NCBI GenBank assembly: GCA_034679345.1
Contig: JAXDAY010000028.1
Coordinates: 71,876 to 135,875, forward strand
Length of the DNA: 64,000 bases
Direction of reading: 5' to 3'
Origin: Candidatus Eiseniibacteriota bacterium
GTDB lineage: Bacteria > Eisenbacteria > RBG-16-71-46 > CAIMUX01 > VGJL01
Part shown: positions 1-64,000 of the stretch, in pieces
Position numbering within the stretch: the first letter of the stretch is position 1
Layout: the number at the start of each line of letters is the position of its first letter
The notes under the pieces: generated by a model
Told to the model about the DNA's origin: nothing
Databases searched by the model: none
The model's input: only the letters and a program-made list of their open reading frames with translations
Program-made: the position numbers and the translations under genes

Positions 1-1
1 G

Positions 2-583
2 TCTGGTTCCACATTTCTCATCCTCGACCTCGAAGGCATCCCGCCCTTCCTCGACGGCCCGGAGGAGATCTTCCTCTGGGGCATGAAGGCATACGGGGAG
101 CAGTCTTCTCCGTACACTGCCGCGTACACGATTCCGGGGGAGACGGACGACCGGGCCACGTGGTTCGGCTTCCTCGAGAAGGCCGAAGCCATCTTCGCGA
201 CGTACGGCGACGTGCCGATCCTCCACTGGGCACCGTATGAGCGCGTGAAGCTCCACCTGTATCGCGAGCGCTACGGCGATCCCGACGGAACCGCCGCGCG
301 GATTGAGCAGTGCCTGTGTGATCTTCTGACGGTCTACTCCAAGGGTATCTCCGTTCCCCTCCCGAGCCGCAGCCTCAAGGTCGTCGAGAAGTACGTCGGG
401 TACGAGCGGTCGCTCGCCGGCAGCGGTGACTGGGCGGTCGCGCAGTACATCCGAGCGGTGGAGACGGAGGATCGAGAGGACGCCATGAGTCGCGTCCGTG
501 ACGTCCTCCGCTACAACGAGGAGGATCTCGACGCGACCTGGGCCGTGTTCCAGTGGTTACGGGGGCAGTTGTCGCGACCGTAG
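2..583 (+). CDS. RNase H-like (DnaQ-fold) 3'-5' exonuclease domain protein, RecB/TM0106-family-like; 5'-truncated by the window edge
   Basis: The frame is open from nt 2 and reads ..ILDLEGIPPF (DxE exo motif I) before ORF 83..583. HWAPYE and YNEEDLDATW (Y-x3-D exo motif III) are typical of the PF13482-like RNase_H_2 domain. Confidence 0.65.
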   Translation, partial: SGSTFLILDLEGIPPFLDGPEEIFLWGMKAYGEQSSPYTAAYTIPGETDDRATWFGFLEKAEAIFATYGDVPILHWAPYERVKLHLYRERYGDPDGTAARIEQCLCDLLTVYSKGISVPLPSRSLKVVEKYVGYERSLAGSGDWAVAQYIRAVETEDREDAMSRVRDVLRYNEEDLDATWAVFQWLRGQLSRP

Positions 584-678
584 CGGCGCGCCGCAATCTC
601 CTCGACGCCCCTTGCGGTGTGCTACCATGAGCCCGACGCGCACTATCCGCCATCGACGCCTTCTCACACCCGTCCACC

Positions 679-1164
679 ATGACACCCCCGACACATCTTC
701 GCTGGTCGCGAATCGCGATCGTCACGACCTTCATCATCTTCGCGGGCGCCGCCGCCGCGTACCTCCGGTACCTCCCGCCCGCGACCTCGTTTGACCGGCG
801 GGTCGTGACGCCCCGTGCCGGCTTCACGTACCACGACCCTCTGACCTGCACGATTCTCTTCGCCACCCACAGGGCCGGTCCCGCACTCAGGCTTCCATGG
901 CTCGAGGTGCCATCGTTCACCCTCACAGGTTTGGGAACCGATCGGCCAACCATGACGACGAGCTACTACCCGAACGGGATCGTCATGCGAAAGGTCTACG
1001 ATTCCACAGAATACGTCGTCCTGGAATACGCCGATCAGCAGTGGGACACCATGACGATCGGCATCTTGAAGACCGCGGGCACCTTCGTGCAGACCGCGAG
1101 CGGCATTCAGGCAGGCGACGCTCGCTTCCAATACGCCACAGCGATGAAGGGAACGTGCCGGTAG
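679..1164 (+). CDS. hypothetical exported/membrane-anchored protein
   Basis: ORF with a basic N-terminus, a hydrophobic stretch IAIVTTFIIFAGAAAAYL and an AXA-type cleavage site. No recognisable domain and no clear RBS. Confidence 0.4.
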   Translation: MTPPTHLRWSRIAIVTTFIIFAGAAAAYLRYLPPATSFDRRVVTPRAGFTYHDPLTCTILFATHRAGPALRLPWLEVPSFTLTGLGTDRPTMTTSYYPNGIVMRKVYDSTEYVVLEYADQQWDTMTIGILKTAGTFVQTASGIQAGDARFQYATAMKGTCR

Positions 1165-1368
1165 CCAATGGTCTTGCACCTGTAGACTTATCTCGATGGC
1201 TCGTTGACGCTGCTCCGCAGAGCGTTAGACTTGTACTGTACTGCGAGTCTTGTGCCGATCGGCGCAGATCTCTACAACCGTCGCCATGAGGTGGGGTCGA
1301 CCGGTGCGAATGCCAACGATGCGACGCATCCTTCCAATCAACTATCTGACTCACTAACCAACACGCAT

Positions 1369-2007
1369 ATGCGTCCAAGAAACCCGAGGCTTCTCTATGC
1401 ATCGTTAGTCGCCCTCGTCGTGCTTTTCGCGATCGGGGGATCCGCTGCGGCGGCCACCTTCTTTCAGTCCATCACCGTCGGGAAGAACGACAAGAGCAGT
1501 AAGATCTACCTTCAGGGTCCTATCTCGAATCCTGGCAAGTACCCCGATGGATCAAGTCTACCCATCAACGTGGACGATAATCTCGCCGTGACCGGAACAT
1601 CCTCCTTCAAGAAGGCGGCGTCCTTTTCAAAGGATGTGACGATCAAAGGGGATGTTGTACTCGGCACACGGTCCGTCTTTCGGTCACCAAGTGCGATGGT
1701 GTCGGTTGATGACGATCTTAACGTGACCGGCGAAAGCTACTTGGCTGACACCAACATCACAGGTGCGCTCAATGTCACCGGAACCACAACGCTCACCAAC
1801 CTCAACGTGACTGGTGGGATGAGCTCGGGTAGCGTCGACGTGTTCCGTCGGCTCAATGACAACCAAACTGCCACGAATGCGCTCTACAAGTACATCGACT
1901 GTACCCAGCAGTTTGCGGCCATCGACGGCTATCTAGAGTACAACGACATGGCCTTCTGTTGGAACATCTGGATTGCTGGCAGGGTTTCAGATCCGGCAGT
2001 ACCATGA
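1369..2007 (+). CDS. hypothetical secreted protein with repeated D/x-x-N-(V/I)-T-G motifs
   Basis: An internal ATG at 1369 gives MRPRNPRLLYASLVALVVLFAIGGSAAAATFF (signal peptide). Four NVTG and one NITG repeat follow. Lower GC than its surroundings. Confidence 0.5.
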   Translation: MRPRNPRLLYASLVALVVLFAIGGSAAAATFFQSITVGKNDKSSKIYLQGPISNPGKYPDGSSLPINVDDNLAVTGTSSFKKAASFSKDVTIKGDVVLGTRSVFRSPSAMVSVDDDLNVTGESYLADTNITGALNVTGTTTLTNLNVTGGMSSGSVDVFRRLNDNQTATNALYKYIDCTQQFAAIDGYLEYNDMAFCWNIWIAGRVSDPAVP

Positions 2008-2390
2008 TCAGCTCCAGTGACAAGAAGGATCGTTCGACGATCGTCTTTGGTGCGATTGCGATTGGGCTTGTCGGCGCCATCTTCTATTGGCTGGCATTCC
2101 GGCCTGGGCAGGTCCGGATCGGATGCCAAGCTCTGGTCGACCGTGCGCTTGCGAGCCGTCTCGAGCGCAATGGGTTCAAGCTGAGTCTGGACGGGAGATG
2201 GGTGAGGTGGGATGAGCAGTGCGTGGACGATCAAGGCAAAGGCATCTTCGCAAGGATGATGGCTGGCGAAACATGTGCGAGGATGGAACGGCGCGAGGTT
2301 GAGCCTGACCCCGAGGATCTGGAGAGAGACAGGTCTGCGGCTAGCGAGCTGTACGGTCCATGCCTTCGCCGTCACGGTCTCCGAGAGTGA
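2004..2390 (+). CDS. small hypothetical membrane protein
   Basis: ATGA start/stop overlap with the upstream gene (ATG at 2004). One TM helix, TIVFGAIAIGLVGAIFYWLAF. Preferred over the overlapping minus ORF 1929..2417 on composition and translational coupling. Confidence 0.4.
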   Translation: MISSSDKKDRSTIVFGAIAIGLVGAIFYWLAFRPGQVRIGCQALVDRALASRLERNGFKLSLDGRWVRWDEQCVDDQGKGIFARMMAGETCARMERREVEPDPEDLERDRSAASELYGPCLRRHGLRE

Positions 2391-2501
2391 AACAATCGGA
2401 TGCCTCCGGAATGGCATTCCAATCTTGGTAGACCATGACGCAGAAGTTACTGCCGTCGGTCAACCCGAGAACGAATACGTTCCCTATTGTCACTGAGAAA
2501 A

Positions 2502-2521
2502 CCGCCCACTCCTGGTGGGCG
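2502..2521 (-). terminator. rho-independent terminator of the DUF932-like gene
   Basis: Perfect hairpin CCGCCCAC-tcct-GTGGGCGG. On the minus strand it is followed by TTTTCTC, and it lies 16 nt past the stop of CDS 2537..3265. Confidence 0.7.
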
Positions 2522-2536
2522 GTCTGGATAAGGTGG

Positions 2537-3265
2537 TCAGAGCGCGAGCGCGCTCCGGAAGGTGCTGCTGAGCCGGAGCCCCGACTCCATCTGGACCCGC
2601 GGGCTGCGCGACTTCCCGACCTCGGTGAAGGCGTTGTAGAGCGACCAGGCGGTCCGGGGAGCGAACTCCTCGTGCCGCGGCCTCTCCCACGCCTCGATCA
2701 CCTTCGGCAGATTCGACGCCGGCAGGACGTTCCGCCGGACAGCCTCGACCAACAGATGGTCGGCTGACTCGGGCGAGAGCTCCCGCGCCTTCATCGCGGC
2801 GATCTCCTCGTGGATCCGGCTCTGCATGGAAGAGACCTTCGAGAGCATGCGGTAGATGAGGTCCGGGAGATCCCGGAAGACGTTGACCGTGTGCTTTCGG
2901 CTCGTGCCGACCTCCCCCGAGAACGCGAGGTTGTCGCAGCAGAAGACCCGGCTACCCGCGACGATCCCGACCGCGAGGGAGCGGTCGTAGCTCGAGCGCA
3001 GGCCGAGGGCGAGCGCGTAGTCGGCGTGGTCGCCGCCATTCCGGCAGGTGAGCACCCCGAACATCTGGAGCCCGTCGCGCGCGAGCGCGTAACGTGCATC
3101 GGTGATCGTGAGGCCGAAGCGTGGGACGTGGAGTTCGACCTCCTCGACGAAACGGCCGTATGGGACCGGGACGTACGAGTCGGTCTCCTCGGGAACGGGG
3201 ACGGCGGCGAGGTCGGCCTTCGTGGCCTCCCAGCCGCCGCGATGCAGGACGAGCTGACCGGGCAT
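2537..3265 (-). CDS. phage/plasmid-related hypothetical protein (DUF932/TIGR03299-like, tentative)
   Basis: 242-aa ORF with protein-like composition, followed by the terminator. Family assignment is from memory of DUF932-type proteins on integrative elements and could not be verified. Confidence 0.5.
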   Translation of the reverse strand: MPGQLVLHRGGWEATKADLAAVPVPEETDSYVPVPYGRFVEEVELHVPRFGLTITDARYALARDGLQMFGVLTCRNGGDHADYALALGLRSSYDRSLAVGIVAGSRVFCCDNLAFSGEVGTSRKHTVNVFRDLPDLIYRMLSKVSSMQSRIHEEIAAMKARELSPESADHLLVEAVRRNVLPASNLPKVIEAWERPRHEEFAPRTAWSLYNAFTEVGKSRSPRVQMESGLRLSSTFRSALAL

Positions 3266-3286
3266 GGCCGGAATCCTCCTTTCGGA

Positions 3287-3727
3287 TCAGATCGTGGATG
3301 GGTCGAGCAGGCCCCTCTCGCGGAAGGAGAGGTACGCGGAATCCCCCGCGACGATGACGTGGTCGAGCACGTCGATGCCGAGGAGCTTCCCGGCGTCGGC
3401 GAGGCGGTTCGTGATCTCCATGTCGTCGTCCGAGGGCGCGACGTCCCCCGAGGGGTGGTTGTGGGCGAGGATGATCGCGGCCGCGGCGGCGTTGATCGCG
3501 GGACGGAACACTTCTCTGGGATGGACGATGGAGGCGTTCAAGCTCCCCACCGACACGGTCTCGATGCCGAGGACGACGTGGCGGGTGGTGAGCAGGAGGA
3601 CGAAGAAGTGCTCGCGCTTCGGATCCGACACGGACTTGCGGACGAGCCGCGCGACCTGCTCTGGGCGCGTGACGGCCGGCGGCTTCCGGCCCCGGTACTT
3701 GCGCGTCTTCAGCTCCGCGACGTACAT
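3287..3727 (-). CDS. radC: RadC-like JAB/MPN domain protein
   Basis: LAHNHPSGDVAPSDDD is the JAMM HxHxxxxxxxD motif characteristic of RadC. Start placed at an internal ATG (3727) preceded by GGAGGTG. Confidence 0.8.
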   Translation of the reverse strand: MYVAELKTRKYRGRKPPAVTRPEQVARLVRKSVSDPKREHFFVLLLTTRHVVLGIETVSVGSLNASIVHPREVFRPAINAAAAAIILAHNHPSGDVAPSDDDMEITNRLADAGKLLGIDVLDHVIVAGDSAYLSFRERGLLDPSTI

Positions 3728-3819
3728 GCGGACACCTCCTGGTTGCGACGGGAGGAAGAGAAGCGGGGCCTCCGGGAATCTCCCGAAGGCCCCTGACGAT
3801 ACGGACGGAAGAACACGGG

Positions 3820-4581
3820 CTACTCCCCCCGCCACGACTGGCAGTGCGCGAAGTACTCGCACTCCGTGCACCGCCAGGAGGGATTCGGGAAGAAGCAGCC
3901 GTGACCGATGGCCTGGCCGACGCCGTGGAGGAGTCGGGCGGTCCAGGAGAGATCCTCGACCGTGCGGCTGGTCTCGTGGCGCTCAAGCCGGGGCGCCTTC
4001 GTCTTCAGGAGCATGTCGAGCCGGAGCCGAGGGAGCCTGTGGTAGGAGAGGTAGAAGACGAGGGCGTAGGTCGAGAGCTGGAAGTGCCGGTCGAGGCCGC
4101 CCGCTTCGAGCGTCCGCGCCGCGGTCTTCAGCTCCACGAGCACGTCCCCTTCCTCGATGAGGTCGATGACCCCACGGAGGCGCGTGTCGAGGATCTCGCC
4201 CGTGAGCGGATCGACGAGGTCGATCTCGAAGCGCTGTTCGATGAGCTTGGGGCGCGTCCCGTCGGTCTCCTCGACGTAGAGGGCGAGCATCTCCCGGCCC
4301 TTCTCCGCGAGCGACTCCTTCGAGTCCTTCTCGCTGAAGACGATCGGGGCGAGGTTCGCCGCGTACCAGTCGGCCGCGAAGATGTCGATCACCTTCTCCG
4401 GCGTCGGCATACGGCCGGCGAGGCGTTCCCGCTGGAACCACTCCACGGCGGCGTGGACGGAGGAGCCGAAGGCGAGGGCGGCGGCGCGCCACGGGAGCGG
4501 GATGCGGTCGACGTACTGGAAACGGTACTTGAGCGGGCAGACGAGGTAGCACTGGACCTGGCTAACGCTGAGCGGCTCCAT
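3820..4581 (-). CDS. Cas4-like PD-(D/E)XK exonuclease with a C-terminal 4-Cys (Fe-S) cluster
   Basis: Has VDRIPLPW...VELKTAAR (the D..ELK core) and a C-terminal CFFPNPSWRCTECEYFAHC. Overlaps the upstream gene by 20 nt, indicating an operon. Confidence 0.8.
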   Translation of the reverse strand: MEPLSVSQVQCYLVCPLKYRFQYVDRIPLPWRAAALAFGSSVHAAVEWFQRERLAGRMPTPEKVIDIFAADWYAANLAPIVFSEKDSKESLAEKGREMLALYVEETDGTRPKLIEQRFEIDLVDPLTGEILDTRLRGVIDLIEEGDVLVELKTAARTLEAGGLDRHFQLSTYALVFYLSYHRLPRLRLDMLLKTKAPRLERHETSRTVEDLSWTARLLHGVGQAIGHGCFFPNPSWRCTECEYFAHCQSWRGE

Positions 4582-5224
4582 CGGGCACCTCCTGCAGGAG
4601 CCGGTCGATCGCCTGGGTCGCCTGCTGTTTCGTCACCTCCCTGAGCGAGGTCACGCCCAGGAAATCCTGCAGGTACTCGTGGGCGGCGTCGCCCTGGAGT
4701 CCCTGCCCGGCGAGGATGCGGAAGAGGTAGCGGCGCTGCGCCTCGGTCATGAGCGCGCCGTTGCCGCTGGCCCGAGGCGCGGGGCGGGGTCCTTCGGGGA
4801 GCGGGCGCTCGGGCGGGAGCGGTGCACCCGACCCGAGGTCGTGACCATTCGAGGCGAGGCCGTCGCCGTCCAGCTCCTCGAAGGAGACGATGCCGATGTT
4901 CACGGCATCTCGGAGGGCGCGAGCCTTCGCCCGGGTCTCGGCCATGCGGATCAGGTGCGGGGCGATGAAAGTCGAGACGTTCTCGGGACTCGCGTCTCCG
5001 ATCGCCTCGAACCTCCCCTTCGTCGTCTCGATCAGGGCCTTCGCGATCGCGGTGCGGCCGTTCTCGTCAGAGGGGATCTGGAGGAGCTTCGTCGCCACGC
5101 GCTGGAGTCCCTCCTCGTGGGCCTTCGAGAGGAGCCCCGGATAGGTGACGACGTCCTTCGTGCCGACGACGCGGCCGGTGCGGTCCTTGATCTCGATCGT
5201 GCGGATCAGGGCGTTCTGGTTCAC
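4562..5224 (-). CDS. hypothetical protein, putative phage single-strand annealing protein (Rad52/ERF-like, tentative)
   Basis: 220-aa ORF translationally coupled to the Cas4-like exonuclease, the usual SSAP+exonuclease arrangement. No diagnostic motif was confirmed. Confidence 0.55.
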   Translation of the reverse strand: MNQNALIRTIEIKDRTGRVVGTKDVVTYPGLLSKAHEEGLQRVATKLLQIPSDENGRTAIAKALIETTKGRFEAIGDASPENVSTFIAPHLIRMAETRAKARALRDAVNIGIVSFEELDGDGLASNGHDLGSGAPLPPERPLPEGPRPAPRASGNGALMTEAQRRYLFRILAGQGLQGDAAHEYLQDFLGVTSLREVTKQQATQAIDRLLQEVPDGAAQR

Positions 5225-5321
5225 GGCGGAACCTCCTTCGGTTGGTGGGGAAGATGGGTTGGCAAGGAACGAGCGGATCGTTCCCCTTCACCGTACGGAG
5301 GGAGCGGATGCTTGCGTACGC

Positions 5322-5355
5322 GGCGGAGGTGCGGTCGGTCTCACGGGCTGTGGAT
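5322..5355 (+). repeat. copy C of a conserved ~35-bp motif (GGCGGAGGTrnGG-n-GTCTCAC-n-CTGTGGAT)
   Basis: ggcggaggtgcggtcggtctcacgggctgtggat, in the divergent intergenic region between 4562..5224(-) and 5451..6446(+). Matches copies at 9127 and 11097. Confidence 0.6.
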
Positions 5356-5450
5356 ACCAAAGACGCGATCGACCTTGTGTGCTATTGTGACGGCCGGCTT
5401 GGCCATGAAGGAAACGCGGCCGGCTGGAAGCAGATTGTCCGTAGGTCGAG

Positions 5451-6446
5451 ATGGCACAGATAACGAGATCAGCGAGACTGCTCAAGAAGGCCGAGGCGGC
5501 GCTCATCAGCGCCATCGAGGTTTATAACAAACCCGCGTTCAGGTACCGAGAGGAGACGTTCGCGATACTCATGCTGAATGCGTGGGAACTCCTCCTCAAG
5601 GCGAAGCTCCTGCGGGAGAACAACAACGACCAGCGGTGCCTTTATGTGTACGAGAAGCGCAAGACGAAGACGGGACGGGTCTCCCAAAAGTCGGTGCCGA
5701 AAAAGAACCGGAGCGGCGGCACCCAGACCAAGGGTCTTGGGCAGGTCATCGTGGAACTCGACGCGGATGGCCGCACACGGCTCGCGAATCCGATCCGCGT
5801 GAACCTCGAGGCCATGACTGAGATTCGAGACAATGCCGTCCACTACTTCAATGCGAGCCCGCAGCTCGCCAAGCAAGTGCTCGAGATCGGTACCGCCTCG
5901 ATCAGGAACTTCATCGAGCTCGCTCGCCGATGGTTCTCGATTGACCTTTCATCGTACGGTCTGTACCTCATGCCCATCGGATTCGTCGCTGCACCGGCGA
6001 CGGTAACAGCGATCCCCGTATCTCCCGACGAGCGGAAGCTCGTTCAGTATCTCGCCGGGGTCATCGGGTCGTCACGCAGTGACCAAGATCGGGAGTTCAA
6101 CGTCGCCCTGGAGGTGGGACTCTCGTTCCGTCGTGCTCCGGCCGGTGCGGTCGCTGCCGTCGCGGTGACGAACGACCCGAACGCGCCACGAGTCAGGATC
6201 TCGGAAGACGACGTCTGGAAGTCCTACCCCTGGGATTACGTGGAAATGGTACGACGCCTGCGTACCCGCTACTCGGACTTCAAGACCACTTCGAAATTCC
6301 ACGCCATCCGCCGGCCGCTTATGGCCGACCCACGATATGTCCGCACGCGCTACCTCGATCCGGCGAAGCCGCGGAGCGGGAAGAAACACTTCTACAACAG
6401 CAACATTCTCACGGAGTTCGACAAGCACTACACCCTTCGGAAGTAG
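5451..6446 (+). CDS. DUF3644 domain protein
   Basis: N-terminal ALISAIEVYNKPAFRYREETFAILMLNAWELLLKAKLL matches the DUF3644 (PF12358) signature with its conserved (A/V)YN. Markedly lower GC than the flanks. Confidence 0.65.
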   Translation: MAQITRSARLLKKAEAALISAIEVYNKPAFRYREETFAILMLNAWELLLKAKLLRENNNDQRCLYVYEKRKTKTGRVSQKSVPKKNRSGGTQTKGLGQVIVELDADGRTRLANPIRVNLEAMTEIRDNAVHYFNASPQLAKQVLEIGTASIRNFIELARRWFSIDLSSYGLYLMPIGFVAAPATVTAIPVSPDERKLVQYLAGVIGSSRSDQDREFNVALEVGLSFRRAPAGAVAAVAVTNDPNAPRVRISEDDVWKSYPWDYVEMVRRLRTRYSDFKTTSKFHAIRRPLMADPRYVRTRYLDPAKPRSGKKHFYNSNILTEFDKHYTLRK

Positions 6447-7017
6447 CTCGTCCCTCGACACCCGTGGAGGCGCTCCGCACCGACGCAAACGTGCGCTTCG
6501 TACCGCCCGCTCCACGCTCCATGGCCAATGCCACCGCCAGCGCGTCGAACATGTGGAGCCAGTAGCGCTCCCCCGGCCTGTATCCCAGCGTCGGATGCGG
6601 CGGACCTTTCGGCAACAGGCGACGGAGATCCTCGAACCCCGCCCGGATGATGGCCTGAGCCACATCGTATTTGCGCGCGTGCGGATTCCCGACGAGGCGC
6701 CGCCGGACCTCCTGCGGGGAGAGTTCCACGACGCGTAACCCGAGCTCGCGCGAGCGGGCATGGAGCTCTTGGGTGATGACCGAGACGAGCGCGACCCGTT
6801 TCGTCGGGCGGTGGATCGGCTCCTCGATGGCCACGATCTCGGGACCATGGCGTTCGATGTAGGCGAAGATGACTTGGCGGGCCTGGTCGATGAGGTCGCG
6901 CGGCCGGCCGCCGTTGCGGAGCGTATGGACGCCGAAGCCGAGGAGGCGCGGACCGTGGATGACGGCCGCGCCCATCTCGCGCGTTCCCGGGTCGATGCCG
7001 AGGATGGTCGGTGTCAT
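6409..7017 (-). CDS. ruvC: RuvC-family Holliday junction resolvase
   Basis: ILGIDPGTREMGAAV (catalytic Asp motif), VAIEEP (Glu) and HMFDALAVALAME (C-terminal Asp motif). Confidence 0.8.
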   Translation of the reverse strand: MTPTILGIDPGTREMGAAVIHGPRLLGFGVHTLRNGGRPRDLIDQARQVIFAYIERHGPEIVAIEEPIHRPTKRVALVSVITQELHARSRELGLRVVELSPQEVRRRLVGNPHARKYDVAQAIIRAGFEDLRRLLPKGPPHPTLGYRPGERYWLHMFDALAVALAMERGAGGTKRTFASVRSASTGVEGRATSEGCSACRTP

Positions 7018-7164
7018 GGCGTCGGGCCTTTCGGTGCCCTCCCGAGATGACCGCGCGGCGTGCCCCGTCTTGCTCGGGATGCACGGCCGTCGCGGCGGCA
7101 GTCCGCAAGGAGATCTGCCTTTGGAGCCCGGCCTCAGGAGAGGCCGCGGGAGGGCGGTGCTTGC

Positions 7165-7659
7165 TCAGGCGTGCTCGCCCTGGTGGTGGAGGGCGAGAGC
7201 GACCGCGTCGAAGAGGTTGAGGAAGTAGCATTCCTTCCAGCGCCGGTCCTGCGTCAGGTGGACGCGCAGTTGCGGGAAGCGGGTCGCGACGGCGAGGGCC
7301 GTCTCCCGCTTCGTCGCGCGTCCGCTCCCGACGATCGCCTTGCGCACCGTCTGCGGCGCGTACTCGGCGATCTCGATGCGCGCGGTCCGCGCGATGCGGC
7401 GCGACGCACGGGCCAGGCAGTGGAGCGCCGCGAAGCCAGGCACGGGGTGGCGGTAGGTCGCTTCGAGGACGAGGACCCGGGGCCGGTAGGCACGAATCCA
7501 GTCGGCGACGAGCCGTCGGGCTTCTGCATGGCGGCGGCTGCGCGGGAGGAGTCGCAAGGGTCGGACGCCCGCGGCAACGAGGCGCGGACCCCGGAGGACC
7601 GCGAACCCGAGATCGCGGAGCCCCGGATCAAGGGCGAGGATCGTTCGATTCTTGTTCAT
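7165..7659 (-). CDS. RuvC-family Holliday junction resolvase, second tandem paralog
   Basis: Internal ATG at 7659 gives MNKNRTILALDPGLRDLGFAV, then VLVLEATYRH and NLFDAVALALHH. The long ORF extension upstream of that ATG is low-complexity. Confidence 0.75.
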   Translation of the reverse strand: MNKNRTILALDPGLRDLGFAVLRGPRLVAAGVRPLRLLPRSRRHAEARRLVADWIRAYRPRVLVLEATYRHPVPGFAALHCLARASRRIARTARIEIAEYAPQTVRKAIVGSGRATKRETALAVATRFPQLRVHLTQDRRWKECYFLNLFDAVALALHHQGEHA

Positions 7660-8179
7660 GGGCGTGGCGTTTGAGGAGATAGAGGAAGAGCGCGGTACGC
7701 GAGCGGCGGATCGCCGTCGCTGGGACCGCGAGGGCGCCGGCGAGAGCGCGCTGCACGACCGCGTCGGGATGCGCATCGAGGGCCGCTTCCAGGAGATCTC
7801 GGTGGTCGGATTCGCCGAGCGCACGCTCGACCTTCGCGATCGTGAAGAAACGCTGGGGCTCGGCTGGCGCATCGGGAACGGGATCCGGAATGGAGGCGCG
7901 ACGGATCCGGATGCGCGTCGCTCCGTCGAGCCGCGTCGCGTCGATGTACCGCGCGGCCCGGAGATGCCCGAGCCAGCTGCGGATCGTGCCTTCGGGGAGA
8001 CCCATCGCGGTGGCGACCTCGGCCGGGCGGATCTCGAGCTCGGTCGCCCCGGCGGGGAGGCGCGCGAGGAGATCAAGGTAGAGCCAGACCGAGGCCCGCA
8101 TACGCCGGAGGTGGAACGCGCGCGGGTGTTCGAGGAGGCGGCGGTCAAGCGTGATCGTGAACTCGTGGGGATGGGACAT
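7628..8179 (-). CDS. winged-helix DNA-binding protein, paralog B
   Basis: Starts at an internal ATG (8179). ASVWLYLDLLARLPAGATELEIRPAEVATAMGLPEGTIRSWLGHLRAARYI is HTH-like. Paralogous to 8145..8807, including the C-terminal tail. Confidence 0.55.
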   Translation of the reverse strand: MSHPHEFTITLDRRLLEHPRAFHLRRMRASVWLYLDLLARLPAGATELEIRPAEVATAMGLPEGTIRSWLGHLRAARYIDATRLDGATRIRIRRASIPDPVPDAPAEPQRFFTIAKVERALGESDHRDLLEAALDAHPDAVVQRALAGALAVPATAIRRSRTALFLYLLKRHAHEQESNDPRP

Positions 8180-8807
8180 GGGGTTCGTGGGAGAACTTCT
8201 CGAGGAGGAAGCGGAGGAGCGCGGACTTCGACGCGCGGATCCGCGACCGAGGCGTGAGGCGGACGCGCCGTACCGCGCGCCGCGCGACGGGTACCGGGTA
8301 GCGGGCGAGGAGGGCCGGAAGGTCGTCTCCGGCCTCGCGGCCGAGCGCCTCACGGGCTTCGGCGAGGAGCGCCGCCCCTTCCCCCGCTCCCCCTTCCCCG
8401 CATGCAGCAGCAACTCCAGGAGTTGCTGCTGCTGCAAGCAGCTTGCTGACAGGTACAACTCTCATCGAGGAGCCGCTCGCAGAGCCGGATTCCGGGGCTT
8501 TCGGCGCGGGAGACGAGGATGCACCGGGCCAGAATCGCAGTCGGATGACAAGGTACGGGGAGGGAGACGTGATCGCGATGAGACCGGAGCGGGTGAGTCG
8601 GGCGAGACCTTCATCGATCGCCGAGGCGGAAGCGGAGAGCTCGCTCGCGAGGCGGTCGCGGGTGCGGATGACCCTGCCCCGATCGTTCGCCGCCAGCGCG
8701 AGGGCGATGTAGAGCGCGAGGGTACGATCCACCCCGCCCTCCGGTATGCGTGCGCGTAGCGCCGCCGCGAGCACGGAGCGAAGACCGGCGAGGGACGGGT
8801 CCGTCAT
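8145..8807 (-). CDS. winged-helix DNA-binding protein, paralog A
   Basis: Its ATG (8805-8807) overlaps the TGA of the XRE gene as ATGA. DRTLALYIALALAANDRGRVIRTRDRLASELSASASAIDEGLARLTRSGLI is HTH-like. Confidence 0.55.
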   Translation of the reverse strand: MTDPSLAGLRSVLAAALRARIPEGGVDRTLALYIALALAANDRGRVIRTRDRLASELSASASAIDEGLARLTRSGLIAITSPSPYLVIRLRFWPGASSSPAPKAPESGSASGSSMRVVPVSKLLAAAATPGVAAACGEGGAGEGAALLAEAREALGREAGDDLPALLARYPVPVARRAVRRVRLTPRSRIRASKSALLRFLLEKFSHEPHVPSPRVHDHA

Positions 8808-9088
8808 GCGTCCGTCGTCTTCGTCTCGCGCCGCCCACGCGGGTACGGGCAGTAGAGGCCCGCATAGAGAGCCTCGGTGAGCGTGTCGAGCGCCTTCGCG
8901 AGCAGGAAGAGGTTCGGCACCGTGGGGAGCACGCGACCGCGCTCCCAGCTCGACACCACGCTCCGATCGTGACCGACGAGTTCCCCGAGCCTCCGCTGGG
9001 TGAGACCCGCGCGGATCCGGTAGTACCGGATCGCATTCGGGAACCGCTCGGGCACCGTCGATCGCCTGAGGGTGTACTCGACCGTCAT
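8804..9088 (-). CDS. XRE-family (Cro/CI-type) HTH transcriptional repressor
   Basis: LTQRRLGELVGHDRSVVSSWERGRVLPTVPNLFLLAKAL is a canonical XRE HTH. Divergent from the recombinase operon. Confidence 0.85.
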   Translation of the reverse strand: MTVEYTLRRSTVPERFPNAIRYYRIRAGLTQRRLGELVGHDRSVVSSWERGRVLPTVPNLFLLAKALDTLTEALYAGLYCPYPRGRRETKTTDA

Positions 9089-9126
9089 GGCCCCACCCTA
9101 GCGGATACCAGGGAAACCGGAAGAGG

Positions 9127-9202
9127 GGTGGAGGTGAGACCTCTCTCACCCCCCTGTGGATAGGAGATTTGCCCACAGGGAGGTGATATCCCCTTCACCT
9201 CC
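9127..9202 (+). promoter_or_regulatory. divergent promoter/operator region; includes copy A of the ~35-bp motif
   Basis: Three inverted repeats: GGTGAGA-n4-TCTCACC (9133-9150), CCCTGTGG-n13-CCACAGGG (9152-9180) and GGAGGTGA-n8-TCACCTCC (9179-9202). Lies between the XRE repressor (-) and ORF 9247 plus the recombinase (+). Confidence 0.6.
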
Positions 9203-9246
9203 GCCGCCTACGACGTCCTCACGCGGCGCGGCATGCTGGGGTCGCC

Positions 9247-9432
9247 ATGCTCACGCAGAAGGCCATCGACGACCTCAAGGCGATCTGGCTCCGGAAGTAC
9301 GGGGAGCAGCTCACGGACGCGGAGGCGTGGGAGATGGGCAACCGCCTTCTCCGCGTCTTCGCCGTCCTCCTGCGTGCCCCCATGCCGAAGCGGGACGAGA
9401 AGGTTCGAACCGCGTCCACGAGCCTGTATTGA
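9247..9432 (+). CDS. small hypothetical protein (Cro-like or recombination directionality factor candidate)
   Basis: 61-aa ORF with balanced composition, immediately upstream of and co-directional with the serine recombinase, and divergent from the XRE gene. Confidence 0.45.
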   Translation: MLTQKAIDDLKAIWLRKYGEQLTDAEAWEMGNRLLRVFAVLLRAPMPKRDEKVRTASTSLY

Positions 9433-9486
9433 CGTGCTGCGGAACTTAATTCTACGATTCCTCCCTCGAGCATTGATCCCACGCCC

Positions 9487-11049
9487 GTGCCCCGCTACTT
9501 CCTCTACGCCCGCAAGTCGTCCGAATCCGAAGACCGCCAGGTCCTCTCGATCGACTCCCAGATCCGAGAGCTGACGGCGTACGCACACGCGCAGGGATTC
9601 GACATCGCGTCGGTCCTCTCGGAGTCGCGATCCGCGAAGGCGCCGGGGCGACCAGTCTTCGGGGAGATGATGACCGCGATCGCGCGCGGGAAGGCAGACG
9701 CGGTCCTCTGCTGGAAGCTCGACCGCCTCGCGCGCAACCCGGTCGACGGCGCCGCGCTCATCTGGGCCGTCGACGAGGGCAAGCTCAAGCAGATCGCGAC
9801 GCGCGACCGGGCCTTCGCGAACACCGGGAACGACAAGTTCTGGATGCAGCTCGAGTTCGGCATGGCGAAGAAGTACGTCGACGACCTCTCCGACAACGTG
9901 AAGCGCGGCAATCGGGCGAAACTCGAGCAGGGGTGGCTCCCCGGCGTGCCGCCGCTCGGGTACGTGAACGACCTGGCCACGAAGACGATCGTCAAGGACC
10001 CCGCGCGCTTCGACCTCGTCCGGCAGATGTGGGACCTCGTCCTCAAGGGCTGGTCGCCACCCGACGTCCTCCTCGTCGCGAACGAGGACTGGGGCTTCCG
10101 CACGCGGCAGTACCGCAAGAAGGGCGGCGGCCGGCTGCAGCGGAGCTACTTCTACCACATGCTCGCCGATCCCTTCTACTACGGCCTCATCCACCGCAGC
10201 GGCGAGACGTACCCCGGGGCGCATCCTCCGATGGTCTCGAAGGACGAGTTCGATCAGGTCCAGGAGATGCTCGGCCGGCCGAACCGCAGCCCGAAGCCCC
10301 AGCGCACCTTCGCCTTCACGGGCCTCATTCGCTGCGGGGAGTGCGGCGCCGCGATCACAGCGGAGGAGAAGGTCAACCGCCGCTACGGCTATCGCTACTG
10401 CTACTACCACTGCACGCGGCGCAAGCACGGAACGACCTGCCGTCAGGACGCCATCCGCGTCGACCGGCTCGAGACGCAGATCCGGTGCGAACTCCGGCGC
10501 ATCGCGATCGATGACGACGTCCGCGACTGGGCCATCGCGAACCTGCGGAGCGTCCATGAGCAGGAGACGCGCTCCCGCCAGGCGACGGATGTCTCGCTCG
10601 ACGCCGCCCTACGGGATGCGCAGAAGCGGCGCGACGCCCTCGTCGACCTGCGGCTGCGGGGCCTCCTCACGGATGCGGAGTTCCTGCCGAAGAAGCAGGC
10701 ATTGGTGGAAGAGGAGCTCCGTCTCCGGGAGCGTCTGACCGACTCCGACGGACGCGGCACCCACTGGTTAGAACTAGCCGAACGGGCCTTTCTCTTCGCG
10801 AATCAGGCCTTGAAACGCTTCAATACGGGGTCGCTCGAAGAGAAGCGCGAGATCCTCGTCGCGCTCGGTTCGAACTTTCTCCTCGAGGGCGGAAACCTGC
10901 GAATTCAGCTGCAAAAACCCTTCCACCTGATCGCGGAGGGGTCTCGAAATTCAAGTTGGCTCGGCATCGTGGACGGAGTTAGAACCTTCTTCGCTAACCA
11001 TCCACGTTTCATTCGATGGCCGTCGTTCTGTCTGCCGATCGCTGCGTGA
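9487..11049 (+). CDS. large serine recombinase (integrase)
   Basis: N-terminal resolvase domain YFLYARKSSESEDRQ with the catalytic Ser, a recombinase domain, a zinc ribbon (CGECG...CYYHC) and a C-terminal coiled-coil. 520 aa. Confidence 0.95.
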   Translation: MPRYFLYARKSSESEDRQVLSIDSQIRELTAYAHAQGFDIASVLSESRSAKAPGRPVFGEMMTAIARGKADAVLCWKLDRLARNPVDGAALIWAVDEGKLKQIATRDRAFANTGNDKFWMQLEFGMAKKYVDDLSDNVKRGNRAKLEQGWLPGVPPLGYVNDLATKTIVKDPARFDLVRQMWDLVLKGWSPPDVLLVANEDWGFRTRQYRKKGGGRLQRSYFYHMLADPFYYGLIHRSGETYPGAHPPMVSKDEFDQVQEMLGRPNRSPKPQRTFAFTGLIRCGECGAAITAEEKVNRRYGYRYCYYHCTRRKHGTTCRQDAIRVDRLETQIRCELRRIAIDDDVRDWAIANLRSVHEQETRSRQATDVSLDAALRDAQKRRDALVDLRLRGLLTDAEFLPKKQALVEEELRLRERLTDSDGRGTHWLELAERAFLFANQALKRFNTGSLEEKREILVALGSNFLLEGGNLRIQLQKPFHLIAEGSRNSSWLGIVDGVRTFFANHPRFIRWPSFCLPIAA

Positions 11050-11096
11050 TGTCATCATGCCACCAGCATACGATTCCGGTATGCGGGTGCGTAGGT

Positions 11097-11131
11097 GGCG
11101 GAGGTAAGGGGTGTCTCACCTCCCTGTGGAT
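11097..11131 (+). repeat. copy B of the ~35-bp motif, 48 bp past the recombinase stop (candidate att/recombinase-binding half-site or distal operator)
   Basis: ggcggaggtaaggggtgtctcacctccctgtggat. Same GGAGGT-to-TGTGGAT spacing (25 nt) as copy A. It has the CCCTGTGG left arm but lacks the CCACAGGG partner. Confidence 0.6.
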
Positions 11132-11249
11132 TCTCGGGCTAGTCCCGCACGAGAGACTGTAAGATGGCCCTGGTGAATCTGCAGGCGCTGATCGTGCCCG
11201 CAATCTCAGTCTGGCAAGACGCCTTTACGGGGCCTCATTGGAGCCCTGG

Positions 11250-12920
11250 TCATCTCAGAGATTCCACAATTGCGCGAAACGACTGCGCCAGCTCAGGAGC
11301 GCCGTCGAGCCAGGCCATTACGAGAATCGGGTTACCAGACGTACGGGGTATGCACACTGTCTCATAGGTATACGCGTAGTCTGCCGTCGTCACCCCCGGC
11401 TTGGTATGCAGTGTGAGGTGGGAGCTAGCAATGCCGCCAATATCCCATACTGATGAGGAGGTCACTTCGTAGTTTGGATTGTGGGCTGTGAAGAATCTGC
11501 TACAGTTCTCCATAGTTGAAAAGTCAAAGGTCGTCGCACTTGCATCAATGACGATTACGCGACCCGCGCCATGATAGTCTTCAAGCCCAGACACATGAGT
11601 GCCACCGATATCCCACGCAATACTGAAGTTAGGCGGGTATCGGAAAGTGAAGTCTTGTTTCGAATCGGTGTACGTGAGCCAGTCGCCCGGAACCGTCGAC
11701 GTGTTCGTTGCTGAGACCTTCAGGGATGCAAGGATGCTCTGGACGATACGGTGCATGCCGTCCGCCTGGGCAGCGGGGAGGCCGCCGTCAGCAGCGACGA
11801 TTTCGTCGACAACATCGCCCACCACGAGGCTTCCTCCCTCTGGGAGATCGAGAAGGTACGAGACGCCGATCAACGGCGGGTTAGCACGAAGACGCGTGAA
11901 GGTGTTGTGCCCAATAGTCACCGTCGACAGACGGTCGCTCGCAACATCCCTGAGGTAGTCCTCGACACCATCGTCCCGAAGAACGAGGGAGACTGGGGAC
12001 ACAGGCGAACCTTCAAATGCGTAGGTCGCGCCCCTGGGCTGCAGATGAATCACGGTGACATATCCAGACGCCTCGACGAGATCCCAATCTTGCGGGTATC
12101 GAAACGAGAATCCGCGCGCATCCGTATGGATCTGCCAATCGTTCGTGAGGGCTTCGACGGCGCCCGCATCGGTGAACGATTGCAGAATGCCCTCAAAGGC
12201 ATCTAGCTTCTCCTTCGTGCTGGTCAGTCCGACGTACGCCGCGCAGGCGTCCTTTACGGTCATGTCACCCGTCGCGATGGCATCGATCGGTGGGCCTTCA
12301 TCGGTGAACGCGATGGTGAACCGATACTCCGGCGTCAGTGTGATGAACGAGACCGCGTAGCGCGGCCCACCCTCGCTGCCACCGCAGTCCTCACTTCGGT
12401 AGCCGCGGACACCTTGGGACGTGGTCATCCGTGACACCGTCGCACTGGGGTATGTGAGCCAGGATGGGATGTCTCCGCCGTCAATGTACGCCTCCTCCTG
12501 TACAACGCTGGTCTTCGTGACATGGGGTGCTAGTTCTGGCAATGAGGCCCGATCCTCGACGGTGATCTGATACCGTACCGGACCACGCTCGACCAAGAAC
12601 GGGTGGTAGGAGTCGTGGTACTCACTGAGTGCCCACGTCGCATCGTACGTCACCGCGAAGCCATAGTTGAGGTTGGTCAGACGCGTCAGTCCCGTGCCTT
12701 GCAGTGGGGCGATGATATACTGCACAGTGGAATCGGCTTCCGGCTCTGCCAAGGGCGGTGTCACGACGCCTATATTGGTGTCAGTGTTGGTATTATCACC
12801 CGTCGTGTTCTCCTGATGCTCCTGGAAATACCAGGCGCCAACGCCAACAAGCACCAGCGCGAGAGCAGCGGCGAGGTGTTGGAAAGTAATGATCCTCTGA
12901 CAGCTAAGCGAGTTCCTCAT
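11250..12920 (-). CDS. hypothetical exported protein (low-GC, likely acquired)
   Basis: ATG at 12920 gives MRNSLSCQRIITFQHLAAALALVLVGVGAWYF (signal/anchor) then an N/T-rich linker. About 52% GC against a ~68% background. Confidence 0.55.
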   Translation of the reverse strand: MRNSLSCQRIITFQHLAAALALVLVGVGAWYFQEHQENTTGDNTNTDTNIGVVTPPLAEPEADSTVQYIIAPLQGTGLTRLTNLNYGFAVTYDATWALSEYHDSYHPFLVERGPVRYQITVEDRASLPELAPHVTKTSVVQEEAYIDGGDIPSWLTYPSATVSRMTTSQGVRGYRSEDCGGSEGGPRYAVSFITLTPEYRFTIAFTDEGPPIDAIATGDMTVKDACAAYVGLTSTKEKLDAFEGILQSFTDAGAVEALTNDWQIHTDARGFSFRYPQDWDLVEASGYVTVIHLQPRGATYAFEGSPVSPVSLVLRDDGVEDYLRDVASDRLSTVTIGHNTFTRLRANPPLIGVSYLLDLPEGGSLVVGDVVDEIVAADGGLPAAQADGMHRIVQSILASLKVSATNTSTVPGDWLTYTDSKQDFTFRYPPNFSIAWDIGGTHVSGLEDYHGAGRVIVIDASATTFDFSTMENCSRFFTAHNPNYEVTSSSVWDIGGIASSHLTLHTKPGVTTADYAYTYETVCIPRTSGNPILVMAWLDGAPELAQSFRAIVESLR

Positions 12921-12975
12921 AATGTCACTTCGCAACGTTGCGTCTACACTGTATCAGGGACAGCGCCACGATGTG

Positions 12976-14655
12976 CTACTCAACCCACCCGAGGTAAGTC
13001 GTGAACGCTGTTTCCACGGGGGAACGGTAGACAATTGCGCCTGTGTGCACATCAACTAGATAGAAGCGTCTCGTACCATCTGCCAACTGGGTACATGGCA
13101 CCATGAGGTATCCATCGGGTGTCATTGCAAGCACATCATACTCCTCGGCATTAGCAGGCAGTACTGCTAACTCGGCTTGCTGACCCTGTAGCGTTCGTGT
13201 GATGAGGTGGAGTTGATTGTCGTCTTGCATAGTCGCAACGACGACGGCATCATCTGACACAAAGGTGGCGGTTAGGAGCGAGCCTGGCACGCTAAAGGTG
13301 TCCTCGGTCGTAGCGTCCACGTCGGCTACAGACACGGAGCGCTCATGATCATTCGGGTATTGCGGAGATGATATGTACAGAATATGCCGCATATCAGGGC
13401 TGATCGCAGCTTGCAGGTATTGGCGAGCATCATCGTGTACGAGCGGATGGACTAGGTAGGGATCGGCTGGTGCGGAGAGCCAAACGCCGGGTTCGGAGTA
13501 TCCTCCGGGATTGGCGACCACATATTCATCAGTACTTGGTGACCAAGAAAGCCGATTCGTCCCCCCGCCGATGCTAAGCCTTTTGAACCCTGCGGGATGG
13601 TTTGGCTCCATGATGGCATAGTAACCACCCTCATAGTAGCCTAGCGAGAGATTGATGTACTTACCGGATGGGGACCACCCAGGATTCGCGAGGGAATAGA
13701 CCCCGTCGAGACCGTCCAGCGACCATTGTGGCGCCATCTCGGTATCCCCAGGAGGTCGACTCGTGATATCAAACAATCGCCGGGTGGTACCCGTCACACG
13801 ATCCCATATCGCCACCCCATCCTGTTCGACAAAGAGCAGATCGGAACCGTTTGGTGCGAGAGCGATGCTAGGCGGTCTCATGCTCCAATAGTTAGAATTC
13901 ATTTCGGCTGGCAACGACTCATCATACGTAAAGAGCGTTGTTGCACTGGCGTTGCTCGTGTTGAGTATCCACACGGTGACCTGCGTTCCAGACTTCGTTG
14001 CATAGAGCATCCTAGCATGGCTCATCACAGCCACATTGTCGACCGGTGGCAACAACGTGAAGCTCTCCCGCAGCGTCTCTAGGCGCAATGCACACATTTC
14101 CTGGTAGTCCGGCATCGTAGCTGACGCGAGTGAAACGAGATACAGAGAGTCGGTTATCTGGGTTGATTCTACTATCTGGGAAGTATTGTCGCGTGATCGC
14201 CAGATGCTTACTTCACGCGTTGCCCCGGCAATATCCTCCGTACGACTGCCATCCTGATCAAAGGTTGCCAGGAACGTAGTTGGTTCTACCGTGTATACAC
14301 GCAATTCGCACGGCAAACCACCAGTGAAGAACACCGCATAGTCCTTGTTGCTGAGATCCATATACTCGCCGAGTACGCTCCAATCGAAATAACTATAGCC
14401 AATCGAATATCCAAGAAGATCATTCGTGAAGCGGCGTGTGAGGAGGAAGTCAGACTTACGTGGATGGAGGCTTTGCGTCTCGTTCGTCGAGGGCACCGGC
14501 ACGGTTGTATTGTAGGTTGTGGCAGCCATGTTTGTGTCGCCCTGATCACGGGTCACGAAGTAGTACGCACCCGTAACGAGGAGCGTCAGGACAAGGACGA
14601 AGGCCAGAACAGGTAGGGTGGTGATGCTGTTGAGGTTGGATGGGGTCTTAGACAT
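12976..14655 (-). CDS. exported beta-propeller protein (TolB-like PD40 repeats)
   Basis: ATG at 14655 gives MSKTPSNLNSITTLPVLAFVLVLTLLVTGAYYF. WSPSGKY and SWSPSTDEYVV repeats are PD40-like. Low GC. Confidence 0.55.
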   Translation of the reverse strand: MSKTPSNLNSITTLPVLAFVLVLTLLVTGAYYFVTRDQGDTNMAATTYNTTVPVPSTNETQSLHPRKSDFLLTRRFTNDLLGYSIGYSYFDWSVLGEYMDLSNKDYAVFFTGGLPCELRVYTVEPTTFLATFDQDGSRTEDIAGATREVSIWRSRDNTSQIVESTQITDSLYLVSLASATMPDYQEMCALRLETLRESFTLLPPVDNVAVMSHARMLYATKSGTQVTVWILNTSNASATTLFTYDESLPAEMNSNYWSMRPPSIALAPNGSDLLFVEQDGVAIWDRVTGTTRRLFDITSRPPGDTEMAPQWSLDGLDGVYSLANPGWSPSGKYINLSLGYYEGGYYAIMEPNHPAGFKRLSIGGGTNRLSWSPSTDEYVVANPGGYSEPGVWLSAPADPYLVHPLVHDDARQYLQAAISPDMRHILYISSPQYPNDHERSVSVADVDATTEDTFSVPGSLLTATFVSDDAVVVATMQDDNQLHLITRTLQGQQAELAVLPANAEEYDVLAMTPDGYLMVPCTQLADGTRRFYLVDVHTGAIVYRSPVETAFTTYLGWVE

Positions 14656-14769
14656 GGGTAGCGGGATGCTCTCCAATGTGGCACAGAGACCGGTGATGTC
14701 AAGGTAGGGGGAACGACCCCCGGATGGGAACCAAAGAAAAATCCCCAAGGAGGCTTGGGGATCGGCGGG

Positions 14770-16935
14770 CTACCGCACGATGACGATGCGCCGGGTCGGT
14801 GCGGTCGCCTGCGGGAGCCGGTAGAAGTAGACGCCAGAGGAGAGCTGCGGGAGCGAGCGCTTGAGCGCACCTGCCGTGAGCTGCTCCGGCTTGAGGTCGA
14901 GGGTGGTGACGAGCCTGCCGGCGACGTCGTAGACGCGGATGGGCACGGTCCCCTCCTTCGTCCGGCTGAGGACGATCGTCGGGTCGTCGACCGGCGGTTC
15001 GGGAGGCGGGACCTTCCAGCTCGGGTGGCCCCCATCGCAAGCATCCCAGGAGCCGTAGCCGTTCGATTGGCGGTCGAAGCACTGGTAACCAGTCGATGCG
15101 ATGTAGACCGCGAAGTCCATCCGGCCATCGCCATCGTAATCACCGACGCGAACCGGGTCGGAGGTGCTGCCGTAACCGCCGAACGGAGGATCTGTCCAGC
15201 TTCCGAACCCACCGCCATCCGCATGATAGTCCACATGCCAAACATGGTTGGCATCCCGGACCGCGATGTCGCAGTAGCCGTCACCATCGTAGTCGGCGGG
15301 GCACGGTGTGTCCGGGTAGCCGCCGTAGCCACCGAGGTTCGTGACATCCCAGGTTCCAGAACTGCCGAAGGCGTTACTCAAGGACGTTCCCGGATCGAAG
15401 TAGTTGATGAGGAACTTCCGGTCCGAGTTGCGGAGGAGAGCGATGTCCACGTACCCGTCGCCGTTGAAGTCACCAGCGCAGGGGCTGTCGTAGATCGTCC
15501 CGCCGTCGTGGGTCGCATCCCACCCGGTGAAGCCATTGCTCGAGAAGTCGAAACGCCAGTACCCGTTCGTGTCGCGGACGGAGATATCGGCCTTCCCATC
15601 GCCGTCGAAGTCTGCCCCGACGGGCGCGTCGCCGTAGCCGCCGTAGCCGCCGAGGTTCGTGACGTCGTACCCACCGAGGTTGTTGCACGCGTAGTCGATG
15701 AGGAACTTCCGATCAGAGTTTCGAAGGACGGCGATGTCGCAGATGCCGTCGCCGTCGTAGTCGGCCGGGCAGGGCGTATCCTGGGTGCCACCGTAGCCCT
15801 GGCCGACCCAGGCGTCCCACCCGCTCATGCCATCCGCGTCACCGCAGAAGTCGATGTGGAAGAGGCCGTCCGAGGTGCGGTCCCAGGCATCGGAGAGGCC
15901 GTCGCCGTCGAAGTCGTACGGCGTGTGGTGAGCTACGTCGACGTGCACCGAGAAGTGCGTCTGTCCCCAGCCTCCGATGATCTCGGTGTCGAAGCAGGGG
16001 CCGAAGTAGACGTCGTACGTGCCGTGGGCGATCGGCCGGATCCTGCCGACGAAGTTGAAGGTCGCGACCCCGTTCGTTGCGACGCTCGTTTCCTCGAAGG
16101 TGCAGGGCGACGGACAGCTGTTCCAGTCGTAGGGAGCTGGAGCGGTACAGGGGTAGTTGAAGAAGCTCTCCCCGATGGTTGCGGATTCGTTGCACGACGC
16201 GAGCTCGACGTACCCTTCCGGGTGTTGCTGGGCATTGCTGTACCACGTCGCCGACCCCGTGTTCCGGAACTTCACCTGGCAGGTGACGTAGTCGTACATG
16301 TGGTACGGGCCAGAGGGACTGATGGACTTCGAGACGAAGGTGCAGGCGAGTGTTGGCTGGGGCGGCGGAGGAGGCGTGTCGTTGCCATAGAGGATTGGAT
16401 CGGTGAACAGGCCGCCATCGTACGTGTAGGGGTCGACTGCCGTCCAGGCGCTGTTGATCCACGCGCGAGTCTCCAGATGAAGATGGTACCCGCCTCCGTA
16501 ACCGCATTCAGGGACCCCGTCGTGATCCACATCCGAGGCCGTGTACCCCGAGTTACTTGACTTCCCGATGTACTGCCCAGCAACGACAGTCTGCCCACCA
16601 TAGACCACAACAGTTCCGGCGAGCATGTGAGCCTCGATCACCTGTAGGTGGTACTGATCGTTCTGGATCTTGACGTAGTTGCCGTAATTTGGCGGGTCGC
16701 ATACCTGCCCGGCAACATCACCGATTGCAGTGATCACGGTGCCACCGATCGCTGCGTAGACATTCGTGCCCTGTGGACACCGGTAGTCCACACCAGGATG
16801 CCCATCGTAGCAGGCATCGCCGAACGGACACGTCACATTCCGAGCGCCGTCGAATGGGAACCAGAGCACCTTGGCGCCGAAAGCGACACCCGTGACCAGG
16901 GACATGAAAAGCACCAGAAGAACAAGAGCCCGCAT
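14770..16935 (-). CDS. M23 family metallopeptidase with FG-GAP/VCBS repeats and a T9SS-type C-terminal sorting domain
   Basis: Signal peptide MRALVLLVLFMSLVTGVAFGA with AGGAGG upstream. M23 motifs HPGVDYRCPQGT and HLHLE. Repeated DFDGDG/DYDGDG. C-terminal tail VYDVAGRLVTTL...SGVYFYRL. Confidence 0.85.
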   Translation of the reverse strand: MRALVLLVLFMSLVTGVAFGAKVLWFPFDGARNVTCPFGDACYDGHPGVDYRCPQGTNVYAAIGGTVITAIGDVAGQVCDPPNYGNYVKIQNDQYHLQVIEAHMLAGTVVVYGGQTVVAGQYIGKSSNSGYTASDVDHDGVPECGYGGGYHLHLETRAWINSAWTAVDPYTYDGGLFTDPILYGNDTPPPPPQPTLACTFVSKSISPSGPYHMYDYVTCQVKFRNTGSATWYSNAQQHPEGYVELASCNESATIGESFFNYPCTAPAPYDWNSCPSPCTFEETSVATNGVATFNFVGRIRPIAHGTYDVYFGPCFDTEIIGGWGQTHFSVHVDVAHHTPYDFDGDGLSDAWDRTSDGLFHIDFCGDADGMSGWDAWVGQGYGGTQDTPCPADYDGDGICDIAVLRNSDRKFLIDYACNNLGGYDVTNLGGYGGYGDAPVGADFDGDGKADISVRDTNGYWRFDFSSNGFTGWDATHDGGTIYDSPCAGDFNGDGYVDIALLRNSDRKFLINYFDPGTSLSNAFGSSGTWDVTNLGGYGGYPDTPCPADYDGDGYCDIAVRDANHVWHVDYHADGGGFGSWTDPPFGGYGSTSDPVRVGDYDGDGRMDFAVYIASTGYQCFDRQSNGYGSWDACDGGHPSWKVPPPEPPVDDPTIVLSRTKEGTVPIRVYDVAGRLVTTLDLKPEQLTAGALKRSLPQLSSGVYFYRLPQATAPTRRIVIVR

Positions 16936-16987
16936 GTCGTACCTCCTTTGGGAAACACCAGTATGTTGTGAAGGGGCAAGCCGAGAG

Positions 16988-17644
16988 CTACCGAACAAGC
17001 GCGAACGTGGGAAGAACGGTGCCACAGACATTGTCGAAGCACGAAAGAACGAGAGTCTTCTGCCTCCAGGTGAGAACGTAGTAGACAAGGCTGGTATCAC
17101 GCCCGTATTGTGCTACACCCTGTTTGGCGGGCACTCCAGCAAGTTGCGTGTCGGTCCAGACAGGGACACCGTCCAGCGTGGACAGGTATGCGGTAACTGC
17201 AGGCTGAGCGTCATCGACGATATCGACGGTGACATAGGTGGAGCCACCTTCGTAGGGCACGGTGATATCACTGAGAAGGTGACCGTCGTAGGCTGCGCTG
17301 TTTATGGTGGTGTTGTCGGTAACATGGAGTGTGTCGTAATACCGGAATGCGTAGCCCCATGGATCGCTTGTATATGTAATCAATGATGATGGCGTATTGA
17401 CATTCGATATGGTGTCTGTGTTGCTAAGGGTATTGAGATTCTGATCGCCAGGGGTTGTGTTGAGAGTATTGGCGACAGAGTGTGTGTTGTTCAGGTTGCT
17501 GGTATTGGTGGTCACGACGATGCTCGTGTTCCTCCGGTCACGGTTCGGAAAATACACCGCGCCTGCGACGATAACTGCCAGGACGAGGACGATGGCCAAG
17601 ACGGGAAGTGAGGCGATGCCGCGAGGACTAGGGTGCTTCGGCAT
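16988..17644 (-). CDS. hypothetical exported protein with an N/T-rich linker (low-GC)
   Basis: ATG at 17644 gives MPKHPSPRGIASLPVLAIVLVLAVIVAGAVYF, then NTSIVVTTNTSNLNNT.... Same N-terminal architecture as 11250..12920 and 12976..14655. Confidence 0.5.
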   Translation of the reverse strand: MPKHPSPRGIASLPVLAIVLVLAVIVAGAVYFPNRDRRNTSIVVTTNTSNLNNTHSVANTLNTTPGDQNLNTLSNTDTISNVNTPSSLITYTSDPWGYAFRYYDTLHVTDNTTINSAAYDGHLLSDITVPYEGGSTYVTVDIVDDAQPAVTAYLSTLDGVPVWTDTQLAGVPAKQGVAQYGRDTSLVYYVLTWRQKTLVLSCFDNVCGTVLPTFALVR

Positions 17645-17801
17645 AGGTGGGAGGGTTACTACTGAGAGCACGGATCAGGTGGCCCCGATTCGATGCTGGC
17701 ACGGGCAGAGACGGACTTGCCGCGGGTGGAAGCCCAGCTACTATCAGCCTGACAGAATGACGGGAGGTGTCAAGACGATGGCATCGCCCTTCACGGCGTC
17801 G

Positions 17802-18551
17802 TCAACTCCCAAGGGGGGATGGGGGGTACTCGATGGTTTCCGCAGTGCCGAGCAGACGCTCCGCGTAACGGTTGCCCGCCTCACGGACCCACCTCTCGCG
17901 GACGACGATTGCCCAGACAGCGATGAGGAACAGGTTGACGATTCCGGCAAGAAGCACGCTGACCTCAAGCGCTCTCCCTTCCGCAACCAGGTACCAGACC
18001 CGGAGGCCGCAGGCGACGATGCTGAACCCACAGAGAAGGATCCCCAGTACCTTGAGTGCCCAGAGGTTTCGCCGCGTGCCGTAATTTACATTCTCCTCGA
18101 ACACGAGGGGGAACAGTGCATGATCGCGGGTCCGCTCCCGCAGGTAGTCCACGCAGCTGTCGTACGCCGTCCCAGCAGCCCCGAGGTCTCGGGTTTCCTC
18201 TTCCGGGGTCAGCGGGATCGCGATGTGCGGGAGGATCGCAGCGAGCTTGTGGTGGTGGCGGTCCAGCGACGCCGGGTTGAGCCAACTGGTCTGGTAGGAG
18301 AGTGCATTCGTCGTCGGTTTGCCCCCCGTCCGGAAGAGGGACCGCTCCCGTCGCCGGCCTGCGTCCCGCCCGATCTGCGAAAAAACGAGAGCGAGCACGA
18401 TCATCGAAGCCGCCACGGCGGGGAGGGACCAGAGGTCCTTCTCTGCCGGAAACCAGGAGATGACAGCGAGCCCCACGGGGAGCAAGGTGACGAACCACGG
18501 GCCGATTCGCGCCTTGAGCGTATATGGGTCGAAGAAGCCCGCTGCGTTCAT
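17802..18551 (-). CDS. hypothetical 4-TM membrane protein
   Basis: Two N-terminal and two C-terminal hydrophobic helices around a ~100-aa soluble segment. Lies 19 nt downstream of the MBL gene on the same strand. Confidence 0.6.
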   Translation of the reverse strand: MNAAGFFDPYTLKARIGPWFVTLLPVGLAVISWFPAEKDLWSLPAVAASMIVLALVFSQIGRDAGRRRERSLFRTGGKPTTNALSYQTSWLNPASLDRHHHKLAAILPHIAIPLTPEEETRDLGAAGTAYDSCVDYLRERTRDHALFPLVFEENVNYGTRRNLWALKVLGILLCGFSIVACGLRVWYLVAEGRALEVSVLLAGIVNLFLIAVWAIVVRERWVREAGNRYAERLLGTAETIEYPPSPLGS

Positions 18552-18569
18552 GGTGTCATCTCCTGCATG

Positions 18570-19649
18570 TTAGTCCTCCTCCTCATCGTGGGTCGCAGCA
18601 AAGGCGATCGCTGTTGCCGGGCTCCAGTTCTCCCGCACGCGCAAGTCGGAGCTGTGGTGGTACAGAGCGGTCCCTTGTGTCTTGAAAGTCCGCGCGCCGC
18701 GCCGGACGAGGGCGTTCGTCACCCGCTTCGACGGGTGGGTCGGCTCCCCCTTCGCCGCGACGGAAATGGAGCAGACCTTCCCGTTGGTTTCACCCTCCCT
18801 GACAATCGGGCCAATGAGTCTGTTGAGCAGCATCGGGCCGACATTCCGCTTGCTCCCATGGTGAGGAACCTGGATGTGCATAAGATTCCGGAGGTCCACG
18901 CCGGTCATCCCCGCGAAATCGAGGGCTCGCGAGATCGCATCGACACCCGCGTCCCCCGTGAAGAGAAAGGCCCGCTCGCCGAAGTCCACCCGCAGGACAA
19001 CGGAGGAGTTGTTCTCGGCGGTGACGCAGTCCGGATCCGGCTCCAGAAGCGCATCCTCATTCCACGTCTCGTGGATGGTCTTGAAGAACTTCCGAACCGC
19101 GGCAATGAACGACTTGCCAGTGACCGGCTCCTTGAAGGAGAGGAGGAGTTCTCGGTAGTACGTCTCGGTCGGGCCAAGCACGCGAAGGATGCCGTCCGCT
19201 GTCGCGACTCCCGCGAAGGGTTCCACGATCCGGACCCCCTTCCTCCCCGCGAGGTCCTCGAGGTCGCTCGCAGCGGCCAGTGACCTCTCCAAAGCTGTCG
19301 GTGCCGCTGGTGCACGCGTCCCGATGGCCCTCCTGAGCGCCTTGATCTGCTCGGCGTGCTCCCACGGCCTGTGCATGAGGAGCGTGCCGACAGATAGTTC
19401 CTCGAGGATGACCCGAAGACCCGACACATGGTCGTTATCCGGATGCGTAGAGAACACATAGTCGACGTGGCTCGTCCCGTACACATCGCGGATGTGCCGA
19501 ACGAGGTCCTCGCCGGACTTCTGGAAACCTCCGTCGACCACGACCACCGTCTGCGTCCTAGAACTGCTCAGGTCGCCGTATCGGAACGCGATCGCATCGC
19601 CGCTGGCCGATTCATCCCCTACCGGCCGGTAATCAACCTCGTAACTCAT
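18570..19649 (-). CDS. MBL-fold metallo-hydrolase
   Basis: STHPDNDHVSG (an HxHxDH-type variant), later HHGSKRN, and the beta-lactamase fold spacing. Confidence 0.8.
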   Translation of the reverse strand: MSYEVDYRPVGDESASGDAIAFRYGDLSSSRTQTVVVVDGGFQKSGEDLVRHIRDVYGTSHVDYVFSTHPDNDHVSGLRVILEELSVGTLLMHRPWEHAEQIKALRRAIGTRAPAAPTALERSLAAASDLEDLAGRKGVRIVEPFAGVATADGILRVLGPTETYYRELLLSFKEPVTGKSFIAAVRKFFKTIHETWNEDALLEPDPDCVTAENNSSVVLRVDFGERAFLFTGDAGVDAISRALDFAGMTGVDLRNLMHIQVPHHGSKRNVGPMLLNRLIGPIVREGETNGKVCSISVAAKGEPTHPSKRVTNALVRRGARTFKTQGTALYHHSSDLRVRENWSPATAIAFAATHDEEED

Positions 19650-19799
19650 GGAATATCCCTTTCCGTCTTCGGTGCGGAGTGTGACCGCTTTCCGAGAGTG
19701 TTACTGATCGGATCTCCTGGGCTCATCGCGCGGAGGAGCCCTAACACGTGGCACTGTAAGCGGTTTTTTGTGAACAGTCAAGCAACGAAAAAGCGCCGC

Positions 19800-20537
19800 T
19801 CATTCCTCCATCTGCAACCGCATCTGGTCCAAGGAGTTCGGGAGTGCACCGAGCTCCTGGAGCCGGTGATTCACGACCTGCATGCTGACGTCGAACATCC
19901 GCATGATCTCGCGGACGATCGTCTCCAACATCCTGTCGCCAGCTGCATCGAGTAGGGAGGTGAATCCCCGATCATCGAGCAACGAACGGACTGCATCAAG
20001 GGTCTCTCGCTTCGGCAGAAGGAGGCTCGCCATTCCACGATTGGCCTGGTACTCCCACCACTTTCCATCGTACCCGCTTCCCGAATCACGGAAACGCCAG
20101 AGGGAATCCCCTCGGCACATGATCTTCGGTTCGTCAGGCGGCGGGTCACCGAAGAGCGACTGCGTGGCTGTGTCGACGAGGTAGAGCTGGGTGTGCATGA
20201 CGACGTGGGCGCATTCATGCGCCAGCGTGCTCCGGAAACGACGCCGGGCGACGTCATCGTGTTCAGCGGCTTCGGAGAGTTCCCGGCTGATGAATACCTC
20301 ACAGCGCCCGTCGCCGTGGAAGTGCGTCTTGCCGAGGATCCCTTCGGGGAGCGGGATGTAGTCGGGAACGATGTTGTGGGCCCTTTCGAGGACCGCCTCG
20401 ACATCGACCCCACGACCCGCAGTGAAATGCGGGACATCGGCACGTTGCCGGGATTCATCCATGATGAGATCGAACTCATGGCTCTCGAACCAGATCGTCT
20501 GCCCCCAGGGGCTTGCTGGGTCTCGCCGTGTCCTCAT
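19800..20537 (-). CDS. ImmA/IrrE-family metallopeptidase
   Basis: LAHECAHVVMH is the HEXXH motif. Its start overlaps the stop of the upstream XRE gene as ATGA. Confidence 0.8.
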   Translation of the reverse strand: MRTRRDPASPWGQTIWFESHEFDLIMDESRQRADVPHFTAGRGVDVEAVLERAHNIVPDYIPLPEGILGKTHFHGDGRCEVFISRELSEAAEHDDVARRRFRSTLAHECAHVVMHTQLYLVDTATQSLFGDPPPDEPKIMCRGDSLWRFRDSGSGYDGKWWEYQANRGMASLLLPKRETLDAVRSLLDDRGFTSLLDAAGDRMLETIVREIMRMFDVSMQVVNHRLQELGALPNSLDQMRLQMEE

Positions 20538-20896
20538 TTTCCTTTCTTCTTCTTCCGCTGCTCTTCTTCCTCCAGCCTCCGTAGAATCTCCCGGGGGTCC
20601 TTTCCCGTGTCCCGCATGCGACGGAGCATGTCCCTCACGCCTGGTGTCGCGTCAGCCCACGCCCGAACATCGGGGTCGATCCGTGTATCGAGCTTGGAAA
20701 GCTCCGGCAACGACGCCCCGACCTCTTTCAGCGCGTCCACCATCCGCTTCAGTAGAGGTGGAGGTGGCCTACGCCGGTCGTGCTCGATGTCCGACTGGTA
20801 CGCTGCGGAGATCTCCATCGTCTCTGCGAATTTGCGAAGCGTGATGCCGGCTTCTGTGCGTAAACGTCTGATTTCCTGCCCCAGAGTTGGACCCAT
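20534..20896 (-). CDS. XRE-family HTH transcriptional regulator, partner of ImmA
   Basis: IRRLRTEAGITLRKFAETMEISAAYQSDIEHDRR is an XRE HTH. The C-terminus is lysine-rich. Confidence 0.8.
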   Translation of the reverse strand: MGPTLGQEIRRLRTEAGITLRKFAETMEISAAYQSDIEHDRRRPPPPLLKRMVDALKEVGASLPELSKLDTRIDPDVRAWADATPGVRDMLRRMRDTGKDPREILRRLEEEEQRKKKKGK

Positions 20897-20970
20897 GACC
20901 TTATGTTAGCTTACGATTGTGAACAAGTCAATCCCTGTCACTCAGAAGACTACCTACCGATTTGAAGGGC

Positions 20971-21414
20971 TCAGTCGGCATCACCTTCTGATTCTTCCTT
21001 GAGGAACCGCCCAATGAGGTCCCTACAGGTCCTGGTCGGCCGGTGCCTCCCCTTCTCCCAGTCGAGCACCGAGCTCGGGTCGACCCCTAGTCGCAGGGCG
21101 AGGTCGGCGTGGGAGAGCCCGAACCGGCGACGGGTCGCCCGAAGCCGTTCTCCGAGCGTGGACCCGGTCTCGGTCGGGTCGTAGCCGAGGAACCGTAGCA
21201 CCCCCGGGAGCGCCCGGAGGTTCGGTGAGGCGGTTCCCGCCTCCCAGTTGAAGACCGTGGTCGGATCGACTCCGATACGCAACGCAACCTCGCGCTGCAG
21301 GAGGCCGAGGTCCAGGCGGCGCTTGCGGACGTGGTCGCCCAGAGAGCGGAGTTCCGTAGGGTATTCCGGCGCAAGGGGTTTCGGGCATCGGAGTTCCAAG
21401 TGGCAGAATGGCAA
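20971..21414 (-). CDS. XRE-family regulator with two tandem HTH domains
   Basis: Two HTH units: LRSLGDHVRKRRLDLGLLQREVALRIGVDPTTVFNWEAG and LGERLRATRRRFGLSHADLALRLGVDPSSVLDWEKG. Confidence 0.75.
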   Translation of the reverse strand: MPFCHLELRCPKPLAPEYPTELRSLGDHVRKRRLDLGLLQREVALRIGVDPTTVFNWEAGTASPNLRALPGVLRFLGYDPTETGSTLGERLRATRRRFGLSHADLALRLGVDPSSVLDWEKGRHRPTRTCRDLIGRFLKEESEGDAD

Positions 21415-21908
21415 CGCAGGGATGTCCCTGCGGATTCCTCGGCGACCCGAGGCGCGCCTGCCAATGCAGCCCCACGCGAATCCAGCAGTACCGTGGCCGT
21501 GTGAGCGGGCCGCTCATGGACCGGATCGACCTCCACATCGAGGTGGCGCGCGTCCCGATCGAGGCGCTCGACAGCGATCAGCCGGGCGAGTCTTCGGCAA
21601 ACGTCCGCCGCCGCGTGATCGCCGCGCGCGAGATCCAGCAGCGTCGCTTCGTGCAGGCGCCGGGCATCCACACGAATGCCCAGATGTCGATCCGTCACCT
21701 GTTCGAGCACGCGCAACCCGACGGGCGCGGGCGCGCGCTGCTCAAGATGGCGGGGGAGCGGATGGGGTTCTCGGGGCGGGCGTTTCACCGCGTCATGCGC
21801 GTCGCGCGCACGATCGCGGATCTCGACGGATGCGAGACGGTGGGAGAGAAGCAGATCGCCGAGGCGATCGGATACCGGGTGCTGGATCGGCAGAGCCCCG
21901 ACTCGTAG
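21408..21908 (+). pseudogene. comM: comM/yifB (Mg-chelatase-like AAA+ competence protein) 3' fragment; the N-terminal ~330 codons are absent
   Basis: GCPCGFLGD...RVSGPLMDRIDLHIEV...FHRVMRVARTIADLDGCETVGEKQIAEAIGYR matches the ComM/YifB C-terminal third. There is an in-frame stop at 21357 and the upstream sequence is not ComM-like. Overlaps the divergent XRE gene start. Confidence 0.8.
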
Positions 21909-21923
21909 CGAGGATCGCGGGCT

Positions 21924-23021
21924 CTACCGGAACAGCCAGCGCATCTTGCCCCAGCTCACCGCCTCGACCGCCGTATCGATGCATCCGAGGCCACGCGCGC
22001 CGATCACGCCGCACTGCACGCCTCCATGCTCACCCGGAAGACAGGGCGAGCTCTCGAGCAGCCCCACGTCACCGCTGTCCGGATCGCAGAAGAGGGGATC
22101 CTCCGAGAAGTTCCCATGCGACGGCAGATTGTCGCACCACCAGCCCCGGTAGTCCCCGAGCTCGTTTCCCCATACGTCGCAGCACTCCAACGACTTGACG
22201 TTGAAGTCACATTCCACGCCATAGCCGTTGATCGTCTCCGCGATGATGCAGTGGGACACGGCACCTGCCCAATCACCCATATTGTCTGCCAGAGTACTCC
22301 CGAACCCACTGCGAACCTCGTTCCGGAACAGCGTACAGCGATGCATGCTGTGAACGATCGTCGCCGATACAGCCGCCCCATCATCCGACTTGTTCCCGAT
22401 GAAGATGCATTCCTCCATTGTGAGGTTTCCCGCGTCCACTGCCCCTCCCAAGCGACCCGACTCATTGTCGATGAAGACGCATCTCCGTATCTCTGTCGGG
22501 TCTGCCCCCGACTTGATCGCTCCACCGGTGTTCGACTCGTAGCTTGGATCCGTCGACTTGTTGTTGTAGAAGGTGCAATCCTCGACGATAAGCGACCCGT
22601 ACCCACGGATCGCTCCTCCACCGCTCAAGACGCTCTCATTGCTGTCGAATGTACAATTCCTAACAACGAGCTCTCCACCTCCGAATAGAAGTGGGGATCC
22701 TTCATTGAAGATCCGTAGATTCTCGACCATCGCATCGATGTGATCAAACAACATGCTGATCCGCAATGCGGTCTCTTCAGGACGGGAACCAGCGCCACGG
22801 ATCGTTAATGGTCCTTGAGTCAACCGGTTGTCGAATACATCGAGGCCATCGTATTCATCGTACGTTCCTGGCTCGATGAGGACTGAGTCCCCTCCGCTCG
22901 CTGCTAGAACTGCCTCCCGCACGAGCATGAAGTCCCCCCCTCCCCCCTGATCGACGATCCAGGTACGCGCGAGAACCGGAGCGGCAATCAGTACCAAGGC
23001 GACCGTGACGATGACACGCAT
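21924..23021 (-). CDS. secreted right-handed parallel beta-helix repeat protein
   Basis: Signal peptide MRVIVTVALVLIAAPVLA. Repeated G-rich beta-helix rungs (NCTFDSNES, EDCTFYNNKS, RRCVFIDNES, EECIFIGNKS). Confidence 0.75.
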   Translation of the reverse strand: MRVIVTVALVLIAAPVLARTWIVDQGGGGDFMLVREAVLAASGGDSVLIEPGTYDEYDGLDVFDNRLTQGPLTIRGAGSRPEETALRISMLFDHIDAMVENLRIFNEGSPLLFGGGELVVRNCTFDSNESVLSGGGAIRGYGSLIVEDCTFYNNKSTDPSYESNTGGAIKSGADPTEIRRCVFIDNESGRLGGAVDAGNLTMEECIFIGNKSDDGAAVSATIVHSMHRCTLFRNEVRSGFGSTLADNMGDWAGAVSHCIIAETINGYGVECDFNVKSLECCDVWGNELGDYRGWWCDNLPSHGNFSEDPLFCDPDSGDVGLLESSPCLPGEHGGVQCGVIGARGLGCIDTAVEAVSWGKMRWLFR

Positions 23022-23188
23022 GACGAAGACTCCTTGCCCGGAAGGGCAGCCCGAAGGCCGCCCCTCCGCTCTCCCGCTACCGCAGGACGGTTACGCGACG
23101 GCTTTCTGCTCCGGAGCCCCATGTAAGGCGATACCAGTATACGCCGCTTGCCACGGGCCGCCCTCCCGGGTTGGGACCGATTCCTAGC

Positions 23189-23527
23189 CTAAATACGCAA
23201 CTCCCGCTGGATCAGGAAACGGGATCGGGTCAGCCCGTCGCCGAGAACCCTCAGGGGCTTCTCCCACATGAAGATCTCAGGATCCGTTGGATCGTCATGC
23301 CCTTCTTCTCGATACACTCCAGGCCGGATCAGGACGGAGTCCCCTGCGGAAGCTGCCTCACACGGGGCGGCTACGGAGGCGAAGTCCCCGGTGCCGTCCT
23401 GCGCGACGATCCAGGTGCGGGCCAGACTCGGACGGGCGGCAGCGACGAGCCACAGCCACCCGATAGCGAGAAAACACGATGATATCAATGATGGTTGAAT
23501 AGTCCCCAGAAGTGGCGGTTGGGACAT
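23189..23527 (-). pseudogene. truncated paralog (N-terminal ~110 aa) of the beta-helix protein
   Basis: ARTWIVAQDGTGDFASVAAPCEAASAGDSVLIRPGVY aligns with ARTWIVDQGGGGDFMLVREAVLAASGGDSVLIEPGTY of 21924..23021. The ORF ends after 112 aa. Confidence 0.55.
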
Positions 23528-23834
23528 CCTGAGTGTCCGGGAGAGGTTGAAGAGGCAGGCAAGAGAACGTCGGCGTCGTCACAGCCGAGGACTACCCCCA
23601 GAGAAGGAGAAACTGATCCGCCCGTCGTCGTTTCGCGAAGTCTGTGTCTATTCCGAGCCTGATGTGTCCCATTTCAGTCGACTCCGCCTCACTGCAAAGT
23701 CCGTCCTCCGTTTCCAGGTGCCGCTCCCGCATGCGCGAATGGACGAGCGCCCGCCCGACGGCGCCGACGGCCCGCCGGAGCGGAGCGCTCATCCTATGTC
23801 GGGGAGCTGCTCCGGAAACGCCTCGCCGGGACCG

Positions 23835-25445
23835 TTATTCAAGCCGGATCATCCTCACCGTCTCGGAGGCGTCGCCCACGCGCAGCATGGAGTAGTAGAC
23901 GCCACTGGCAAGCTTGCCTCCATTCAGCTCGCGCTCGTAGTCGCCCGCGGGAAGCGCGCCCTCCACGAGGACGGCAATCTCCTTGCCCTGTAGATCGTAA
24001 ACGGCGAGCCGCACGGGTACCGGGGATCGGCCCTCAGACATCGGAATCCTGAAGCGGATCGTGGTCAGTGGCCTGAACGGATTCGGCTCACTCCGGAGCT
24101 GGAGGGCAGCACGAGTCCCAATCGGAACTCCGGCCCCCGGCGCCGCCGCCGGAGTCTGCGAGTATTTGATCGTCGCGAGATCGAGGCCCGTGCCGTCGCC
24201 GCCGCTCTGGCCCGACACGTAGACTCCGCCAAAGGCATCCACGTCGATCGCGTGCGGGGTATCGTAGAAATTCCCCGGACCGTTGTACCTCTCGACCCAG
24301 CGGGTCGTACCCGATGGATCGTAGGCGATGGTGGCGTAGTCATAGAGGGTCACATCATCGCCGTAGCTGATCCCGGTGACGTATGCGTTCCCCTGATCGT
24401 CCACCGCGATCGCGTTTGCATTTTCGGAAGTCTCCGCGGACCCGTACCTCTGGACCCAGATCTCGTTGCCTGCGGCGTCGTACTTCACGGTCGCGAAATC
24501 ATCCGCGCTGTTCCCCGCCACGAAGACGTTTCCGGACGGGTCAATCGCCAATGAAGAAGCGTAGTCATAATCCACTCGAAACTCGGTCGAGGGACCGTCG
24601 TATCGTCCCACCCACAGGTCCGTTCCGCCCGGGTCGTACTTGATCGTGGCATAGTCGAAGTTCGTGCCCGCACCAACGCTCATGCCGGTAACATAGATGT
24701 TACCCGCGGCGTCGACCTTGACCTCGCTGGCTGAATCGGTGGAGTTGCCGGGACCGTCGTAGCTCCGGACCCATTGCTCAACGCCTTCGAAGTCGTACAT
24801 GATCGTCGTGTAATCAGAGTCGCTTCGTCCCGTCACCACGATGCCGGATGCAGTCACAGCAATGGACGCGGCGACATCCTCGCCGGCGCCGCTGTCAAAT
24901 CGCCGGACCCACACCTCCTCGCCGATCGGGCTGTATTTGATCGTGGCGTAGTCGAGGCTCGTGCCGTCTCCTGTGCTGTAGCCCGTGACATACACGTTCC
25001 CATCCGGATCGACTGCAATTGAGGTGGCGACGTCCTCTTCGAAGACCGGTCCTTCGTAAATTCGGATCCATTGCTGCTCGCCCAATGAGTCGTACTTGAT
25101 CGTCAAGTAGTCGGCGCCAAAGCCTTGGCTTGATCCTGTGACATAGACGTTGCCGAGGTCATCGAGCGCGATGTCGAAGCCGACATCATGGGAGCTTCCG
25201 TCGAAAGTCCGTACCCATTGCTCGTTGCCCGCTGTGTCGTACTTGATCGTCACGCAGTCCGTGCCGAAATCCGCGGAGATGGTCCCGGTGACATATACGT
25301 TGCCCGACGCGTCGGCTTTCAAGTCGTAGGCGACGTCATTGAAGCTCGCGGGACCGTCATATCGTGCGACCCATTCCTGTTGGACCTGAGCGGAGGCGGC
25401 CGAGAGGACTGAGAGGAGGAGCAACGTCAAAGCAAGCATTCTCAT
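23835..25445 (-). CDS. SBBP beta-propeller repeat protein with a T9SS-type C-terminal sorting domain
   Basis: Signal peptide. About 10 repeats of DxxGNVYVTG...DYxTIKYD. C-terminal tail PNPFRPLTTIRFRIP...VYDLQGKEIAVL...SGVYYSML. Confidence 0.8.
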   Translation of the reverse strand: MRMLALTLLLLSVLSAASAQVQQEWVARYDGPASFNDVAYDLKADASGNVYVTGTISADFGTDCVTIKYDTAGNEQWVRTFDGSSHDVGFDIALDDLGNVYVTGSSQGFGADYLTIKYDSLGEQQWIRIYEGPVFEEDVATSIAVDPDGNVYVTGYSTGDGTSLDYATIKYSPIGEEVWVRRFDSGAGEDVAASIAVTASGIVVTGRSDSDYTTIMYDFEGVEQWVRSYDGPGNSTDSASEVKVDAAGNIYVTGMSVGAGTNFDYATIKYDPGGTDLWVGRYDGPSTEFRVDYDYASSLAIDPSGNVFVAGNSADDFATVKYDAAGNEIWVQRYGSAETSENANAIAVDDQGNAYVTGISYGDDVTLYDYATIAYDPSGTTRWVERYNGPGNFYDTPHAIDVDAFGGVYVSGQSGGDGTGLDLATIKYSQTPAAAPGAGVPIGTRAALQLRSEPNPFRPLTTIRFRIPMSEGRSPVPVRLAVYDLQGKEIAVLVEGALPAGDYERELNGGKLASGVYYSMLRVGDASETVRMIRLE

Positions 25446-25840
25446 GCTGAAGCCCTTCCCAAATCCCGCGGCCGGGACGTTGAATCAACATTCCGGCATT
25501 CCAGACCGGGCCGCTTGATGAGCGCACCGGTCGAGTTCCCATAACCCATCGATGCTACGCGGGCTTCCGAGGTGGGTCGAGCCCCTCGACCTCATAAGGC
25601 TTCCTCCTCATGGCGCGGCCATCGGGACCGCCGGAAGTGGGGTCGAGCGCGTGGACACGAAAGCGCATCCACGCGGCGCAGGATCTACGGTAGGGAATCC
25701 TTCGGTGGCTCGCCCGCAAGCTCCCCTGACGGCGCATCTTGCGGCGACGGCGGACCGCATCGGGTCGGCCGGCCTGGACCGGCGCCCGCCGCGAGCCTAG
25801 AATTGCCCTGCTCCTGCAATTGGGGAAGGAGGGAGCGATT

Positions 25841-27994
25841 ATGGGCCGCCTGTCGTCCCGGTTGTCGATCCTCTTGGTTCTCGTCTTCGCGATCTCTTCG
25901 AACGCCCCCGCGACTCCACCCGATGCCCCGAGCTTTCTCTCCTCGACGCTGTGGAGCAATCCAAACTCGGTGCGCATCCACGACGACACGGCCTATGTCG
26001 TCTATCCGAACGGTCTCGCCGTCTTCGACGTCTCGGACCCAACGACTCCGGCTCTGCTCGGACGCGCCTACTCGCCTGGTTGGCTGTCACGGCTGGAGCT
26101 GATGTGGCCGTACGCCTTCGTCGGCTCGACCGACCGCATCCGGATCTTCGACGTCTCCGATCCGACGTCCCCGCGCGAGATCAGCTCCTACGCGGCATCG
26201 GGGGAGCTGGGCGACTTCGCGTTCGCCAAGAACCTCGCATACATCGAAGCTGGCGACTACGAGCGGACGCTCGAGATCGTCGACTTCAGCGATCCGACCG
26301 CTCCGGTCCTGCTCGGTTCCTGCGTTGCCCCAGGGATGAGCGTCGCGGTCTCCGGGGAGTACGTCTATTTGCCGTCGTACCACGAGGGTGTCTTCATCGT
26401 CGACGTGTCCGACCCTCATCAGCCATATGTGGCCGGTCATTGGGACATGGGGATCTTCTTCACGATTCGCGTTCACGGGGACCGCGCCTACTGCATCTGG
26501 AACAGCGGCGAGGAAGAGCAGGGGGAGAACGGTGAGGATCTGCGCGACGATAGCGGCGTGATCGTCTATGACATTTCCGAACCGTTCGAGCCGGTCTACC
26601 TCGGGGAATACCGGGCGCAGTTCGGTGCGGAGTGGGTGAGCGAAATCTACTTCGATGGCGGCCTCGCCTACCTCACCCCCGGCCCTGGAACCGCCCTGAT
26701 CCTGGACTTCTCCGATCCTTCGAATCCGGTCGTTGTCGGCAACCTCGTCACCGACGGCGACTTCCGGGATCTCGATTTCCAGGGCGATGTGATGTACATC
26801 GCCGACGGGCGCAACGGCCTGGTCAGTGCGGACGTGAGCGACCCGGCCGAGCCGTCCGTCCTCGGGAGTTGGTGGGAGGCTTCGTACCCTTCGGGAGTCG
26901 CCGTCGACGATCGGGCCGCATTCATCGCCGACGGGGTTTTCGGCCTGCACGTCCTTGACGTCCACGATCCCCTCCATCCCGTCGTGATCTCGCGGCTTCC
27001 GATGATCGATCCTCCGGACAACCTGGACGTGGCCGGCGAGTATGCGATTGGCTGGGACTCTCAGACCGGAATCGACGTCATCGATGTCGCCGCGCTCGGT
27101 CAACCGGAGCGGGTCGCGCACCTGGACGTTCCGGCCAGCGGGCTCGCCGTCGCAGGCGACGTCGCGTATGTCGTCCGAAGCGCCCAGTTCACCTCGATCG
27201 ATCTCTCCGATCCGCGCCATCCCATGGTCCTCGGCGGCTGCGCAATTCCTGAGTACGCGGGTTACGATGTCTGCGCGCACGGTGGCCTCGCCTACGTTGC
27301 CAACGGGGACGCGGGCCTCGTCATCGTCGACGTCTCGGATCCGGCGAATCCGTTCCGGCGCGGATCCTGCGACCTCTACGACCGGCCTTACAACGTCGTG
27401 ACCGACGGTTCGGTCGTCTACGCGGGCCTCTCGCACTACAAGCTCGGCGTCTTCGACGTCACAAACCCGGACCAGCCATACTTCGTGCGCGAGATCGTGC
27501 TCCCCGGAGGGCTGGGGATGATGCAGATCGTCGAGGATCGCCTCTTCGTCGACGCGACGCCCGGGATCCGCGTCTACGATATCTCGGATCCTCGAGATCC
27601 CGTCGAGGTCGGTAGCGCGGACGTGATTGCCGGGAGGTTCGACATCCACGGGCCGTTCCTCTACTTCGTCGGCGGCTCGTTCCTCGTCCTCGGGCCGGCA
27701 GCGGCGGACGTCAATGCGGAGATCGTGAGCCTCGAAGATCATCTTCGCGTCGTGGCGGCCGACCCCGTGTGCGCCGAGGCGAGGATTCGTGTGCACCTGG
27801 GCCGGGCAGGAGATCTGACCGTCTCGGTCTTCGACCTGGCCGGCCGGCTCGTCGCGACGCTCTACGATGGCGCCGCGGAAGCGGGGGAGCACTCCCTTCG
27901 CTGGGAGCCGGGCCCCGCCCCAGCGGGGGTCTACTTCGTACGGGCCGAGTCTCAGGGACGATTGGCGAGCCGGATGATGCACCGCATCCGGTAG
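25841..27994 (+). CDS. LVIVD-repeat protein with a T9SS-type C-terminal sorting domain
   Basis: ATG at 25841 after GGAAGGAGGGAG. Signal peptide. Repeated G(L/V)xV(F/I/V)DVSDPxxP units. C-terminal VSVFDLAGRLVATL...AGVYFVRA. Confidence 0.8.
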   Translation: MGRLSSRLSILLVLVFAISSNAPATPPDAPSFLSSTLWSNPNSVRIHDDTAYVVYPNGLAVFDVSDPTTPALLGRAYSPGWLSRLELMWPYAFVGSTDRIRIFDVSDPTSPREISSYAASGELGDFAFAKNLAYIEAGDYERTLEIVDFSDPTAPVLLGSCVAPGMSVAVSGEYVYLPSYHEGVFIVDVSDPHQPYVAGHWDMGIFFTIRVHGDRAYCIWNSGEEEQGENGEDLRDDSGVIVYDISEPFEPVYLGEYRAQFGAEWVSEIYFDGGLAYLTPGPGTALILDFSDPSNPVVVGNLVTDGDFRDLDFQGDVMYIADGRNGLVSADVSDPAEPSVLGSWWEASYPSGVAVDDRAAFIADGVFGLHVLDVHDPLHPVVISRLPMIDPPDNLDVAGEYAIGWDSQTGIDVIDVAALGQPERVAHLDVPASGLAVAGDVAYVVRSAQFTSIDLSDPRHPMVLGGCAIPEYAGYDVCAHGGLAYVANGDAGLVIVDVSDPANPFRRGSCDLYDRPYNVVTDGSVVYAGLSHYKLGVFDVTNPDQPYFVREIVLPGGLGMMQIVEDRLFVDATPGIRVYDISDPRDPVEVGSADVIAGRFDIHGPFLYFVGGSFLVLGPAAADVNAEIVSLEDHLRVVAADPVCAEARIRVHLGRAGDLTVSVFDLAGRLVATLYDGAAEAGEHSLRWEPGPAPAGVYFVRAESQGRLASRMMHRIR

Positions 27995-28051
27995 ACCATC
28001 CTTCGTCGGGGAACCGAGAAAGCGGCATCGAGCGGCGGGCAGTTCACCGTG

Positions 28052-29038
28052 TCACTTCACCGGGTGCAGCACTCGCTTGTACGCCCTCTTCAGCGTGCCG
28101 TAGAGGAGCGATTCGTGATCCAGTGTCTCGAAAAAGCACTGCTCCGTCCCGAGCCGGCGCTTGTAATCTTCCACGCCCCTCAGGCCGCTGCTCCTGGTCA
28201 GGTCGAAGTATCGGTAGCCGCGCTCCTTCGCAAACTCGATCATCCTCTTCATGCAGAGCTGACTGACCCCGAAGGTGAAGAACTCCCCGTCCGTCGCCCC
28301 GTGCCATGGGACGGTGTGCCGCTGGTGATAGAACGACAGGTATCCGGCTGCCACCCTCCCTTCGGCGACGGCGAGCCAGAGCCGCATCGAAGGGGTCCCG
28401 GCCAAGGTCCGCCAGATCCGTTCGAAGAGCGATAGAGGGTAGCGCGTCGTGGCTCGGCTCCCCCAGCGCGACAGCGACTTCTCGTAGACCTTGTAGTACT
28501 CCATCAGTTCATCGAGTGTGGTCGCCTGCTTGATGACGACCCCCTTCTTCATGGCGACCCGGATCCGCCTTCGCTCGCCCGCTTCCCATGTCGCGGTGAC
28601 ATCGGACGGATCGAGGGATGCAAGATCGATGCGCTGGATGAAGGTGTTGGCCGTTCCGCTCAAGGGAAGCTCATTCTCTGCGAAGGGCGACGGCACGAGC
28701 GATATGTTCAGCCTCCTGAGGAAGGCGCTGATCGCCTGGAGCTGGTGCAGAGGGAGGTGCCGATCCGAAAGCACCCCGGAATAGGTTCCCAGGGGAGAGA
28801 CATAGTGGTCGAACGCGAAGCGGTGGATCCTGCAAAGAGGAACGACCGCGTCGACGAGTCCGTTGTCGGCGTCATCGAAGCGGAACCAGAGCGGGTAGGG
28901 ATCCCCTTTCAGGTACGGCGATATGAGCGCGTACCACTGGGGCGTCTGGTAGAAAGTCGAGGAGGTGTCGAGAGCGCACAACTCACGCCACCGTTCCTCG
29001 GGACAGCGAATCACTGGGTGCATGGTGAACGGCCTCAT
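28052..29038 (-). CDS. FemAB-like / BioF2-like GNAT acyltransferase (Acetyltransf_6 family)
   Basis: Domain-level similarity only (YQTPQWYALISPY..., ...WHGATDGEFF, FDLTRSSGLRGVEDYKRRLG). Start chosen at an ATG preceded by GGAG, 12 nt inside the ORF. Confidence 0.6.
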   Translation of the reverse strand: MRPFTMHPVIRCPEERWRELCALDTSSTFYQTPQWYALISPYLKGDPYPLWFRFDDADNGLVDAVVPLCRIHRFAFDHYVSPLGTYSGVLSDRHLPLHQLQAISAFLRRLNISLVPSPFAENELPLSGTANTFIQRIDLASLDPSDVTATWEAGERRRIRVAMKKGVVIKQATTLDELMEYYKVYEKSLSRWGSRATTRYPLSLFERIWRTLAGTPSMRLWLAVAEGRVAAGYLSFYHQRHTVPWHGATDGEFFTFGVSQLCMKRMIEFAKERGYRYFDLTRSSGLRGVEDYKRRLGTEQCFFETLDHESLLYGTLKRAYKRVLHPVK

Positions 29039-29833
29039 TGCGACTCCCATCGTTGTCTTACAGATTCGATCCGGAGGGGCGGAGGGATGGGATCGAAGCT
29101 GAGAGGCTCCGCGCCTCTAGGCGCCTTCGGAAGCGTGGACGCTTCGAGCCCGTGTCCGGCAGGGGGCGTTCCCGGAGGGCCGGATCGCACGCGGAACAGC
29201 GCGAAATCCCAGTCCAACGAGAGCCGCGGCCCGTGGGGCTTGGACACGCCCGGCGAGACATCCGCCGCGAGGATAACTGCATCTGCGGAACGGCCTTGCC
29301 TGCGGGCTTCATGAATGCCCGTCCGCCGTAGGCCGGGCACACGGCCAGCTTCATAGCACATCAATTGTATAGGACGCGATCGATCGATGTCAACCGCCGC
29401 GGGTTACCTTCTTAGATGGCGTGACAGGCCGCCTGGTCTTCAGGCCTCGTGGCCGCCAGGGCGCGTCACCATTGCTGAGGAGGGACCGCTCAACATCTCT
29501 CCCGCGACCCCCAACTGAAATTGCTGGACCAGGCCGTACCCCTCCCCCGCCGACTATCCGGGGAAGTACGGTCGGTCATCGCCGCGCTTGCGGCAGCGCA
29601 CCATCGCCGCCCGAGGGATCCAGACCCCGCCGGCACGAGGAGGGACGGAGCGTGCACACGAATGCTCTGATCCTCGGACCGCCCGGCCTAAGCGGTGATT
29701 GCGGGGCTCCCGACCCGCTTGGGTGCACGTGTATCAAATCTCCTCCACCAGCGACCTATGGAGTTCCGCCCCTCGAGCGCGCCGGCGGGCATGCGGTCCT
29801 CTCGGGACGGTGGAGATAGGAGGAACCCTGGCC

Positions 29834-31288
29834 ATGAAGCCGCAGACCGTCTTTTTCGTCCTGGTGCTGTCCGTGTTCGTTTCCGGCGCCGCCGTCTCCC
29901 TCGACTTCGGGGCACCGTCGATGGTCACCTTGGTTCAGTCGATCCCGCAGGAGATCGTGGCGGGCGACTTCGATGGGGACGGCCACCTCGACTTCGCCGT
30001 CCAGCACTATATCCCGCCCGGCGCGGGGGACGACATGACCGTGGGGATCCTGATCGGCGATGGCGCTGGCGGCTTCGCCGACGACTTCGCCTTCGGCACC
30101 TCCGGCATGACCACTGACCTCGTCGCCGCCGATTTCGACGAGGACGGCATCGTCGACCTCCTCGTCACCGACGAGGGCAGCGGTCTCGGGGACCCCTGCG
30201 ACGGCGCCGACGCCTTCCCGCTCTTCCTCGGCCTCGGGGATGGAACATTCGAGTACAGCGGCACCTGCCTGGCGACCACCACGGGGACCGACACGGTCGT
30301 CCGCTCCGCCGTCGGCGCCGACTTCAACGGAGACGGACACCAGGATGTCGCCGTCACCCGCTCCGGAAACCTCGGGGCGAACTTCGTCGCCTGCTTCCTC
30401 GGCCGTGGGGACGCCACCTTCGAGGCGCCGCTCTACTGCTCCGTCGGATGGCCGATGGATCTCTCCGCCGCGGATCTCGACGGAGACAGCCATCCCGACC
30501 TCTTGGTCACGACCTACGACGGCCCGCGCGTGCTCCTCGGTCTGGGTGACGGCACCTTCGCGCCGGGTGGCGGCTTGGGAATCCCGGGAAGCCTTCCCCT
30601 CGGTCTCGCGGTCGCGACCTTCGGCCGTCTCGACGGAGACGAGCACATCGACGCGGTCGCGACGGAGTACTACGGCAACGTCCTCTACACATTCCACGGC
30701 CGCGGCGATGGCGCCTTCGACCTCGGGGTCCCGTATGCGGTCGGCGGAGACCCGCGCGACATCCTGGTCGAGGACATCGATCGGGACGGCCACCCCGACA
30801 TCGTCACGGCGAACCAGGCCAGCGGCAGCGTCACCATCCTCCGAGGACGTGGCGACGGAACCTTCCTTGGGGCGCAGGGATATCCTGCCGGCGCGCAGCC
30901 GACGGAGCTCGTGGCCGCTGACTGGAACGAGGACGGCTCTCTGGACCTCGCGGCCACCGACCGCAACTGGGGCGACACTGGGCTCGCGGCGATCCTGCTG
31001 CAGCTCTCCACGCCGGCCGGCGCACAGGACGGCCCTCTCCCCTTTGCCACGCTCGTCCGCGTAGCGCCGAACCCGTTTCGCGGATCGACGGAGATCCGGG
31101 CCGCCGCTCCCCTGGAGGTCGAGATTTTCGATCCCGTGGGTCGCCTCGTCCGCCGTCTGAAGGGAGCGTCCGACCTTCTGTGGGATGGCGCCGATGAGGG
31201 GGGCCGCGTCTCACCGCCCGGTGTTTACCTCTACCGCGCCCGCACGCGCGACGGCGCCGTCACCGGCCGGTTGACCCTGCTCCCCTGA
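29834..31288 (+). CDS. FG-GAP repeat protein with a T9SS-type C-terminal sorting domain
   Basis: ATG at 29834 after GGAGATAGGAGG. Signal peptide. DFDGDGHLD/DFNGDGHQD/DLDGDSHPD repeats. C-terminal PNPFRGSTEIRAAAP...FDPVGRLVRRL...PGVYLYRA. Confidence 0.8.
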   Translation: MKPQTVFFVLVLSVFVSGAAVSLDFGAPSMVTLVQSIPQEIVAGDFDGDGHLDFAVQHYIPPGAGDDMTVGILIGDGAGGFADDFAFGTSGMTTDLVAADFDEDGIVDLLVTDEGSGLGDPCDGADAFPLFLGLGDGTFEYSGTCLATTTGTDTVVRSAVGADFNGDGHQDVAVTRSGNLGANFVACFLGRGDATFEAPLYCSVGWPMDLSAADLDGDSHPDLLVTTYDGPRVLLGLGDGTFAPGGGLGIPGSLPLGLAVATFGRLDGDEHIDAVATEYYGNVLYTFHGRGDGAFDLGVPYAVGGDPRDILVEDIDRDGHPDIVTANQASGSVTILRGRGDGTFLGAQGYPAGAQPTELVAADWNEDGSLDLAATDRNWGDTGLAAILLQLSTPAGAQDGPLPFATLVRVAPNPFRGSTEIRAAAPLEVEIFDPVGRLVRRLKGASDLLWDGADEGGRVSPPGVYLYRARTRDGAVTGRLTLLP

Positions 31289-31408
31289 GCCAGCCTCTGA
31301 CCTCGCGCACCAACAAGACGACAGAGATCAGTGGCGGAGATGATCTGCCCTGCGTTCGTTGGACTTCATTCATACGCGACGCGAGCGTCCGAAGCGTCCG
31401 GCTCCGGC

Positions 31409-33307
31409 CTAGCGAGCGGACGCCCGGACCAGCTCCTCGCCGAGGACATCCGGCGAGGCTCCGGCGAAGTACAAGCGCGCCCAGATCTCCAATCCCACGA
31501 GGCTGAAGAGGAAGTAAGAGTCGCGGCTCAGGTGCTCGCGAACCACGGCGGTCTCCCTCTCGCCCCAGCGGAAGAAGTCGCGAACCATGCCGCCATCGAG
31601 AAGGCTTCCGCTGCGGGCCCACATCGCCTGAGGCAACTCGAAGCCGATCTTGGGCGCGCTCACGATTTCCCGCGGGAGGCGTCTGCGGGCTAGAATCCTG
31701 GAGATCTTCTTGCCCGTCCGCCCATCGAACTTGTAGCGCGGCGGCAAGTGGAGAGCGAAGTCGATCAGATCGTTCTCCAGGTAGGGGACCCGCATCTCGA
31801 TCGATGCCGCGAAACCCATCTTGTTGCGGCTCGCCAGCAACGTCCCCAGGTGGATGTGGAAATCGTCGTAGCAACGGGCGAGGTAAGCCCCCTCGTCGTC
31901 CGGGACGACTTCGCGCAAGCGATCGAAGAACGCAGCTTGACGGACCAGGCGCCGGCCCCCGTCGAGGAGGAAAGCGGCCCGAATCTCCCGCCGCGGGGTG
32001 GACGGATCATCCACGCGGCGGAACGGTTGGCGGGCAAGCTCCGCCAGATCGAGCGGCGCGAGGCGGCGAGCCGCCCTCCCCAGAAGTCTCAGCGGGGCTA
32101 TGTTGGGCCAGAGCGCCGAGTGCCATCGGCGCCTCCGCCACATCCGGTGAGTGGCGGCATGCCATGAATAGCCGCCGAAGATCTCATCGGCGCCCTCGCC
32201 GGCAAGCAGCGTCTTGAATCCATCCTGCCGGGCGGCCCGAGCGATCATGAGGTAGGGAATGTCATTTGCGAAGTAGAGCGGCTGATCGTTGTGGAGCACC
32301 GCGAGGGGCCAGAGGCGGAGGCAATCCTCGAAGCTCACCGGCACGGGGCGAAGCTCGACGCTCAGGTGGCGGCAGACCGCCGTCGCCCGCGCTCTTTCCC
32401 GGCCGCCCACGCCTTCCACATCCGCGACATATCCCACGAGGTCCGGCTTCCTCTCGCGCGCGAGGGAGGCGATCAGCCCGGAGTCGACCCCTCCGCTGCA
32501 GGTCGTCGCCAGAGGGGCGTCGCTGCGGAGGTGAAGCTCCACGCTCCGCGATAGGAGGGTCTCGAGGTCGGAGGCCATGGCCGCCGGCGTGCGCGTCTCG
32601 CGGCGGCGCAAGCGGCGCGTGTCGAGATCGCGGAGGAGATCGAAGTAGGTGATCGTCTCCGTCCGCCCCTGCTCAATGCGAAGGACCGTCCCGGGCGGGA
32701 CCGCCTCGATCCCGTCGAAGAGCGTCCGAGGTCCGTCGAGGCGCTCGTGGTATGCCTGCGCGGCCAGCGACAGCATGTCCGGACGGACGGCGATCCGCGG
32801 GTGGACCAGCAGGGCCTTCGCTTCGGAGGCGAAGGCGATCACGCCGTTCGCGCGCGCGACATAGAGCGGGACGATGCCCGCCCGGTCGCGAGCCAGATAG
32901 AGCGCGCCGGCGGAGCGATCGAAGTAGGCGACAGCGAACATTCCGTCAAGACGCGGGACGGCCGCCACGGGCCCCCAGGCCCGGAGGGCGTTAAAGGTCA
33001 CCTCCGCGTCGGATCCGCCGCGAAAGCGGAATCCCTCGGCCTCGAGCGGCGCTCGAAGCTCGAGATGGTTGTACACTTCGCCGCTCTGGCAGAGAACCGC
33101 CTCGCCGTTCTCGCTCACGAATGGCTGATGGCCCGCCGGGGACAGGTCCAGGATGCTGAGGCGGCAATGACCCAGAGCCACGGGCCCATCGAGCCACGCC
33201 CCCTCGTCATCGGGGCCTCGGTGGCGCAATCTCGCCAACATCGCTTCCAGAATCGTCCGATCGGCCGGTTCCCCATCGAAGTTCCAGAATCCGGCGATTC
33301 CGCACAT
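31409..33307 (-). CDS. asnB: asparagine synthetase (glutamine-hydrolysing)
   Basis: N-terminal MCGIAGFW with the Cys2 nucleophile. Pyrophosphatase motif SGGVDSGLIASLA. 632 aa. Confidence 0.9.
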   Translation of the reverse strand: MCGIAGFWNFDGEPADRTILEAMLARLRHRGPDDEGAWLDGPVALGHCRLSILDLSPAGHQPFVSENGEAVLCQSGEVYNHLELRAPLEAEGFRFRGGSDAEVTFNALRAWGPVAAVPRLDGMFAVAYFDRSAGALYLARDRAGIVPLYVARANGVIAFASEAKALLVHPRIAVRPDMLSLAAQAYHERLDGPRTLFDGIEAVPPGTVLRIEQGRTETITYFDLLRDLDTRRLRRRETRTPAAMASDLETLLSRSVELHLRSDAPLATTCSGGVDSGLIASLARERKPDLVGYVADVEGVGGRERARATAVCRHLSVELRPVPVSFEDCLRLWPLAVLHNDQPLYFANDIPYLMIARAARQDGFKTLLAGEGADEIFGGYSWHAATHRMWRRRRWHSALWPNIAPLRLLGRAARRLAPLDLAELARQPFRRVDDPSTPRREIRAAFLLDGGRRLVRQAAFFDRLREVVPDDEGAYLARCYDDFHIHLGTLLASRNKMGFAASIEMRVPYLENDLIDFALHLPPRYKFDGRTGKKISRILARRRLPREIVSAPKIGFELPQAMWARSGSLLDGGMVRDFFRWGERETAVVREHLSRDSYFLFSLVGLEIWARLYFAGASPDVLGEELVRASAR

Positions 33308-33462
33308 CTTGGACTCCTTCGAAACATTCCGCGCGCAGATCGTTCGAAATCGCGCAGTATCGGCAGATTCCGCAACGCATGCTTCGACGCGATAGACAAT
33401 AGGCTTGAGCCGCGGTCGTCGGAAGAGATAGAATTGATCGGCTTGCGGAACACATAGGTTGG

Positions 33463-34728
33463 ATGTCGTCTCGATCCGATCGCATGAGCGCGAATGGGCC
33501 GCCGGCTCCCAATCCGGCGATTGTGCTCGATCTCGGGGTGAACGGGCTCGGAGTCGTCCGGAGCCTTGGTCGCAAGGGGGTTCGAGTACTCGGAACGCCG
33601 TTCATCGAGCGAGGGGCGGCGCTGCATTCGCGCTACTGCGAGATCGTCGAGTTGCCGAGCGCCGACGAGGACGAGTTCCTGTCGCGCCTTCTGGCGCTCT
33701 GCCGCAGTCTTCCGGCTCCTCCGGTTCTCTATCCGACGAGCGACGAGTCTCTGTCTCTCATCTCGAAGCACGAGGAGCAACTCGCTGAGACGGCGCTCTT
33801 CGTCCTCTCCGAGCGAAAGACGATGCTGGATGTCCTGAACAAGGACACGACCTGGAAGCTCGCTGTGGACTGCGGCATGCGCATCCCTGCGACTTATGTC
33901 GCCGGGTCGTTCAGTCAACTGCGCGAGATTGCCGGCGCGATGCCCTATCCGGTCCTCTTCAAGCCGATGAACCACTACTCCTTCTACCTGCCGGGCCGCG
34001 CCAAGAACCTCGTCTTCCGCAATCCCGACGAGATGACGGCGTACTTCAACGAGCGGCCGGAAGTGGCGTCCAAGGGGGTGTTCCAGGAGATCATCGTCGG
34101 CGGCGACGGCAACATCCTGGTGTGCGCGGCCTACTTCGACAGGGACTCGAAGCCGCTCGCGATCTACACGGGACGCAAGAACCGCCAGCTCCAGCCCGAT
34201 TTCGGCGTCACCTGCTACGGGATCAGCGAGCGTCTCCCCGAGATCGCGGAGCGGACCGTCTGCTGCCTCGAGGGGATTCGCTATAGAGGGCTTGTCGCGG
34301 TCGAATACGTTCGCGAGCTGAGCACGGGACAGATCTACTTTCTCGAGATCAATGGTCGCTCGTACTACCACAACGAGCTCTTCCGCGCGTGCGGCGTCGA
34401 CCTCTCGTGGATCGCATACCTGGACGCCGTCCGGAGTCCGATGCTGGCGCGGGAAATCCACCCCCAGCAGCGGTACGGTCTCAGGTGGCTCGACTTCGCC
34501 CGGGACGCGCGGTCGTTTCGCCAGAAGCATCGGGCCGGGCAGCTCGGCTGGGGGAGCTGGCTCTGGTCGCTCACAAAAGCCCGCTCATTCGCCGTATTCG
34601 CGATGGACGACCTGCGGCCCTTCTGGAACGGCGCCCGGAAACTCGCCTGGCGGCAGGTGGTGAAGGCGGCGAGGCGGGGCCGGGCCAGCCTGCCCGGCGG
34701 AAGAAGCGTCAGCGTGAGACCCGGCTGA
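33463..34728 (+). CDS. ATP-grasp domain protein (carboxylate-amine ligase-like)
   Basis: ATP-grasp layout: YPVLFKPMN, LVAVEYVRELSTGQIYFLEINGR. Confidence 0.7.
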   Translation: MSSRSDRMSANGPPAPNPAIVLDLGVNGLGVVRSLGRKGVRVLGTPFIERGAALHSRYCEIVELPSADEDEFLSRLLALCRSLPAPPVLYPTSDESLSLISKHEEQLAETALFVLSERKTMLDVLNKDTTWKLAVDCGMRIPATYVAGSFSQLREIAGAMPYPVLFKPMNHYSFYLPGRAKNLVFRNPDEMTAYFNERPEVASKGVFQEIIVGGDGNILVCAAYFDRDSKPLAIYTGRKNRQLQPDFGVTCYGISERLPEIAERTVCCLEGIRYRGLVAVEYVRELSTGQIYFLEINGRSYYHNELFRACGVDLSWIAYLDAVRSPMLAREIHPQQRYGLRWLDFARDARSFRQKHRAGQLGWGSWLWSLTKARSFAVFAMDDLRPFWNGARKLAWRQVVKAARRGRASLPGGRSVSVRPG

Positions 34729-36097
34729 TCGCGTACCGGTACTTTCCCGACGGCTCCGCCGAGATCTCGTCCCGCACCTGGACCTCGACCGCGCAATCCT
34801 CGCCCATGGCCCGGCGGATCTTTTCGGCGAGGTCGCGTGCGCGCTCGTGGAATTCGCCGCTCTGCGGCGTGAGCGGAGGTTCCAGGACCAGGTGGATCAC
34901 GACTCGCGACACTTCCTCCTGGATCAGCTGGATCTTCCGGATCCACCCCGCCTTCAAGACGACGCCGACCAGGTGGATGAAGAAGAGGCCCGAGACCAAT
35001 CCGCCGTCGGAACGCAGGAAGGTGTCGGTGACGCGGCCGGTGACCTGCTCGAGGATGGGCCAACCGTTGCGCGAAGCGGGGCAGCTCGCAAAGCGGGCGA
35101 GGTCTCCGATGCGGTACCGGATGAGGGGCATGGCGTAGTTCGTCAGGGAGGTGATGACGACCTCGCCTTCTTCCATCGGCGCCGCGGATGAGCCGTCGCG
35201 GCGCAGGATCTCCACCCATCGAAGGGGAGCGGCCACGACCAATCCCGCCTGCTCCCGGTCCTCGCCTGCGATTCCGCCGAACTCCCTCGCGGCGTAGCGG
35301 TTGAACACCGGGGCGCCGAGGGCGCGTTCGATTGTTTCGCGATGGTGCGGGAGGAGCGAACCCGAGGAGCTCATGATGGAGTCGGGCGCATGGATCGACA
35401 GCTTGGCGCCCGCGACGAAGCAGGAGAATTCGTAGAGGCTGTCGGCGTAGCCGAGAATGTGGCGAGGACGCCACCGGTTGATTCGTTCGCCATATTCCGC
35501 CATCTGCGCGGTCGTCATACGGAAGGAGTTCAGGACGAGCTCGTTCCGGCGCCATCGGTAGAGACGCCGTCTGAGCGGTTCGCGCCCGCCGAGGGTGTCG
35601 CGCTCCGATCCCCAGAGCTTGGCGCGCCGGATGCCCGGGTATGCGCCGATCCACTCGTCGAAGAGACGCTCGATCGCCACCCGCCAGTATCCTTCATCGC
35701 GATCCTGGATGAACTTCACGGGCACGCCGGTCGATCCGCCCGTCGCGTTCAAGATCCAGGATCGCTCGGCGAGATCGTCGGATTGAAGCCGCTCGAACTC
35801 CCGGCGCAGGGTTTCACGTTCCAGGCAGGGGATGTCCGTGATGGACCGGACGCGAACGCGGCCGTCGTCCAGTAAGCCCTGCGCTCGAAACAGGTCGCGG
35901 TAGTAGGGAACATGCCGCGCGGCGTGGTCCAGCAGTCGCTGGAGCATCTCCTCTCTGAGCAGGCGCGAGCCCGCTTCGCCAAGGGTCTGCCAACTCTGCA
36001 GCATCTTCAGGTGTCGCTTCCAGATGCGGCGGAGGCCGAGACTCGAATCGAAGAGGAATCTCCGGATCGCCGGGGCTTTGGATTCCGATGAGTTCAT
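34709..36097 (-). CDS. adenylate-forming enzyme, phenylacetate-CoA ligase/F390-synthetase (CapK)-like
   Basis: NATGGSTGVPVKF (AMP-binding P-loop) and ...GYADSLYEF.... Start at the ATG preceded by AGGGGA (the ORF is also open to 36115). Confidence 0.75.
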   Translation of the reverse strand: MNSSESKAPAIRRFLFDSSLGLRRIWKRHLKMLQSWQTLGEAGSRLLREEMLQRLLDHAARHVPYYRDLFRAQGLLDDGRVRVRSITDIPCLERETLRREFERLQSDDLAERSWILNATGGSTGVPVKFIQDRDEGYWRVAIERLFDEWIGAYPGIRRAKLWGSERDTLGGREPLRRRLYRWRRNELVLNSFRMTTAQMAEYGERINRWRPRHILGYADSLYEFSCFVAGAKLSIHAPDSIMSSSGSLLPHHRETIERALGAPVFNRYAAREFGGIAGEDREQAGLVVAAPLRWVEILRRDGSSAAPMEEGEVVITSLTNYAMPLIRYRIGDLARFASCPASRNGWPILEQVTGRVTDTFLRSDGGLVSGLFFIHLVGVVLKAGWIRKIQLIQEEVSRVVIHLVLEPPLTPQSGEFHERARDLAEKIRRAMGEDCAVEVQVRDEISAEPSGKYRYAISRVSR

Positions 36098-36422
36098 CTC
36101 GATTCGTCCCCTCATCAGAGTCGACGGATTTGATCCGCCGATCCCCCGTGCCGGTGATGCAACCGCTCGGCGTGAGCCGGCCTCGCGGCGCCGATCGAGC
36201 GCGGGCGCCGCTTCCGACCGCGCGCCATGGTATCACGATCTCGACGCGTCCTGCGTTTTGGGTCCAGTCCAAATTGGATCGTTTCGAGTGCGCCACATCG
36301 CCGGCTTCGCTGGTGCGGCGCCCCCGGTTGCGCTAGAATCGTTCCGGCCGAGACGACCGCTCTCGTCGCGATCGAGTTGTGAAGCGCGTGGGATCATCCC
36401 GAGTGAGACGGAGGTACCCTCC

Positions 36423-38654
36423 ATGAAATCGCACTGCCTCGCCCTTGGTCTCTTGCCAATCCTGAGCCTGCTTGCTGCCGCTCCGGGGCTGGCCGACTGC
36501 GTTGACTATGAGGACCACTTTCATCTCGAGGCGTCGCTCGAACTGCCTGGCGCGGCGTTTGGGATCGCAGTGTCGGAGCACTACGCGTATGTGGCCCAGT
36601 CCTCCTGCCTCGGCGGGCAGTCCTGTCTGGACATCGTGGACATCGAGAACCCTGCCGATCCGCGGGGGATCGGACACATCCAGCTTCCGACCTGGGGGGT
36701 GCGAGTCGCCGTCTCCGGAGGATATGCCTACGTCTCCGAGGAGGGGTATCAACAGGAGACGCCCGCTCTCCAGGTGATCGATGTCTCCGACCCTCAGTCG
36801 CCCAAGACCGTCGGAGCCATCGGCCTGCCGCCGGGCGTAGGTGGAATCGCCGTTTCCGGTTCGCATGCGTTTGTAGCGAACGGCGCGCACGGACTCCAGA
36901 TCATCGATGTATCCGATCCGACGCATCCGCGGCGAAGGGCCCGCCTCGAGACCGATGGTTCCGCGTGCGCCGTTGCCTTCCAGCCTGGCGTGCCCGGATC
37001 GAGACCAAGGTATGCCTATGTCGCCGACGGCTACGAGGGGCTGTTGGTGATCGATCTCGCCAGTCTGAGATTCCCCCGGATCGTCGGCCGCGCGGCCCTC
37101 GGCGAATGGGTCTCTGCCTTGGACCTCGTCGTGTTGGGCGACTATGCTTATGTCGCGGGGGATTGTTCCGGGCTCTTCGTGGTCGACATCTCGGTCCCCG
37201 ATCGACCCGAGGTCGTCGGTCAGGTGGACACACCCGGCTGCGCTTACGGGATCGCTGTGGAAGGCTCGCGTGTCTTCATTGCGGACGACGGGTTCGGCTT
37301 TCAAGTGATCGACGTTTCAGATCCCGTGAACCCGCGCATCGCGGGGAGCGTGAACTGCGCATATATGTACGGCTGCACCGTGGTTGGCGACCATGCATTC
37401 ATTGCGGCCTATGAGCGTGGATTGCAGGTCATCGATGTCGCCGGCGAGGAGAGTGTCCAGCCGATCGGCAGTCTGAGGACGATCGGTCAAGCCCAAGGCC
37501 TGACGGTCTCGGGAAGTCACGCCTTTCTCGCCTGCGGAGAACAAGGACTTCAGGTGGTCGATGTCGCCGAGCCAGAACAACCCGCGCTCGTGGGAGGATT
37601 GGACACGCCAGGATGGGCGAGCCGTCCGACCCTCCTGGGAGACTATGTCTGCTTCCCGGATGGGGGGTCGGTGGTGCGAGTGATCGACATCTCGGACCCG
37701 ACCTTGCCGGAGCAAGTCGCGCGGATCGATACCCACAGGGCAGCGGCGGCGGTGGCTGCGAACGAGAGGCACCTGTTTGTGGCCGAGGACTATTACTTCC
37801 AGATCTTCGACCTCCTCCAACCGTGGCTCCCGGTCCTGGTGGGGAATCTGCCGGAGGTCAATGCCGGTCCGATCACGGTCGGGGGTGACTATGTTTATGT
37901 CGCGGGGTGGAACGAGCTACAGGTCATTGATGTCTCGGACCCCAGCAATCCAGTGCAGGTCGCCGAGATCGCGATGTTCGGGACCACCGGTCTCGCTGCC
38001 TCCGGGTCCTATCTCTTCGTGGCGGTAAACTATATGCCCCGGCTCTGCATCGTGGACATCTCGACCCCTTGCGCGCCTCAGATCGTGAGCAGCGTCGATT
38101 CCTCTTATTGGGTGACGGATGTCACCGTCGCCGGGGACATGGTCTATCTGGCCTCGTACGAGGGCGTCCAAGTCGTCGATGTCGAAGACTGCCTGAATCC
38201 TCATACCCTGGGCGGAGGGGACACTGTTGACCTCGCGAACGGCGTGGTGATCGCGAACGGCGTCGCGTATCTCACTTTGTTCGGTCATGGGACCTTCTCC
38301 GGTCTCGTGATCCTTCCGAGTCAGTGCGCGGGTGGAAACCATCTGGAGACATCCGGTGCATCGGATTCGATGCCGGCGGGCGCTGCCTTCCTGCACGTCG
38401 AACCCAACCCGGTCCGACGGGGCGACCCAGTCCGCTTCACGCTCCCGATAGATGGCTTCGAGCAGGCAAGAATCCACGATGCGACCGGACGGCTGGTAAG
38501 ACGTCTGGCGCTCACTCCAATGTCTCTTGCCTCCCAGCGACTCGAGTGGGATGGGAGTGACGAGCATCGTCGCCCTGTCCCCGCAGGGATCTACTTCATC
38601 CGGGTGGACAATCCCCGATGCAGGATGACATCGCGCGTGGTTGTCCTGGACTGA
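36423..38654 (+). CDS. LVIVD-repeat protein with a T9SS-type C-terminal sorting domain
   Basis: ATG at 36423 after GGAGG. Signal peptide MKSHCLALGLLPILSLLAAAPGLA. GLLVIDLAS/GLFVVDISVP/GFQVIDVSDP/GLQVVDVAEP repeats. C-terminal PNPVRRGDPVRFTLP...GIYFIRV. Confidence 0.8.
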   Translation: MKSHCLALGLLPILSLLAAAPGLADCVDYEDHFHLEASLELPGAAFGIAVSEHYAYVAQSSCLGGQSCLDIVDIENPADPRGIGHIQLPTWGVRVAVSGGYAYVSEEGYQQETPALQVIDVSDPQSPKTVGAIGLPPGVGGIAVSGSHAFVANGAHGLQIIDVSDPTHPRRRARLETDGSACAVAFQPGVPGSRPRYAYVADGYEGLLVIDLASLRFPRIVGRAALGEWVSALDLVVLGDYAYVAGDCSGLFVVDISVPDRPEVVGQVDTPGCAYGIAVEGSRVFIADDGFGFQVIDVSDPVNPRIAGSVNCAYMYGCTVVGDHAFIAAYERGLQVIDVAGEESVQPIGSLRTIGQAQGLTVSGSHAFLACGEQGLQVVDVAEPEQPALVGGLDTPGWASRPTLLGDYVCFPDGGSVVRVIDISDPTLPEQVARIDTHRAAAAVAANERHLFVAEDYYFQIFDLLQPWLPVLVGNLPEVNAGPITVGGDYVYVAGWNELQVIDVSDPSNPVQVAEIAMFGTTGLAASGSYLFVAVNYMPRLCIVDISTPCAPQIVSSVDSSYWVTDVTVAGDMVYLASYEGVQVVDVEDCLNPHTLGGGDTVDLANGVVIANGVAYLTLFGHGTFSGLVILPSQCAGGNHLETSGASDSMPAGAAFLHVEPNPVRRGDPVRFTLPIDGFEQARIHDATGRLVRRLALTPMSLASQRLEWDGSDEHRRPVPAGIYFIRVDNPRCRMTSRVVVLD

Positions 38655-38726
38655 CGGGGTGGTGGAGCTGAGGCGACCAGGCGATCACCTTGGGGTCTCT
38701 CATCTGCGCGGGGTCGAACGCGCCGA

Positions 38727-39596
38727 TCAGCGATAGAGGACGCGGATCTCGCCCCAGGTCGCATCCTTCATCGCCGTGGGGACGCATGGATTTGGCGTGC
38801 AGTCCATCCATGGCGCCTGCGGCTCTCCCCCTTCGGCCTCGCAATCGACCATGTTCATGATCCGACACTCTCCGTCCGCAAGACAGCAGGCCAGGACCGG
38901 CGTGTGGCAGGGATTCGGATCGCATGAGGATCCCGGTCCCATCCACTCGAACGAATCGGACGCATGGCGGCAGTCGAGAAAGCTCAAAGCCCGGCAGGTT
39001 CCATCGAGGAAGCAGCAGGCCCCCGGATAGGTGTCGCAGCGGTCCGGCTCACACGCGTAGCCGTTGGGAAAACCTCCGGCCGCGAGGCACTCCGCAGTCG
39101 TGTCGTAGAAGGAGCAGGTCCCGTCCTCGAAGCAGCATGCATGGTCGCACCCGGAGTTCGGGCAGGGATTCGGGTCGCAGCTGTCCTCCCCCTCCAACCA
39201 GAAGCAGTAGTCGGGATGCGCGATGCAGTCTTCCTCCGGGAGCAGAAGACAGACCGCGGTGCCGAGGCAGCACGCATAGAAGGGCCCGGGGCAGGGATTC
39301 GGGTCGCAGAGACCGCCGGCGGGCCAACCTCCATGGGCGAAGCACCACTCATCCTCGCAGGCGATCTCTACGCAAGACCCATCGGGAAAGCAGCAGCCGA
39401 CCGGCTGCGGGCAGGGGTTGGGGTCTCAGTCGGCTCCCGGGATGAACGCGCAGCCTCCGGCCTCGAAGCACGCCTCTTCCCCGTCGATCATGATGCAGCT
39501 TCCGTCGGGAAAGCAGCAGATCCCGGGCTCCGCCCGTGTAGCGCATGGGACGGCAAAAGCCAAAAAGAGCAGACCCGAGAGCACGAGACGGGACAT
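38727..39596 (-). CDS. secreted Cys-rich repeat protein interrupted by one in-frame TGA (39426-39428) at a conserved Cys position; selenoprotein candidate or pseudogene
   Basis: ATG at 39596 after GGAGGTGG. Signal peptide MSRLVLSGLLFLAFAVPCATRA. About six repeats of CDPNPC-x-ACCFxDG(T/S)C. The frame continues across the TGA as ...PGAD[TGA]DPNPCPQPVGCCFPDG... into ORF 38727..39197. Confidence 0.6.
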
Positions 39597-39856
39597 GACG
39601 GCCACCTCCTTGAAGCAGGCTGGGCATGCCGCGCCCATTCGAGCGAGCGTCCGAATCTTACGCGCTTCCGGACAGAAGGGCAACCGAGCTGGATTGCCGG
39701 TGAAACAAACCGGTCGCACATCCATTTCGGTTCGCGCCACGCGCCCCCAAGGCTTGGGCATGTACCACTCCTTGAGATGTTGGACTCCGCAGTGGCGGTA
39801 GGGACCAGACACCCTCCCCTCCCGTGCCCTCTCGCCGGCGCGGCCTCGTTCTCCGC

Positions 39857-42112
39857 CTATTGCGCGGCGCCGAGGAGACGATCGCCACCCGCTCTACGAT
39901 ACTCCGCAAGCGCGCTGCGGCGGCCGTCCTCCGCCCTCAGCAGCAGCGTCCTGAAACGCGCGTCCTCACGAATGGGATCGAGCCATGGATCCGCGAAGGC
40001 GGCCTCGATGCACCAGAAGCCGCCATCGACGACTCCCGTGAGGCACTCGATCGCCTCCTCGAGGGCGCCGACGCGGGCGAGATTCCGGCCGATGCCGTAG
40101 ATCCCCTCCGGGTCGCGGAACTTCGACGCGCGGAACTCACCATACGCGGACACGCACGACGCACGGTCCCCGGCGATCGCCGCGCGCACCATCCGCGAGT
40201 GGGTCGCGATCGCCCCCTCCATTCCGCGCCGCTCGAGCTCCAGATGCAGCGCCGTCGCCTCCTCCAGCCGGCCGAGCATCGCGGGCGCTATGGCGCGAAG
40301 GAGAGGAGGCTCGTCATTGTCCGCGGATATGGCGCTCTCGAAGTCTCCCATCATCCAGTAGGTGTAGTGCACGCTCGTGCCGATCCCCGGATCGAGCCGC
40401 CGCGCCCTCTGGTCCGCGGCCAACGAAGCCTTCAGAAGACCGCAGAAGCGGCACGCGGGCACCAGCCCGGCGAAAAGCCCTGGATCCGCGCTCCGCTTGT
40501 GGGCTCGCTCGATCAGACGGACCATCGCCTCGAGCGCTCGACCCTCCTCGATTTGCAGGTAGGTGTAGTAGTTGTGGGCGATCGATAGCTCGGGGTCCAG
40601 TCGCATCGCCCTGGAGAACGACTGGGCGGCCAGCTCGTAGTTCGCATCGGAATCGTCGTGGCCGTACTTGGCGATCATCCTGTAGACGCGGCCCAGACGC
40701 GCCCACCCGGGCGCGAAGAGCGGATCGTCCTCGACGCACTTGCGGTACAGATCCCTGACGTGGATCAGCGTCGAGGCGTACGCGCGGGAGAGGGTGAGCT
40801 GGTTCGCCCGGAGGTAGATCTCGTAAGCCTTCGGCGTCGTTGGCGTCTCCCGCCGGAGGAGGCTCCTCTCCCCTCCCGCGAGCGGCAGGGCGAGAGAGTC
40901 GCTGATCTCGTTCAAGAGGGAGTCCTGAAGCGCAAACAGGTCTCCCAGAGTTCCCTGCGCGGTCTGGGTCCAGCGAATCGTCCCGGAGCTGCCCTCGGTC
41001 AGCTGCGCCGTGACGCGGATCCGATCCCCCGCGCGCAGCAGGGTCCCGCTGAGGATGAGATCGACGTCCACTTCGCGGGCGAGAGCCTTCAGATCGATCG
41101 CATGGACGTCGCGCCCCTGCAGGGCCATCGTCGAGCGGACGACGACCGAATCGAGCCTCGATAGCGACCCGGCGATCGCGTCCGGCAAACTGAACGCAAG
41201 GAAGTCGGTCTCCGGATCCGGCCGGAGGATCCGGAATGGGAGGGCGATCAGCCGTGTGGTCTGCCGGATCGGGACGCTTTCCCCCCGATCGAGGATCGCC
41301 ATGACGTCACGGATGGCATCGGCCATCGCCGCCGCCGAGGGGAATCGATCGGATGGCCGCTTCTCCATCGCACGCTGGATGATTCGGTCGGCAGCGACGA
41401 CCGCGGCTCCCCCGCTCAGCGCCGGAGGTTGGTGGTGGGCGATCGCATCGCAGACCTCGTAGACGCTCTCTCCCTTGAACGCCTGCCTCCCGCTGATCAT
41501 CTCATAGAGAATCGTTCCGATCGCGAAGATGTCGGCCCCGATTCCCACCGGCTGGCTGCTCCACTGCTCGGGAGCCATGTACTGGGGTGTGCCCATCGTC
41601 ACGCCGGGCTGGGTGAGATGGATGGGGGCGGTCGCCTCGTCGGGACCGATGCGCCGCACGAGACCGAAGTCGAGAATCTTCACGCCATGAGGCGTGAGCT
41701 GGACATTCGACGGCTTCAGATCTCGATGGATATAGCCGTGGCGGTGGATCTCATCGAGCCCTGTGAGCAACTGCAGGGTGATCTCGAGCGCCTCCTCGAG
41801 CGGCAGCGCCCCTCGCGAGAGCCGCGCGCTGAGGGTCTCTCCTTCCAGGAGCTCCATGGCGATGTAGGATCGCCCGGCATCTTCACCGACTTCGTAGATC
41901 TGGCAGATGTTGGGATGGGTCACGCTCGCCGCGGCCTTGGCCTCGAGGAGAAACCGCTGCTGCCCGGAACTGTCCACCTGGTCGAGGAGCACCTTGATCG
42001 CGGCCTTGCGATCGAGGGCGGGATCGTGCCCGACGTAGACCGCTCCCATCCCGCCCTGCTCGAGCTTTCCGAGTATCGTGAACTTGCCGATCGTCTCGTC
42101 CATGCTCTCCAC
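39857..42112 (-). CDS. Hanks-type Ser/Thr protein kinase with a large C-terminal TPR-like domain
   Basis: GxGxxG...AIK, HRDLKPSNV, DFGL and GTPQYMAPE. Confidence 0.9.
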   Translation of the reverse strand: MESMDETIGKFTILGKLEQGGMGAVYVGHDPALDRKAAIKVLLDQVDSSGQQRFLLEAKAAASVTHPNICQIYEVGEDAGRSYIAMELLEGETLSARLSRGALPLEEALEITLQLLTGLDEIHRHGYIHRDLKPSNVQLTPHGVKILDFGLVRRIGPDEATAPIHLTQPGVTMGTPQYMAPEQWSSQPVGIGADIFAIGTILYEMISGRQAFKGESVYEVCDAIAHHQPPALSGGAAVVAADRIIQRAMEKRPSDRFPSAAAMADAIRDVMAILDRGESVPIRQTTRLIALPFRILRPDPETDFLAFSLPDAIAGSLSRLDSVVVRSTMALQGRDVHAIDLKALAREVDVDLILSGTLLRAGDRIRVTAQLTEGSSGTIRWTQTAQGTLGDLFALQDSLLNEISDSLALPLAGGERSLLRRETPTTPKAYEIYLRANQLTLSRAYASTLIHVRDLYRKCVEDDPLFAPGWARLGRVYRMIAKYGHDDSDANYELAAQSFSRAMRLDPELSIAHNYYTYLQIEEGRALEAMVRLIERAHKRSADPGLFAGLVPACRFCGLLKASLAADQRARRLDPGIGTSVHYTYWMMGDFESAISADNDEPPLLRAIAPAMLGRLEEATALHLELERRGMEGAIATHSRMVRAAIAGDRASCVSAYGEFRASKFRDPEGIYGIGRNLARVGALEEAIECLTGVVDGGFWCIEAAFADPWLDPIREDARFRTLLLRAEDGRRSALAEYRRAGGDRLLGAAQ

Positions 42113-42224
42113 TCGCGATCCCCGGGGAATCGGCCCCCGGTCCAGGGTTTCCTGCGAAACGGAAGATTCTACCCCGTGCGGCCGCCGTTTCCCAACAGCC
42201 CTCTGACCCGCCCCACGCGGTTGG

Positions 42225-43433
42225 TCAATTGCCGACCTCCACGCTGCGGGCGTCCTCCACGAGCTCCGCGATGACCGGGCTGGTCAGACCCTCGAGAAAC
42301 GCGACGATCGCGTCGACCTCGGCTTGGGTCAGATCCAGTGGTCGAAGGAGCGGATCCAGGCCTTCGTGCGGGACCCCACCCCGGACGTAGTGCAAAACGA
42401 CGTCGCGTAGGCTCCGCAGGGAGCCGTCGTGCATGTAGGGAGCGGTAAGGGCGACATTCCGGAGGCTCGGCGTCTTGTAGCTCCAGCGATCCTGCGGATC
42501 TCCGGTCGCCTCGAAGCGACCCCGATCCTCCTGCGGGGGATCGCCGATGCTCCGAAGCGTCTCCCGTGAGACCGACACCTGGATTCCGGACGCGATCTCC
42601 ACAGGGACTCGGGCGGTGTCCCGGGACACCGCCTCGGCGCCCATGTATCCGATCCCCGTGTCGTGGAAAAGGTCATCCGTCAGCAGCGCATGGTCCTCAC
42701 CGACACGATGGCAGGAGGCGCACCCCGCCCTTCCGGTGAAGAGCTCGAAACCCCGGACCTGCTCCACCGTGAGGGCTCTCTTCTCCCCTCGGTAGCGCCA
42801 TCGATCGAACGGCGAGTCTCCCGCTACAAGCGTTCGCTCCCAGCTCGCCAGGGCCTGCGCGAGCCTCTCGGGCGACGCCCTCCCGCCGAAGGCGCGCTCA
42901 AAGAGACCGTCGTAATCAGGCAGCTCGGCGATCCGCGCGATGACGGAGTTCAAGTCGGGATTCGCCATCTCCCGGTAATCGACGAGCGGGTCCAGCGCCT
43001 GCGCTTCCAGGGTGGGACGTCGACCGTCATGGAAGGCATGCGGGATGTAGGCTGCGTTCAAAAGCGTCGGGGCATTGCGCCGCAGACTTCGCCCTCCCAC
43101 CCCGAGCGGACGGGCCAGCTCGTTGTTCGTGAAGCCCTGCTCTGGGATGTGGCACATCGCGCACGACATCGTGCTGTTGACTGACATCCTCCGATCGAAG
43201 AAGAGCTTGCGGCCCAAGGCGACCTTCTCCGGTGTCGGCGGATTCGCCGCAGGGACGGGCACAGGAGGGAGGCCGATCGGAGGCGTCTCGATCCGTTCGA
43301 TGGCCCGCCGGTCGCGCGCCGTCGAGTCAACCGAGTCATCGGCCGTTCCATTGTCGGGGACGATGGCCACCGCGAATACGGCAAGAACGCCCGCGAACGC
43401 GGCCCAACCACATACGCACGGCCACCGGCTCAT
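42225..43433 (-). CDS. mauG: di-haem cytochrome c peroxidase (CCP/MauG family)
   Basis: Two CxxCH haem motifs (CAMCH, CASCH) and an N-terminal signal. Internal ATG at 43433 (the ORF's first codon is GTG). Confidence 0.85.
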   Translation of the reverse strand: MSRWPCVCGWAAFAGVLAVFAVAIVPDNGTADDSVDSTARDRRAIERIETPPIGLPPVPVPAANPPTPEKVALGRKLFFDRRMSVNSTMSCAMCHIPEQGFTNNELARPLGVGGRSLRRNAPTLLNAAYIPHAFHDGRRPTLEAQALDPLVDYREMANPDLNSVIARIAELPDYDGLFERAFGGRASPERLAQALASWERTLVAGDSPFDRWRYRGEKRALTVEQVRGFELFTGRAGCASCHRVGEDHALLTDDLFHDTGIGYMGAEAVSRDTARVPVEIASGIQVSVSRETLRSIGDPPQEDRGRFEATGDPQDRWSYKTPSLRNVALTAPYMHDGSLRSLRDVVLHYVRGGVPHEGLDPLLRPLDLTQAEVDAIVAFLEGLTSPVIAELVEDARSVEVGN

Positions 43434-43446
43434 CCACACGGAGGGA

Positions 43447-44172
43447 CTACTGAAGCGAGGCGCTGCTCCTTTCGAGGAGCAGCGTCCGCACGTCAGCCAG
43501 GAGAAGCCGCGGGTCCATCATCCCGAAGCTGTAGATGTTGCGAATCGTGCGATTCGAGTCGATGAGGTAGACGCGCAGGACGTGATAGTAAGGACCCAGC
43601 GGATCGTCGGCGTTCTTCTTCGCGTCCACAACTTGCCCGTACCCGTCGAGGATCGGCGCGAGCGCTTCGCGGCTCTCCGTCGTGAGGAACTGCCAGTCCG
43701 CGCCTGAATCCTCGCTCCGGAGCCCCTCTCCGTAGTCGGCCATGACCTGAGGCGTGTCGTGTTCGGGGTCGAAACTGAACGTGAGAAGCTGCAGGTTCTC
43801 TGCCAGGAGCCGGTCCTGCGTGCTGATGCGGTGGATCTCGTGGAGCGTCCCCGTGGCATGGGGACAGGCCCTGGGATCGGCGCACCGGGTGTAAACGAAG
43901 CTCAGGATCGTAATCCGGCCGTCGAGTAGCTCGCTCAGCTCACGCGGCGAGCCATCCGGTCCCAGGATTCTCCCGCTCGCTGCCGCGCGAATCCGCGGCA
44001 GGCTGTAGGTTCCCGGGACCGGAGCGTCGTAGTCGTAGTCACTCGTGCGGCCCAGGGCTTGTTCGGGAAGCTCGCGCATCGCCTCCCGATGCCCCCCCTC
44101 GTTCCTCACGCAACCAGGAAGAACCAGAAGGACGACGACGTACGCGACGGCGAGAGTCCGAAGCATGGCCAT
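43447..44172 (-). CDS. SCO1/SenC-family copper chaperone (thioredoxin fold), lipoprotein
   Basis: Lipoprotein-type signal ...LLVLPGC. FVYTRCADPRACPHATG (a CxxxxxC variant of the SCO metal site). Confidence 0.75.
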   Translation of the reverse strand: MAMLRTLAVAYVVVLLVLPGCVRNEGGHREAMRELPEQALGRTSDYDYDAPVPGTYSLPRIRAAASGRILGPDGSPRELSELLDGRITILSFVYTRCADPRACPHATGTLHEIHRISTQDRLLAENLQLLTFSFDPEHDTPQVMADYGEGLRSEDSGADWQFLTTESREALAPILDGYGQVVDAKKNADDPLGPYYHVLRVYLIDSNRTIRNIYSFGMMDPRLLLADVRTLLLERSSASLQ

Positions 44173-44182
44173 AGCGTTCCTG

Positions 44183-45517
44183 CTAATTGTAGAGGCTCGC
44201 GGAACCGAAGCGCATGAGATGAGGGCGTCCCAGCTTCTCCGCGGTGAAGTCGACCGCAAAGCGATCCGTGAGGCTCTTCCCGTCCCAGTCGTAGGCCTTC
44301 ACGAACTGCTCGTTGTCGTCCCCCTTCTTGTCCCAGTTGGCGAGGAGCGAACTGCTGCAATACACCCGCTTCCCGTCCCAGCTCTGCGAGACCATGTTGA
44401 GCTGCCTTCCCACGACCATCTCATACGTCTGCACTGGGTGATGCGGGTCAGAGATGTCGAAGGCGCGGATCTTGCCGTCCATGAAGGTGGTGGCGAAGAG
44501 GGTCTTGTCGTCCGCGCTGATGCTGATGTCGACGGGAAGCGGGATGTCCGCCGGATTCCCGATGTCGGCAACGGCCTCGGCCTTCCATTGGCCGTTCTCG
44601 GCCTCGTAGATCAGCCAGAGCTTGGAGGTCAGGGCGGCGGCGGTGAAGGCGTAGGTGTGCTCCTCTCCCCATGCCCAGCGGATCTCGAGAGGCGCGCCCG
44701 GGACCTCGAAGGCTTGCAGTGGCTGGCGGGTGTGCAGGTTCCAGAGCACCACGCTGTGGCCGAAGCGCTTCATCGCTTCCTCGTCCTGCAGCATCTGGCC
44801 GAAGTCCATCATGTAGTTGGACCATCCACTGAAGGAGGAGGTCAGCATCACGTTCTTCCGCGGTAGCGCCCGGAGGTCATAGCCGTATCCGTCCGCGACC
44901 TGCGCGTTGACGCAGTTCTGCGGATCGCTGGCGGTCGGCATCCAATAGGTGGAGACGTAGTTGCCGTCGCTCGTGTACTCGACTAGCGCGGTGCGTCCGC
45001 CGTGGTCCTTGTCGTTCGAGAGCGCGGCGATCATCATCCGACCAGGGAGCGCGTAGTGCCCGTGGGGGCCGACCACGCCTCCGCTCGCCTTCGTGAAGTC
45101 GGAGATCGTCTTCACGAGCTTCGGCATGCCGGGATCCGTGTGCACGTCGAACACGAAGATCTGGCTATCGTCGAGGCCGCCGCCCCAGAAGTAGCGCCTG
45201 TCGTCGGTGAAGCCGCCGTGATGCGCCTCGTGCCGCCCCCCGACCGACGCTACATGGAGCACCTTTCCGTATGTCCTCGAGTTGGGACGCACGTCGATCG
45301 TCACCAGCTTGTCGGACCCATCCCCCAGCCCCTCGACACCGAGCGTCCAGGCATAGAGGAACTCCTCCTGGCCCGAGATCTTGGGCATATAGGGAGACTG
45401 GCAGGTCTCGTCGGCGCGCACGTTTGCGGGCGATCCAGCGAGCAGGAGGAAACCCAATCCAAAAGCCAGCCGGACAACAGAACATCGCATCGATCTTGTG
45501 TGGGGAACCTGAAACAT
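44183..45517 (-). CDS. mtoX: SBP56-family selenium-binding protein / methanethiol oxidase
   Basis: Full-length (444 aa) SBP56 layout with a signal peptide. Conserved ...GGFTDDRRYFWGGGLDDSQIFVFD..., ...HGHYALPGRMMIAALSN... A GAGGT RBS precedes it. Confidence 0.85.
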   Translation of the reverse strand: MFQVPHTRSMRCSVVRLAFGLGFLLLAGSPANVRADETCQSPYMPKISGQEEFLYAWTLGVEGLGDGSDKLVTIDVRPNSRTYGKVLHVASVGGRHEAHHGGFTDDRRYFWGGGLDDSQIFVFDVHTDPGMPKLVKTISDFTKASGGVVGPHGHYALPGRMMIAALSNDKDHGGRTALVEYTSDGNYVSTYWMPTASDPQNCVNAQVADGYGYDLRALPRKNVMLTSSFSGWSNYMMDFGQMLQDEEAMKRFGHSVVLWNLHTRQPLQAFEVPGAPLEIRWAWGEEHTYAFTAAALTSKLWLIYEAENGQWKAEAVADIGNPADIPLPVDISISADDKTLFATTFMDGKIRAFDISDPHHPVQTYEMVVGRQLNMVSQSWDGKRVYCSSSLLANWDKKGDDNEQFVKAYDWDGKSLTDRFAVDFTAEKLGRPHLMRFGSASLYN

Positions 45518-45809
45518 TCTTCACTACCTCATTGAGATTCAAAAGGGTGGATGCCATTTGCGGACTGTGGAGCATACCAGGCCGGAGCCTGGTAGCGTCG
45601 TGAGTTATTCACATACGAATCAAGCCCTCGCGTCCGGTTTTCTTATGCCTGGGGAAGCGGAACCAAGTCCGGTCGACGTGGACCCCATCAGACACGGACG
45701 AGGCGAACCAGGGGGATTCCCAACTGCCCGCATGTTCGCTATCCTTGATGGGCGCGCAAGCAGCCCATACCGGCTGTCGCCCTGGATCCACGCGTGGAGG
45801 GAAGATGCC

Positions 45810-47276
45810 ATGAGACGGATCGGTGAGCCATCGCGCCGTAGTTTGCGAACTCGGACAGGGGTGCTCGTCGCCTGTGTCGCCGTCATGCTCTCGGCCCAGA
45901 CCGCGTGGTCGCAATCGAGCGAGCGCGGTCTCTTCGTGGCGAACAACGGGAACCTCGAAGGGAGCGTCACGGCCTTCCGCGTGAACGCCGACGGGACCCT
46001 CGCGCTATTGAACCGGATCGTCACGGGGACGCGTCCGACGATCAACGATCCGTGCCCCGGCTGCAATCCCTACGAGATCTCGATATCTCCAAACGGCCGC
46101 TACCTCGCCACGGGCCATGCGGCAAGCAACGATCCGATCCAGCAGATCTCCGTCTTCGAGATCGCGTCCGACGGGACGATCGATCAGATCGGCGCTTTCC
46201 AGGTCGGCGGAACTCCGATGGACCTGGTCTGGCCAAGTGACGAGCTGTTGGCCGCGCTGAGGACGAACCCGAGCCCCGATCAGGTCGTCGTCTACCGATT
46301 CGATCCCATGGGGCCGAGCCTCAGCGAGATCGAGTTCGAAAGCGTCGGCACCTTCTGCAGCTACCTCGCGATCCACCCGATCCAACCGGTGCTCTACGTG
46401 AACGACTCTGGAAGCGCTCGCCTGATTCGCGTCTTCGCCGTGGCTCCCGACGGAACCCTCACCCTGATCGACAGCGAGCCGACGGGGACGTACTACGGCC
46501 TCGAGCTCGCCCTCTCAAACGACGGGACGAAGCTCTACGCCGCGGGCGGCATCACGGAGGTCGTCCTCGGCTACGAGGTTGCGCCGGATGGGTCGCTGAG
46601 CCCCTTGGCTGACTCGCCCTTCCCCGAGTCGGGAGACTCCCCCTCGAACCTCTATTGCAGCCCGGACGACCGCTATCTCCTGGTCGGCCACGGCACCGAC
46701 GCCACCCTGCGCAGCGCCGCGATTGACCCGTCGACCGGCGATCTTGCTTACACCGGCGCCGTCTTCGACGTGGGGCTTCAGGGCACCCTGGGGGATGTCT
46801 CGGCGATGGACGACCTCGTCTTCGTCACCGACAATTCGAGCGCGATCGACGGCCTCATGGGCGTCTATTCGCTCACGCTGACTTCGGAGGGGTCGTTCAT
46901 CCAAAACGGCATGATCCAATCGACTGGAGGCATCGCCCCGCGATCGACCGCCGCATGGAAGCCGAGCGCGGCCGGCGTCGAGTCCGCCTCGCTTCCCGGC
47001 GCGATGGCGCGCCCGCGCGTCTTCCCGAATCCTTCCATGCGCGGAGTGACGATCGCCTACAGCCTCGAGCGCCCGGCGCTCATCCGGATCGAGATCCTGG
47101 ATGTCGGCGGCCGGGTCGTGCGCCATCTCGGCGAACGCGCGGCGGCCGCGGGCGATTTCGGGATCGACTGGGACGGCGCCGACGACACGGGCGAGCGCGT
47201 GGCCTCCGGAGTCTACTTCGTTCGGATCCGCTCGGGACACGGGCAGGATAGAGAGCGAATCGTCCTGACACGCTGA
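45810..47276 (+). CDS. lactonase-type 7-bladed beta-propeller protein with a T9SS-type C-terminal sorting domain
   Basis: ATG at 45810. Signal peptide. 6-phosphogluconolactonase-like propeller repeats. C-terminal PNPSMRGVTIAYSL...ILDVGGRVVRHL...SGVYFVRI. Confidence 0.75.
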   Translation: MRRIGEPSRRSLRTRTGVLVACVAVMLSAQTAWSQSSERGLFVANNGNLEGSVTAFRVNADGTLALLNRIVTGTRPTINDPCPGCNPYEISISPNGRYLATGHAASNDPIQQISVFEIASDGTIDQIGAFQVGGTPMDLVWPSDELLAALRTNPSPDQVVVYRFDPMGPSLSEIEFESVGTFCSYLAIHPIQPVLYVNDSGSARLIRVFAVAPDGTLTLIDSEPTGTYYGLELALSNDGTKLYAAGGITEVVLGYEVAPDGSLSPLADSPFPESGDSPSNLYCSPDDRYLLVGHGTDATLRSAAIDPSTGDLAYTGAVFDVGLQGTLGDVSAMDDLVFVTDNSSAIDGLMGVYSLTLTSEGSFIQNGMIQSTGGIAPRSTAAWKPSAAGVESASLPGAMARPRVFPNPSMRGVTIAYSLERPALIRIEILDVGGRVVRHLGERAAAAGDFGIDWDGADDTGERVASGVYFVRIRSGHGQDRERIVLTR

Positions 47277-47325
47277 GCGCCTCAAGGCCGTTGCGCCGCC
47301 TCGAGCGACTGATATACTGCCGGCC

Positions 47326-49104
47326 ATGTCGAGCCTGCGACGGTACCTGCCGGCGATCAACACCCCCGCCTACTATATCCTCCTCGGCGCGATCGCGATT
47401 CTGATCCTCGGACCGCTCGGTGGGATCACCGCCGCCTATATGAACTTCTCCCTCGGCTTCTTCATCGGGGGGCAAGTCCTCGCCGGGATCCTCGGAAGCG
47501 TGGTCACCTACGGATACGGCGCCGAAGGAAAGCATGGCGCGAACTACATGCAGACGATGGCCGCCTCGGTCGCCGGCCTCTCCGGGATGGCGGTCCTCGT
47601 CCAGGCCATGACCTGGCTCGGGCTTCCCGAACCCCCCGTATGGCAGATGATCATCTACTTCCTCTGCATCGGAATGTTCGGCGTGGGCGTGGGGATGCTC
47701 TACACGCCGATCCTGGTCGACAAGATGCAGCTCGCCTACCCTTCCGGCTTCGCCGTGGCGAACATCCTGCGCGCCCTGACCGACATCCGGATCCTCAAGA
47801 CCTCGATCACGAAACTCGGGGGCGGCGCGCTGGGAGGATTCGTCGGAGGGCTCGCCGCAAGCCTCACGGCTTCGATCGCCGCGACCGGCTTCTCCGCCTC
47901 GACGCTCGGCGCGGGGATGATCGTCGGCGCGCGCATCGGGCTTCCCGCTCTCTTCGTGGGAACGATCGGGCTCGCTCTGACTCCATGGCTTCGCGCGAAC
48001 GGTTGGCTTGGTCCGAACGACCCGTTCCGCAAGATCGGCTTCATCGTCGCGCTCGGGATGATCCTGGGCGCCGCGATCGTCGACATGAGCCTGCTCGCGA
48101 TCTCAGCCGTCCGCGCCTTCAAGCAGGCGAAGGGAGCCGTCGCCCCGCCCACGGAGGACTGGAAGAAGACCGACAAACGGTTCCTCTGGATCTGGGTCGT
48201 CGTCTGGGCCGCCATGATCGTCGTGACGGCGACTCTCGTGCTCCATCTTCCGATCCTCTTCGTGCTCGTCGCGATCGGGCTCGCCTTCGTCTTCCTCATG
48301 GTCAACGGGATCTCGCTCGGCATCTCGGACAGCAATCCGATCTCGAGCGCGTTCGTCATCTCGGTCTTCATCCTGGCCGGAATCGGACTCAAGAGCCCGA
48401 TCATCGGGCTCATGTGCGCTTCGATCCTCCTGATCTCCACCTCCGTCGGGTGTGATATGCAGCAGGACCGCTCCACCGGATGGCGCCTCGGCACCAACCG
48501 CTCGATCCAGTTCCGCTACCAGGTGATCGGTGTCACGATGGGCGCCCTGATGGCAGTACTCCTCGCGCGGCTCTTCATGAAGGCCTACCCCATCCTGAAC
48601 GTGAACCAGTACGCCCAGCCCGATTACCCGGGGATCGAGAAGTGGCAATCGGCGATGACATTCAAGTTCGTCGGCGCGCTCGACGGGCTCACCCACCCGA
48701 ATCCCAGGATCATGACCGCTTTGGCCCTGGGGATCGCCCTCGGTCTCGTGATCGAGGCGATCCGGCGGTTCCTGAAGTCGAGGGCATCGTACAAGATGTG
48801 GGTGAAGGGATCGCGGCAGGGCTACGTCACGGATCTCGTCCTGGACTGCACGATCCTGGGGAGCCCCTACGCATCTTCGTTCGGTGGCTTCGTCGACTAC
48901 CCCATCGTCTCCTGGTTCGCCGGCGGCAGCGTCGTGAGCTCCCTCGCGCAGACAGTCGCGTCCAGGAGGGCGCGCCGGCCTGAGCGGGCCGATCTGCCCG
49001 AGGACATGAGCACCGCCTCGCTCGTGGGCGGAGGACTGATCGCCGGAGACTCGCTGGCCGCGCTCGCCCTCGGGATCTGGGGGCTCTTGAGCACGGTGAC
49101 CTGA
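47326..49104 (+). CDS. OPT-family oligopeptide transporter
   Basis: 592 aa and about 16 TM segments, with an OPT-like N-terminus MSSLRRYLPAINTPAYYILLG. Confidence 0.85.
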   Translation: MSSLRRYLPAINTPAYYILLGAIAILILGPLGGITAAYMNFSLGFFIGGQVLAGILGSVVTYGYGAEGKHGANYMQTMAASVAGLSGMAVLVQAMTWLGLPEPPVWQMIIYFLCIGMFGVGVGMLYTPILVDKMQLAYPSGFAVANILRALTDIRILKTSITKLGGGALGGFVGGLAASLTASIAATGFSASTLGAGMIVGARIGLPALFVGTIGLALTPWLRANGWLGPNDPFRKIGFIVALGMILGAAIVDMSLLAISAVRAFKQAKGAVAPPTEDWKKTDKRFLWIWVVVWAAMIVVTATLVLHLPILFVLVAIGLAFVFLMVNGISLGISDSNPISSAFVISVFILAGIGLKSPIIGLMCASILLISTSVGCDMQQDRSTGWRLGTNRSIQFRYQVIGVTMGALMAVLLARLFMKAYPILNVNQYAQPDYPGIEKWQSAMTFKFVGALDGLTHPNPRIMTALALGIALGLVIEAIRRFLKSRASYKMWVKGSRQGYVTDLVLDCTILGSPYASSFGGFVDYPIVSWFAGGSVVSSLAQTVASRRARRPERADLPEDMSTASLVGGGLIAGDSLAALALGIWGLLSTVT

Positions 49105-49143
49105 TTCGCGCGGCCGGGCTGATCGATCCGGCCTCGACCCGGT

Positions 49144-50841
49144 TCAGCCCCCTCGTCGCATGAGGAGCATCGTCGCGTCGTCGGCCAGCGATTCTTCGCC
49201 GATGAAGCTCCGGAGGTCCTGGACCAATCCTTCGGCGATCTGATCGAGGGGTTCCGAGAATCGGCGCCGGATCGATTCGAGGAGTCGATGATCCTCGAAG
49301 AGGGCATCGCCGCTCTGCGCCTCGGTGATCCCGTCGGAGACGCAGCAGAAGAGCGCCTCTGGCGGGAGCTCGATCGCCCTGACCTCGTAGGAGGCCCCTT
49401 CGAAGAGACCCGCGGGCATACCCGTCACTTCAAGCGCGCGTGGGATCCGACTCTCGCCGATCAGAAGCGGCGGGCAGTGCCCCGCATTCACGTATTCGAG
49501 TCGATGCCTCTCGGGGTCGAGCAAGCCGAGGAAGAGGGTCACGAATCTCCGCCCGTCGGAGGACCGCAGGAGGTTTCGATGGATCTGTCCCATCAACACC
49601 GCCGGATTCGTGAAGTGCTCGTAGAGCGCGCGCATCGATGCGATGACGTTCGACATCAGGAGGGCCGCTCCCAATCCCTTGCCGGTCACGTCTCCGACTG
49701 CGATCGCGATCCGTCCGTCCCTCAGCCGCGTGATATCGTATAGGTCTCCGCCCACCTCATAGCAGGGAATCTGCCGCGCGACGATCTCGTAGCCCGCGAC
49801 CTCCGGCATGTCGGTGGATAGAAGCGATCGCTGCACCTGGGCCGCGACCATCAGCTCCTGACGCATCCGCTCTCCCTCGCGTTGGACCTCCTGGAGCCTC
49901 GCGTGGGTCACCGCGGCGGCCGTCAGATTTCCCAGGAGCGTGAAGAGGGTCAAGTCGTGGTGATCGTACTTGTAGTACGGGCTGTCGGTGTAGGCATAGA
50001 GGAGGCCCAGGAGCTCCTCGTCCTGGAAGAGTGGAGCGACCATCGCGGAGTGGATTCCGAGCGAGGCGATGCTCTGCTGATTGCTGAACCGCGCATCCGT
50101 CGTCGGGTCGGTCAGCAGAAGGGTCGTCCTCTCCCTCAGGGCGAGTCGAAGGATGCTCCTGCTGAGGACGGGGGTGTCGGCCGTCCCTCCGAGCATCGGA
50201 CGGGCCGCAACGAGGGAGAGCCTCTGCGTGACGCCGCTTTCGCCCGGCTCATCCTCGAGCCCGGAATCCGGCATCGGCGGCGACGACCTCTCGTTCCTCA
50301 GCAGGAAGATCCTGCGCGCCCGGACGACTTGGGCAATGCAGTCCATCAGGCGTTCGATGGTTTCCTGCGGACTGCGGGGCCGTACGACGAGATTCGCCGC
50401 GTCCGCGATCGCCTTGAAGTGCTTCGGATCGATCTGGGTAGAGATCGCGAGACTCGCGAACGTGCTTCCCGCGCCGACGCGCATCTCTCCGGGCGCCCCC
50501 TCGATCGTCGACACGAGTCCCGAGGTCGCCGGCGCGGCCGCGCTCGGCTCCGTGGTGGATCGGAGAATGAAGTCGAGGCGGCCGAATCGAACCGGGGATC
50601 CGGGCTTTAGACGGGTCGGCTGAGAGATCCTCGTTCCCTCGACCCAGGTGCCGTTCTTGCTACCAAGGTCGCTGACGCGAACCTCCGTCTCGGCGACCGA
50701 GATCTCCGCGTGCTCCCGGGAGACTGAAGGATCCTCCAGCCGAAGGTCGTTCCCATGGCTTCGGCCCACTCGCTGGATGCCGGTGTGCAGGGGAAGCGGA
50801 CCCCGATAGCCTTCCGCCTGACCCTCGAGAAAGTACGCCAT
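49144..50841 (-). CDS. FHA-GAF-PP2C (SpoIIE/RsbU-like) serine phosphatase
   Basis: N-terminal FHA (GRSHGNDLRLEDPSVSREHAEI...SKNGTWV), a central GAF domain, and a C-terminal PP2C (GDVTGKGLGAALLM..., DGITEA). Confidence 0.85.
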   Translation of the reverse strand: MAYFLEGQAEGYRGPLPLHTGIQRVGRSHGNDLRLEDPSVSREHAEISVAETEVRVSDLGSKNGTWVEGTRISQPTRLKPGSPVRFGRLDFILRSTTEPSAAAPATSGLVSTIEGAPGEMRVGAGSTFASLAISTQIDPKHFKAIADAANLVVRPRSPQETIERLMDCIAQVVRARRIFLLRNERSSPPMPDSGLEDEPGESGVTQRLSLVAARPMLGGTADTPVLSRSILRLALRERTTLLLTDPTTDARFSNQQSIASLGIHSAMVAPLFQDEELLGLLYAYTDSPYYKYDHHDLTLFTLLGNLTAAAVTHARLQEVQREGERMRQELMVAAQVQRSLLSTDMPEVAGYEIVARQIPCYEVGGDLYDITRLRDGRIAIAVGDVTGKGLGAALLMSNVIASMRALYEHFTNPAVLMGQIHRNLLRSSDGRRFVTLFLGLLDPERHRLEYVNAGHCPPLLIGESRIPRALEVTGMPAGLFEGASYEVRAIELPPEALFCCVSDGITEAQSGDALFEDHRLLESIRRRFSEPLDQIAEGLVQDLRSFIGEESLADDATMLLMRRGG

Positions 50842-51229
50842 CGTCCCTCGATCTCTCGGACTGCGTCCGGGTCCTGTCCGATCGGACGGCCCCAGGGTAC
50901 ACCCGCCCCCTGCGCGGCGCACAGACTCCTACCCCGACTCCTCGTCGATCCAGATTTCTCGGCGGATCTGACGGACATCTAATCTATTGAAATATAATCA
51001 GTTATGTCGGCTCGTCAGGCTTGACGAACCGAATCCCCTCCCCCGGAGAGGCAGCCCGCGGCCACGAGAATATAACTCGTTCTGTCGCATCATGTTACAT
51101 CACTTCTCGAATGGGCACGATCCCTGCGATCGGAGGGTGGACATGCGGCCTCGCATCCATCGGCCGCAACTTGGCCCAGGAAGGGGATCCCGCTTGGCGG
51201 CGCCCCTTCGAACCGGAAGGAGAAACGAG

Positions 51230-54200
51230 ATGAAGCGGTTGAGTCGGACGTCGTGTCTGTTGGCCATCGCCCTGTCGCTCGTCGCAGGGGCCCTCCCCGC
51301 CGTCGGCCAGGGGAATCTTGCGGCTCCCGGGGCCCGCGCGGTGCGGTTCGGGGGCGAGTTGTTCCCGCTCATCCCCCGGGCCGATCGGGTGGCCATCGCC
51401 TTCGAAGAGGACGCTGACGCGGCGCTGCGCGATGCCGCGATCGCCCGCCACCCGATCCTGGCCAGTGCCCGCGAGATCGAATCGCTTCCCGCGCCCCAGA
51501 TCCGGATCTACGAAATCGCGCCCTCTGATCCGATCGGCCTGCAGTCGGCCTCGCTCGCGCTCGCGGCCGATCCAGCCATCCGCCAAGCGACCGGCGTCTA
51601 CATGCTCGGCGAGATCGAGGTGATCCCGACCGATCGCCTCTTCGTCCAGCTCCGCGCGGGTGTCGACGAGACGCTGATCGAGGAGATCGCATCGCGTCTC
51701 GGTCTTGCGATCGTCGAGAAGACCGCTTGGCGCGATGGGAACTTCGTCTTGAGCGCGGCGCGCCATCCGCAGCTTGACGCGATCGGCGCCGCGGAGGCGG
51801 TCCTCGCCGATCCCGCGGTCGAGTTCTCCCACCCCGATTTCATCCGTCGCGTGCCCACCCTGGCGGCCGTTCCGGACCCCCTGTTCCCGCAACAGTGGAA
51901 TCTCGAGAACCTCGTGCGGCGCCGTCCGATCTGGGCGATCGACGGCGACACGGACGCGCGGGAGGGCTGGGCGATCCAATCGGGCTGCAACGGCGCCACC
52001 ATCGCGATCCTCGACGAGGGGGTCGACATGGGCCACCCCGACTACCAGGCGAATCTCGATGCGGCCAACGCGTGGGACTTCTGCTTCAACGACAACGATC
52101 CGAGCCCCCGGTCGTACGACGCCCACGGCACCGCCTGCGCCGGCATCGCCGCTGCGATCTCGAACGGCATCGGAATCGCAGGGGTTGCCCCGGGAGCCCG
52201 GATCCTGCCGATCCGGATCGCCTACCACGCGCAGCAAGGAGATCGATTCTGGGTGACGACCGACGATTGGCTCTCGGATGGGATCGCCTGGGCCTACCAG
52301 CATGGGGCCGACGTCCTGAGCAACTCCTGGGGATCGGGGGGACCGTCGGATCAGATCCACGCGGCGATCCGCGATGCCGTGACGCACGGCCGGGGCGGGC
52401 TCGGCGCCGTCGTCGTCTTCGCCGCCGGGAACTCCTACAACCCCTCCCCTGCCTATCCCGCGATCTATCCCGAGACGATCTGCGTCGCGGCTACCACTCC
52501 ATGCGACTCGCTCAAGGCCCCATGCGATTCGACGCAGGCGGCTACGAGCTGCGACGGGGAATGGTGGTGGGGCAGCAACCATGGCCCTGGGACCGATCTC
52601 GCCGCTCCCGGAGTCCTGATCCCCGCGACCGACATCCGCGGGGCCGACGGCTATGCCCCGGGCGATTACAATACGAGCTTCAACGGCACCTCCTCGGCCA
52701 CGCCCCAGGTCGCGGGTCTCGCCGCGCTTCTGATCTGCAAGTTCCCGCACTGGGAAGGCGCCGAGATCCGCTCGCGGATCGAGCAGACCTGCGACAAGGT
52801 GGGAGGCTACGCCTATGACGCCGCGACCGGGATCAGCGAGGAGCTGGGCCATGGCCGGATCAACATCTATCGCGCTCTCTCCGGCAAGCCGCAGGTCGAG
52901 TGGGGCCCGCGCCCCGATCACCCGAGCGTTTACCGCGACGAGGGCGACGCCGAATCTCCGTATCCTCCAGCCTCCCACGAGTCGGCGGCCTTCGAATGGC
53001 TGGGCGATGAGTTCAGCCCGGAGGCAGGTCCCGACGCCGCCGAGGATCCGGACGGGATCGGCAACCGCTCGGGACGCGACGCGTTCGACGACGGCGTGCG
53101 CTTCTTTCCGCCGTATGTCCCGGGACAACCCGGACAGATCGAGGTGACCGTCTCGGTCGAGGACCCGAACGCCCCGCGCTACCTGCCGGGCCCGGACTCG
53201 CTTCGCATCGATGTCTGGTTCGACTGGGAGAGCGACGGGTCCTGGTCGCAGCCGCACGACTGGGTCGTGCAGAACTTCCGCGTGAATCCTCCCTCCTGGG
53301 GCGGCGCGCGCGAGCGGACGTTCACGCTTCACTTCATGGTCCCCGATGCGCCGATCGGCTGGCATATCCAGGATGGCCAGGCGGGAAAGTTCCTGAACGT
53401 CCGCGCGCGCCTCACCTACCGAGAGACCGTCTCCGCGTCGGACCAGGCGCTCGACGCCGGGGAGGTGGAAGATCATCGGTTCGTGAACTTCGTGGAGATG
53501 TTCGATCCCGGCGCGGGGCACATGACCACTGTCCCGCAAGGATGCGACCCCTGGGAGTGGGTCAACGGAATCGCTCCCTGGCAGCCCCAGCCCTGCCCCG
53601 CGCCGTTCCTGCCGGATGGGGGATCGAACGGCTACATGACCGCCGCGATCTACAACCCGATCTACCAGGGCGATGCCAACGACGGGCTGCGGACCCCCTC
53701 GTTCGACCTGACCGAGATGACCGAGGCGTTCCTGCGCTTCGAGCACTCGGCGGTGGAGCTGATCACCGGCCGCGTCGCCGTCTACGTGGACGGCCTGCTC
53801 GACTCGGTCGTCGCGACCTATGTGAACATCCCGACGACGCCGCCCGCCTGCGGTCTCGCCTTCACGGAGACGGTCGATCTCTCACCGTTCTGCGGCGACG
53901 GCTTCGACGATGTCTCGATCGCCTTCGAGGTCTACCACGACGAGCCGTGCGGCATCGCCTTCCCGTCGTACCAGGACTGGTTCATCGACAATGTCGTCGT
54001 CTGGGCGCAGGATCGGATCGCCCCCTCCGCCGTCGCCGTCGATGTGACCCCCACGGCGACGGAAAGCGCCGATCTCGGCTGGGACGCGCCGGGGGATGAC
54101 GGAATGCTGCGCCGGGCTCAGCTCTACAACATCCGCTACGCTCCGGAGGCGATCGACGCCTCCAGCTGGCGTCACGCGATGTGGCTGCGCCCCGACATGG

Positions 54201-55798
54201 CCTCCTTGCCGCTCCCCCAGCCCCCCGGAACTCGCGAGAGCGTGAACGTGCGCCGGCTCTCCCCGGGACTCCACCACTTCGCGGTCCGCACGCTCGATGA
54301 GGTGACGAACATCGCCTCGATCGCCGATGGAGGAGATAACCGCCCGCCCGACCAGACCGTGCCGGGCACCCAGACAATCGTCGAAGGCGACACCGTACGC
54401 TTCACGGTGACGGCGACCGATCCCGACCATGATCCCCTCCTCCTCTATTCCGTCCAGCGTCCGTCCGGCTCGACTTATGCCGACAGCGGCAATGGCACGG
54501 CCGGCTTCGAATGGATCAGCCGTTCGAGCGATGTCGGCGAGCACGAGGTGATCCTCGTCGCGCGCGACCCCAACGGCGCGATCGATCGCGACACGGTCGC
54601 GGTGCGAGTCCTGCCGTTTGTGGCGCCCGACTTCGCCGACCACGACGCGGGCAACTGGCAGGCCTCGATGACCGATCAGGGGATCTTCGGATTCCTGGAC
54701 GGGACGCACAGCGCCGGATCGGGATTCGTCTATCCGAAGAACGGCGGCGCGAACCACCTCTACATCGGAGGTCTCTGGGCCGCGCAGAACGCCTCCTTCA
54801 TCGCCAGTCGCGACTACGAAGCCGACCCGGCAAAGGAATGGCGCGTATCGGTCGATCCGCCCGGGAGCATTCAGGTCGGACCGAACTACCACTCCGATCA
54901 GGACATCCGCTCGATCTACACCGACGCCGGCGGATCGACCCCGATGGGAGTCCGGGTGAGCCAGGAGTCCTGGGCGTATTCCGCGCCCGATCTCGACGAC
55001 TTCATCAGCACGCGGACCTGCATGACGAACACCGGCCAGCAGGATCTTCAAGGGGTCTACGTCGGGCTCTTCATGGATTTCGACCTTGGCGGCGACGGTA
55101 TTGACGATCGTGGATCGACCGACCCGGGCCGCGAGATGATCTACCTCACCGATCCTTCCGGGATCCACATCGGCGTGCGCCGTCTGCGCGCCGGAGGGGC
55201 GGAACCGCAAACCGCCAATATCACGTTCGTTCACAACCCGACCTTCGTCTACCCGAACCTGTACATTTCCGACGCCGACAAGTTCGCGTTCCTGAGCGCC
55301 GCCGACGGCGCCCACGCGGTATCGACCGCCGCTTCCCCCAACGACTACAGCGTGCTCGTCAGCATCGGGCCATTCGATCTCGCGAGCGGCGAGACGATCG
55401 AGACCGCCTTCGCCATCGTCGGAGGGACGAGTCTCTCGGAACTGCAGCAGAACGCGGATCGGGCGCAGTTCGCGTACGCGGCGGAAGTGGCGGAGACGGC
55501 CGAGCCTGAGGCGGGGATCGCCCTCACGAGGCTCCTGCCGAATCTGCCGAATCCCTTCCGGACCGAAACGGCGGTCCGCTTCGAGCTGGCGCAGACCGGC
55601 CCCGTGGCGGTCGATGTCTACGATGTCGCCGGACGGCGGGTGCGGAACCTCGTCTCCGGAACACGCGCCGCCGGCGCCCACGCGGTCGTCTGGGACCGCC
55701 GCGACGGCTCGGACCGCGAGGTCGGAAGCGGGGTGTACTTCCTTCGTCTGCGATCCATGGGGCGCACCGAATCGCGCCGGATCGTTCTCATGCGTTAG
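51230..55798 (+). CDS. very large S8 (subtilisin) family peptidase with a T9SS-type C-terminal sorting domain
   Basis: ATG at 51230 after GGAAGGAG. Signal peptide. Subtilase catalytic motifs AILDEGVD, HGTACAGIAAA and GTSSATP. C-terminal PNPFRTETAVRFEL...VYDVAGRRVRNL...SGVYFLRL. Confidence 0.9.
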   Translation: MKRLSRTSCLLAIALSLVAGALPAVGQGNLAAPGARAVRFGGELFPLIPRADRVAIAFEEDADAALRDAAIARHPILASAREIESLPAPQIRIYEIAPSDPIGLQSASLALAADPAIRQATGVYMLGEIEVIPTDRLFVQLRAGVDETLIEEIASRLGLAIVEKTAWRDGNFVLSAARHPQLDAIGAAEAVLADPAVEFSHPDFIRRVPTLAAVPDPLFPQQWNLENLVRRRPIWAIDGDTDAREGWAIQSGCNGATIAILDEGVDMGHPDYQANLDAANAWDFCFNDNDPSPRSYDAHGTACAGIAAAISNGIGIAGVAPGARILPIRIAYHAQQGDRFWVTTDDWLSDGIAWAYQHGADVLSNSWGSGGPSDQIHAAIRDAVTHGRGGLGAVVVFAAGNSYNPSPAYPAIYPETICVAATTPCDSLKAPCDSTQAATSCDGEWWWGSNHGPGTDLAAPGVLIPATDIRGADGYAPGDYNTSFNGTSSATPQVAGLAALLICKFPHWEGAEIRSRIEQTCDKVGGYAYDAATGISEELGHGRINIYRALSGKPQVEWGPRPDHPSVYRDEGDAESPYPPASHESAAFEWLGDEFSPEAGPDAAEDPDGIGNRSGRDAFDDGVRFFPPYVPGQPGQIEVTVSVEDPNAPRYLPGPDSLRIDVWFDWESDGSWSQPHDWVVQNFRVNPPSWGGARERTFTLHFMVPDAPIGWHIQDGQAGKFLNVRARLTYRETVSASDQALDAGEVEDHRFVNFVEMFDPGAGHMTTVPQGCDPWEWVNGIAPWQPQPCPAPFLPDGGSNGYMTAAIYNPIYQGDANDGLRTPSFDLTEMTEAFLRFEHSAVELITGRVAVYVDGLLDSVVATYVNIPTTPPACGLAFTETVDLSPFCGDGFDDVSIAFEVYHDEPCGIAFPSYQDWFIDNVVVWAQDRIAPSAVAVDVTPTATESADLGWDAPGDDGMLRRAQLYNIRYAPEAIDASSWRHAMWLRPDMASLPLPQPPGTRESVNVRRLSPGLHHFAVRTLDEVTNIASIADGGDNRPPDQTVPGTQTIVEGDTVRFTVTATDPDHDPLLLYSVQRPSGSTYADSGNGTAGFEWISRSSDVGEHEVILVARDPNGAIDRDTVAVRVLPFVAPDFADHDAGNWQASMTDQGIFGFLDGTHSAGSGFVYPKNGGANHLYIGGLWAAQNASFIASRDYEADPAKEWRVSVDPPGSIQVGPNYHSDQDIRSIYTDAGGSTPMGVRVSQESWAYSAPDLDDFISTRTCMTNTGQQDLQGVYVGLFMDFDLGGDGIDDRGSTDPGREMIYLTDPSGIHIGVRRLRAGGAEPQTANITFVHNPTFVYPNLYISDADKFAFLSAADGAHAVSTAASPNDYSVLVSIGPFDLASGETIETAFAIVGGTSLSELQQNADRAQFAYAAEVAETAEPEAGIALTRLLPNLPNPFRTETAVRFELAQTGPVAVDVYDVAGRRVRNLVSGTRAAGAHAVVWDRRDGSDREVGSGVYFLRLRSMGRTESRRIVLMR

Positions 55799-55941
55799 GG
55801 CGAGATCGATTCTTCGCTGCGCGCATGCGCGCCGTCCGCGGCATCTGCGGGCGGCGCGCCCGTCTGATCTTCCCGCTTCCGCAGTCCATCCTCCGGTGCG
55901 ACCATTCGGTCGAGCCCCGTGAGCCGGGCAGGAGAACCCAA

Positions 55942-56802
55942 ATGGCGAAGCGTCACATCGCATCGATCATCCTTCCATGCATCCTCCTCGCTTCGCAGGC
56001 GGTCGCGCAGCCGGCGCATCGCGCCGACGGAGCTTCATCGCCCCCCAAGGGCCTCTACCTGGGAGTCGATCTGGGAGTCGTGCTGCTCGACGACAGATCC
56101 GGAATCGGGCTCGACGGCGGCGGCCCGGAGCGGATCGACGCCTACATGCGCGCGATCCCGGGGCGATTCGAGGCGCTCTCGGAGAGACTGGGCGGGGCGT
56201 TCACCATTGACGGCGATGCCGGAGGCTACGCCGTCGATGCCGCCGTCACATTCGGGCTGGCCGCCGGCTACCAGTTCCGCCCGGGCTGGTTGGCGCGCGT
56301 CGACATCGCCTCTTATCTCGCGGAGGTGACCGCCGCCTTCCCGTTGACCGTGCAGACCGATCAAGGGCCGCAGCAGGCATCCGGAGTCGTCTCGACGGAC
56401 GTCCGGGGCATCCTCGCCGACCTCTCGATCCGAAAGCAGTGGAGGATTCGCCTCTACCGCCCGGAGATCGGCGCCGGAATCCGCCTTCATCGCGTATCTC
56501 CGGAGGAGACGCTTGCCGAGATCGCGGGGATCGGCTTCTTCGTCGATCGAGCCGACGCGCAGAACGACTTCTCGCCAATGGCGCAGGTGGGGCTCAGCCG
56601 CGCGTTCGGCGAACGGATCCGCGTCGGCGTCGAGGGGATCTTTGCGGGGCGTTCGCTCCGAGAGACCGGCGGAGGAGAGCGCTGGGCCCTTGAGCCCGAG
56701 ATCCGGCTGACCGGGAGCTTCTCCCTCGACGGCCCGAAGGAGCCGGGCCCCCCGAAGAGCCCGAGCCGGCCCGGCGGGGCCCCGGACGGTTCCTCGGACT
56801 AG
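55942..56802 (+). CDS. hypothetical exported protein (possible outer-membrane beta-barrel)
   Basis: ATG at 55942 after GGAGAA. Signal peptide [22 protein letters not shown]. Alternating hydrophobic pattern, no motif. Confidence 0.5.
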
Positions 56803-58196
56803 AACTCCGCGCTCTTCGGCGCGCGCGGGAAGGGGATCACGTCGCGGATGTTGCCGATTCCCGTCGCGTAGACCAGCGCTCGATCGAAACCGAGACCGAA
56901 GCCCGCGTGCGGAACGGTGCCGTAGCGCCGCAGGTCGCGGTACCACCAGTAGCTTTCCTTGTTGAGCTTCATCTCATCGATCCGGCGGTCGAGCACGTCG
57001 AGACGCTCCTCGCGCTGGCTTCCCCCGACGATCTCCCCGATTCCGGGGGCGAGAACATCCATCGCGGCGACGGTTCTGCCGTCGTCGTTCTGGCGCATGT
57101 AGAACGCCTTGATCTCTCTGGGATAGTTCATCACGACGACCGGACGGCCCACCAGCTCCTCGGTCAGATAGCGCTCGTGCTCGGACTGGAGATCGACTCC
57201 CCAGCGCACGGGGTACTCGAATGACCTGCCCGACTTCTCGAGCGCCTCGATCGCCGCGCCGTATTCCATTCGTTCGAAGCTTGCCGCGATGAACCTCTCG
57301 AGACGGCCGATGCAGTCCTTGTCGATCCGCTCGGCGAAAAAAGCCATGTCGTCGGATCTCTCCTCGAGGACGGCGCGGAAAACGAAGCGCAGGAACTCCT
57401 CCGCCAGGGTCGCGAGATCGTCGAGATCCGCGAAGGCGATCTCGGGCTCGACCATCCAGAACTCGGCCAGGTGGCGGCTCGTATTCGAGTTCTCCGCGCG
57501 GAACGTCGGGCCAAACGTGTAGACGCGCGTGAGCGCGAGGCAGTAGGCCTCCACGTTCAGCTGCCCCGAGACGGTGAGAAACGACTGCCGGCCGAAGAAG
57601 TCCTGCGAGTGGTCGATCGCGCCCTCCGGCGTCCGGGGAAGATTCGCCAGATCGAGGGTGGAGACGCGGAAGAGCTCGCCGGCTCCCTCCGCATCGCTCG
57701 CCGTGATGATCGGCGTATGGATCCAGTAGAAGCCGCGCTCGTGGAAGAAGCGATGGATCGCCATCGCCATGCAGTGCCGCACCCGCGCCATCGCCCCGAA
57801 TGTGTTGGTCCGCGGACGCAGATGCGCCACCTCGCGGAGGTATTCGAAGGTATGCGGCTTCGGCGTGATCGGGTATCTGTCGGGATCGTCGACCCACCCC
57901 ACGACGCGAAGCGAGGAGACGGCGATCTCGACGCTCTGGCCCGCGCCGGCGGAGGCGACAAGCTCCCCCTCGGCGACGATCGCGCAGCCGCTCGTCAGCT
58001 TCTGGATCTCGCTCTCATAGTTCCCGAGCGCGCCGGGCGCGACGAGCTGGATCGGCGCGAAACAGCTCCCGTCGCTCAGGTGGATGAAGGAAACGCCCGA
58101 CTTCGAATCGCGGCGTGTCCGCACCCATCCCTTGACCGTGACCCGGCTCCCGACCTGGATCTTCCCGGAGAGCAATGCGGCGACCGTCGCATCCAT
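56799..58196 (-). CDS. asnS: asparagine--tRNA ligase
   Basis: 465 aa. Class II aaRS motif [21 protein letters not shown], diagnostic of AsnRS. N-terminal OB-fold. Confidence 0.95.
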
Positions 58197-58294
58197 CGTG
58201 CGCTTCCCCCTTTTCGCGGAGATGAGGCCGGAGCGGATCGAGGCCGCCCGGCCGAGGCATGTCGCGGGATTCTACACGCGCCCACCGAGGGGCT

Positions 58295-59260
58295 TCAACC
58301 CGCCGGAGCCCTCCGCGTCGCCTCCCTCCGGAAGCGATCCACCTCCTCCAGGCTTCTCGGAATCGCCTCTCGCCCGCCCAGCGCGCGACACTTCATGGCC
58401 GCCACGGCGTTCGAGAAGTCGATCGTCTCGCGCAACTCCATTCCCTGGAGGCAGCCGATGACGAAGGCGCCGTGGAAGACATCGCCCGCCCCCGTCGTGT
58501 CGACCACCTCGACGCGATAGCCCGGGAAGCGCTCGACGCGTCCATCAATCCGGGCGACGGCTCCCGCCGCCCCCTGGGTGACGACGATCCACGCCCCGCG
58601 CGAGCGCTCCTCTAGAATTCGCATCCCCTCCGCGAGATCCGTCGACCCCGTCGCAAGCCGGGGGAAGCCGGCCCCCGTGATGGCGACATCGATCATGGGG
58701 AGCAGCTCATCGAAGCCGGCGCGCGTGGCTTCCAGATCCGCGATCACCGGCATGCCCATCTCCTTCGCCGCTCGGGCCGCGGGCGCCGAGGCGAGTGGGT
58801 TCTGCGCATCAGTGTAGAAGATCCGCGCGGAGGAGACGATCGATCGGTCGACCTCGTTGGCCTCGAGCGGCATCCCTTCGCTTCGTCCCCAGACGATCGT
58901 CCTCTCCCCACTTCCCTCCTCCACGAGGATGAAGGCCCGCTGCGTCAATCCGCCTCGCCGCACGCAGCATCCGGCCGTGTCGACTCCTTCGGCGCGCAGC
59001 CCATCGAGGATGATCTCCCCTTCCGGATCGTCCCCGAGCCCTCCCATGTAGCGCGCTCTGCGTCCCAATCGCGCGATCGTCACCATCGCCGTCGCCGTCC
59101 GGCCTCCACCCTGCCGGGAGTACTCCGTGAACTTGACCTTCTCCCCGGGCGATGGATGGCGCGGGATCCGCGCAAGATGATCGATCGCGTTGCCGCCGAG
59201 TCCGACAACGTCGTAGAGTCGATCCAGGGGTAGATCGAGCGGGAACTTCGTGGATCCCAT
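58295..59260 (-). CDS. PfkB-family carbohydrate kinase
   Basis: VVGLGGNAIDHL (N-terminal GG motif) and DTTGAGDVFHGAF (ribokinase/PfkB anion hole). Confidence 0.85.
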   Translation of the reverse strand: MGSTKFPLDLPLDRLYDVVGLGGNAIDHLARIPRHPSPGEKVKFTEYSRQGGGRTATAMVTIARLGRRARYMGGLGDDPEGEIILDGLRAEGVDTAGCCVRRGGLTQRAFILVEEGSGERTIVWGRSEGMPLEANEVDRSIVSSARIFYTDAQNPLASAPAARAAKEMGMPVIADLEATRAGFDELLPMIDVAITGAGFPRLATGSTDLAEGMRILEERSRGAWIVVTQGAAGAVARIDGRVERFPGYRVEVVDTTGAGDVFHGAFVIGCLQGMELRETIDFSNAVAAMKCRALGGREAIPRSLEEVDRFRREATRRAPAG

Positions 59261-59425
59261 CGCGGTTCACCTCATCCCGCCGAGCCGCGGAGATGGCGGC
59301 CGGCGCGCTCCCGGATCCTACCCGATCCGTCTTCGCGGCCGCACGCCCCCTTGCGTCCTCGGGCCGCGCGCCTCAGAATCCGCTCTCCGGAATCGCGTTC
59401 CTCTGCCGGCGCGCGGAAGGGAAGG

Positions 59426-60883
59426 ATGATGGGGACGATTCGGCTCTGGCCGCCGGGCCTGCCGGCCCTCCTCTCGGCGGTCATGATCTGCGGGGCGGGT
59501 TGCGGGGATGACTCGACGCGCCCCGAGCCCTCGTTTGACTCGATCCCGCCCGCGGCCGTGACCGACCTGACAGTCACCGCGGCAGGACCGCTCGCCGTGA
59601 GCCTGCGATGGACCGCCCCGGGCGACGACGGGATGGAGGGAAGAGCGGCGGTCGCCGATCTCCGCTACTCGCTCGAGACGATCGGCGAGGCGAGCTGGTC
59701 CGCCGCCACACGTGTCGCGGGCGTGCCCGCGCCAAGCGTCGCCGGATCGATCGACTCCTTCACGGTCGCCGGCCTCATCCCGGACACCCTGTACCACTTC
59801 GCCGTGAAGATTCTCGACGATGAGTCGAACGCATCGCCCCTCTCGAATCCGGTCAGCGCGCGCACCGATCCGGCGAATCCGGACGGTCGCTGGAGCGGCC
59901 GCTTCGGGGAGCCGCCAGGCGGAGAAGGGATGAACGGCAGCGTCCTGGACCTCATCGGCTTCGGGAACGAGGTCATCGCCGGCGGCGGGTTCACAGCGGC
60001 GGGCGGGAACGGCGCCAGCCGCATCGCGGCCTGGAACGGCTCGAGCTGGCGGGCGCTCGGAAGCGGCGTCAGCGCCGATCCGGTGCCCGGAATCCTCGTC
60101 CTCGCCCTCTTCGAGGGCGATCTGATCGTGGGCGGTCGATTCCAGGACGCGGGGGGCGTCGCCAGCTCGCGCATCGCGCGCTGGGACGGCTCCGCCTGGG
60201 ATGCCTTGGGCATGGGCGTCAACGGTCCCGTCACCGCGCTCGTCGTCTTCGAAGGAGATCTCATCGTGGCAGGCGCCTTCAGCGAGGCGGGCGGCGTGGC
60301 GGCGAATCGGCTGGCTCGCTGGGACGGCGCGTCCTGGAGTCCCTTCGGAGCGGGAGCGAACGGAAACATCCACTCGTTCTTGGTCGATGACGGAGCCCTC
60401 ATCGCAGGCGGCGCGTTCACGCAGATCGGCGGCGCGACCGCGAACAGGATCGCACGCTGGGACGGCGTCTCCTGGTCTTCCCTCGGCGGCGGAACCGACG
60501 GCACCGTCTGGGCGATCGCCTCGTACGAGGGAGATCTCGTGATCGCCGGGGAGTTCGAATCGGCCGGCTCGATTGCGGCGGGTCACATCGCCCGATGGAA
60601 CGGCTCGAGCTGGTCGCCTCTCGGATCGGGCCCCCAAGGTCCGGTCTTCGCGCTCGAGTCCTACCACGGGGACCTGATCGCCGGGGGCCGGTTCGAGGCC
60701 GCGGGTGGAGTCCCCGCTTCGGGAATCGCCCGCTGGAACGGTAGTTCCTGGAGCGCCATGGGGTCGGGGGTGAATGGCGACGTGCACACTCTCTCGGCCC
60801 GGGGGGACACGCTCTGGGTCGGCGGCGCCTTCAGGCGGGCGGGCGATGGGGCATCGCTTCACATCGCGTCCTGGTCGGATTGA
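59426..60883 (+). CDS. exported lipoprotein-like protein with an FN3-like domain followed by seven ~48-aa IARW(D/N)GSSW repeats (probable beta-propeller)
   Basis: ATG at 59426 after GGAAGGGAAGG. Signal with a Cys-containing C-region. Regular repeats IARWDGS.W..LG.G.NG.V.AL...GDLI.GG.F..AGGV.A. Confidence 0.6.
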   Translation: MMGTIRLWPPGLPALLSAVMICGAGCGDDSTRPEPSFDSIPPAAVTDLTVTAAGPLAVSLRWTAPGDDGMEGRAAVADLRYSLETIGEASWSAATRVAGVPAPSVAGSIDSFTVAGLIPDTLYHFAVKILDDESNASPLSNPVSARTDPANPDGRWSGRFGEPPGGEGMNGSVLDLIGFGNEVIAGGGFTAAGGNGASRIAAWNGSSWRALGSGVSADPVPGILVLALFEGDLIVGGRFQDAGGVASSRIARWDGSAWDALGMGVNGPVTALVVFEGDLIVAGAFSEAGGVAANRLARWDGASWSPFGAGANGNIHSFLVDDGALIAGGAFTQIGGATANRIARWDGVSWSSLGGGTDGTVWAIASYEGDLVIAGEFESAGSIAAGHIARWNGSSWSPLGSGPQGPVFALESYHGDLIAGGRFEAAGGVPASGIARWNGSSWSAMGSGVNGDVHTLSARGDTLWVGGAFRRAGDGASLHIASWSD

Positions 60884-60895
60884 TCTCTCGCCCGC

Positions 60896-62137
60896 TCAAG
60901 GAAGCATTCCGTGCGATCGGTACCAGTCGAGCGCCGCGCGCACGGCCTGGCGCACCCGAGTGCGCGGCATGCCGAGCTCCTTCGCCGCGAGACTGCCGTC
61001 CACCGGTTGCGAGTATCGAAGCATCCTGAGACCGTGTGCGGGGAAGGCGGCCCATCGAGCGCGCGCGAGCCAGGCGACGAGCTCGGTGGCGATCGACACA
61101 GTCTCGGCCATGGCCATCGGAATTGCGATCCGCGGAGGAGATTGCCCCGCCTCCCGCGCGATCATGGCCAGGAACTCACGGACCTCCATCTCCTCACCGC
61201 GAAGAATGTAACGCTGGGCTGTTCTTCCCCTCTCGGCGGCCCTCACGTGCCCCTCACCGAGATCAGTCGCGGCGATCGCATCCATCCGGCCGGGCAGAAA
61301 GAAGGGCATCCTTCCCTGGGCCACGGGGATCATCAGCCGGCCCGTCGTGCGATGGGCGTCGCCCGCGCCGACCACCATTGTCGGGTTCAGGATAACGACC
61401 GGCAGTCCCTCGTTCGCCGCCCGCACGACGGCCGCCTCCATCCTGCGCTTGCACTCGAAGTAGGGAGAGGGATCCGGGGCGAGGTCGTAGCGGTCCGTCT
61501 CCCGGGCGAGGCCGTCGGCCCGGGCCCCCGGCTCGCTGCCGCGCGGCCGTCCGATCGTCGTCACGCTGCTCGTGTAGACGATCCGCCTGAGTCCGGCGAG
61601 CCTGCGGCACTCCTCCAGCGAGGGGTGAAGAGACGCGTTGAGCCTTCCCTCCCGCGCGAGCTGCGCCAGGACCGGATTCGCAAGGCGCGCGCGGATCTCC
61701 TCGGCCCGTTCCGGCTGGCTGCGCGAGACGTGGGCGGCCATCTCGGCCTGCTCGATCGCGACGAGATCGGCGCGCTTGACACGAAACTCGAGGAGCTCCT
61801 TCGGAACGCGCTCGCGGCAGATCGCGAGCAACGCCTCGGTCTGCGCCTCCGCGCGGCGGACGAAGCCGCCCATCCCGAAGTGCCGCGAGGGATACGGGGC
61901 GGCGGCGTGGAAGAGCAGATCCACACCCTCGAGCGCCGATCGGACCGAGTCGGGCTCCTCGATTCGTCCGACGCGAATCTCCGAATCGACCCCCTCGAGG
62001 GCCGGATGGGGCCCGGGACTGCGCGAGAGGACGCGGACGGAGCAGCCGCGCGCGAGGAGCGAGCGGACGATGTGCGATCCGATCAGGCCCGTCCCGCCGA
62101 GGACGAGAGCGCGCATCCCGCTCAAGAGCTCCGGCAT
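60896..62137 (-). CDS. NAD-dependent epimerase/dehydratase family (SDR) protein
   Basis: Rossmann motif ALVLGGTGLIGSHIVRSLL and the YxxxK region. Preferred over the antisense ORF 60911..62356. Confidence 0.8.
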   Translation of the reverse strand: MPELLSGMRALVLGGTGLIGSHIVRSLLARGCSVRVLSRSPGPHPALEGVDSEIRVGRIEEPDSVRSALEGVDLLFHAAAPYPSRHFGMGGFVRRAEAQTEALLAICRERVPKELLEFRVKRADLVAIEQAEMAAHVSRSQPERAEEIRARLANPVLAQLAREGRLNASLHPSLEECRRLAGLRRIVYTSSVTTIGRPRGSEPGARADGLARETDRYDLAPDPSPYFECKRRMEAAVVRAANEGLPVVILNPTMVVGAGDAHRTTGRLMIPVAQGRMPFFLPGRMDAIAATDLGEGHVRAAERGRTAQRYILRGEEMEVREFLAMIAREAGQSPPRIAIPMAMAETVSIATELVAWLARARWAAFPAHGLRMLRYSQPVDGSLAAKELGMPRTRVRQAVRAALDWYRSHGMLP

Positions 62138-62343
62138 CCGTTCGCCTCCTCACCGGTCGCGGACCGGTCGCGCGGGCCCTCCAATCGCCTGGACTCGCGC
62201 ACGCGCGATTATGGCCCGTCGCGGAGGATCTCGAAAGGGTCCTCGCTCCCGACTGGCGGCGCGCCGATCCCGGGGGTAGAGTCCCCCCGTGCCTCGTTTC
62301 TCGCGGCCCAAGGCCGCGAGAGCGTGTCTGAAGGAGGTGCCCG

Positions 62344-64000
62344 ATGCCCCGAGTGAAGCCGGTCCAGGCCGAAGACATCTACCGGATCCAGCGTCCCGTC
62401 GAGTGCCGCGTCGCGCCCGACGGAACCCGCGTCGCGGTGGTCGTCAGCAAGGCGGACAAGGAGAGCCTCAAATACCAGAGCCACATATGGCTCGTGCCCA
62501 CGAGGGGGGGAACTCCGATCCAGTTCACGCAGGGAAAGCACCAGGACAGCCATCCCCGCTTCTCTCCCGACGGCAAGACCATCGCGTTTCTCTCCGACCG
62601 TTCCGGGAGCGCCGAGATCTGGACGATCGCGGTCGATGGGGGCGAGGCGAGACAGCTCACGCACCTCGGAGGCGGCGTCGGCGAATTCGCCTTCCACCCT
62701 CGCGGGGGCTCCCTGGTGATCGCCTTCACGCCGAAGGATGCCGAGGTGAAGGAACGCGAGGAGCGAAAGAAGCGCGGAGAATCCGGGGTCGAATCGCCCC
62801 GCGTTCGAACGATCGACCGCTTGAGCTACAAGCTCGACGGCGCGGGATTCCTTCCCAAGAACCGGCAGCACCTGTGGCTCGTCAATGCCCATACGGGAAA
62901 GGCGCGTCGGCTCACCGAGGACGAGCGCTACGCCGAGTCCTCGCCTTGCTTCTCCCCCGATGGGAAGTGGATCTACTTCAACAGCAACCGGTCCGCGAAT
63001 CCCGACTTCGATCTCATGCGGGTCGGCATCTGGCGGATGCCCTCGCGCGGTGGCCCGATCGAGCGCGTGAAAACCTTTGAGGGGCCCTCGACCAGCTTCT
63101 CGTTGAGTCCCGACGGCAGGTGGATCGCATTCCTCGGGACGCGCGATCCGGACGCTCCATGGGGAACCAGGCACACGAAGCTCTGGCTCGCCCCGGCCAC
63201 CGGGGGCCGCCCCGTGGAGCTCACAGCGCGACTCGACCGCGAGTGCGACCACTCCACCATCAGCGACACCCGCGGCCCCGGCGGCACGAGCAATCCCATC
63301 TGGTCGCCTGACAGCCAGTGGGTCGCCTTCGTGGTCACCAATGAGGGAAACGGCGAGATCTGGGCCGTGCACATCCGGAAGCGCCGTCCGGAGCCCGTCC
63401 TCAATCGCGCGGGGGCCGTGATCGACTTCGACTACCACTTCCCCTCGCGGGCGATCTACGCCACCTTCACCGACCTGCGCAATCCCGGCGAGCTCTATCG
63501 CTTCTCCCGCGTGGGCAAGCCGACCGCCGAGCGGATGACCGACTGGAACGGCTGGCTGCGCGAGCGCCAGGTCACCGCGCCCGAGGAGTTCTGGTTCCAG
63601 GGGAGGGGACGGCACCGGCTGCAGGGGTGGATTCTTCGCTCGCCCAGGAGGCGCGCCCGCAAGGCCCCGGGACTTCTCTACATCCACGGCGGTCCGGGCA
63701 CGCAGTACGGCCGGGTCTTCTTCCACGAGTTCCAGTTCCTCGCGGGGCGCGGCTACACGGTGTTCTACTCCAACCCGCGCGGTGGGACCGGCTACTCCGA
63801 GAAGCATCTCGCCGCGATCCACGACGCGTGGGGAACGATCGACTACGACGATCTGATGTCCTTCACCGACGAGGCGCTCCGTCGCAGCCCGGAGCTGGAT
63901 CGCCGGCGCCTGGGCGTCGCGGGGGGCAGCTACGGCGGGTACATGACGAACTGGATCATCACGCACACCGACCGGTTCGCCGCGGCGATCACCCAGCGCA
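62344..64000 (+). CDS. S9-family serine peptidase (prolyl oligopeptidase/acylaminoacyl-peptidase type), 3'-truncated by the window edge
   Basis: Not in the ORF track because no stop lies inside the window. ATG at 62344 after GAAGGAGGTG. N-terminal PD40-type propeller (FSPDGKTIAF, FSPDGKWIYF, LSPDGRWIAF). Nucleophile elbow GGSYGG at about 63925. Confidence 0.85.
   Translation, partial: MPRVKPVQAEDIYRIQRPVECRVAPDGTRVAVVVSKADKESLKYQSHIWLVPTRGGTPIQFTQGKHQDSHPRFSPDGKTIAFLSDRSGSAEIWTIAVDGGEARQLTHLGGGVGEFAFHPRGGSLVIAFTPKDAEVKEREERKKRGESGVESPRVRTIDRLSYKLDGAGFLPKNRQHLWLVNAHTGKARRLTEDERYAESSPCFSPDGKWIYFNSNRSANPDFDLMRVGIWRMPSRGGPIERVKTFEGPSTSFSLSPDGRWIAFLGTRDPDAPWGTRHTKLWLAPATGGRPVELTARLDRECDHSTISDTRGPGGTSNPIWSPDSQWVAFVVTNEGNGEIWAVHIRKRRPEPVLNRAGAVIDFDYHFPSRAIYATFTDLRNPGELYRFSRVGKPTAERMTDWNGWLRERQVTAPEEFWFQGRGRHRLQGWILRSPRRRARKAPGLLYIHGGPGTQYGRVFFHEFQFLAGRGYTVFYSNPRGGTGYSEKHLAAIHDAWGTIDYDDLMSFTDEALRRSPELDRRRLGVAGGSYGGYMTNWIITHTDRFAAAITQR

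Follow-up and report, generated by a model that had tools for sequence, protein, structure and literature searches.

In staphylococcal SCC and SCCmec elements, a large serine recombinase (LSR) carries out both integration and excision. Neither conjugation nor virion genes are present in them. Their cargo varies and includes anti-phage defence, and the elements tend to line up in tandem at a single chromosomal site. SCC elements also supply DNA-metabolism proteins of their own, with a presumed role on the circle after excision. Other LSR elements interrupt genes: phage WO with sr1WO, SPbeta with SprA, skin with SpoIVCA and the fdxN element with XisF. These are prophages or derivatives of prophages with the LSR at the element edge, flanked by both halves of the target gene. 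For sr1WO, the target is a Mg-chelatase gene (PMC9203015). Phage satellites (PICI, P4-like, PLE) are small, lack capsid genes, and combine an integrase with a repressor and its divergent control region. Finally, integrative and conjugative elements typically carry DUF932 and RadC among their accessory genes.

We analysed a 64,000-nucleotide stretch of DNA (the window) from a Candidatus Eiseniibacteriota bacterium. Positions ~2500 to 11131 (~8.6 kb) are probably a single mobile genetic element, integrated and non-viral, from a widespread, apparently unnamed family. As we read it, the block is a self-contained, integrated mobile element with an LSR as its driver, and we class it as an SCC-like, non-viral integrative element. 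It consists of three modules. Module 1 is a leftward "arm" operon (a protein resembling single-strand annealing proteins, SSAPs; a Cas4-like exonuclease; RadC; DUF932). Module 2 is a leftward "core" operon (an XRE repressor, two DNA-binding proteins and two RuvC-like resolvases). Module 3 is a rightward operon, in which a 61-aa protein precedes the LSR at the right edge. Between modules 1 and 2 lies a cargo slot, here filled with a DUF3644/PDC-S19 defence-candidate gene. The features are, from left to right:

2496 to 2531, minus strand: intrinsic terminator hairpin (GCCCAC-N5-GTGGGC plus T-run on the minus strand) directly after the DUF932 stop, then the box-like TCTGGATAA (2523-2531)
2537 to 3265, minus strand: DUF932 protein, 242 aa, last gene of the arm operon (PF06067, 28 bits, cutoff 23)
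3287 to 3727, minus strand: RadC-like JAB-domain protein, 146 aa (PF04002, E 1e-43; TIGR00608, 141 bits, above cutoff)
3820 to 4581, minus strand: Cas4-like PD-(D/E)XK exonuclease with four-Cys motif, 253 aa (PDDEXK_1, E 1.8e-27; PHROG "exonuclease", E 4e-23; PADLOC Cas4 models, E 3.7e-10)
4562 to 5224, minus strand: probable single-strand annealing protein, 220 aa, first gene of the arm operon, 20-nt overlap with the nuclease gene
5315 to 5355, plus strand: repeat copy D (CGTACG...TGTGGAT), at the border of arm operon and cargo slot 1
5451 to 6446, plus strand: cargo gene, DUF3644 protein, 331 aa (PF12358, E 1e-45; PADLOC defence candidate PDC-S19, E 9e-125, full length)
6409 to 7017, minus strand: RuvC-like resolvase a, 202 aa (PF02075, 32.6 bits, cutoff 22.2; PHROG 159)
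7165 to 7659, minus strand: RuvC-like resolvase b, 164 aa (PF02075, 42.6 bits)
7628 to 8179, minus strand: winged-helix DNA-binding protein, 183 aa, marker of the element family, without a Pfam family
8145 to 8807, minus strand: 220-aa protein, function unassigned, with a C-terminal motif in common with the 183-aa protein
8804 to 9088, minus strand: XRE-family (HTH_3) repressor (PF01381, E 1.5e-13), first gene of the core operon
9120 to 9161, plus strand: repeat copy A, palindrome GGTGAGA-CCTC-TCTCACC plus TGTGGATAG, upstream of the XRE gene
9173 to 9212, minus strand: repeat copy B, head-to-head with copy A, 35 nt upstream of the 61-aa ORF
9247 to 9432, plus strand: 61-aa ORF directly upstream of the LSR gene, with the palindrome GGTTCGAACC (9402-9411) at its 3' end
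9429 to 9458, plus strand: sigma-70-like promoter (TTGACG-18-TACGAT), 5' of the LSR gene
9487 to 11049, plus strand: complete large serine recombinase, 520 aa (Resolvase, Recombinase and Zn_ribbon_recom; PHROG 95 integrase, E 1e-77)
11090 to 11131, plus strand: repeat copy C, the right-end copy and last conserved feature

The genes named in the original prediction are all where it placed them (Pfam, PHROGs, PADLOC). It described them as mostly leftward, which holds for most but not for DUF3644, which reads rightward. Of its "two wHTH paralogs", only the 183-aa protein has a predicted winged helix (residues 21-92, pLDDT ~80 in a moderate AlphaFold model, with generic ArsR/CodY/TubR/AspA matches in Foldseek). 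Similarity does not extend beyond the 31-residue C-terminal motif that the 8145-8807 protein shares with it (39% identity, E 2e-4). The latter protein has a weak match to the replication initiator PHROG 270 (E 0.0066) and is conserved in the related loci L015, L018, L042 and L043. RuvC-like a and b are themselves paralogs (34% identity), and b is the core gene most widely conserved in related loci.

The block recurs as a unit. It is colinear in unrelated contigs with differing flanks (L018, L042, L043 and L015); in the last three, protein identity is 41-87% and the contexts differ again. DNA homology to L018 (blastn) covers only window positions 2532-10941, and the flanks are unrelated; on the right, L018 continues with tRNA-Leu, ParA/ParB, TopA and DprA. 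One uninterrupted gene order in all relatives would have refuted the original prediction; instead, the flanks differ among copies. More distantly, the core (RuvC, wHTH, XRE, small ORF, LSR) recurs across several phyla. LSR relatives with the RuvC-wHTH-XRE-small ORF neighbourhood occur in Zixibacteria, Ignavibacteria, Gemmatimonadaceae and Planctomycetales MAGs, and the two marker proteins have 834 (the 183-aa wHTH protein) and more than 5000 database homologs.

The left boundary, rightly called unclear before, is only bracketed, between 2418 and 2532: L018 homology begins at 2532 and does not take in the low-GC genes at 680-2400. The earlier start at 2502 falls within the terminator hairpin. 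This hairpin and its T-run immediately follow the DUF932 stop in the window, L018, L043 and L044, and together with TCTGGATAA, which has one mismatch to a DnaA box, it is the leftmost feature assignable to the element. On the right, similarity to L020 stops at 11131, right after the TGTGGAT of repeat copy C, and the earlier end coordinate is exactly the last conserved base of that copy. We therefore take repeat copy C as the right end, judging by sequence conservation. Block GC is above that of both flanks, in the window and in L018.

Cargo varies at a fixed position. DUF3644, by its sequence matches a candidate anti-phage gene, is absent from L018, L015, L042 and L043, where the same position holds other or no cargo: a 73-aa ORF in L018, and M23/FG-GAP/T9SS genes in L042 and L043. 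L043 also has three genes between XRE and the small ORF. Across modules, identities are uneven (LSR 41-69% versus arm 55-87%), which indicates ongoing modular exchange.

A different reading is that the block is a fixed, domesticated chromosomal gene cluster, such as a DNA-repair or defence locus, that is no longer mobile. The LSR protein is 100% identical, with the same neighbourhood, in two independent Logan assemblies, and block GC equals that of the host backbone. Att sites were not identified either: no direct or inverted repeat linking one element end to the other reached significance, and neither an empty site nor a circular form was found. These negative results count against the main reading as well. 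However, both Logan assemblies evidently come from the same population, related copies sit in differing genomic contexts and differing phyla, the LSR is intact with a conserved promoter, and the uneven module identities indicate exchange. We regard domestication as highly improbable.

Does the element come from a phage? Temperate phages commonly have, as the element does, an XRE repressor with a divergent control region, an integrase, an SSAP and exonuclease pair and RuvC-type resolvases, and most block genes have PHROG matches. The arm is the most phage-like part. As in lambda Red and RecET, the exonuclease gene overlaps and appears translationally coupled to a gene for a predicted SSAP-like fold with a Red-beta-like C-terminal bundle. 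But the exonuclease is a predicted Cas4-like Fe-S PD-(D/E)XK enzyme rather than lambda Exo or RecE; its four Cys are visible in the translation (a C-terminal C-x2-C-x5-C and an N-terminal Cys). The putative annealing protein matches no Pfam family, SSAP families included. Its AlphaFold model (pLDDT 65) matches phage SSAP/ERF/RecT models in BFVD with E values of 4.5e-8 to 1e-3 and low TM scores, and the likeness of its C-terminal 3-helix bundle to the Red-beta C-terminal domain is not significant. Homologs of its N-domain are present on 31 contigs of IMG/VR and in cultured phages of the Bacillus group. We thus call it a probable SSAP; for both this and the wHTH assignment, the models are of medium confidence (pLDDT 62-65) and the Foldseek matches have low TM scores.

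Beyond the arm, the phage signal ends. None of the ORFs of the block matches a structural or packaging family in PHROGs or Pfam, as the original prediction had said of capsid, terminase and tail genes. Five independent colinear copies in differing contexts share one gene set without structural, packaging or lysis genes, which suggests a complete design rather than random decay. Searches with the wHTH core protein gave no relative in IMG/VR, among INPHARED phages or among PLSDB plasmids, and a search of IMG/VR with the LSR was equally negative. The element also lacks the primase/helicase replication module, terS, and the capsid-remodelling or other packaging-redirection genes that define known satellite families, and its integrase is a serine rather than a tyrosine recombinase. 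A decayed prophage, or a satellite that needs a helper phage to be packaged and to spread, is therefore an unlikely origin; the phage-like part of the element is the SSAP/exonuclease arm only. Among the three readings offered originally (prophage remnant, satellite, integrative recombination/replication island), the island stands: a discrete unit, colinear elsewhere with unrelated flanks, and with a complete LSR at its right edge.

Distant core relatives point to other partners. Often they adjoin a Replic_Relax relaxase, T4 (TraG/TrwB-type) coupling proteins and a tyrosine integrase that lies beside a tRNA gene, but they are never joined to capsid genes; their neighbours are conjugative or mobilisable machinery, as in IME, ICE and AICE. 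In contrast, relaxase, coupling protein and tyrosine integrase are all absent from the window copy and from L018, L042, L043 and L015. No replication initiator, primase, helicase, relaxase or transfer gene is recognisable in the window copy, so autonomous replication and horizontal transfer are conjecture.

A ~40-nt repeat marks the module borders. All four copies in the window lie in the block. Each combines a covarying palindrome with a DnaA-box-like TGTGGAYA. At the position of copy A, the palindrome and TGTGGAYAA occur in at least 14 related loci, and the stem covaries (86% paired, reached by 0 of 500 shuffles). Copy D has homologs at the same position in L018, L042 and L043, and B-type copies are present in L007, L018, L020, L028 and L043. 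Copies B and C form a 40-nt inverted repeat (85% complementary; score 51 versus a null maximum of 28). Copy C is missing in L042 and L043 and so is not universal. Across loci, the bipartite pattern is found 16 times versus ~4.4 expected, and perfect DnaA 9-mers 18 times versus 3.6, mostly at homologous positions.

The right-end copy also bears on whether the element stands alone. Rather than being autonomous, the block may belong to a larger composite island (more than 21 kb) inserted in comM, either as its integration/maintenance module or as one of its members. Copy C would then be an internal junction, and the outer ends would be the comM 3' fragment (~21.42 kb) and a point beyond the window's left edge. 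A truncated gene is indeed present: of a ComM/Mg-chelatase protein, 21408-21908 codes for no more than 166 aa at the C-terminus, and the 5' half of comM is absent from the whole 64-kb window. At the junction, an intact relative reads ...LVAAMNPCPCGFLGD, and the window reads MATQGCPCGFLGD. Positions 11121-11138 match 21425-21442 at 17 of 18 positions on the same strand, and the 13-mer TCCCTGYGGATTC is present only at these two places. M23/FG-GAP cargo like that at 14770-17671 is found inside related elements, a degraded LSR abuts comM' in L040, and the block lies within a larger low-GC, comM-associated island region and could be a module of something bigger. Phage WO LSRs offer a precedent for targeting the Mg-chelatase gene (PMC9203015).

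The described gene-interrupting elements differ in that both target halves flank them; here the comM 3' half stands by itself, at a distance of 10.3 kb and beyond another island. Against the composite island, the XRE2x|comM' junction is kept in L017 and L078 with no element relative in the 10 kb next to it, a sign of a separate island family. The L018 copy lies beside housekeeping genes and has no comM nearby, and 0 of 14 genome loci have comM within 10 kb of the LSR. The 17/18 match ranks only ~10th-12th of 2556 windows and could be chance. We hold the composite island to be possible, though considerably less probable than a single element; the match between the right-end repeat and the truncated comM junction 10 kb away suggests a tandem island array. 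The L017 contig carries an arm-only remnant ~44 kb from its XRE2x|comM' junction.

The relatives of the LSR in the PDB are the A118, SPbeta SprA and TP901-1 integrases, with SprA and A118 the closest solved structures. Its best NCBIfam match is fdxN XisF, but with 101 bits against a cutoff of 375. The CcrB, CcrA and CcrC models match weakly (53-83 bits versus cutoffs of 700-900), so there is no sequence membership in SCC. The LSR carries a conserved C-terminal WLGIVDGVRTFF tail. Its promoter is the sole consensus match within 2300-11400, and most related loci have an equivalent TTGAC-N17-TAnnnT ahead of the LSR. In at least 20 loci, a homolog of the 61-aa ORF immediately precedes the LSR, and the GGTTCGAACC palindrome is conserved across loci; the protein, without a Pfam or PDB match, is a candidate directionality or regulatory factor. 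DUF932 identity is 85% with L018 and 71-87% with L042, L043 and L044.

From this architecture, we infer how excision, replication and regulation might work. The LSR would insert and excise the element, and the 61-aa protein would perhaps set the direction. The XRE repressor would keep the divergent XRE/LSR control region shut. The element-specific palindrome beside TGTGGAYA, in the control region and at each module border, would most likely be bound by the element's own DNA-binding proteins and host DnaA, as operator and/or origin. The excised circle would probably be maintained or copied, and the RuvC pair and the SSAP/exonuclease pair would process multimers or junctions.

Such an element would not be an SCC in gene content: two RuvC, two DNA-binding proteins, SSAP/Cas4-like, RadC and DUF932 stand where SCC has the Cch helicase or CCPol. 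Its target is not rlmH, and it occurs in uncultured, high-GC bacteria, among whose proteins are some with type IX secretion sorting domains. In function, by analogy, the element appears to resemble staphylococcal SCC: LSR-driven, cargo-bearing, without transfer genes and in a tandem island array. The family, with its swappable cargo and no virus-particle genes, is apparently undescribed.

Gene models for the element, which spans roughly 2500-11131 of the window (~8.6 kb), were built by GC3-aware ORF calling and start-codon context, and were tested against Pfam, PHROGs, NCBIfam and PADLOC. They give the following genes.

Genes of the element (window coordinates, strand, description)
2537-3265, minus, DUF932 (Pfam)
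3287-3727, minus, RadC (Pfam)
3820-4581, minus, Cas4-like PD-(D/E)XK nuclease (Pfam, PADLOC; C-x2-C-x5-C motif)
4562-5224, minus, 220-aa ORF (20-nt overlap with the nuclease gene; no Pfam match)
5451-6446, plus, DUF3644 (Pfam)
6409-7017, minus, RuvC-like gene a (Pfam; 34% identity to gene b)
7165-7659, minus, RuvC-like gene b (Pfam; 34% identity to gene a)
7628-8179, minus, unannotated 183-aa ORF (no Pfam match)
8145-8807, minus, unannotated ORF (no Pfam match)
8804-9088, minus, XRE/HTH_3 repressor (Pfam)
9247-9432, plus, 61-aa ORF, here the small ORF (no Pfam match)
9487-11049, plus, large serine recombinase (LSR), complete, with three domains

Against these four databases the gene list of the original prediction is correct save for two points. 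DUF3644 runs rightward. The "two wHTH paralogs" hold in part: a winged helix is modelled in the 183-aa protein (residues 21-92, pLDDT ~80 in the AlphaFold model), but the pair has in common just a short C-terminal motif. Foldseek matches of the 183-aa model are generic (ArsR, CodY, TubR, AspA). GC content is 61-71% in the block (2.5-11.1 kb), 55-58% in flanking stretches and ~65% in the window.

The 520-aa LSR carries a resolvase domain (PF00239, E 5.5e-20, residues 5-149), with PF07508 (Recombinase) and PF13408 (zinc ribbon) above cutoff. Its N-terminus, YARKSSESEDRQ, contains the Y-x-R-x-S nucleophile motif conserved in all relatives. The C-terminal tail is kept in relatives, and the nearest solved structures are A118 and SprA. 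By its domains the protein is a predicted member of the large serine recombinase (integrase) family. The small ORF is its partner and is always present. A conserved sigma-70-like promoter, the sole match of a consensus scan, lies ahead of the LSR gene (9429-9458). About 18 nt upstream of its -35, at the 3' end of the small ORF, stands a perfect 10-bp palindrome, GGTTCGAACC (9402-9411), which is kept in nearly all related loci although protein identity is 45-70%.

The two RuvC-like proteins match PF02075 at 32.6 and 42.6 bits (cutoff 22.2), and the D...E...(H/N)xxD positions are seen in their pairwise alignment. Both belong by sequence to the RuvC Holliday-junction resolvase family. They are not the housekeeping enzyme, judging by their scores, because these lie far under the bacterial RuvC equivalog cutoffs. 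The family of the nuclease is clear, and its gene runs in the same orientation as the overlapping 220-aa ORF. The two are a candidate two-component exonuclease-SSAP recombinase. For the product of that ORF, the putative SSAP, a model with pLDDT 65 matched phage SSAP, ERF and RecT models in BFVD by Foldseek (E 4.5e-8 to 1e-3) at a low TM of ~0.2. Cultured Bacillus-group phages and 31 IMG/VR contigs encode relatives of its N-domain. PDB sequence searches with this protein, the 183-aa protein and the 61-aa protein returned nothing significant. The DUF3644 protein matches the PADLOC defence candidate PDC-S19 over its full length (E 9.3e-125; residues 5-329 align to positions 4-327 of the 330-position profile).

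What kind of element is this? The original prediction had named a prophage remnant, a satellite or an integrative island. Capsid, portal, terminase, tail and lysis genes mark a prophage, and no ORF of 2500-11131 matches these or packaging families in Pfam or PHROGs. Phage satellites (PICI, P4-like, PLE) have a replication module and packaging-redirection genes; in the same databases the block has no primase, helicase, terS or capsid-size determinant. In the flanks, PHROGs matches are confined to two domains, an M23 peptidase and an MBL fold. The 183-aa protein has no relatives in IMG/VR, INPHARED phages or PLSDB plasmids, and the LSR none in IMG/VR, where the scans were pattern-seeded and may miss distant relatives. 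The earlier interpretation holds in part: the evidence favours an integrative island, and neither a prophage remnant nor a satellite is supported.

An ICE or IME has a relaxase (and oriT), and an ICE also a coupling protein and mating-pore genes. Such genes are found in relatives: in Ignavibacteria, Zixibacteria, Gemmatimonadaceae and Planctomycetales MAGs the core (RuvC, wHTH, XRE, small ORF and LSR) occurs together with a Replic_Relax relaxase, coupling proteins of TraG/TrwB type and a tyrosine integrase (present in related loci L003, L004, L006, L010 and L011), adjoining a tRNA gene in two loci. In contrast, tblastn with the proteins of these loci found no relaxase, coupling-protein or tyrosine-integrase homologs in the 64-kb window. 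In function the element comes closest to the SCC elements of staphylococci; by sequence its membership is limited to the LSR superfamily. A literature search on combinations of DUF932, RadC, serine recombinase, RuvC, relaxase and PDC-S19 brought up no account of such an element.

LSR-based scans recovered 14 genome loci and 24 metagenome loci. Locus L018 (206-kb contig) has the block complete and in unchanged order except for DUF3644, which is absent; its proteins are 58-85% identical. DNA homology is confined to window positions 2532-10941 and the flanks are unrelated, with tRNA-Leu, ParA/ParB, TopA, DprA and Mfd on the right in L018. L042, L043 and L015 are colinear with the block too, each in yet another context. 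Similarity to L020 stops exactly past the last repeat copy, at window 11131, where a convergent ATPase gene starts. The predicted right boundary of 11131, which reads ...CCTCCCTGTGGAT, is therefore accurate, and the left boundary, previously uncertain, is now bracketed to 2418-2532. A terminator hairpin directly follows DUF932 here and, in a form of its own, in every relative. The database contains 834 homologs of the 183-aa marker protein and >5000 of a second marker, so the family is abundant.

The attL and attR sites of LSRs consist of short imperfect inverted half-sites around a central dinucleotide at the ends of the element. Two candidates for the ends of the block were rejected. Terminal repeats fail, as the two borders (left, 2300-2540; right, 11040-11300), aligned locally in direct and in inverted orientation, score under shuffled sequences. 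A tRNA target fails as well: the window has no tRNA, and in L018 the junction of LSR and tRNA-Leu is secondary, because the L018 LSR is without the conserved C-terminal tail. There, tRNA-Leu(CAA) (L018 11468-11554) abuts a 3'-truncated LSR gene whose last codons are antisense tRNA sequence, which points to a secondary deletion or insertion that affected the right end of that element. In L003 and L006 no tyrosine-integrase direct repeats of the tRNA of at least 12 nt were found.

Several observations concern the left side. Logan contigs L045, L046 and L016, which were assembled independently from one population, break near window ~3817 (the nuclease gene end) and ~4940 (inside the SSAP-like gene), and an exact look-up did not find the DUF932 protein on record; this hints at strain-level variation of the left arm. 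The exact protein of the 83-583 ORF is not on record either. An arm-only remnant (SSAP-like, nuclease, RadC, DUF932) without core or LSR lies beside a transposase fragment in L044 (10001-12944), which shares a 1.33-Mb contig with L017, ~44 kb from that genome's comM fragment. Further left, the ORF at 83-583 (+) has an RNase_H_2 (TM0106-like) domain. The low-GC ORFs at 679-2417 have no family match, though 1369-2007 resembles a secreted repeat protein. None of these ORFs has a counterpart in any related locus.

Across phyla the neighbourhood recurs, with RuvC, wHTH and XRE leftward and the small ORF and LSR rightward. Elements of the window type have the SSAP-nuclease-RadC-DUF932 arm in place of the relaxase, coupling and tyrosine-integrase genes. 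The variable slot between arm and core holds DUF3644 in the window, a 73-aa ORF in L018 and M23/FG-GAP/T9SS secreted-protein genes in L042 and L043; in L043 a second insertion of three genes lies between XRE and the small ORF. The LSR is less conserved, and less evenly so (41-69% identity), than the arm (55-87%), which suggests that modules are exchanged.

A pair of genes, for a ~200-370-aa small protein and an M23-peptidase/FG-GAP protein, recurs within a few kb of LSRs in several phyla (window 14770-17671, minus strand; L004, L005, L006, L009, L035, L042). The larger protein bears a T9SS sorting domain in the window, L042 and several relatives. The pair sits in the first cargo slot, in the second or to the right of the LSR, and behaves as putative mobile cargo.

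The element also carries a repeat of ~40 nt, found in the block alone, with the consensus CGTAGG, a GC-rich palindrome, then CTGTGGAT.

Repeat copies (window coordinates, strand, position)
5315-5355, plus, copy D, at the cargo slot
9120-9161, plus, copy A, in the XRE/small-ORF intergenic region
9173-9212, minus, copy B, head-to-head with A
11090-11131, plus, copy C, after the LSR gene

Homologous copies stand at the same positions in L018, L020, L042, L043, L007 and L028, and the bipartite pattern was found 16 times across loci against ~4.4 expected. At least 14 loci carry, at the A position, a palindrome of 5-7 bp followed by a spacer of ~5 nt and TGTGGAYAA. The sequence of the palindrome varies and its complementarity is kept: in an alignment of 11 copies (ten from the A position, one from C), 86% of cells are paired, double changes occur in 6/6 pairs and 0/500 shuffles score as high. 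The palindromes look like co-evolving operators. TGTGGATAA and the DnaA-box consensus TTATCCACA are reverse complements. The loci (504 kb) contain 18 perfect DnaA 9-mers where 3.6 were expected, and most of them fall at positions A, B and C. Copy A lies at a fixed ~31-35 nt from the XRE start codon, and B likewise from that of the small ORF. The XRE repressor faces the small ORF and LSR across a conserved palindromic region.

We prefer to read the repeats as an operator and/or origin, at which the element's DNA-binding proteins would sit beside a host DnaA site, a reading that computation does not separate from two others. In one, the repeats would be recombinase recognition sites and not just operators. 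That would make the element a platform for cassettes, driven by the LSR: integron-like, though based on a serine recombinase, with sites that mimic both the DnaA box and the comM target, and able to swap cargo and even its own recombinase module. Variable DNA does start directly past the TGTGGAYA box of D, A and C, and the core of C is shared with the comM junction. B and C also form inverted ends, a 40-nt inverted repeat (85% complementary, score 51 against a shuffled maximum of 28), which encloses just the small-ORF-LSR pair and has no matching half-site at the block's left end. We consider this reading improbable. In the other, the repeats would be a structured transcript; an Rfam search for structured RNA gave no family at E<=1 save two chance matches. 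Two further candidates were rejected. Reading the TGTGGAYA box as -35, or box 1 (CCTACG) as -10, fails on spacing and partner hexamers in the high-GC copies, and the consensus scan yields the LSR promoter alone. A translational SD/anti-SD hairpin of GGAGGTGA/TCACCTCC would lie ~60 nt from any start codon.

Repeats of another kind occur as pairs of 24-32 nt, ~190-200 bp apart and each arm palindromic, in L004 (9393-9644), L010 (9406-9660), L011 (9397-9641) and L007 (9461-9710). They separate a gene for a short tyrosine recombinase (~250 aa) from the small-ORF/LSR operon, and are inverted in the first three loci and reported as direct in L007. This arrangement looks like a putative invertible promoter switch.

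To the right, 10.3 kb from the LSR, the ORF at 21408-21908 (+) encodes the last 166 aa alone of a ComM/Mg-chelatase protein. Intact relatives read ...AAMNPCPCGFLGD, the window ORF starts with MATQGCPCGFLGD, and the 5' half of comM is not in the 64-kb window. A documented case of LSR integration into a Mg-chelatase gene is phage WO (PMC9203015). In such comM-targeting LSR elements (sr1WO) both target-gene halves flank the element, whereas the window has the 3' fragment alone, and its one link to the block is a core shared at 17/18 bases. The junction (~21395-21445, ...AATGGCAACGCAGGGA-TG-TCCCTGCGG) recurs in L017, L078 and L040 beside a double-HTH XRE gene (window 20971-21414), with Gabija-like OLD and UvrD as defence cargo in L017 and Kiwa in L078. 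Junctions of this type are predicted to belong to a separate comM-targeting island family. The protein database holds many C-terminal comM fragments of 160-170 aa, so comM is presumably a recurrent integration hotspot. None of the other LSR loci has comM within 10 kb.

The 13-mer TCCCTGYGGATTC occurs in the window only in repeat C and, on the same strand, at the comM junction. It is part of an imperfect direct repeat (11121-11138 and 21425-21442) that matches at 17/18 bases with one gap and, as a pre-specified comparison, ranks ~10th to 12th of 2556 windows. The two copies bracket a 10.3-kb low-GC block (11.13-21.42 kb) without a recombinase of its own, which could be a second island, integrated beside the LSR element at the comM core. 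A tandem array, in which the LSR element would have entered the comM core first and the second island then the regenerated core, fits this match; we treat it as a lead, not a result. An ImmA/IrrE (Peptidase_M78) and XRE pair (19800-20896, minus strand) also lies on this side, followed by an MBL-fold protein (18570-19649) whose MBL domain gives it a match to PHROG 7043, annotated as "tail protein" (E 6e-57).

We propose the following mechanism. The LSR would integrate and excise the element, with the small ORF as candidate directionality factor, and the XRE repressor would hold this switch off. The excised circle would be maintained or copied from the A/B region with the help of DnaA and both DNA-binding proteins. 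Junctions and multimers could be processed by two pairs of proteins, RuvC and SSAP/nuclease, or these could promote recombination with resident DNA. Because the element has no transfer genes, it would spread in trans, by mobilisation, transformation or transduction.

If this is correct, small LSR-borne islands form an abundant family in poorly studied uncultured phyla, with marker-protein homologs in the hundreds to thousands, and shuttle secreted-protein and defence-candidate cargo without visible phage or conjugation machinery. The family would be a source of new pairs of LSR and accessory protein, possibly with the cognate small directionality factor beside the integrase. Its fixed modules and defined cargo slots would offer a comparative framework for how "transfer-less" islands spread. 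The conserved non-coding palindrome and DnaA box could tie control of the element to the host replication initiator, and the repeat architecture, with its possible link to comM and DnaA, is the part that deserves experiment.

Follow-up and report, generated by a model that had tools for sequence, protein, structure and literature searches.

A predicted promoter-plus-operator module used four times by an integrative element with a serine recombinase

Why should a motif of about 35 bp recur around a serine recombinase gene, between divergent genes and again just past the recombinase stop codon? In the 64,000-nucleotide stretch of Candidatus Eiseniibacteriota DNA that we analysed (hereafter the window), the original prediction had placed three copies, and all three lie on the forward strand where they were reported, at 5322, 9127 and 11097, with the claimed start-to-start spacing between GGAGGT and TGTGGAT of 24 (5325/5349), 25 (9130/9155) and 25 nt (11100/11125). 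The pattern TCTCAC-N3-4-CTGTGGAT has exactly three exact matches, with 0.00 expected from 100 shuffles. However, the window holds four copies rather than three: the missed copy is inverted, lies at 9173-9212 and is 85% complementary to 11090-11129 over 40 nt. Similarity among the copies also reaches further on the GGAGGT side, as TGCGTAsGyGGCGGAGGT. A profile built from the four copies recovers each of them at E = 1e-8 to 1e-12 in the 64-kb window, with no further site there better than E = 0.06.

All four copies lie inside 5.8 kb. The exact motif pattern gave zero matches in 185,579 representative (GTDB) genomes and zero in IMG/VR, and in the JGI metagenomes just four single, unrelated matches. 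Given this absence from the genome and viral collections, the motif is not a generic repeat, and a genome-wide repeat of the REP or MITE type was rejected on the same grounds together with the confinement of the copies.

The genes around the copies comprise operons and a cargo slot. An XRE-family helix-turn-helix (HTH) protein of 94 aa (8804..9088, minus strand; HTH_3, E = 1.5e-13) is the first gene of a leftward operon, XRE-unk222-unk170-RuvC-RuvC, the rest of which spans 6409..8813 on the minus strand (unk222, 8145-8813; unk170, 7628-8140; two RuvC-like genes, 7165-7683 and 6409-7017). Divergent from it, on the plus strand, are ORF61 (9247..9432), a small conserved protein (MPxxQxxIDxLKxIY...EAWEM...) that is always found upstream of the recombinase, and the large serine recombinase itself, of 520 aa (9487..11049), with Resolvase, Recombinase and Zn_ribbon_recom domains. 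A second leftward operon, of four genes (2537..5224, minus strand), encodes p220 (4562-5224), a PD-(D/E)XK nuclease (3820-4581), RadC/JAB (3287-3871) and DUF932 (2537-3265). The slot between the leftward operons (5360..6446, plus strand) is variable, holding other genes in relatives and here a DUF3644 gene (5451-6446) with a predicted sigma-70-like promoter of its own (AAGACG 5360-5365, 17 nt, TGc-TATTGT 5383-5388, plus strand).

Relative to these genes, the copies stand where they had been described. The copy at 5322 lies between the 220-aa gene (start 5224, minus) and DUF3644 (5451, plus), and the copy at 11097 begins 48 bp past the recombinase stop (11049). The copy at 9127 does occupy the divergent gap between XRE (8804-9088, minus) and ORF61/recombinase (9247/9487, plus), but the extra palindromes once ascribed to it are the separate fourth copy.

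We propose, with a probability of roughly 0.6, that the 35-bp motif is the upstream half of a promoter-plus-operator module of about 78 bp that the element uses four times, the promoters being predicted from the sequence. Each copy is predicted to serve the gene on its GGAGGT side, with transcription running away from the TGTGGAT end; the module thus reads on the other strand, opposite to the direction suggested by the orientation in which the motif was originally written. On the strand of the served gene, the order is the box TTRTCCACA of 9 bp, with its centre near -72; a short dyad with its centre near -54, GGAGGTGA-N8-TCACCTCC; a C-rich stretch; a predicted -35 at about +40 from the box; a spacer of 16-17 nt; and a predicted -10, TAnnnT, at about +63. 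In three of the four modules an ATG follows 6-9 nt after the -10, which would give a leaderless or near-leaderless mRNA; the ATGs so placed are those of XRE, ORF61-recombinase and a short ORF that runs antisense to the 3' end of the recombinase gene.

We number the modules C1 to C4. C2 (9086..9163, minus strand; copy A of the original prediction) serves XRE, with its box CTATCCACA at 9163-9155, the dyad GGAGGTGA-N8-TCACCCCC at 9130-9153, and a predicted -35 TTCCGG (9122-9117) and -10 TAGGGT (9100-9095); as the ATG at 9088 is just 6 nt past the -10, the XRE mRNA is predicted to be leaderless. C4 (9169..9249, plus strand), the copy previously missed, serves ORF61-recombinase through the box TTGCCCACA (9169-9177), the dyad GGAGGTGA-N8-TCACCTCC (9180-9203), a predicted -35 TACGAC (9209-9214) and -10 CATGCT (9232-9237), and the ATG at 9247. 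C1 (5290..5357, minus strand; formerly copy C), its box side facing the cargo slot, serves the p220-PDDEXK-RadC-DUF932 operon and has the box GTATCCACA (5357-5349), a degenerate dyad (5325-5346) in which only about 4 of 8 arm positions pair, a predicted -35 TACGCA (5318-5313) and -10 TACGGT (5295-5290), and a leader of about 59 nt with a Shine-Dalgarno GGAGG ahead of the GTG at 5224. C3 (11056..11133, minus strand; formerly copy B), predicted to act as a convergent antisense promoter at the 3' end of the recombinase gene, carries the box GAATCCACA (11133-11125), the dyad GGAGGTAA-N8-TCACCTCC (11100-11123), a predicted -35 TACGCA (11093-11088) and -10 TATGCT (11070-11065), and an ATG at 11058, 6 nt past the -10, that begins an ORF of 35 codons running antisense to the recombinase.

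All four modules thus present hexamers 16-17 nt apart upstream of a gene start, in the manner of sigma-70-type promoters. TAnnnT stands at +62-64 in C1, C2 and C3, the CATGCT of C4 lacking the first T, and the combination TACG-N18-19-TAnnnT occurs only twice on both strands of the 64 kb, in C1 and C3 at an equal offset from the box. A generic promoter scanner detected none of the four module promoters. The window -35 elements TACGCA and TACGAC are far from TTGACA, and TACGCA is non-canonical.

The module recurs in syntenic elements from several phyla, with the box invariant and the dyad element-specific and covarying. The MAG labels of these relatives are Zixibacteria, Ignavibacteria, Patescibacteria, Gemmatimonadaceae and Planctomycetales. 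The four window modules align near-gaplessly over about 80 columns with seven from related loci (L006, L008, L024 and L026), and in this alignment the A and the last T of TAnnnT are invariant and the ATG occupies the same column in 7 of the 11. Low-GC relatives show, in 9 of 9 cases, a TTGnnn -35 exactly +30 from the box and then, after 16-18 nt, TAnnnT upstream of XRE, while in the high-GC group the -35 offset is +40/41, one helical turn more. In L011 the post-recombinase copy has a spacer 10 nt longer, with the -35 again at +40 (read by eye), and a unit of box, dyad and TTGACA-17-TAGTAG precedes a cargo gene. In L018 a second XRE-like gene converges with the recombinase, and the post-recombinase copy is its predicted promoter/operator.

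What, then, does the dyad bind? The sites GGAGGTGA-N8-TCACCTCC in C2, C3 and C4 are dyad-symmetric and of the size expected for an HTH dimer. Across 15 loci, 69.7% of dyad cells pair as against 48.4% when shuffled, and 22 cells have changed on both sides as against 10.5, values reached in 0 of 500 shuffles; when the dyad register is slid as a control in the same loci, pairing is 33-48%. In the window and in several relatives the arms are common to the copies of one element and different between elements: CCCGAATTCGGG occurs three to four times in L018, TTGTCG..CGACAA three times in L016, and L012, L014, L019, L022 and L011 each repeat their own arms two or three times. The sequence of the XRE recognition helix (helix 3) changes along with the dyad type. 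The pattern is not uniform, as an ungapped comparison of the dyad region within and between elements was positive in just 4 of 17 loci, and in the close relatives L006-L008 and L026 the XRE-proximal dyad is not cleanly repeated. The best reading makes the dyad the probable operator for the XRE protein that the element itself encodes. The original prediction of an operator set for a CI-like XRE repressor is broadly supported by a covarying dyad that sits in fixed geometry at the predicted promoters of XRE, ORF61-recombinase, the p220 operon and the antisense unit; its view of the post-recombinase copy as merely a distal looping site does not hold, since C3 has a complete predicted -35/-10 and ATG of its own. 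As the dyad is placed ahead of the core promoter, at -43 to -54, plain occlusion is not an expected mode of repression.

Taken together, the arrangement is probably a phage-like genetic switch rather than an attachment site. C2 would drive XRE and its operon leftward, and C4, back-to-back with it, ORF61-recombinase rightward; C1 would drive the p220-nuclease-RadC-DUF932 operon, and C3, just beyond the recombinase stop, would fire back into the recombinase gene, the antisense transcript lowering recombinase expression. At each of the four modules an XRE dimer would bind the dyad, which is specific to the element, and another factor, itself conserved, would occupy the invariant box 5 bp from it, so that the regulator, the recombinase (sense and antisense) and the recombination/anti-restriction operon would be switched together. 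The box binder may be DnaA, the recombinase or another protein.

The copy beyond the recombinase deserves particular attention, having been proposed as a hybrid attL/attR half-site. Its predicted -35 and -10 and leaderless ATG point back into the recombinase gene, and C3 is best read as a predicted convergent antisense promoter and not as an att half-site. Conservation is lacking among the antisense ORFs, which are short (35 versus 26 codons), and no clear antisense module follows the recombinase in L007 and L008. A broader proposal, which we consider unlikely, is that all copies are recombinase binding sites, with C4 and C3 as inverted terminal half-sites (P' and P) of the ORF61-recombinase cassette of about 2 kb or of the whole element, the box TGTGGAYAA as a recombinase-domain recognition motif adjoining the crossover, and C1 and C2 as target-like or accessory (res-like, autoregulatory) sites. 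Indeed, the near-complementary C4 and C3 bracket ORF61-recombinase, and in many loci the recombinase likewise has an inverted copy some 300 bp ahead of it and a copy 26-113 bp past its end. In relatives the stretch of conserved DNA stops about 20 bp or less from the post-recombinase box, as an att-site model would also predict; in L006 that box ends no more than 20 bp from the flanking terminator, right flanks differ in every relative, and two copies of recombinase 3' end plus module in L011 share about 90% identity as far as TGTGGATAAC, diverging within 1-2 nt beyond it. Box ends also face variable cargo slots, and box conservation equals that of the recombinase and exceeds that of XRE.

Against this, the copies show no imperfect inverted repeat of 40-50 bp around a central dinucleotide, their symmetry being one dyad with 6-8-bp arms each. 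Head-to-head boxes stand 2, 5, 7, 8 and 8 bp apart among close relatives and between 130 bp and 7 kb apart in others, and in L026 the two copies are in tandem. An intact P-O-P' site should not outlast integration, no inverted copy exists at the left end of the conserved block, and the post-recombinase copy is missing in L008 and L024. Moreover, internal promoters have copies too, in fixed geometry to their -35 and -10, and the box-adjacent part varies between elements even though the recombinase DNA-binding domains are conserved. Symmetry, variable spacing and internal-promoter copies likewise speak against the earlier suggestion of recombinase or recombination directionality factor (RDF) sites marking the element end as an att site, although the recombinase may bind the invariant box. 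An empty site was sought in relatives but none was obtained, and the element ends were not found: the locus of the M23 orthologue (L032) lacks synteny, and a search with p561 gave nothing.

A similarly doubtful proposal takes the box for a true DnaA box, with host DnaA co-regulating beside the XRE operator, or the XRE/ORF61 gap for a replication origin of the excised element, served by unk222/unk170. The box TGTGGAYAA equals the consensus TTATCCACA / TTGTCCACA, matches it at 9/9 positions in at least eight relatives across phyla (L010, L011, L012, L013, L018, L019, L022, L023) and sits at -61 or -72, one helical turn apart. A host binder conserved in all lineages would account for a box that is constant beside a changing, element-specific dyad. 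If host DnaA did bind TTRTCCACA, this widespread and undescribed family of serine-recombinase elements would couple all its promoters (those of the regulator, of the recombinase in both directions and of the recombination operon) to the status of the host replication initiator, with a universal DnaA box set in fixed helical phase to an XRE operator peculiar to each element, and the universality of the box could let the element work across phyla. Yet the window boxes match only 8/9 (C1, C2 and C4, the last against TTGTCCACA) or 7/9 (C3), copies not proximal to XRE are more degenerate (AGTGGA, GGTGGA, TGGGGA), and the CC ahead of TGTGGA is conserved despite lying outside a DnaA box. Near the copies there are no iterons and no box cluster with an AT-rich unwinding element, and the weak match of unk222 to a phage replication initiator (phrog_270, E = 0.007) is marginal, with nothing in PDB or NCBIfam to support it.

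It is very improbable that the motif acts as a structured nucleic acid, whether as the hairpin of an RNA leader or as an oriT-, HUH- or attC-like ssDNA hairpin with an adjacent nick or cleavage site: despite a stem with compensatory changes at a fixed 5 nt from an invariant sequence, and DUF932 and RadC genes typical of the leading regions of conjugative elements, the module precedes its own predicted start, fold energies are ordinary (z = +0.6, -1.5, -0.1 and -2.0 for the four copies) and the window has no Rfam match, which argues for a double-stranded protein-binding site, while C1 barely pairs, wobble pairs are rare (3 of 62 paired cells) and no HUH or relaxase gene was found.

Under the switch-like reading, what was an unexplained repeat yields a regulatory map (four predicted starts, one operator and one conserved box) for an uncharacterised integrative element, whose family has members in many poorly studied phyla. 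The recombinase gene appears bracketed by paralogous sense and antisense modules, a predicted design not usually described for serine-recombinase elements, and a 9-bp box identical to a DnaA box is kept unchanged as the operator beside it diversifies. Should the binders be confirmed, the system would show how such elements keep their recombinase silent and possibly sense host state, and would supply portable regulated promoters for hosts without genetic tools.

Set beside known systems, the 9-mer equals the DnaA-box consensus and, as in DnaA-regulated genes, stands singly upstream of promoters, but here the box is coupled at fixed spacing to an element-specific dyad and lacks origin-like clustering. 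Large serine recombinase att sites and Tn3-family res sites likewise adjoin the recombinase gene, with inverted copies around it and, as in res between tnpA and tnpR, one pair in a divergent promoter; unlike them, our copies lack att-site size and symmetry, vary in spacing and occur at unrelated promoters too. IS10 RNA-OUT and the face-to-face promoters pR/pL of coliphage 186 and Pe/Pc of P2 also set a promoter (here predicted) against a recombinase transcript, with sense and antisense promoters under related control sequences, whereas here the predicted antisense promoter, placed at the 3' end of the recombinase gene, is paralogous to the sense module throughout. In comparison with the CI/Cro switch of lambda, 434 and P22, the element differs in having one dyad per promoter rather than tripartite operators (OR/OL), placed ahead of the core promoter instead of overlapping it, with an invariant 9-bp box 5 bp from every dyad and no identified Cro-like partner; it controls a serine recombinase and a recombination/anti-restriction operon rather than lytic genes, and its family is absent from IMG/VR. 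It nonetheless resembles that switch in the XRE/CI-type HTH gene divergent from the operon it presumably controls, in one dyad operator repeated at promoters kilobases apart, in a repressor mRNA (here predicted) that starts at or next to the ATG, as does leaderless cI mRNA from PRM, in an operator near -43 in low-GC relatives, comparable to OR2 for PRM, and in operators that differ between related elements, as in heteroimmune phages.

The repeated motif is real. All three copies of the original prediction were confirmed when the sequence was re-read, and the pattern TCTCAC-N3–4-CTGTGGAT has three exact matches in the window, where none is expected. A repeat search added a fourth, inverted copy at 9173–9212, 85% complementary to 11090–11129 over 40 nt, and together with an alignment (A1) it revealed that similarity among the copies reaches further on the GGAGGT side, as TGCGTAsGyGGCGGAGGT. 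A profile of the four copies re-finds them at E = 1e-8 to 1e-12, and no other match in the 64 kb has an E below 0.06. The exact pattern has no match in one genome per GTDB species, none in IMG/VR, and four unrelated, chance-like single matches in JGI metagenomes. Profile and scans together rule out a generic repeat, which the original prediction had named as a hazard to its claim. The sole other weak profile match in the window, a GGAGG..CCTCC-type palindrome at 35144–35169 (E = 0.095), is probably due to chance.

The window, from an uncultured bacterium, has about 65% GC. A Logan contig (L005) and a 341-kb NCBI contig carry the same DNA. On the reverse strand are genes for DUF932 (2537–3265), RadC (3287–3871), a PD-(D/E)XK nuclease (3820–4581) and p220, a 220-aa protein with no assigned function (4562–5224), and further on for two RuvC-like proteins (6409–7017 and 7165–7683), unk170 (7628–8140), unk222 (8145–8813) and an XRE HTH protein (8804–9088). 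Forward-strand genes encode DUF3644 (5451–6446), ORF61 (61 codons, 9247–9432) and the large serine recombinase (9487–11049). Sequence searches of Pfam, PHROGs, NCBIfam and PDB with p220, unk170, unk222 and ORF61 were empty beyond one marginal match; unk222 marginally matches a phage replication initiator. The RuvC-like genes form a diverged tandem, an arrangement kept in the closest relatives. In Logan, an independently assembled version of this DNA stops at about 3817, at the RadC/nuclease junction, which may reflect strain variation or coverage and not a motif copy.

The best explanation, to which we give a probability of about 0.6, is that the element, a member of an undescribed serine-recombinase family, has a phage-like switch built from four paralogous promoter-operator modules, and that the copies are parts of these. 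All protein–DNA assignments in this model are ones that we infer. That the modules are promoters is, taken alone, more probable than the whole. In nine of nine low-GC relatives, the sense strand of XRE has a TTGnnn at exactly +30, counted from the first base of TTATCCACA, followed by 16–18 nt, TAnnnT and the XRE start. The four window copies superpose when read on that strand (alignment A5, which sets them beside seven modules from relatives), and because they do, the TGCGTA extension, left unused in the original prediction, can be read as a -35 element on the other strand. All four have the box at offsets 0–8, the dyad at about 10–33, the predicted -35 at +39 to +46 and the predicted -10 at +62 to +68, with a spacer of 16–17 nt. 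The first module, C1 (predicted -35 TACGCA, -10 TACGGT), would serve the p220 operon via a 59-nt leader containing a Shine-Dalgarno sequence; C2 (TTCCGG, TAGGGT) would serve XRE (ATG at 9088), C3 (TACGCA, TATGCT) a 35-codon ORF opposite the 3′ end of the recombinase gene (ATG at 11058), and C4 (TACGAC, CATGCT) ORF61 (ATG at 9247). In the last three, the ATG lies 6–9 nt past the -10. The string TACG-N18–19-TAnnnT occurs just twice in the window, both times at the module offsets. The extra palindromes that had been noted in the copy beside XRE are present in the sequence, but they are actually the dyad and box of C4.

The distance from box to -35 is +40/41 in the high-GC group versus +30 in the low-GC group, which is one helical turn more, and in the post-recombinase copy of the related locus L011 the spacer is 10 nt longer, with TTGATC again at +40. 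A promoter firing toward the TGTGGAT side was rejected, as there is no conserved -10 at a fixed distance and the cargo promoters are variably distant.

The window's own motif sequence is not kept in relatives, where the corresponding places have a motif of the same build. Fifteen XRE-proximal copies align gap-free over 48 nt (alignment A2), with an invariant TGTGGA-Y-A-A and the dyad 5 nt before it. The dyad varies in sequence between elements, yet its pairing is kept: in these 15 copies 69.7% of cells pair, against 48.4% when shuffled, and 22 cells are changed on both sides, against 10.5; none of 500 shuffles reaches the observed values, and slid registers give 33–48%. Dyad arms are common to the copies of one element (CCCGAATTCGGG in L018, TTGTCG..CGACAA in L016, TAyCCG..CGGGTA in L014). 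In a few loci, the XRE recognition helix varies with dyad type: SVAH or SVSH goes with TTGCC..GGCAA, NVSH with TTCCCG and NICH with TACCCG. The operator set for an XRE repressor, as originally proposed, is consistent with this covariation and with the common arms, but only 4 of 17 loci were positive in an ungapped test of dyads within versus between elements. A covariance model of the XRE-proximal copies (R1) mostly recovered its own training copies, with other copies at E > 0.01. Our confidence that XRE binds the dyad of the modules is lower than that in the model as a whole. In L026, the two copies between XRE and ORF66 (9590–9700) are not head-to-head: they stand in tandem, both facing the same way, with boxes at 9622 and 9683. 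This intergenic region also has an 11-nt inverted repeat, GGGCGACGTCC / GGACGTCGCCC.

The copy past the recombinase had been likened to a hybrid att half-site. That likeness probably does not hold: C3 is a complete predicted promoter, directed leftward and starting just past the recombinase stop, and similar predicted promoters follow the recombinase in L006 (TACGCG-16-TATCCT-5-ATG), L026 (TACGCC-17-TACACT) and L011. At this position L018 has a second XRE-like gene, preceded by TTGCGG...TACGCT. Because the antisense ORFs are short and unrelated to one another, we read the product of C3 as an antisense transcript or transcriptional interference and not as a protein; C3 would then be a convergent antisense promoter acting on the recombinase gene.

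In a rival, less probable reading, the copies are recombinase sites marking the element end. Large serine recombinase sites are 40–50-bp imperfect inverted repeats around a central dinucleotide; here, symmetry is limited to 6–8-bp arms within each copy, and the left end of the conserved block has no inverted copy. The gap between head-to-head boxes is 5 bp in the window and 2, 7, 8 and 8 bp in L007, L008, L006 and L024, grows to about 130 bp in L011, L014 and L016, is filled by kilobases of cargo in six loci, and gives way to a tandem arrangement in L026. This variable spacing also rules out C2/C4 as an intact attP. Some link to the recombinase may still exist, as the conserved DNA stops within about 20 bp of the post-recombinase box in L006 and the window, and two duplicates of the recombinase 3′ end plus module in L011 are about 90% identical up to TGTGGATAAC and divergent after it. 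Such ends would also be expected if the module were the element's last functional block, or if the shared box provided short homology for module shuffling.

For an empty-site comparison, a search for homologues of the 561-aa protein encoded right of the recombinase had no matches, and the best orthologue of the neighbouring M23 peptidase, at 57% identity, is encoded in a Kerfeldbacteria-labelled MAG of 50% GC and has no neighbours in common, which suggests horizontal spread of that protein. The window and L006 intergenic regions are too diverged for base-level placement of a junction. The AGTCCCG that the window and L026 both carry past the box was discarded, being a 7-mer common in these GC-rich loci with no left-end partner. 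Duplication of a recombinase C-terminal fragment and motif copy downstream of a cargo gene (L011 14207–14470, where that gene encodes an AAA_13 ATPase; L018 13392–13840) points to tandem elements that have decayed, or to an exchange of modules at the box.

A hairpin acting as structured nucleic acid fares worse, given the ordinary fold energies of the four copies, the rarity of wobble pairs and the position of the site upstream of its own predicted start. A known RNA or tRNA-derived att (no tRNA or Rfam match in the window), CRP-, LexA- or parS-like readings of TGTGG...CCACA (wrong spacings) and a sigma-54 site (GG-N10-GC) at the C2/C4 junction (by eye, spacing off by one and no conservation) were dismissed.

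A second inverted repeat brackets the recombinase ORF. Its arms, at 9398–9421 (AGAAGGTTCGAACCGCGTCCACGA, in the 3′ end of ORF61, about 65 nt before the recombinase start) and 10967–10990 (TCGTGGACGGAGTTAGAACCTTCT, over recombinase codons VDGVRTFF, with the stop about 60 nt further on), are complementary at 21 of 24 positions (z = 7.9). A pair centred on GGTTCGAAC is also found in L007, L011, L014, L016, L023, L013 and L026, with different flanks and complementarity kept; in L013 an arm follows the ORF61 stop. Long-range RNA pairing or a DNA site are both possible.

Hundreds of recombinase homologues exist at 50% identity or above. We compared the closest relatives (L006–L009, L024–L029) and 14 loci from GTDB genomes (L010–L023), the latter from MAGs labelled Zixibacteria, Ignavibacteria, Patescibacteria, Gemmatimonadaceae and Planctomycetales. 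All have the core RuvC-unk170-(unk222)-XRE | ORF61-recombinase, to which the closest relatives add DUF932-RadC-nuclease-p220. Cargo varies in two slots. The slot after p220 holds DUF3644 in the window, a HEPN protein (HEPN_LA2681) in L007 (5213–6823) and small ORFs in L008 (6706–8169) and L026 (6264–7036); the other, between XRE and ORF61, holds 3–7 kb in six loci. Genes on the box side of a C1-type module are always transcribed away from it, and this slot looks like a hotspot for defence-type cargo.

Window 11250–14748, which separates the recombinase gene from that of the M23 peptidase, encodes 561- and 590-aa secreted or membrane-type proteins at lower GC (57–61%), absent from the corresponding place in L006. 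The M23 peptidase/FG-GAP/T9SS-sorting-domain protein itself (14770–17100) has internal repeats of about 150 nt (15105–15798), and proteins of this type are also encoded close to the recombinase in L006, L012 and L014. Beyond it is a variable block. In the window (about 17800–20900, as placed by the L005 gene list) this block has a Lactamase_B-fold gene, and in L006 (9413–13308) a CBASS set (SMODS, E2, SAVED); an M78 peptidase and HTH pair closes it in both, and it resembles a defence island or else a second element.

Searches of IMG/VR, by one protein and by a 24-sequence profile, found no viral relatives, and literature searches returned nothing relevant. Each module would combine an element-specific operator, the dyad, with an invariant DnaA-box-like element at -61 or -72: the two known forms of the DnaA box, reverse-complemented, give TGTGGAYAA, and at least eight loci, from different phyla, match it perfectly. 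This is a resemblance, and DnaA binding is putative; host DnaA, the recombinase, ORF61, unk170 and unk222 are all candidate binders of what, by its sequence, resembles a DnaA box within a phage-like switch.

Follow-up and report, generated by a model that had tools for sequence, protein, structure and literature searches.

The closest described counterpart of the gene pair discussed here is PDC-M48, a phage-defense candidate in PADLOC (cassette CAS_00157, FAM_01875>>FAM_00178) that was nominated for its embedding in BREX, DISARM, or type I restriction-modification (RM) systems (Payne et al. 2024 preprint). Like PDC-M48, the locus in our window (the entire 64,000-nucleotide stretch of DNA that was analyzed) encodes a metallo-β-lactamase (MBL)-fold hydrolase and a small multi-TM protein, and the embedding noted for PDC-M48 matches the RM neighborhoods of MBL-TM loci. 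The hydrolase, MBL359, is a full-length member of the PDC-M48B family (E = 5.5e-81, positions 2-354 of 357). A preliminary description of this DNA, which regarded an MBL hydrolase with a small TM partner as an undescribed architecture, therefore needs correction. However, the TM partner in the window, TM249, matches no PDC-M48A model (E above 0.1) and shows no relationship to PDC-M48A, a family of 162-aa proteins, in profile-profile comparison. Judged by sequence, it belongs to a distinct family that has no existing model, and PADLOC would thus not call the system here. Moreover, no regulator has been described for PDC-M48, whereas a regulatory switch is present at this locus. We found no paper on an MBL-TM system in the literature.

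The switch itself has a precedent in CapH/CapP, a CBASS-associated helix-turn-helix (HTH) repressor and ssDNA-activated M78 peptidase. With these proteins, ssDNA stimulates repressor cleavage and thereby causes derepression (Lau et al. 2022). Relatives of CapH and CapP include ImmR/ImmA of ICEBs1 and phages, as well as DdrO/IrrE of Deinococcus.

For MBL359, the nearest solved structures are those of the C-terminal β-lactamase-like nuclease domain of ComEC (PDB 9ic4, 30bt, and 9vc6). The resemblance includes the motifs THPDxDH, NNSS, GD, and VPHHGS, a C-terminal HP...RT.G segment, and the best structural match obtained (9ic4, E = 2.5e-17, TM-score of 0.77 on the target). In contrast to the ComEC domain, MBL359 is stand-alone and soluble, carries an extra segment of about 90 residues inserted at about 96-200, in which the loop at 176-185 was modeled with low confidence, lacks a competence channel, an OB domain, and competence synteny, and resides in a mobile, patchily distributed context. 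Related folds also serve in immunity: in the trypsin-MBL modules of Avs, Hachiman, and pAgo systems, the cleaved MBL protein is a Zn-dependent dsDNA nuclease. MBL359 resembles such protease-activated effectors in its fold and in a remote kinship through ComEC, and it weakly matches the MBL effectors of Lamassu (LmuA-MBL), DRT (RT-associated MBL), and Avs1 (Avs1a, 44.8 bits versus a cut-off of 420). However, MBL359 has no adjoining trypsin, caspase, or subtilisin gene and no fused sensor, and has a membrane partner instead. Kiwa (KwaAB) and Zorya couple a polytopic membrane component to a cytoplasmic DNA-targeting effector. By analogy, a similar sensor-effector logic is plausible for TM249 and MBL359, although there is no kinship in sequence or fold (TM249 has no PADLOC match and no PDB fold match).

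Organization of the locus at the comM junction

The five minus-strand open reading frames originally noted here are all present (Table 1), and their domain assignments are reproduced by Pfam: Lactamase_B (1.6e-8), Peptidase_M78 (7.8e-8), HTH_31 (5.6e-11), and two copies of HTH_3 (4.7e-20). XRE120 and ImmA245 are coupled in translation, with stop and start codons that overlap as ATGA, as reported, and the spacing between MBL359 and TM249 is 18 nt rather than 19. The genes had been viewed as a single cassette. Their order stands, but their unity does not, because promoters lie within both the 150 nt that separate ImmA245 from MBL359 and the 74 nt that precede XRE120. The region therefore comprises one island-end regulator and two separate two-gene operons. 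Secreted-protein genes, not defense genes, adjoin the cassette in the window.

Table 1. Features of the locus, with positions numbered from the first letter of the window
Feature	Position	Strand	Description
TM249	17802-18551	-	4-TM inner-membrane protein, partner of MBL359 (family 'T1')
MBL359	18570-19649	-	Predicted soluble ComEC-type MBL-fold metallo-nuclease (PDC-M48B family)
P2	19753-19781	-	Predicted promoter of MBL359-TM249: TTGACT, 17 nt, TACAGT, with operator-like motif
ImmA245	19800-20537	-	M78 zinc metallopeptidase, CapP/ImmA/IrrE-like
XRE120	20534-20896	-	CapH/ImmR-like HTH repressor, predicted substrate of ImmA245
P1	20903-20931	-	Predicted promoter of XRE120-ImmA245: TTGACT, 17 nt, TAACAT, with operator-like motif
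Two-HTH (XRE-family) regulator	20971-21414	-	Extreme island end
Approximate island/comM junction	21415-21422		Just 5′ of the comM CPCG codons
comM/yifB 3′ remnant	21408-21908	+	Residues about 343-499; chromosomal side of junction

The proposal that a disrupted comM gene marks the site of an island is borne out. Only the C-terminal third of ComM is left, which aligns with residues 343-496 of E. coli YifB, positions 344-499 of TIGR00368, and Pfam Mg_chelatase_C (7.6e-31) plus the end of Mg_chelatase. The rest of comM was not found in the window, where tblastn with E. coli YifB yields residues 343-496 only and no Walker A motif is present. In both the window and an independent locus (L167), ComM homology stops immediately before CPCG, and homologous multi-HTH genes with a conserved MPFC N-terminus begin at the junction. 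Elsewhere, the window contains neither a repeat of the junction sequence nor a tRNA gene. We take the region to be the cargo end of a mobile island that inserted into comM in a site-specific manner. The remainder of the island carries genes for a large serine recombinase, RadC, DUF932, PD-(D/E)XK, and RuvC-like proteins, and the recombinase gene lies 10 kb from the switch rather than adjoining it. The two-HTH protein shares 44% identity with its counterpart in L167, a 231-aa multi-HTH protein encoded next to the comM fragment, and is absent from the other XRE-ImmA loci (L166, L168, and L169) and from L007 and L043. This regulator is associated with the element that integrates in comM, not with the MBL-TM pair.

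The XRE120/ImmA245 switch and its predicted promoters

On sequence grounds, XRE120 and ImmA245 constitute a CapH/CapP-type (ImmR/ImmA-like) repressor/metallopeptidase switch. As with CapH/CapP, a gene for an XRE HTH repressor is followed by one for an M78 peptidase with an HExxH motif, beside an immune operon, and the PADLOC matches are weak but specific (capH at 2e-7 over the full length of XRE120; capP at 2.7e-6, in the peptidase part of ImmA245 only). Residues H107, E108, H111, C141, and E162 are invariant in three orthologues of ImmA245, and a conserved cysteine between HExxH and the third zinc ligand corresponds in position to the cysteine switch of CapP. The two arrangements differ in that the switch in the window is co-directional with its cargo, which is MBL-TM rather than CBASS, whereas CapH and CapP are divergent from their cargo. 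In addition, only the peptidase part of the 245-aa ImmA245 aligns with CapP, and no GAF domain is detectable in this short protein. Therefore, the ssDNA-groove mechanism of CapP/IrrE may not apply. No PDB relative of ImmA245 was found by sequence.

The earlier suggestion that such XRE/ImmA pairs control cargo genes gains support from related loci. Among 108 homologues of ImmA245, the switch orthologues located upstream of defense cargo exhibit 42-72% identity. The closest orthologous pair (L166; XRE proteins 72% identical) is immediately upstream of a CBASS operon and away from comM, whereas the pair in L167 (65%) directly precedes a DUF2188 and Bub operon at a comM junction identical to that of the window. 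Other orthologues are directly upstream of an SDH-protease gene, beside AIPR and SNF2 genes (L168, 56%), or of a DUF1508 gene, beside Pycsar and MmeI genes (L169, 57%). Furthermore, the gene order XRE-ImmA-(DUF2188)-MBL-T1 is seen again at two loci, L007 from a Paceibacterota genome and L043 from another bacterium.

Exactly two sigma-70-like sites, P1 and P2, are found between positions 17500 and 21600 (0.5 expected), and both have the form TTGACT-17-TAnnnT. They have in common TTGACT(T)GTTCACAA, and TGTTCACAA follows the -35 box in each. The common motif of 14-15 nt occurs nowhere else in the window on either strand, and thus it links the switch to the MBL359-TM249 pair. TGTTC(A/G)C is located at the equivalent promoter position in L166, L167, and L169 (P1 and P2). 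The inverted right half-site GAACAC is also present in these three loci but is not obvious in the operators of the window. The predicted P1 transcript of XRE120-ImmA245 is nearly leaderless, and the leader that follows P2 is about 100 nt long, does not fold unusually (z = -0.5), and matches nothing in Rfam.

The MBL-TM pair and its distribution

All catalytic motifs are present in MBL359, with D39, H69xD71xD73H74, H93, D233, and H263H264GS invariant. Structure prediction, which had been proposed as a check, produces a ComEC-like fold (AF2 model, pLDDT 90.7) whose best PDB match is the ComEC domain named above, and at E below 1e-3 a profile search against the PDB returns no chains other than those of ComEC. 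The NCBIfam model ComEC_Rec2 aligns to residues 203-325 with 36.9 bits versus a cut-off of 190. No hydrophobic segment or signal peptide is present in MBL359. Its motifs and its model thus mark MBL359 as a free-standing, soluble, ComEC-type metallo-nuclease; we infer its nuclease activity and its substrate. The preliminary description had raised the prospect of a ComEC-type or housekeeping hydrolase with conserved core synteny. The ComEC-type character is evident in sequence and fold, but no conserved core synteny was found for the MBL gene.

Four segments of TM249 are hydrophobic (14-32, 40-58, 165-183, and 199-217), and its N-in, C-in topology places a conserved, basic, helical domain of 106 residues in the cytoplasm. 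Its conserved motifs are GRDxGK, WGGxPTT, and ENVNYGFRRN, and its family comprises 3,377 clusters at 50% identity. TM249 has no Pfam, NCBIfam, or PADLOC match, and its AF2 model (pLDDT 93.6) has no PDB fold match (best E of 0.24).

Co-occurrence of MBL and TM genes in other genomes, another check proposed at the outset, proved to be strong. A small multi-TM gene follows the MBL gene at about 90% of 160 loci from many phyla. Such a partner adjoins MBL, almost always immediately downstream, at 74 of the 80 genome loci (at least three of the other six are on contigs that end too early to tell) and at about 58 of the 65 metagenome loci with room for a partner. The stop-to-start spacing has a median of 2 nt, with 58 of 73 pairs overlapping or separated by no more than 10 nt. 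The pairing is near-obligate and translationally coupled. A homologue of TM249 is immediately beside MBL at 42 of the 80 genome loci and 39 of the 65 metagenome loci, and its family is the commonest partner in environmental genomes. MBL and T1 distances are correlated (Mantel r = 0.31, a value reached in none of 2000 permutations). The partners fall into at least five unrelated families with 2-4 TM helices each, and because profile-profile comparison detects no homology among five of these families, a common mechanism is an assumption.

Whether such pairs occupy defense islands was a further question, and they are frequently found with RM genes or on plasmids and prophage-like contigs. The 147 upstream neighbors include type I RM M and S subunits (nine each), Eco57I (eight), ResIII, and AbiEii, and one locus (L165) contains GmrSD and HsdM. 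MBL genes are carried on 48 plasmid records, including an Acinetobacter plasmid where MBL-TM is beside BrnTA, and on 77 viral or prophage contigs, and MBL-TM loci also occur in mobile islands. The MBL genes are patchily distributed, and their relationships disagree with organismal phylogeny: an archaeal MBL, for instance, groups with those of Phycisphaerae, and a Peribacteria MBL groups with those of Planctomycetes. LexA-like repressors adjoin MBL-TM at 14 of 80 and 10 of 59 loci (about 17%), and lexA-MBL-TM often forms one operon with gaps of at most 10 nt (L004, L049, L062, and L067), above all in the tiny genomes of Patescibacteria. This linkage fits a plain SOS function equally well. Since XRE/ImmA genes are found at only about 3-4% of MBL-TM loci, and most loci lack any adjoining regulator, other means of controlling the pair must exist as well.

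Possible functions of the pair and its switch

We favor, with a probability of roughly 0.55, the hypothesis that the MBL-TM pair and its switch form a DNA-damage-induced module that acts as an anti-phage or abortive nuclease. In the resting state, XRE120 would bind the TGTTCAC... operator, which overlaps the spacer in each of two near-identical promoters, and thereby repress MBL359-TM249 as well as its own operon, XRE120-ImmA245. ImmA245 would be activated by DNA damage or single-stranded DNA, perhaps arising from phage replication, prophage induction, or restriction cleavage. We infer that the peptidase then cleaves XRE120 in response to such a trigger, whereupon both promoters would fire. 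MBL359, as a putative cytoplasmic binuclear-metal nuclease of the ComEC type, would be co-produced with TM249 and probably docks on the basic cytoplasmic domain of TM249 at the inner membrane. The complex may degrade phage DNA, host DNA, or both, such that phage replication is aborted. TM249 might anchor the nuclease, activate it, or act as a sensor, or it could be a second effector that damages the membrane. If so, a widespread two-gene module is wired here to a type of switch that turns on immune genes after DNA damage.

Several other functions deserve consideration. Given that ComEC MBL domains are the closest solved relatives of MBL359, that ComEC_Rec2 aligns within it, and that a membrane partner always adjoins it, the pair might be a split, ComEC-like device for competence-related DNA uptake or processing at the membrane. 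We judge this to be extremely improbable, because the ComEC_Rec2 score is far under its cut-off, multi-TM channel and OB-fold domains are absent, the partners are small proteins of several unrelated families, MBL359 is cytoplasmic with the large domain of TM249 facing the same compartment, and mobile elements and RM genes rather than competence genes are nearby. A very doubtful option is a toxin-antitoxin-like (TA) addiction module, in which a nuclease toxin and a membrane antidote or sequestering partner promote retention of the element rather than defense. A tightly coupled two-gene operon, interchangeable partner families, and residence on mobile islands and on plasmids beside other TA genes would suit such a module. 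However, neither protein matches any TA family in Pfam, NCBIfam, or PADLOC, the putative toxin gene precedes that of the antidote, both are here under one external repressing switch, and embedding in RM, BREX, or DISARM loci and control by LexA are atypical of TA modules.

The pair might also belong to an SOS-type DNA-damage response that has no anti-phage role, with a nuclease that is induced by damage and serves in repair, nucleotide salvage, or programmed death, and a membrane protein resembling a division inhibitor or toxin. In other bacteria, SOS induces membrane toxins, nucleases, and division inhibitors. LexA-like proteins are the most frequent adjoining regulators, often co-operonic with the pair, and XRE/ImmA switches respond to DNA damage as well. 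Nevertheless, we consider this function unlikely in view of the patchy distribution of MBL, its presence on plasmids, prophage-like contigs, and mobile islands, its embedding in RM loci, and the control of CBASS and Bub operons by the same XRE/ImmA family. Likewise, the two LexA-like genes in each of L022, L040, and L048 suggest dedicated paralogues rather than housekeeping LexA. It is distinctly unlikely that XRE120/ImmA245 and the two-HTH regulator are instead the island's own ImmR/ImmA-type excision or transfer switch, as in ICEBs1, with MBL-TM as a passenger. Such a role would be consistent with the location of the switch less than 1 kb from the comM junction, an end arranged in the same way in L167 (comM fragment, multi-HTH, XRE, and ImmA), the mobile-element genes elsewhere in the island, and the greater similarity of ImmA245 to short ImmA proteins than to the GAF-containing CapP. 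However, P2 directly precedes MBL359 and bears the operator-like motif of P1, which is found nowhere else in the window, and the recombinase gene is distant. Moreover, XRE-ImmA-MBL-TM stays together in L007 and L043, neither of which is at comM, and the closest orthologous switch fronts a CBASS operon away from comM. A role of the switch in island excision or transfer is compatible with the damage-induced defense function that we favor, and the two are not mutually exclusive.

Gene organization at the comM junction

Five minus-strand genes lying against a disrupted comM gene had been read in the preliminary description as a single cassette. All five open reading frames are present as described, and they encode a regulator with two HTH domains, the XRE-type protein XRE120, the ImmA/IrrE-like protein ImmA245, the MBL-fold protein MBL359 and the membrane protein TM249 (numbers denote predicted length in amino acids). 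Pfam matches over these genes are to Lactamase_B, Peptidase_M78, HTH_31 and, twice, HTH_3. The XRE120 stop and ImmA245 start overlap as ATGA, as had been noted, and the MBL359 and TM249 genes are indeed tightly spaced, although the gap is 18 nt rather than 19 nt. However, the five genes do not form one unit. An unbiased scan of 17500-21600 found exactly two sigma-70-like promoters (0.5 expected), termed P1 and P2. In both, TGTTCACAA directly follows the -35 box, and the combined 14-15 nt promoter motif occurs only at P1 and P2 when both strands of the 64-kb window are searched. With two predicted promoters, the locus is better described as a regulator at the island end followed by two operons (XRE120-ImmA245 and MBL359-TM249) that have a putative operator in common.

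No intrinsic terminator lies within the cassette, and one weak candidate is found downstream (17570-17555). The MBL359 leader has no structured fold (z-score -0.5) and no Rfam match. A 608-aa plus-strand open reading frame antisense to TM249 and MBL359 (17457-19283) lacks gene support and was dismissed as a typical high-GC antisense artefact.

Features of the locus (window coordinates)
Feature	Position	Strand	Description
Mobile-element backbone	2537-11049		DUF932, RadC, PD-(D/E)XK, 220-aa protein, DUF3644, two RuvC-like, HTH gene, serine recombinase
Large serine recombinase	9487-11049		10 kb from the junction
Four genes	11250-17671	minus	N-terminally anchored or secreted proteins (about 561, 559, 721 and 218 aa)
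TM249	17802-18551	minus	Membrane protein
MBL359	18570-19649	minus	MBL-fold protein
P2	19781-19753	minus	Predicted promoter before MBL359; TTGACT, 17 nt, TAnnnT
ImmA245	19800-20537	minus	ImmA/IrrE-like protein
XRE120	20534-20896	minus	XRE-type protein
P1	20931-20903	minus	Predicted promoter before XRE120; TTGACT, 17 nt, TAnnnT
Two-HTH protein	20971-21414	minus	Two HTH_3 domains (Pfam)
comM/YifB remnant	21408-21908	plus	C-terminal third only (Pfam, NCBIfam)

A tblastn search with E. coli YifB recovers only residues 343-496 and nothing elsewhere in the window, which contains neither the 5' part of comM nor any Walker A motif. The break point is identical in L167, a locus with an ImmA homologue from an unrelated genome, and falls immediately 5' of the CPCG codons in both (window 21408-21425; L167:3900-3940). 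A multi-HTH gene with a TTG start and a conserved MPFC begins within about 8 nt of both junctions. There is no nucleotide-level similarity between the window and L167, and the shared break point and homologous end genes thus point to site-specific integration by related elements, in keeping with the view that this junction holds island cargo. The island leaves no space for a promoter of the multi-HTH gene; transcription may start in chromosomal DNA or depend on circularisation of the element. Neither an att repeat, a tRNA gene nor the second comM junction was found in the window, and the island probably extends beyond the window's left end.

The PD-(D/E)XK, 220-aa and RadC proteins of the backbone are 56%, 56% and 43% identical to counterparts in L163 (L163:189-2224 and 10003-11817), a locus that contains DUF2188, a Bub operon followed by an MBL-TM pair with a 165-aa partner, and a serine recombinase. 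Judged by these sequences, the window island and L163 look like members of a single element family whose cargo slot varies. Four genes for anchored or secreted proteins stand between the MBL-TM genes and the serine recombinase in the window, and the 721-aa product combines Peptidase_M23 with FG-GAP repeats and, at its C terminus, a sorting-like tail. Beyond the comM remnant, the chromosomal flank (21924-27994) codes for large secreted proteins, repeat or beta-propeller-like, that finish in comparable sorting-type tails; this suggests a high-GC lineage not in culture.

A ComEC-type MBL protein and its membrane partners

MBL359 matches the PADLOC model PDC-M48B (PDLC04676) at E 5.5e-81, with residues 2-354 aligned to positions 2-355 of 357. 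Matches to the MBL effectors of Lamassu, DRT and Avs1 are weaker, and no NCBIfam model reaches its cut-off. The predicted nuclease site is intact, as the catalytic set D39, H69xD71xD73H74, H93, D233 and H263H264GS is invariant among 35 homologues. An AlphaFold2 model (mean pLDDT 90.7; residues 176-185 form a loop of low confidence) most closely resembles the crystal structure of a ComEC beta-lactamase-like domain (9ic4, E 2.5e-17), followed by the phosphorylcholine esterase Pce and RNase J. Likewise, a PDB profile search returns only ComEC chains below E 1e-3, with two unrelated MBL chains between 1e-3 and 1e-2. MBL359 has no signal peptide or hydrophobic segment. By sequence and model, it is predicted to be a soluble, stand-alone ComEC-type metallo-nuclease. 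This answers in part whether the protein is nuclease-like or lactamase-like and whether it is of ComEC type: the fold and motifs are those of ComEC, but the protein is not ComEC itself. ComEC/Rec2 proteins share the HxDxDH and HHGS motifs of their MBL domain with MBL359, but, unlike this soluble protein of 359 aa, they carry a multi-TM competence domain and an N-terminal OB fold on the same polypeptide. The corresponding model, TIGR00361, scores 36.9 bits (cut-off 190) and aligns only over its C-terminal positions 553-660.

Other assignments were also rejected. The Avs1a-type MBL model NF041809 gives 44.8 bits, far short of its curated cut-off of 420. In Avs1a and trypsin-MBL systems an adjoining serine or cysteine protease is fused to a sensor, whereas the neighbours of MBL359 are a membrane protein and an M78 peptidase; trypsin, caspase and subtilisin families are absent from the 25 commonest Pfam families among 147 proteins encoded upstream of MBL genes. 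The 6A-MBL model NF058524 (36.1 bits, likewise far short of the cut-off of 220) matches a 34-residue stretch. A published hydrolase-TM pair has a HAD-like hydrolase. We take this pair to be Rst_Hydrolase-3TM of DefenseFinder (Rousset et al. 2022), which is not an equivalent because MBL359 has an MBL fold. A related defence-associated MBL protein is a Zn-dependent dsDNA nuclease once proteolytically activated. In some loci, a second, shorter ComEC-like MBL paralogue adjoins the main MBL gene (L006:7014-7946; L165:7147-7965).

TM249 has no match in Pfam or NCBIfam, and none in PADLOC up to E 0.1. It contains four hydrophobic helices, with a 106-residue Arg/Lys-rich loop between TM2 and TM3 and a tail that is also basic; these basic regions predict that both termini face inward (N-in/C-in) and that the conserved loop is cytoplasmic. 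The family conserves the motifs GRDxGK, WGGxPTT and ENVNYGFRRN. The model is confident (pLDDT 93.6) and all-alpha, and no solved structure resembles it (best E 0.24). A profile search of 1.84 billion representatives recovered 3,377 clusters of this family, of which 1,560 have E-values no higher than 1e-30, and the best 150 of the 3,377 are all about 210-270 aa long.

Such partners recur elsewhere. We examined 80 genome loci from widely separated phyla (Planctomycetota, Patescibacteria, an archaeon, Acidobacteriota, Verrucomicrobiota, Bacteroidota, Cyanobacteria, Vibrio and others). In 42 of them the MBL gene directly adjoins a TM249 homologue (41 downstream and one upstream, in L011), and two more lie about 1 kb downstream behind an intervening gene. 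A different protein with two to four TM segments takes the same place in a further 32 loci, so that 74 of the 80 have a partner beside MBL. These proteins form four further families without detectable homology to TM249 or to each other, and homology among the five families was rejected (hhalign probabilities of 10% or less). A second, independent sample comprised 80 metagenome loci, 65 of which had enough downstream sequence; 56 of these have a recognised partner (39 TM249-type) and two more have other TM proteins, or about 58 of 65. The median distance from stop to start codon is 2 nt, and in 58 of 73 pairs the genes overlap or no more than 10 nt separates them. Distances for MBL and TM249-family proteins are correlated (Mantel r 0.31, reached by none of 2000 permutations). 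The pairing is therefore conserved, near-obligate and coupled. A crude neighbour-joining tree of MBL proteins does not follow organismal phylogeny, and it shows partner switches such as L163, whose MBL is 52% identical to MBL359 and is paired with the 165-aa protein.

An MBL protein with a small TM partner had been thought undescribed, but the PADLOC candidate PDC-M48 has such a pair. PDC-M48 (63 instances) owes its nomination to the BREX, DISARM and type I RM loci in which it is embedded ('guilt by embedding'), and its source paper includes it among 145 PDC systems listed as untested candidates. We found no paper characterising PDC-M48 or any other MBL-TM system. The PDC-M48A models match only a 162-aa partner family (6.7e-64 in L057) and not TM249, and the two families are unrelated (hhalign probability 0.2%). 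In the window, the PDC-M48A position is thus filled by a non-homologous 4-TM protein. The locus is not categorically new and represents a PDC-M48 variant whose membrane partner belongs to a new, predominant family and which is placed under a CapH/CapP-type switch at a comM-island cargo slot. In Vibrio xiamenensis, the 222-aa 4-TM partner (L065:9067-9735) matches the type VI-B CRISPR accessory protein Csx27 over nearly its full length (E 2.2e-5). A Csx27 identity for its family was rejected, as none of 16 other members matches that model.

The XRE120-ImmA245 switch

In published CapH/CapP systems, ssDNA activates an M78 peptidase, the HTH repressor is cleaved and the neighbouring immune operon is derepressed; about 31% of Bub operons carry a pair of this type. 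XRE120 has an HTH_31 domain at residues 5-63, C-terminal motifs conserved among orthologues, and a weak but specific match to PADLOC capH (residues 2-108, E 2e-7). Its sequence suggests an XRE-type HTH repressor with a C-terminal extension, as such a switch requires. ImmA245 contains Peptidase_M78 (7.8e-8), and H107, E108, H111 and E162, which make up HExxH and the downstream Glu ligand, are invariant across three orthologues. Like CapP, which has a cysteine switch, it has a conserved cysteine (Cys141) at the corresponding place. Its match to capP is again weak but specific and is confined to the peptidase part (model positions 23-123 of 242). About 60 residues follow the peptidase domain, and sequence search found no PDB relatives. 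In CapP and IrrE, C-terminal HTH and GAF domains form an ssDNA-binding groove, whereas ImmA245 is short and aligns to capP only in its peptidase part; the GAF-dependent ssDNA mechanism may therefore not apply to ImmA245.

There are 108 detectable ImmA245 homologues, including one annotated as Candidatus Eisenbacteria (47% identity), and we viewed the genomic context of four. In L166 (ImmA 60% and XRE 72% identical), the two genes also overlap by 4 nt and directly precede a CBASS operon encoding a CD-NTase, E2-CBASS and SAVED. In L167 (55% and 65%), the order is comM C-terminal fragment, multi-HTH gene (44% identical in product to the two-HTH protein), XRE, ImmA, DUF2188 and a Bub operon (Multi_ubiq, ThiF, BubE). 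In L168 (47% and 56%), AIPR and SNF2 helicase genes are followed by XRE, ImmA and an SDH-type protease. In L169 (43% and 57%), Pycsar-like genes and MmeI are followed by ImmA and DUF1508, and a tblastn match puts the XRE orthologue shortly before ImmA, in a stretch without a gene call. In L166, L167 and L169 the motif TGTTC(A/G)C stands right after the -35 box before both XRE and cargo. Several of these also have an inverted GAACAC after the -10 box, a right half-site that is not obvious in the window.

CapH/CapP pairs adjoin an immune operon and share operators with it. The motif common to P1 and P2, together with the orthologous pairs that front CBASS, Bub and other cargo, matches this published behaviour and supports the earlier suggestion that ImmA/XRE is a cargo-controlling switch. 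XRE-ImmA-(DUF2188)-MBL-TM249-type cassettes are also present in L007, from a Paceibacterota genome, and in L043, from a different bacterium. A small DUF2188 gene lies upstream of MBL-TM or Bub cargo at L007:7731-7997, L043 (between 5681 and 6036), L167:5802-6035, L163:3939-4175 and L003:4515-4871. In L007, L043 and L167 it sits between switch and cargo, and it is absent from the 150-nt ImmA-MBL spacer of the window.

A proposed damage-switched effector

We propose that XRE120 represses P1 and P2, and that DNA damage or ssDNA would activate ImmA245 to cleave XRE120. The ComEC-type nuclease and its membrane partner would then be made together and would work at the inner membrane as an anti-phage or abortive effector. 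We give this mechanism as a whole a probability of roughly 0.55.

Linkage of the pair to damage switches and RM genes recurs elsewhere. When the two genes upstream of MBL were scanned at 77 of the 80 genome loci (147 proteins), LexA was the commonest family (LexA_DNA_bind 11, Peptidase_S24 12). A LexA-like gene adjoins the pair in 14 of 80 genome loci and 10 of 59 metagenome loci and frequently shares its operon, and three loci have a second LexA-like gene within 17 kb. The MBL-TM pair might accordingly be read as serving a plain SOS or damage function, which we judge unlikely but worth keeping in view. The same 147 proteins include nine each of type I restriction-modification M and S subunits, eight Eco57I-type enzymes, four each of ResIII, M78 and HTH_31, and two AbiEii; at L165, MBL adjoins HsdM and GmrSD. 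These recurrent RM neighbours match the loci from which PDC-M48 was nominated. It is improbable that the XRE120-ImmA245 switch serves mainly island induction, a role that is in any case compatible with our model. MBL genes are also found on plasmids (48 records) and in viral or prophage sequences (77 contigs), with TM partners adjacent in the contigs examined. An addiction module seems to us very unlikely, and we would be greatly surprised by a split competence device.

More tentatively, and with doubt outweighing confidence, a ComEC-type MBL and an interchangeable small membrane protein might constitute a widespread and mechanistically new immune module, one that spans thousands of sequence clusters and reaches from Patescibacteria and archaea to Vibrio. 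A nuclease of DNA-uptake descent would have a dedicated sensor or anchor to hold or activate it at the inner membrane. TM249, whose cytoplasmic domain would be a new fold, would establish a new family of membrane proteins that partner immune nucleases. Armed transcriptionally by DNA-damage switches of the LexA-like or CapH/CapP-like kind, the complex would destroy invading or replicating DNA.

If true, the mechanism would offer a compact, testable case of a DNA-damage alarm coupled to a nuclease effector. It would also raise the database candidate PDC-M48 to a defined system whose current models miss its commonest form, given that the TM249-type family of about 3,400 clusters has no Pfam, NCBIfam or PADLOC model. 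Islands that integrate at comM would end with a conserved switch and a swappable cargo slot (MBL-TM or Bub), which would be a useful place to search for more immune genes, and the switch family also fronts CBASS and other cargo away from comM. A competence-type nuclease fold in defence, and a module beside lexA in tiny Patescibacteria genomes, would be relevant to both the phage-defence and SOS fields. LexA-like genes accompany MBL-TM pairs especially in Patescibacteria and Bdellovibrionales, and they lie directly upstream of the pair, divergent from it or in its operon (L004, L005, L049, L062, L067 and L040 among genomes, L182 among metagenomes, and others).
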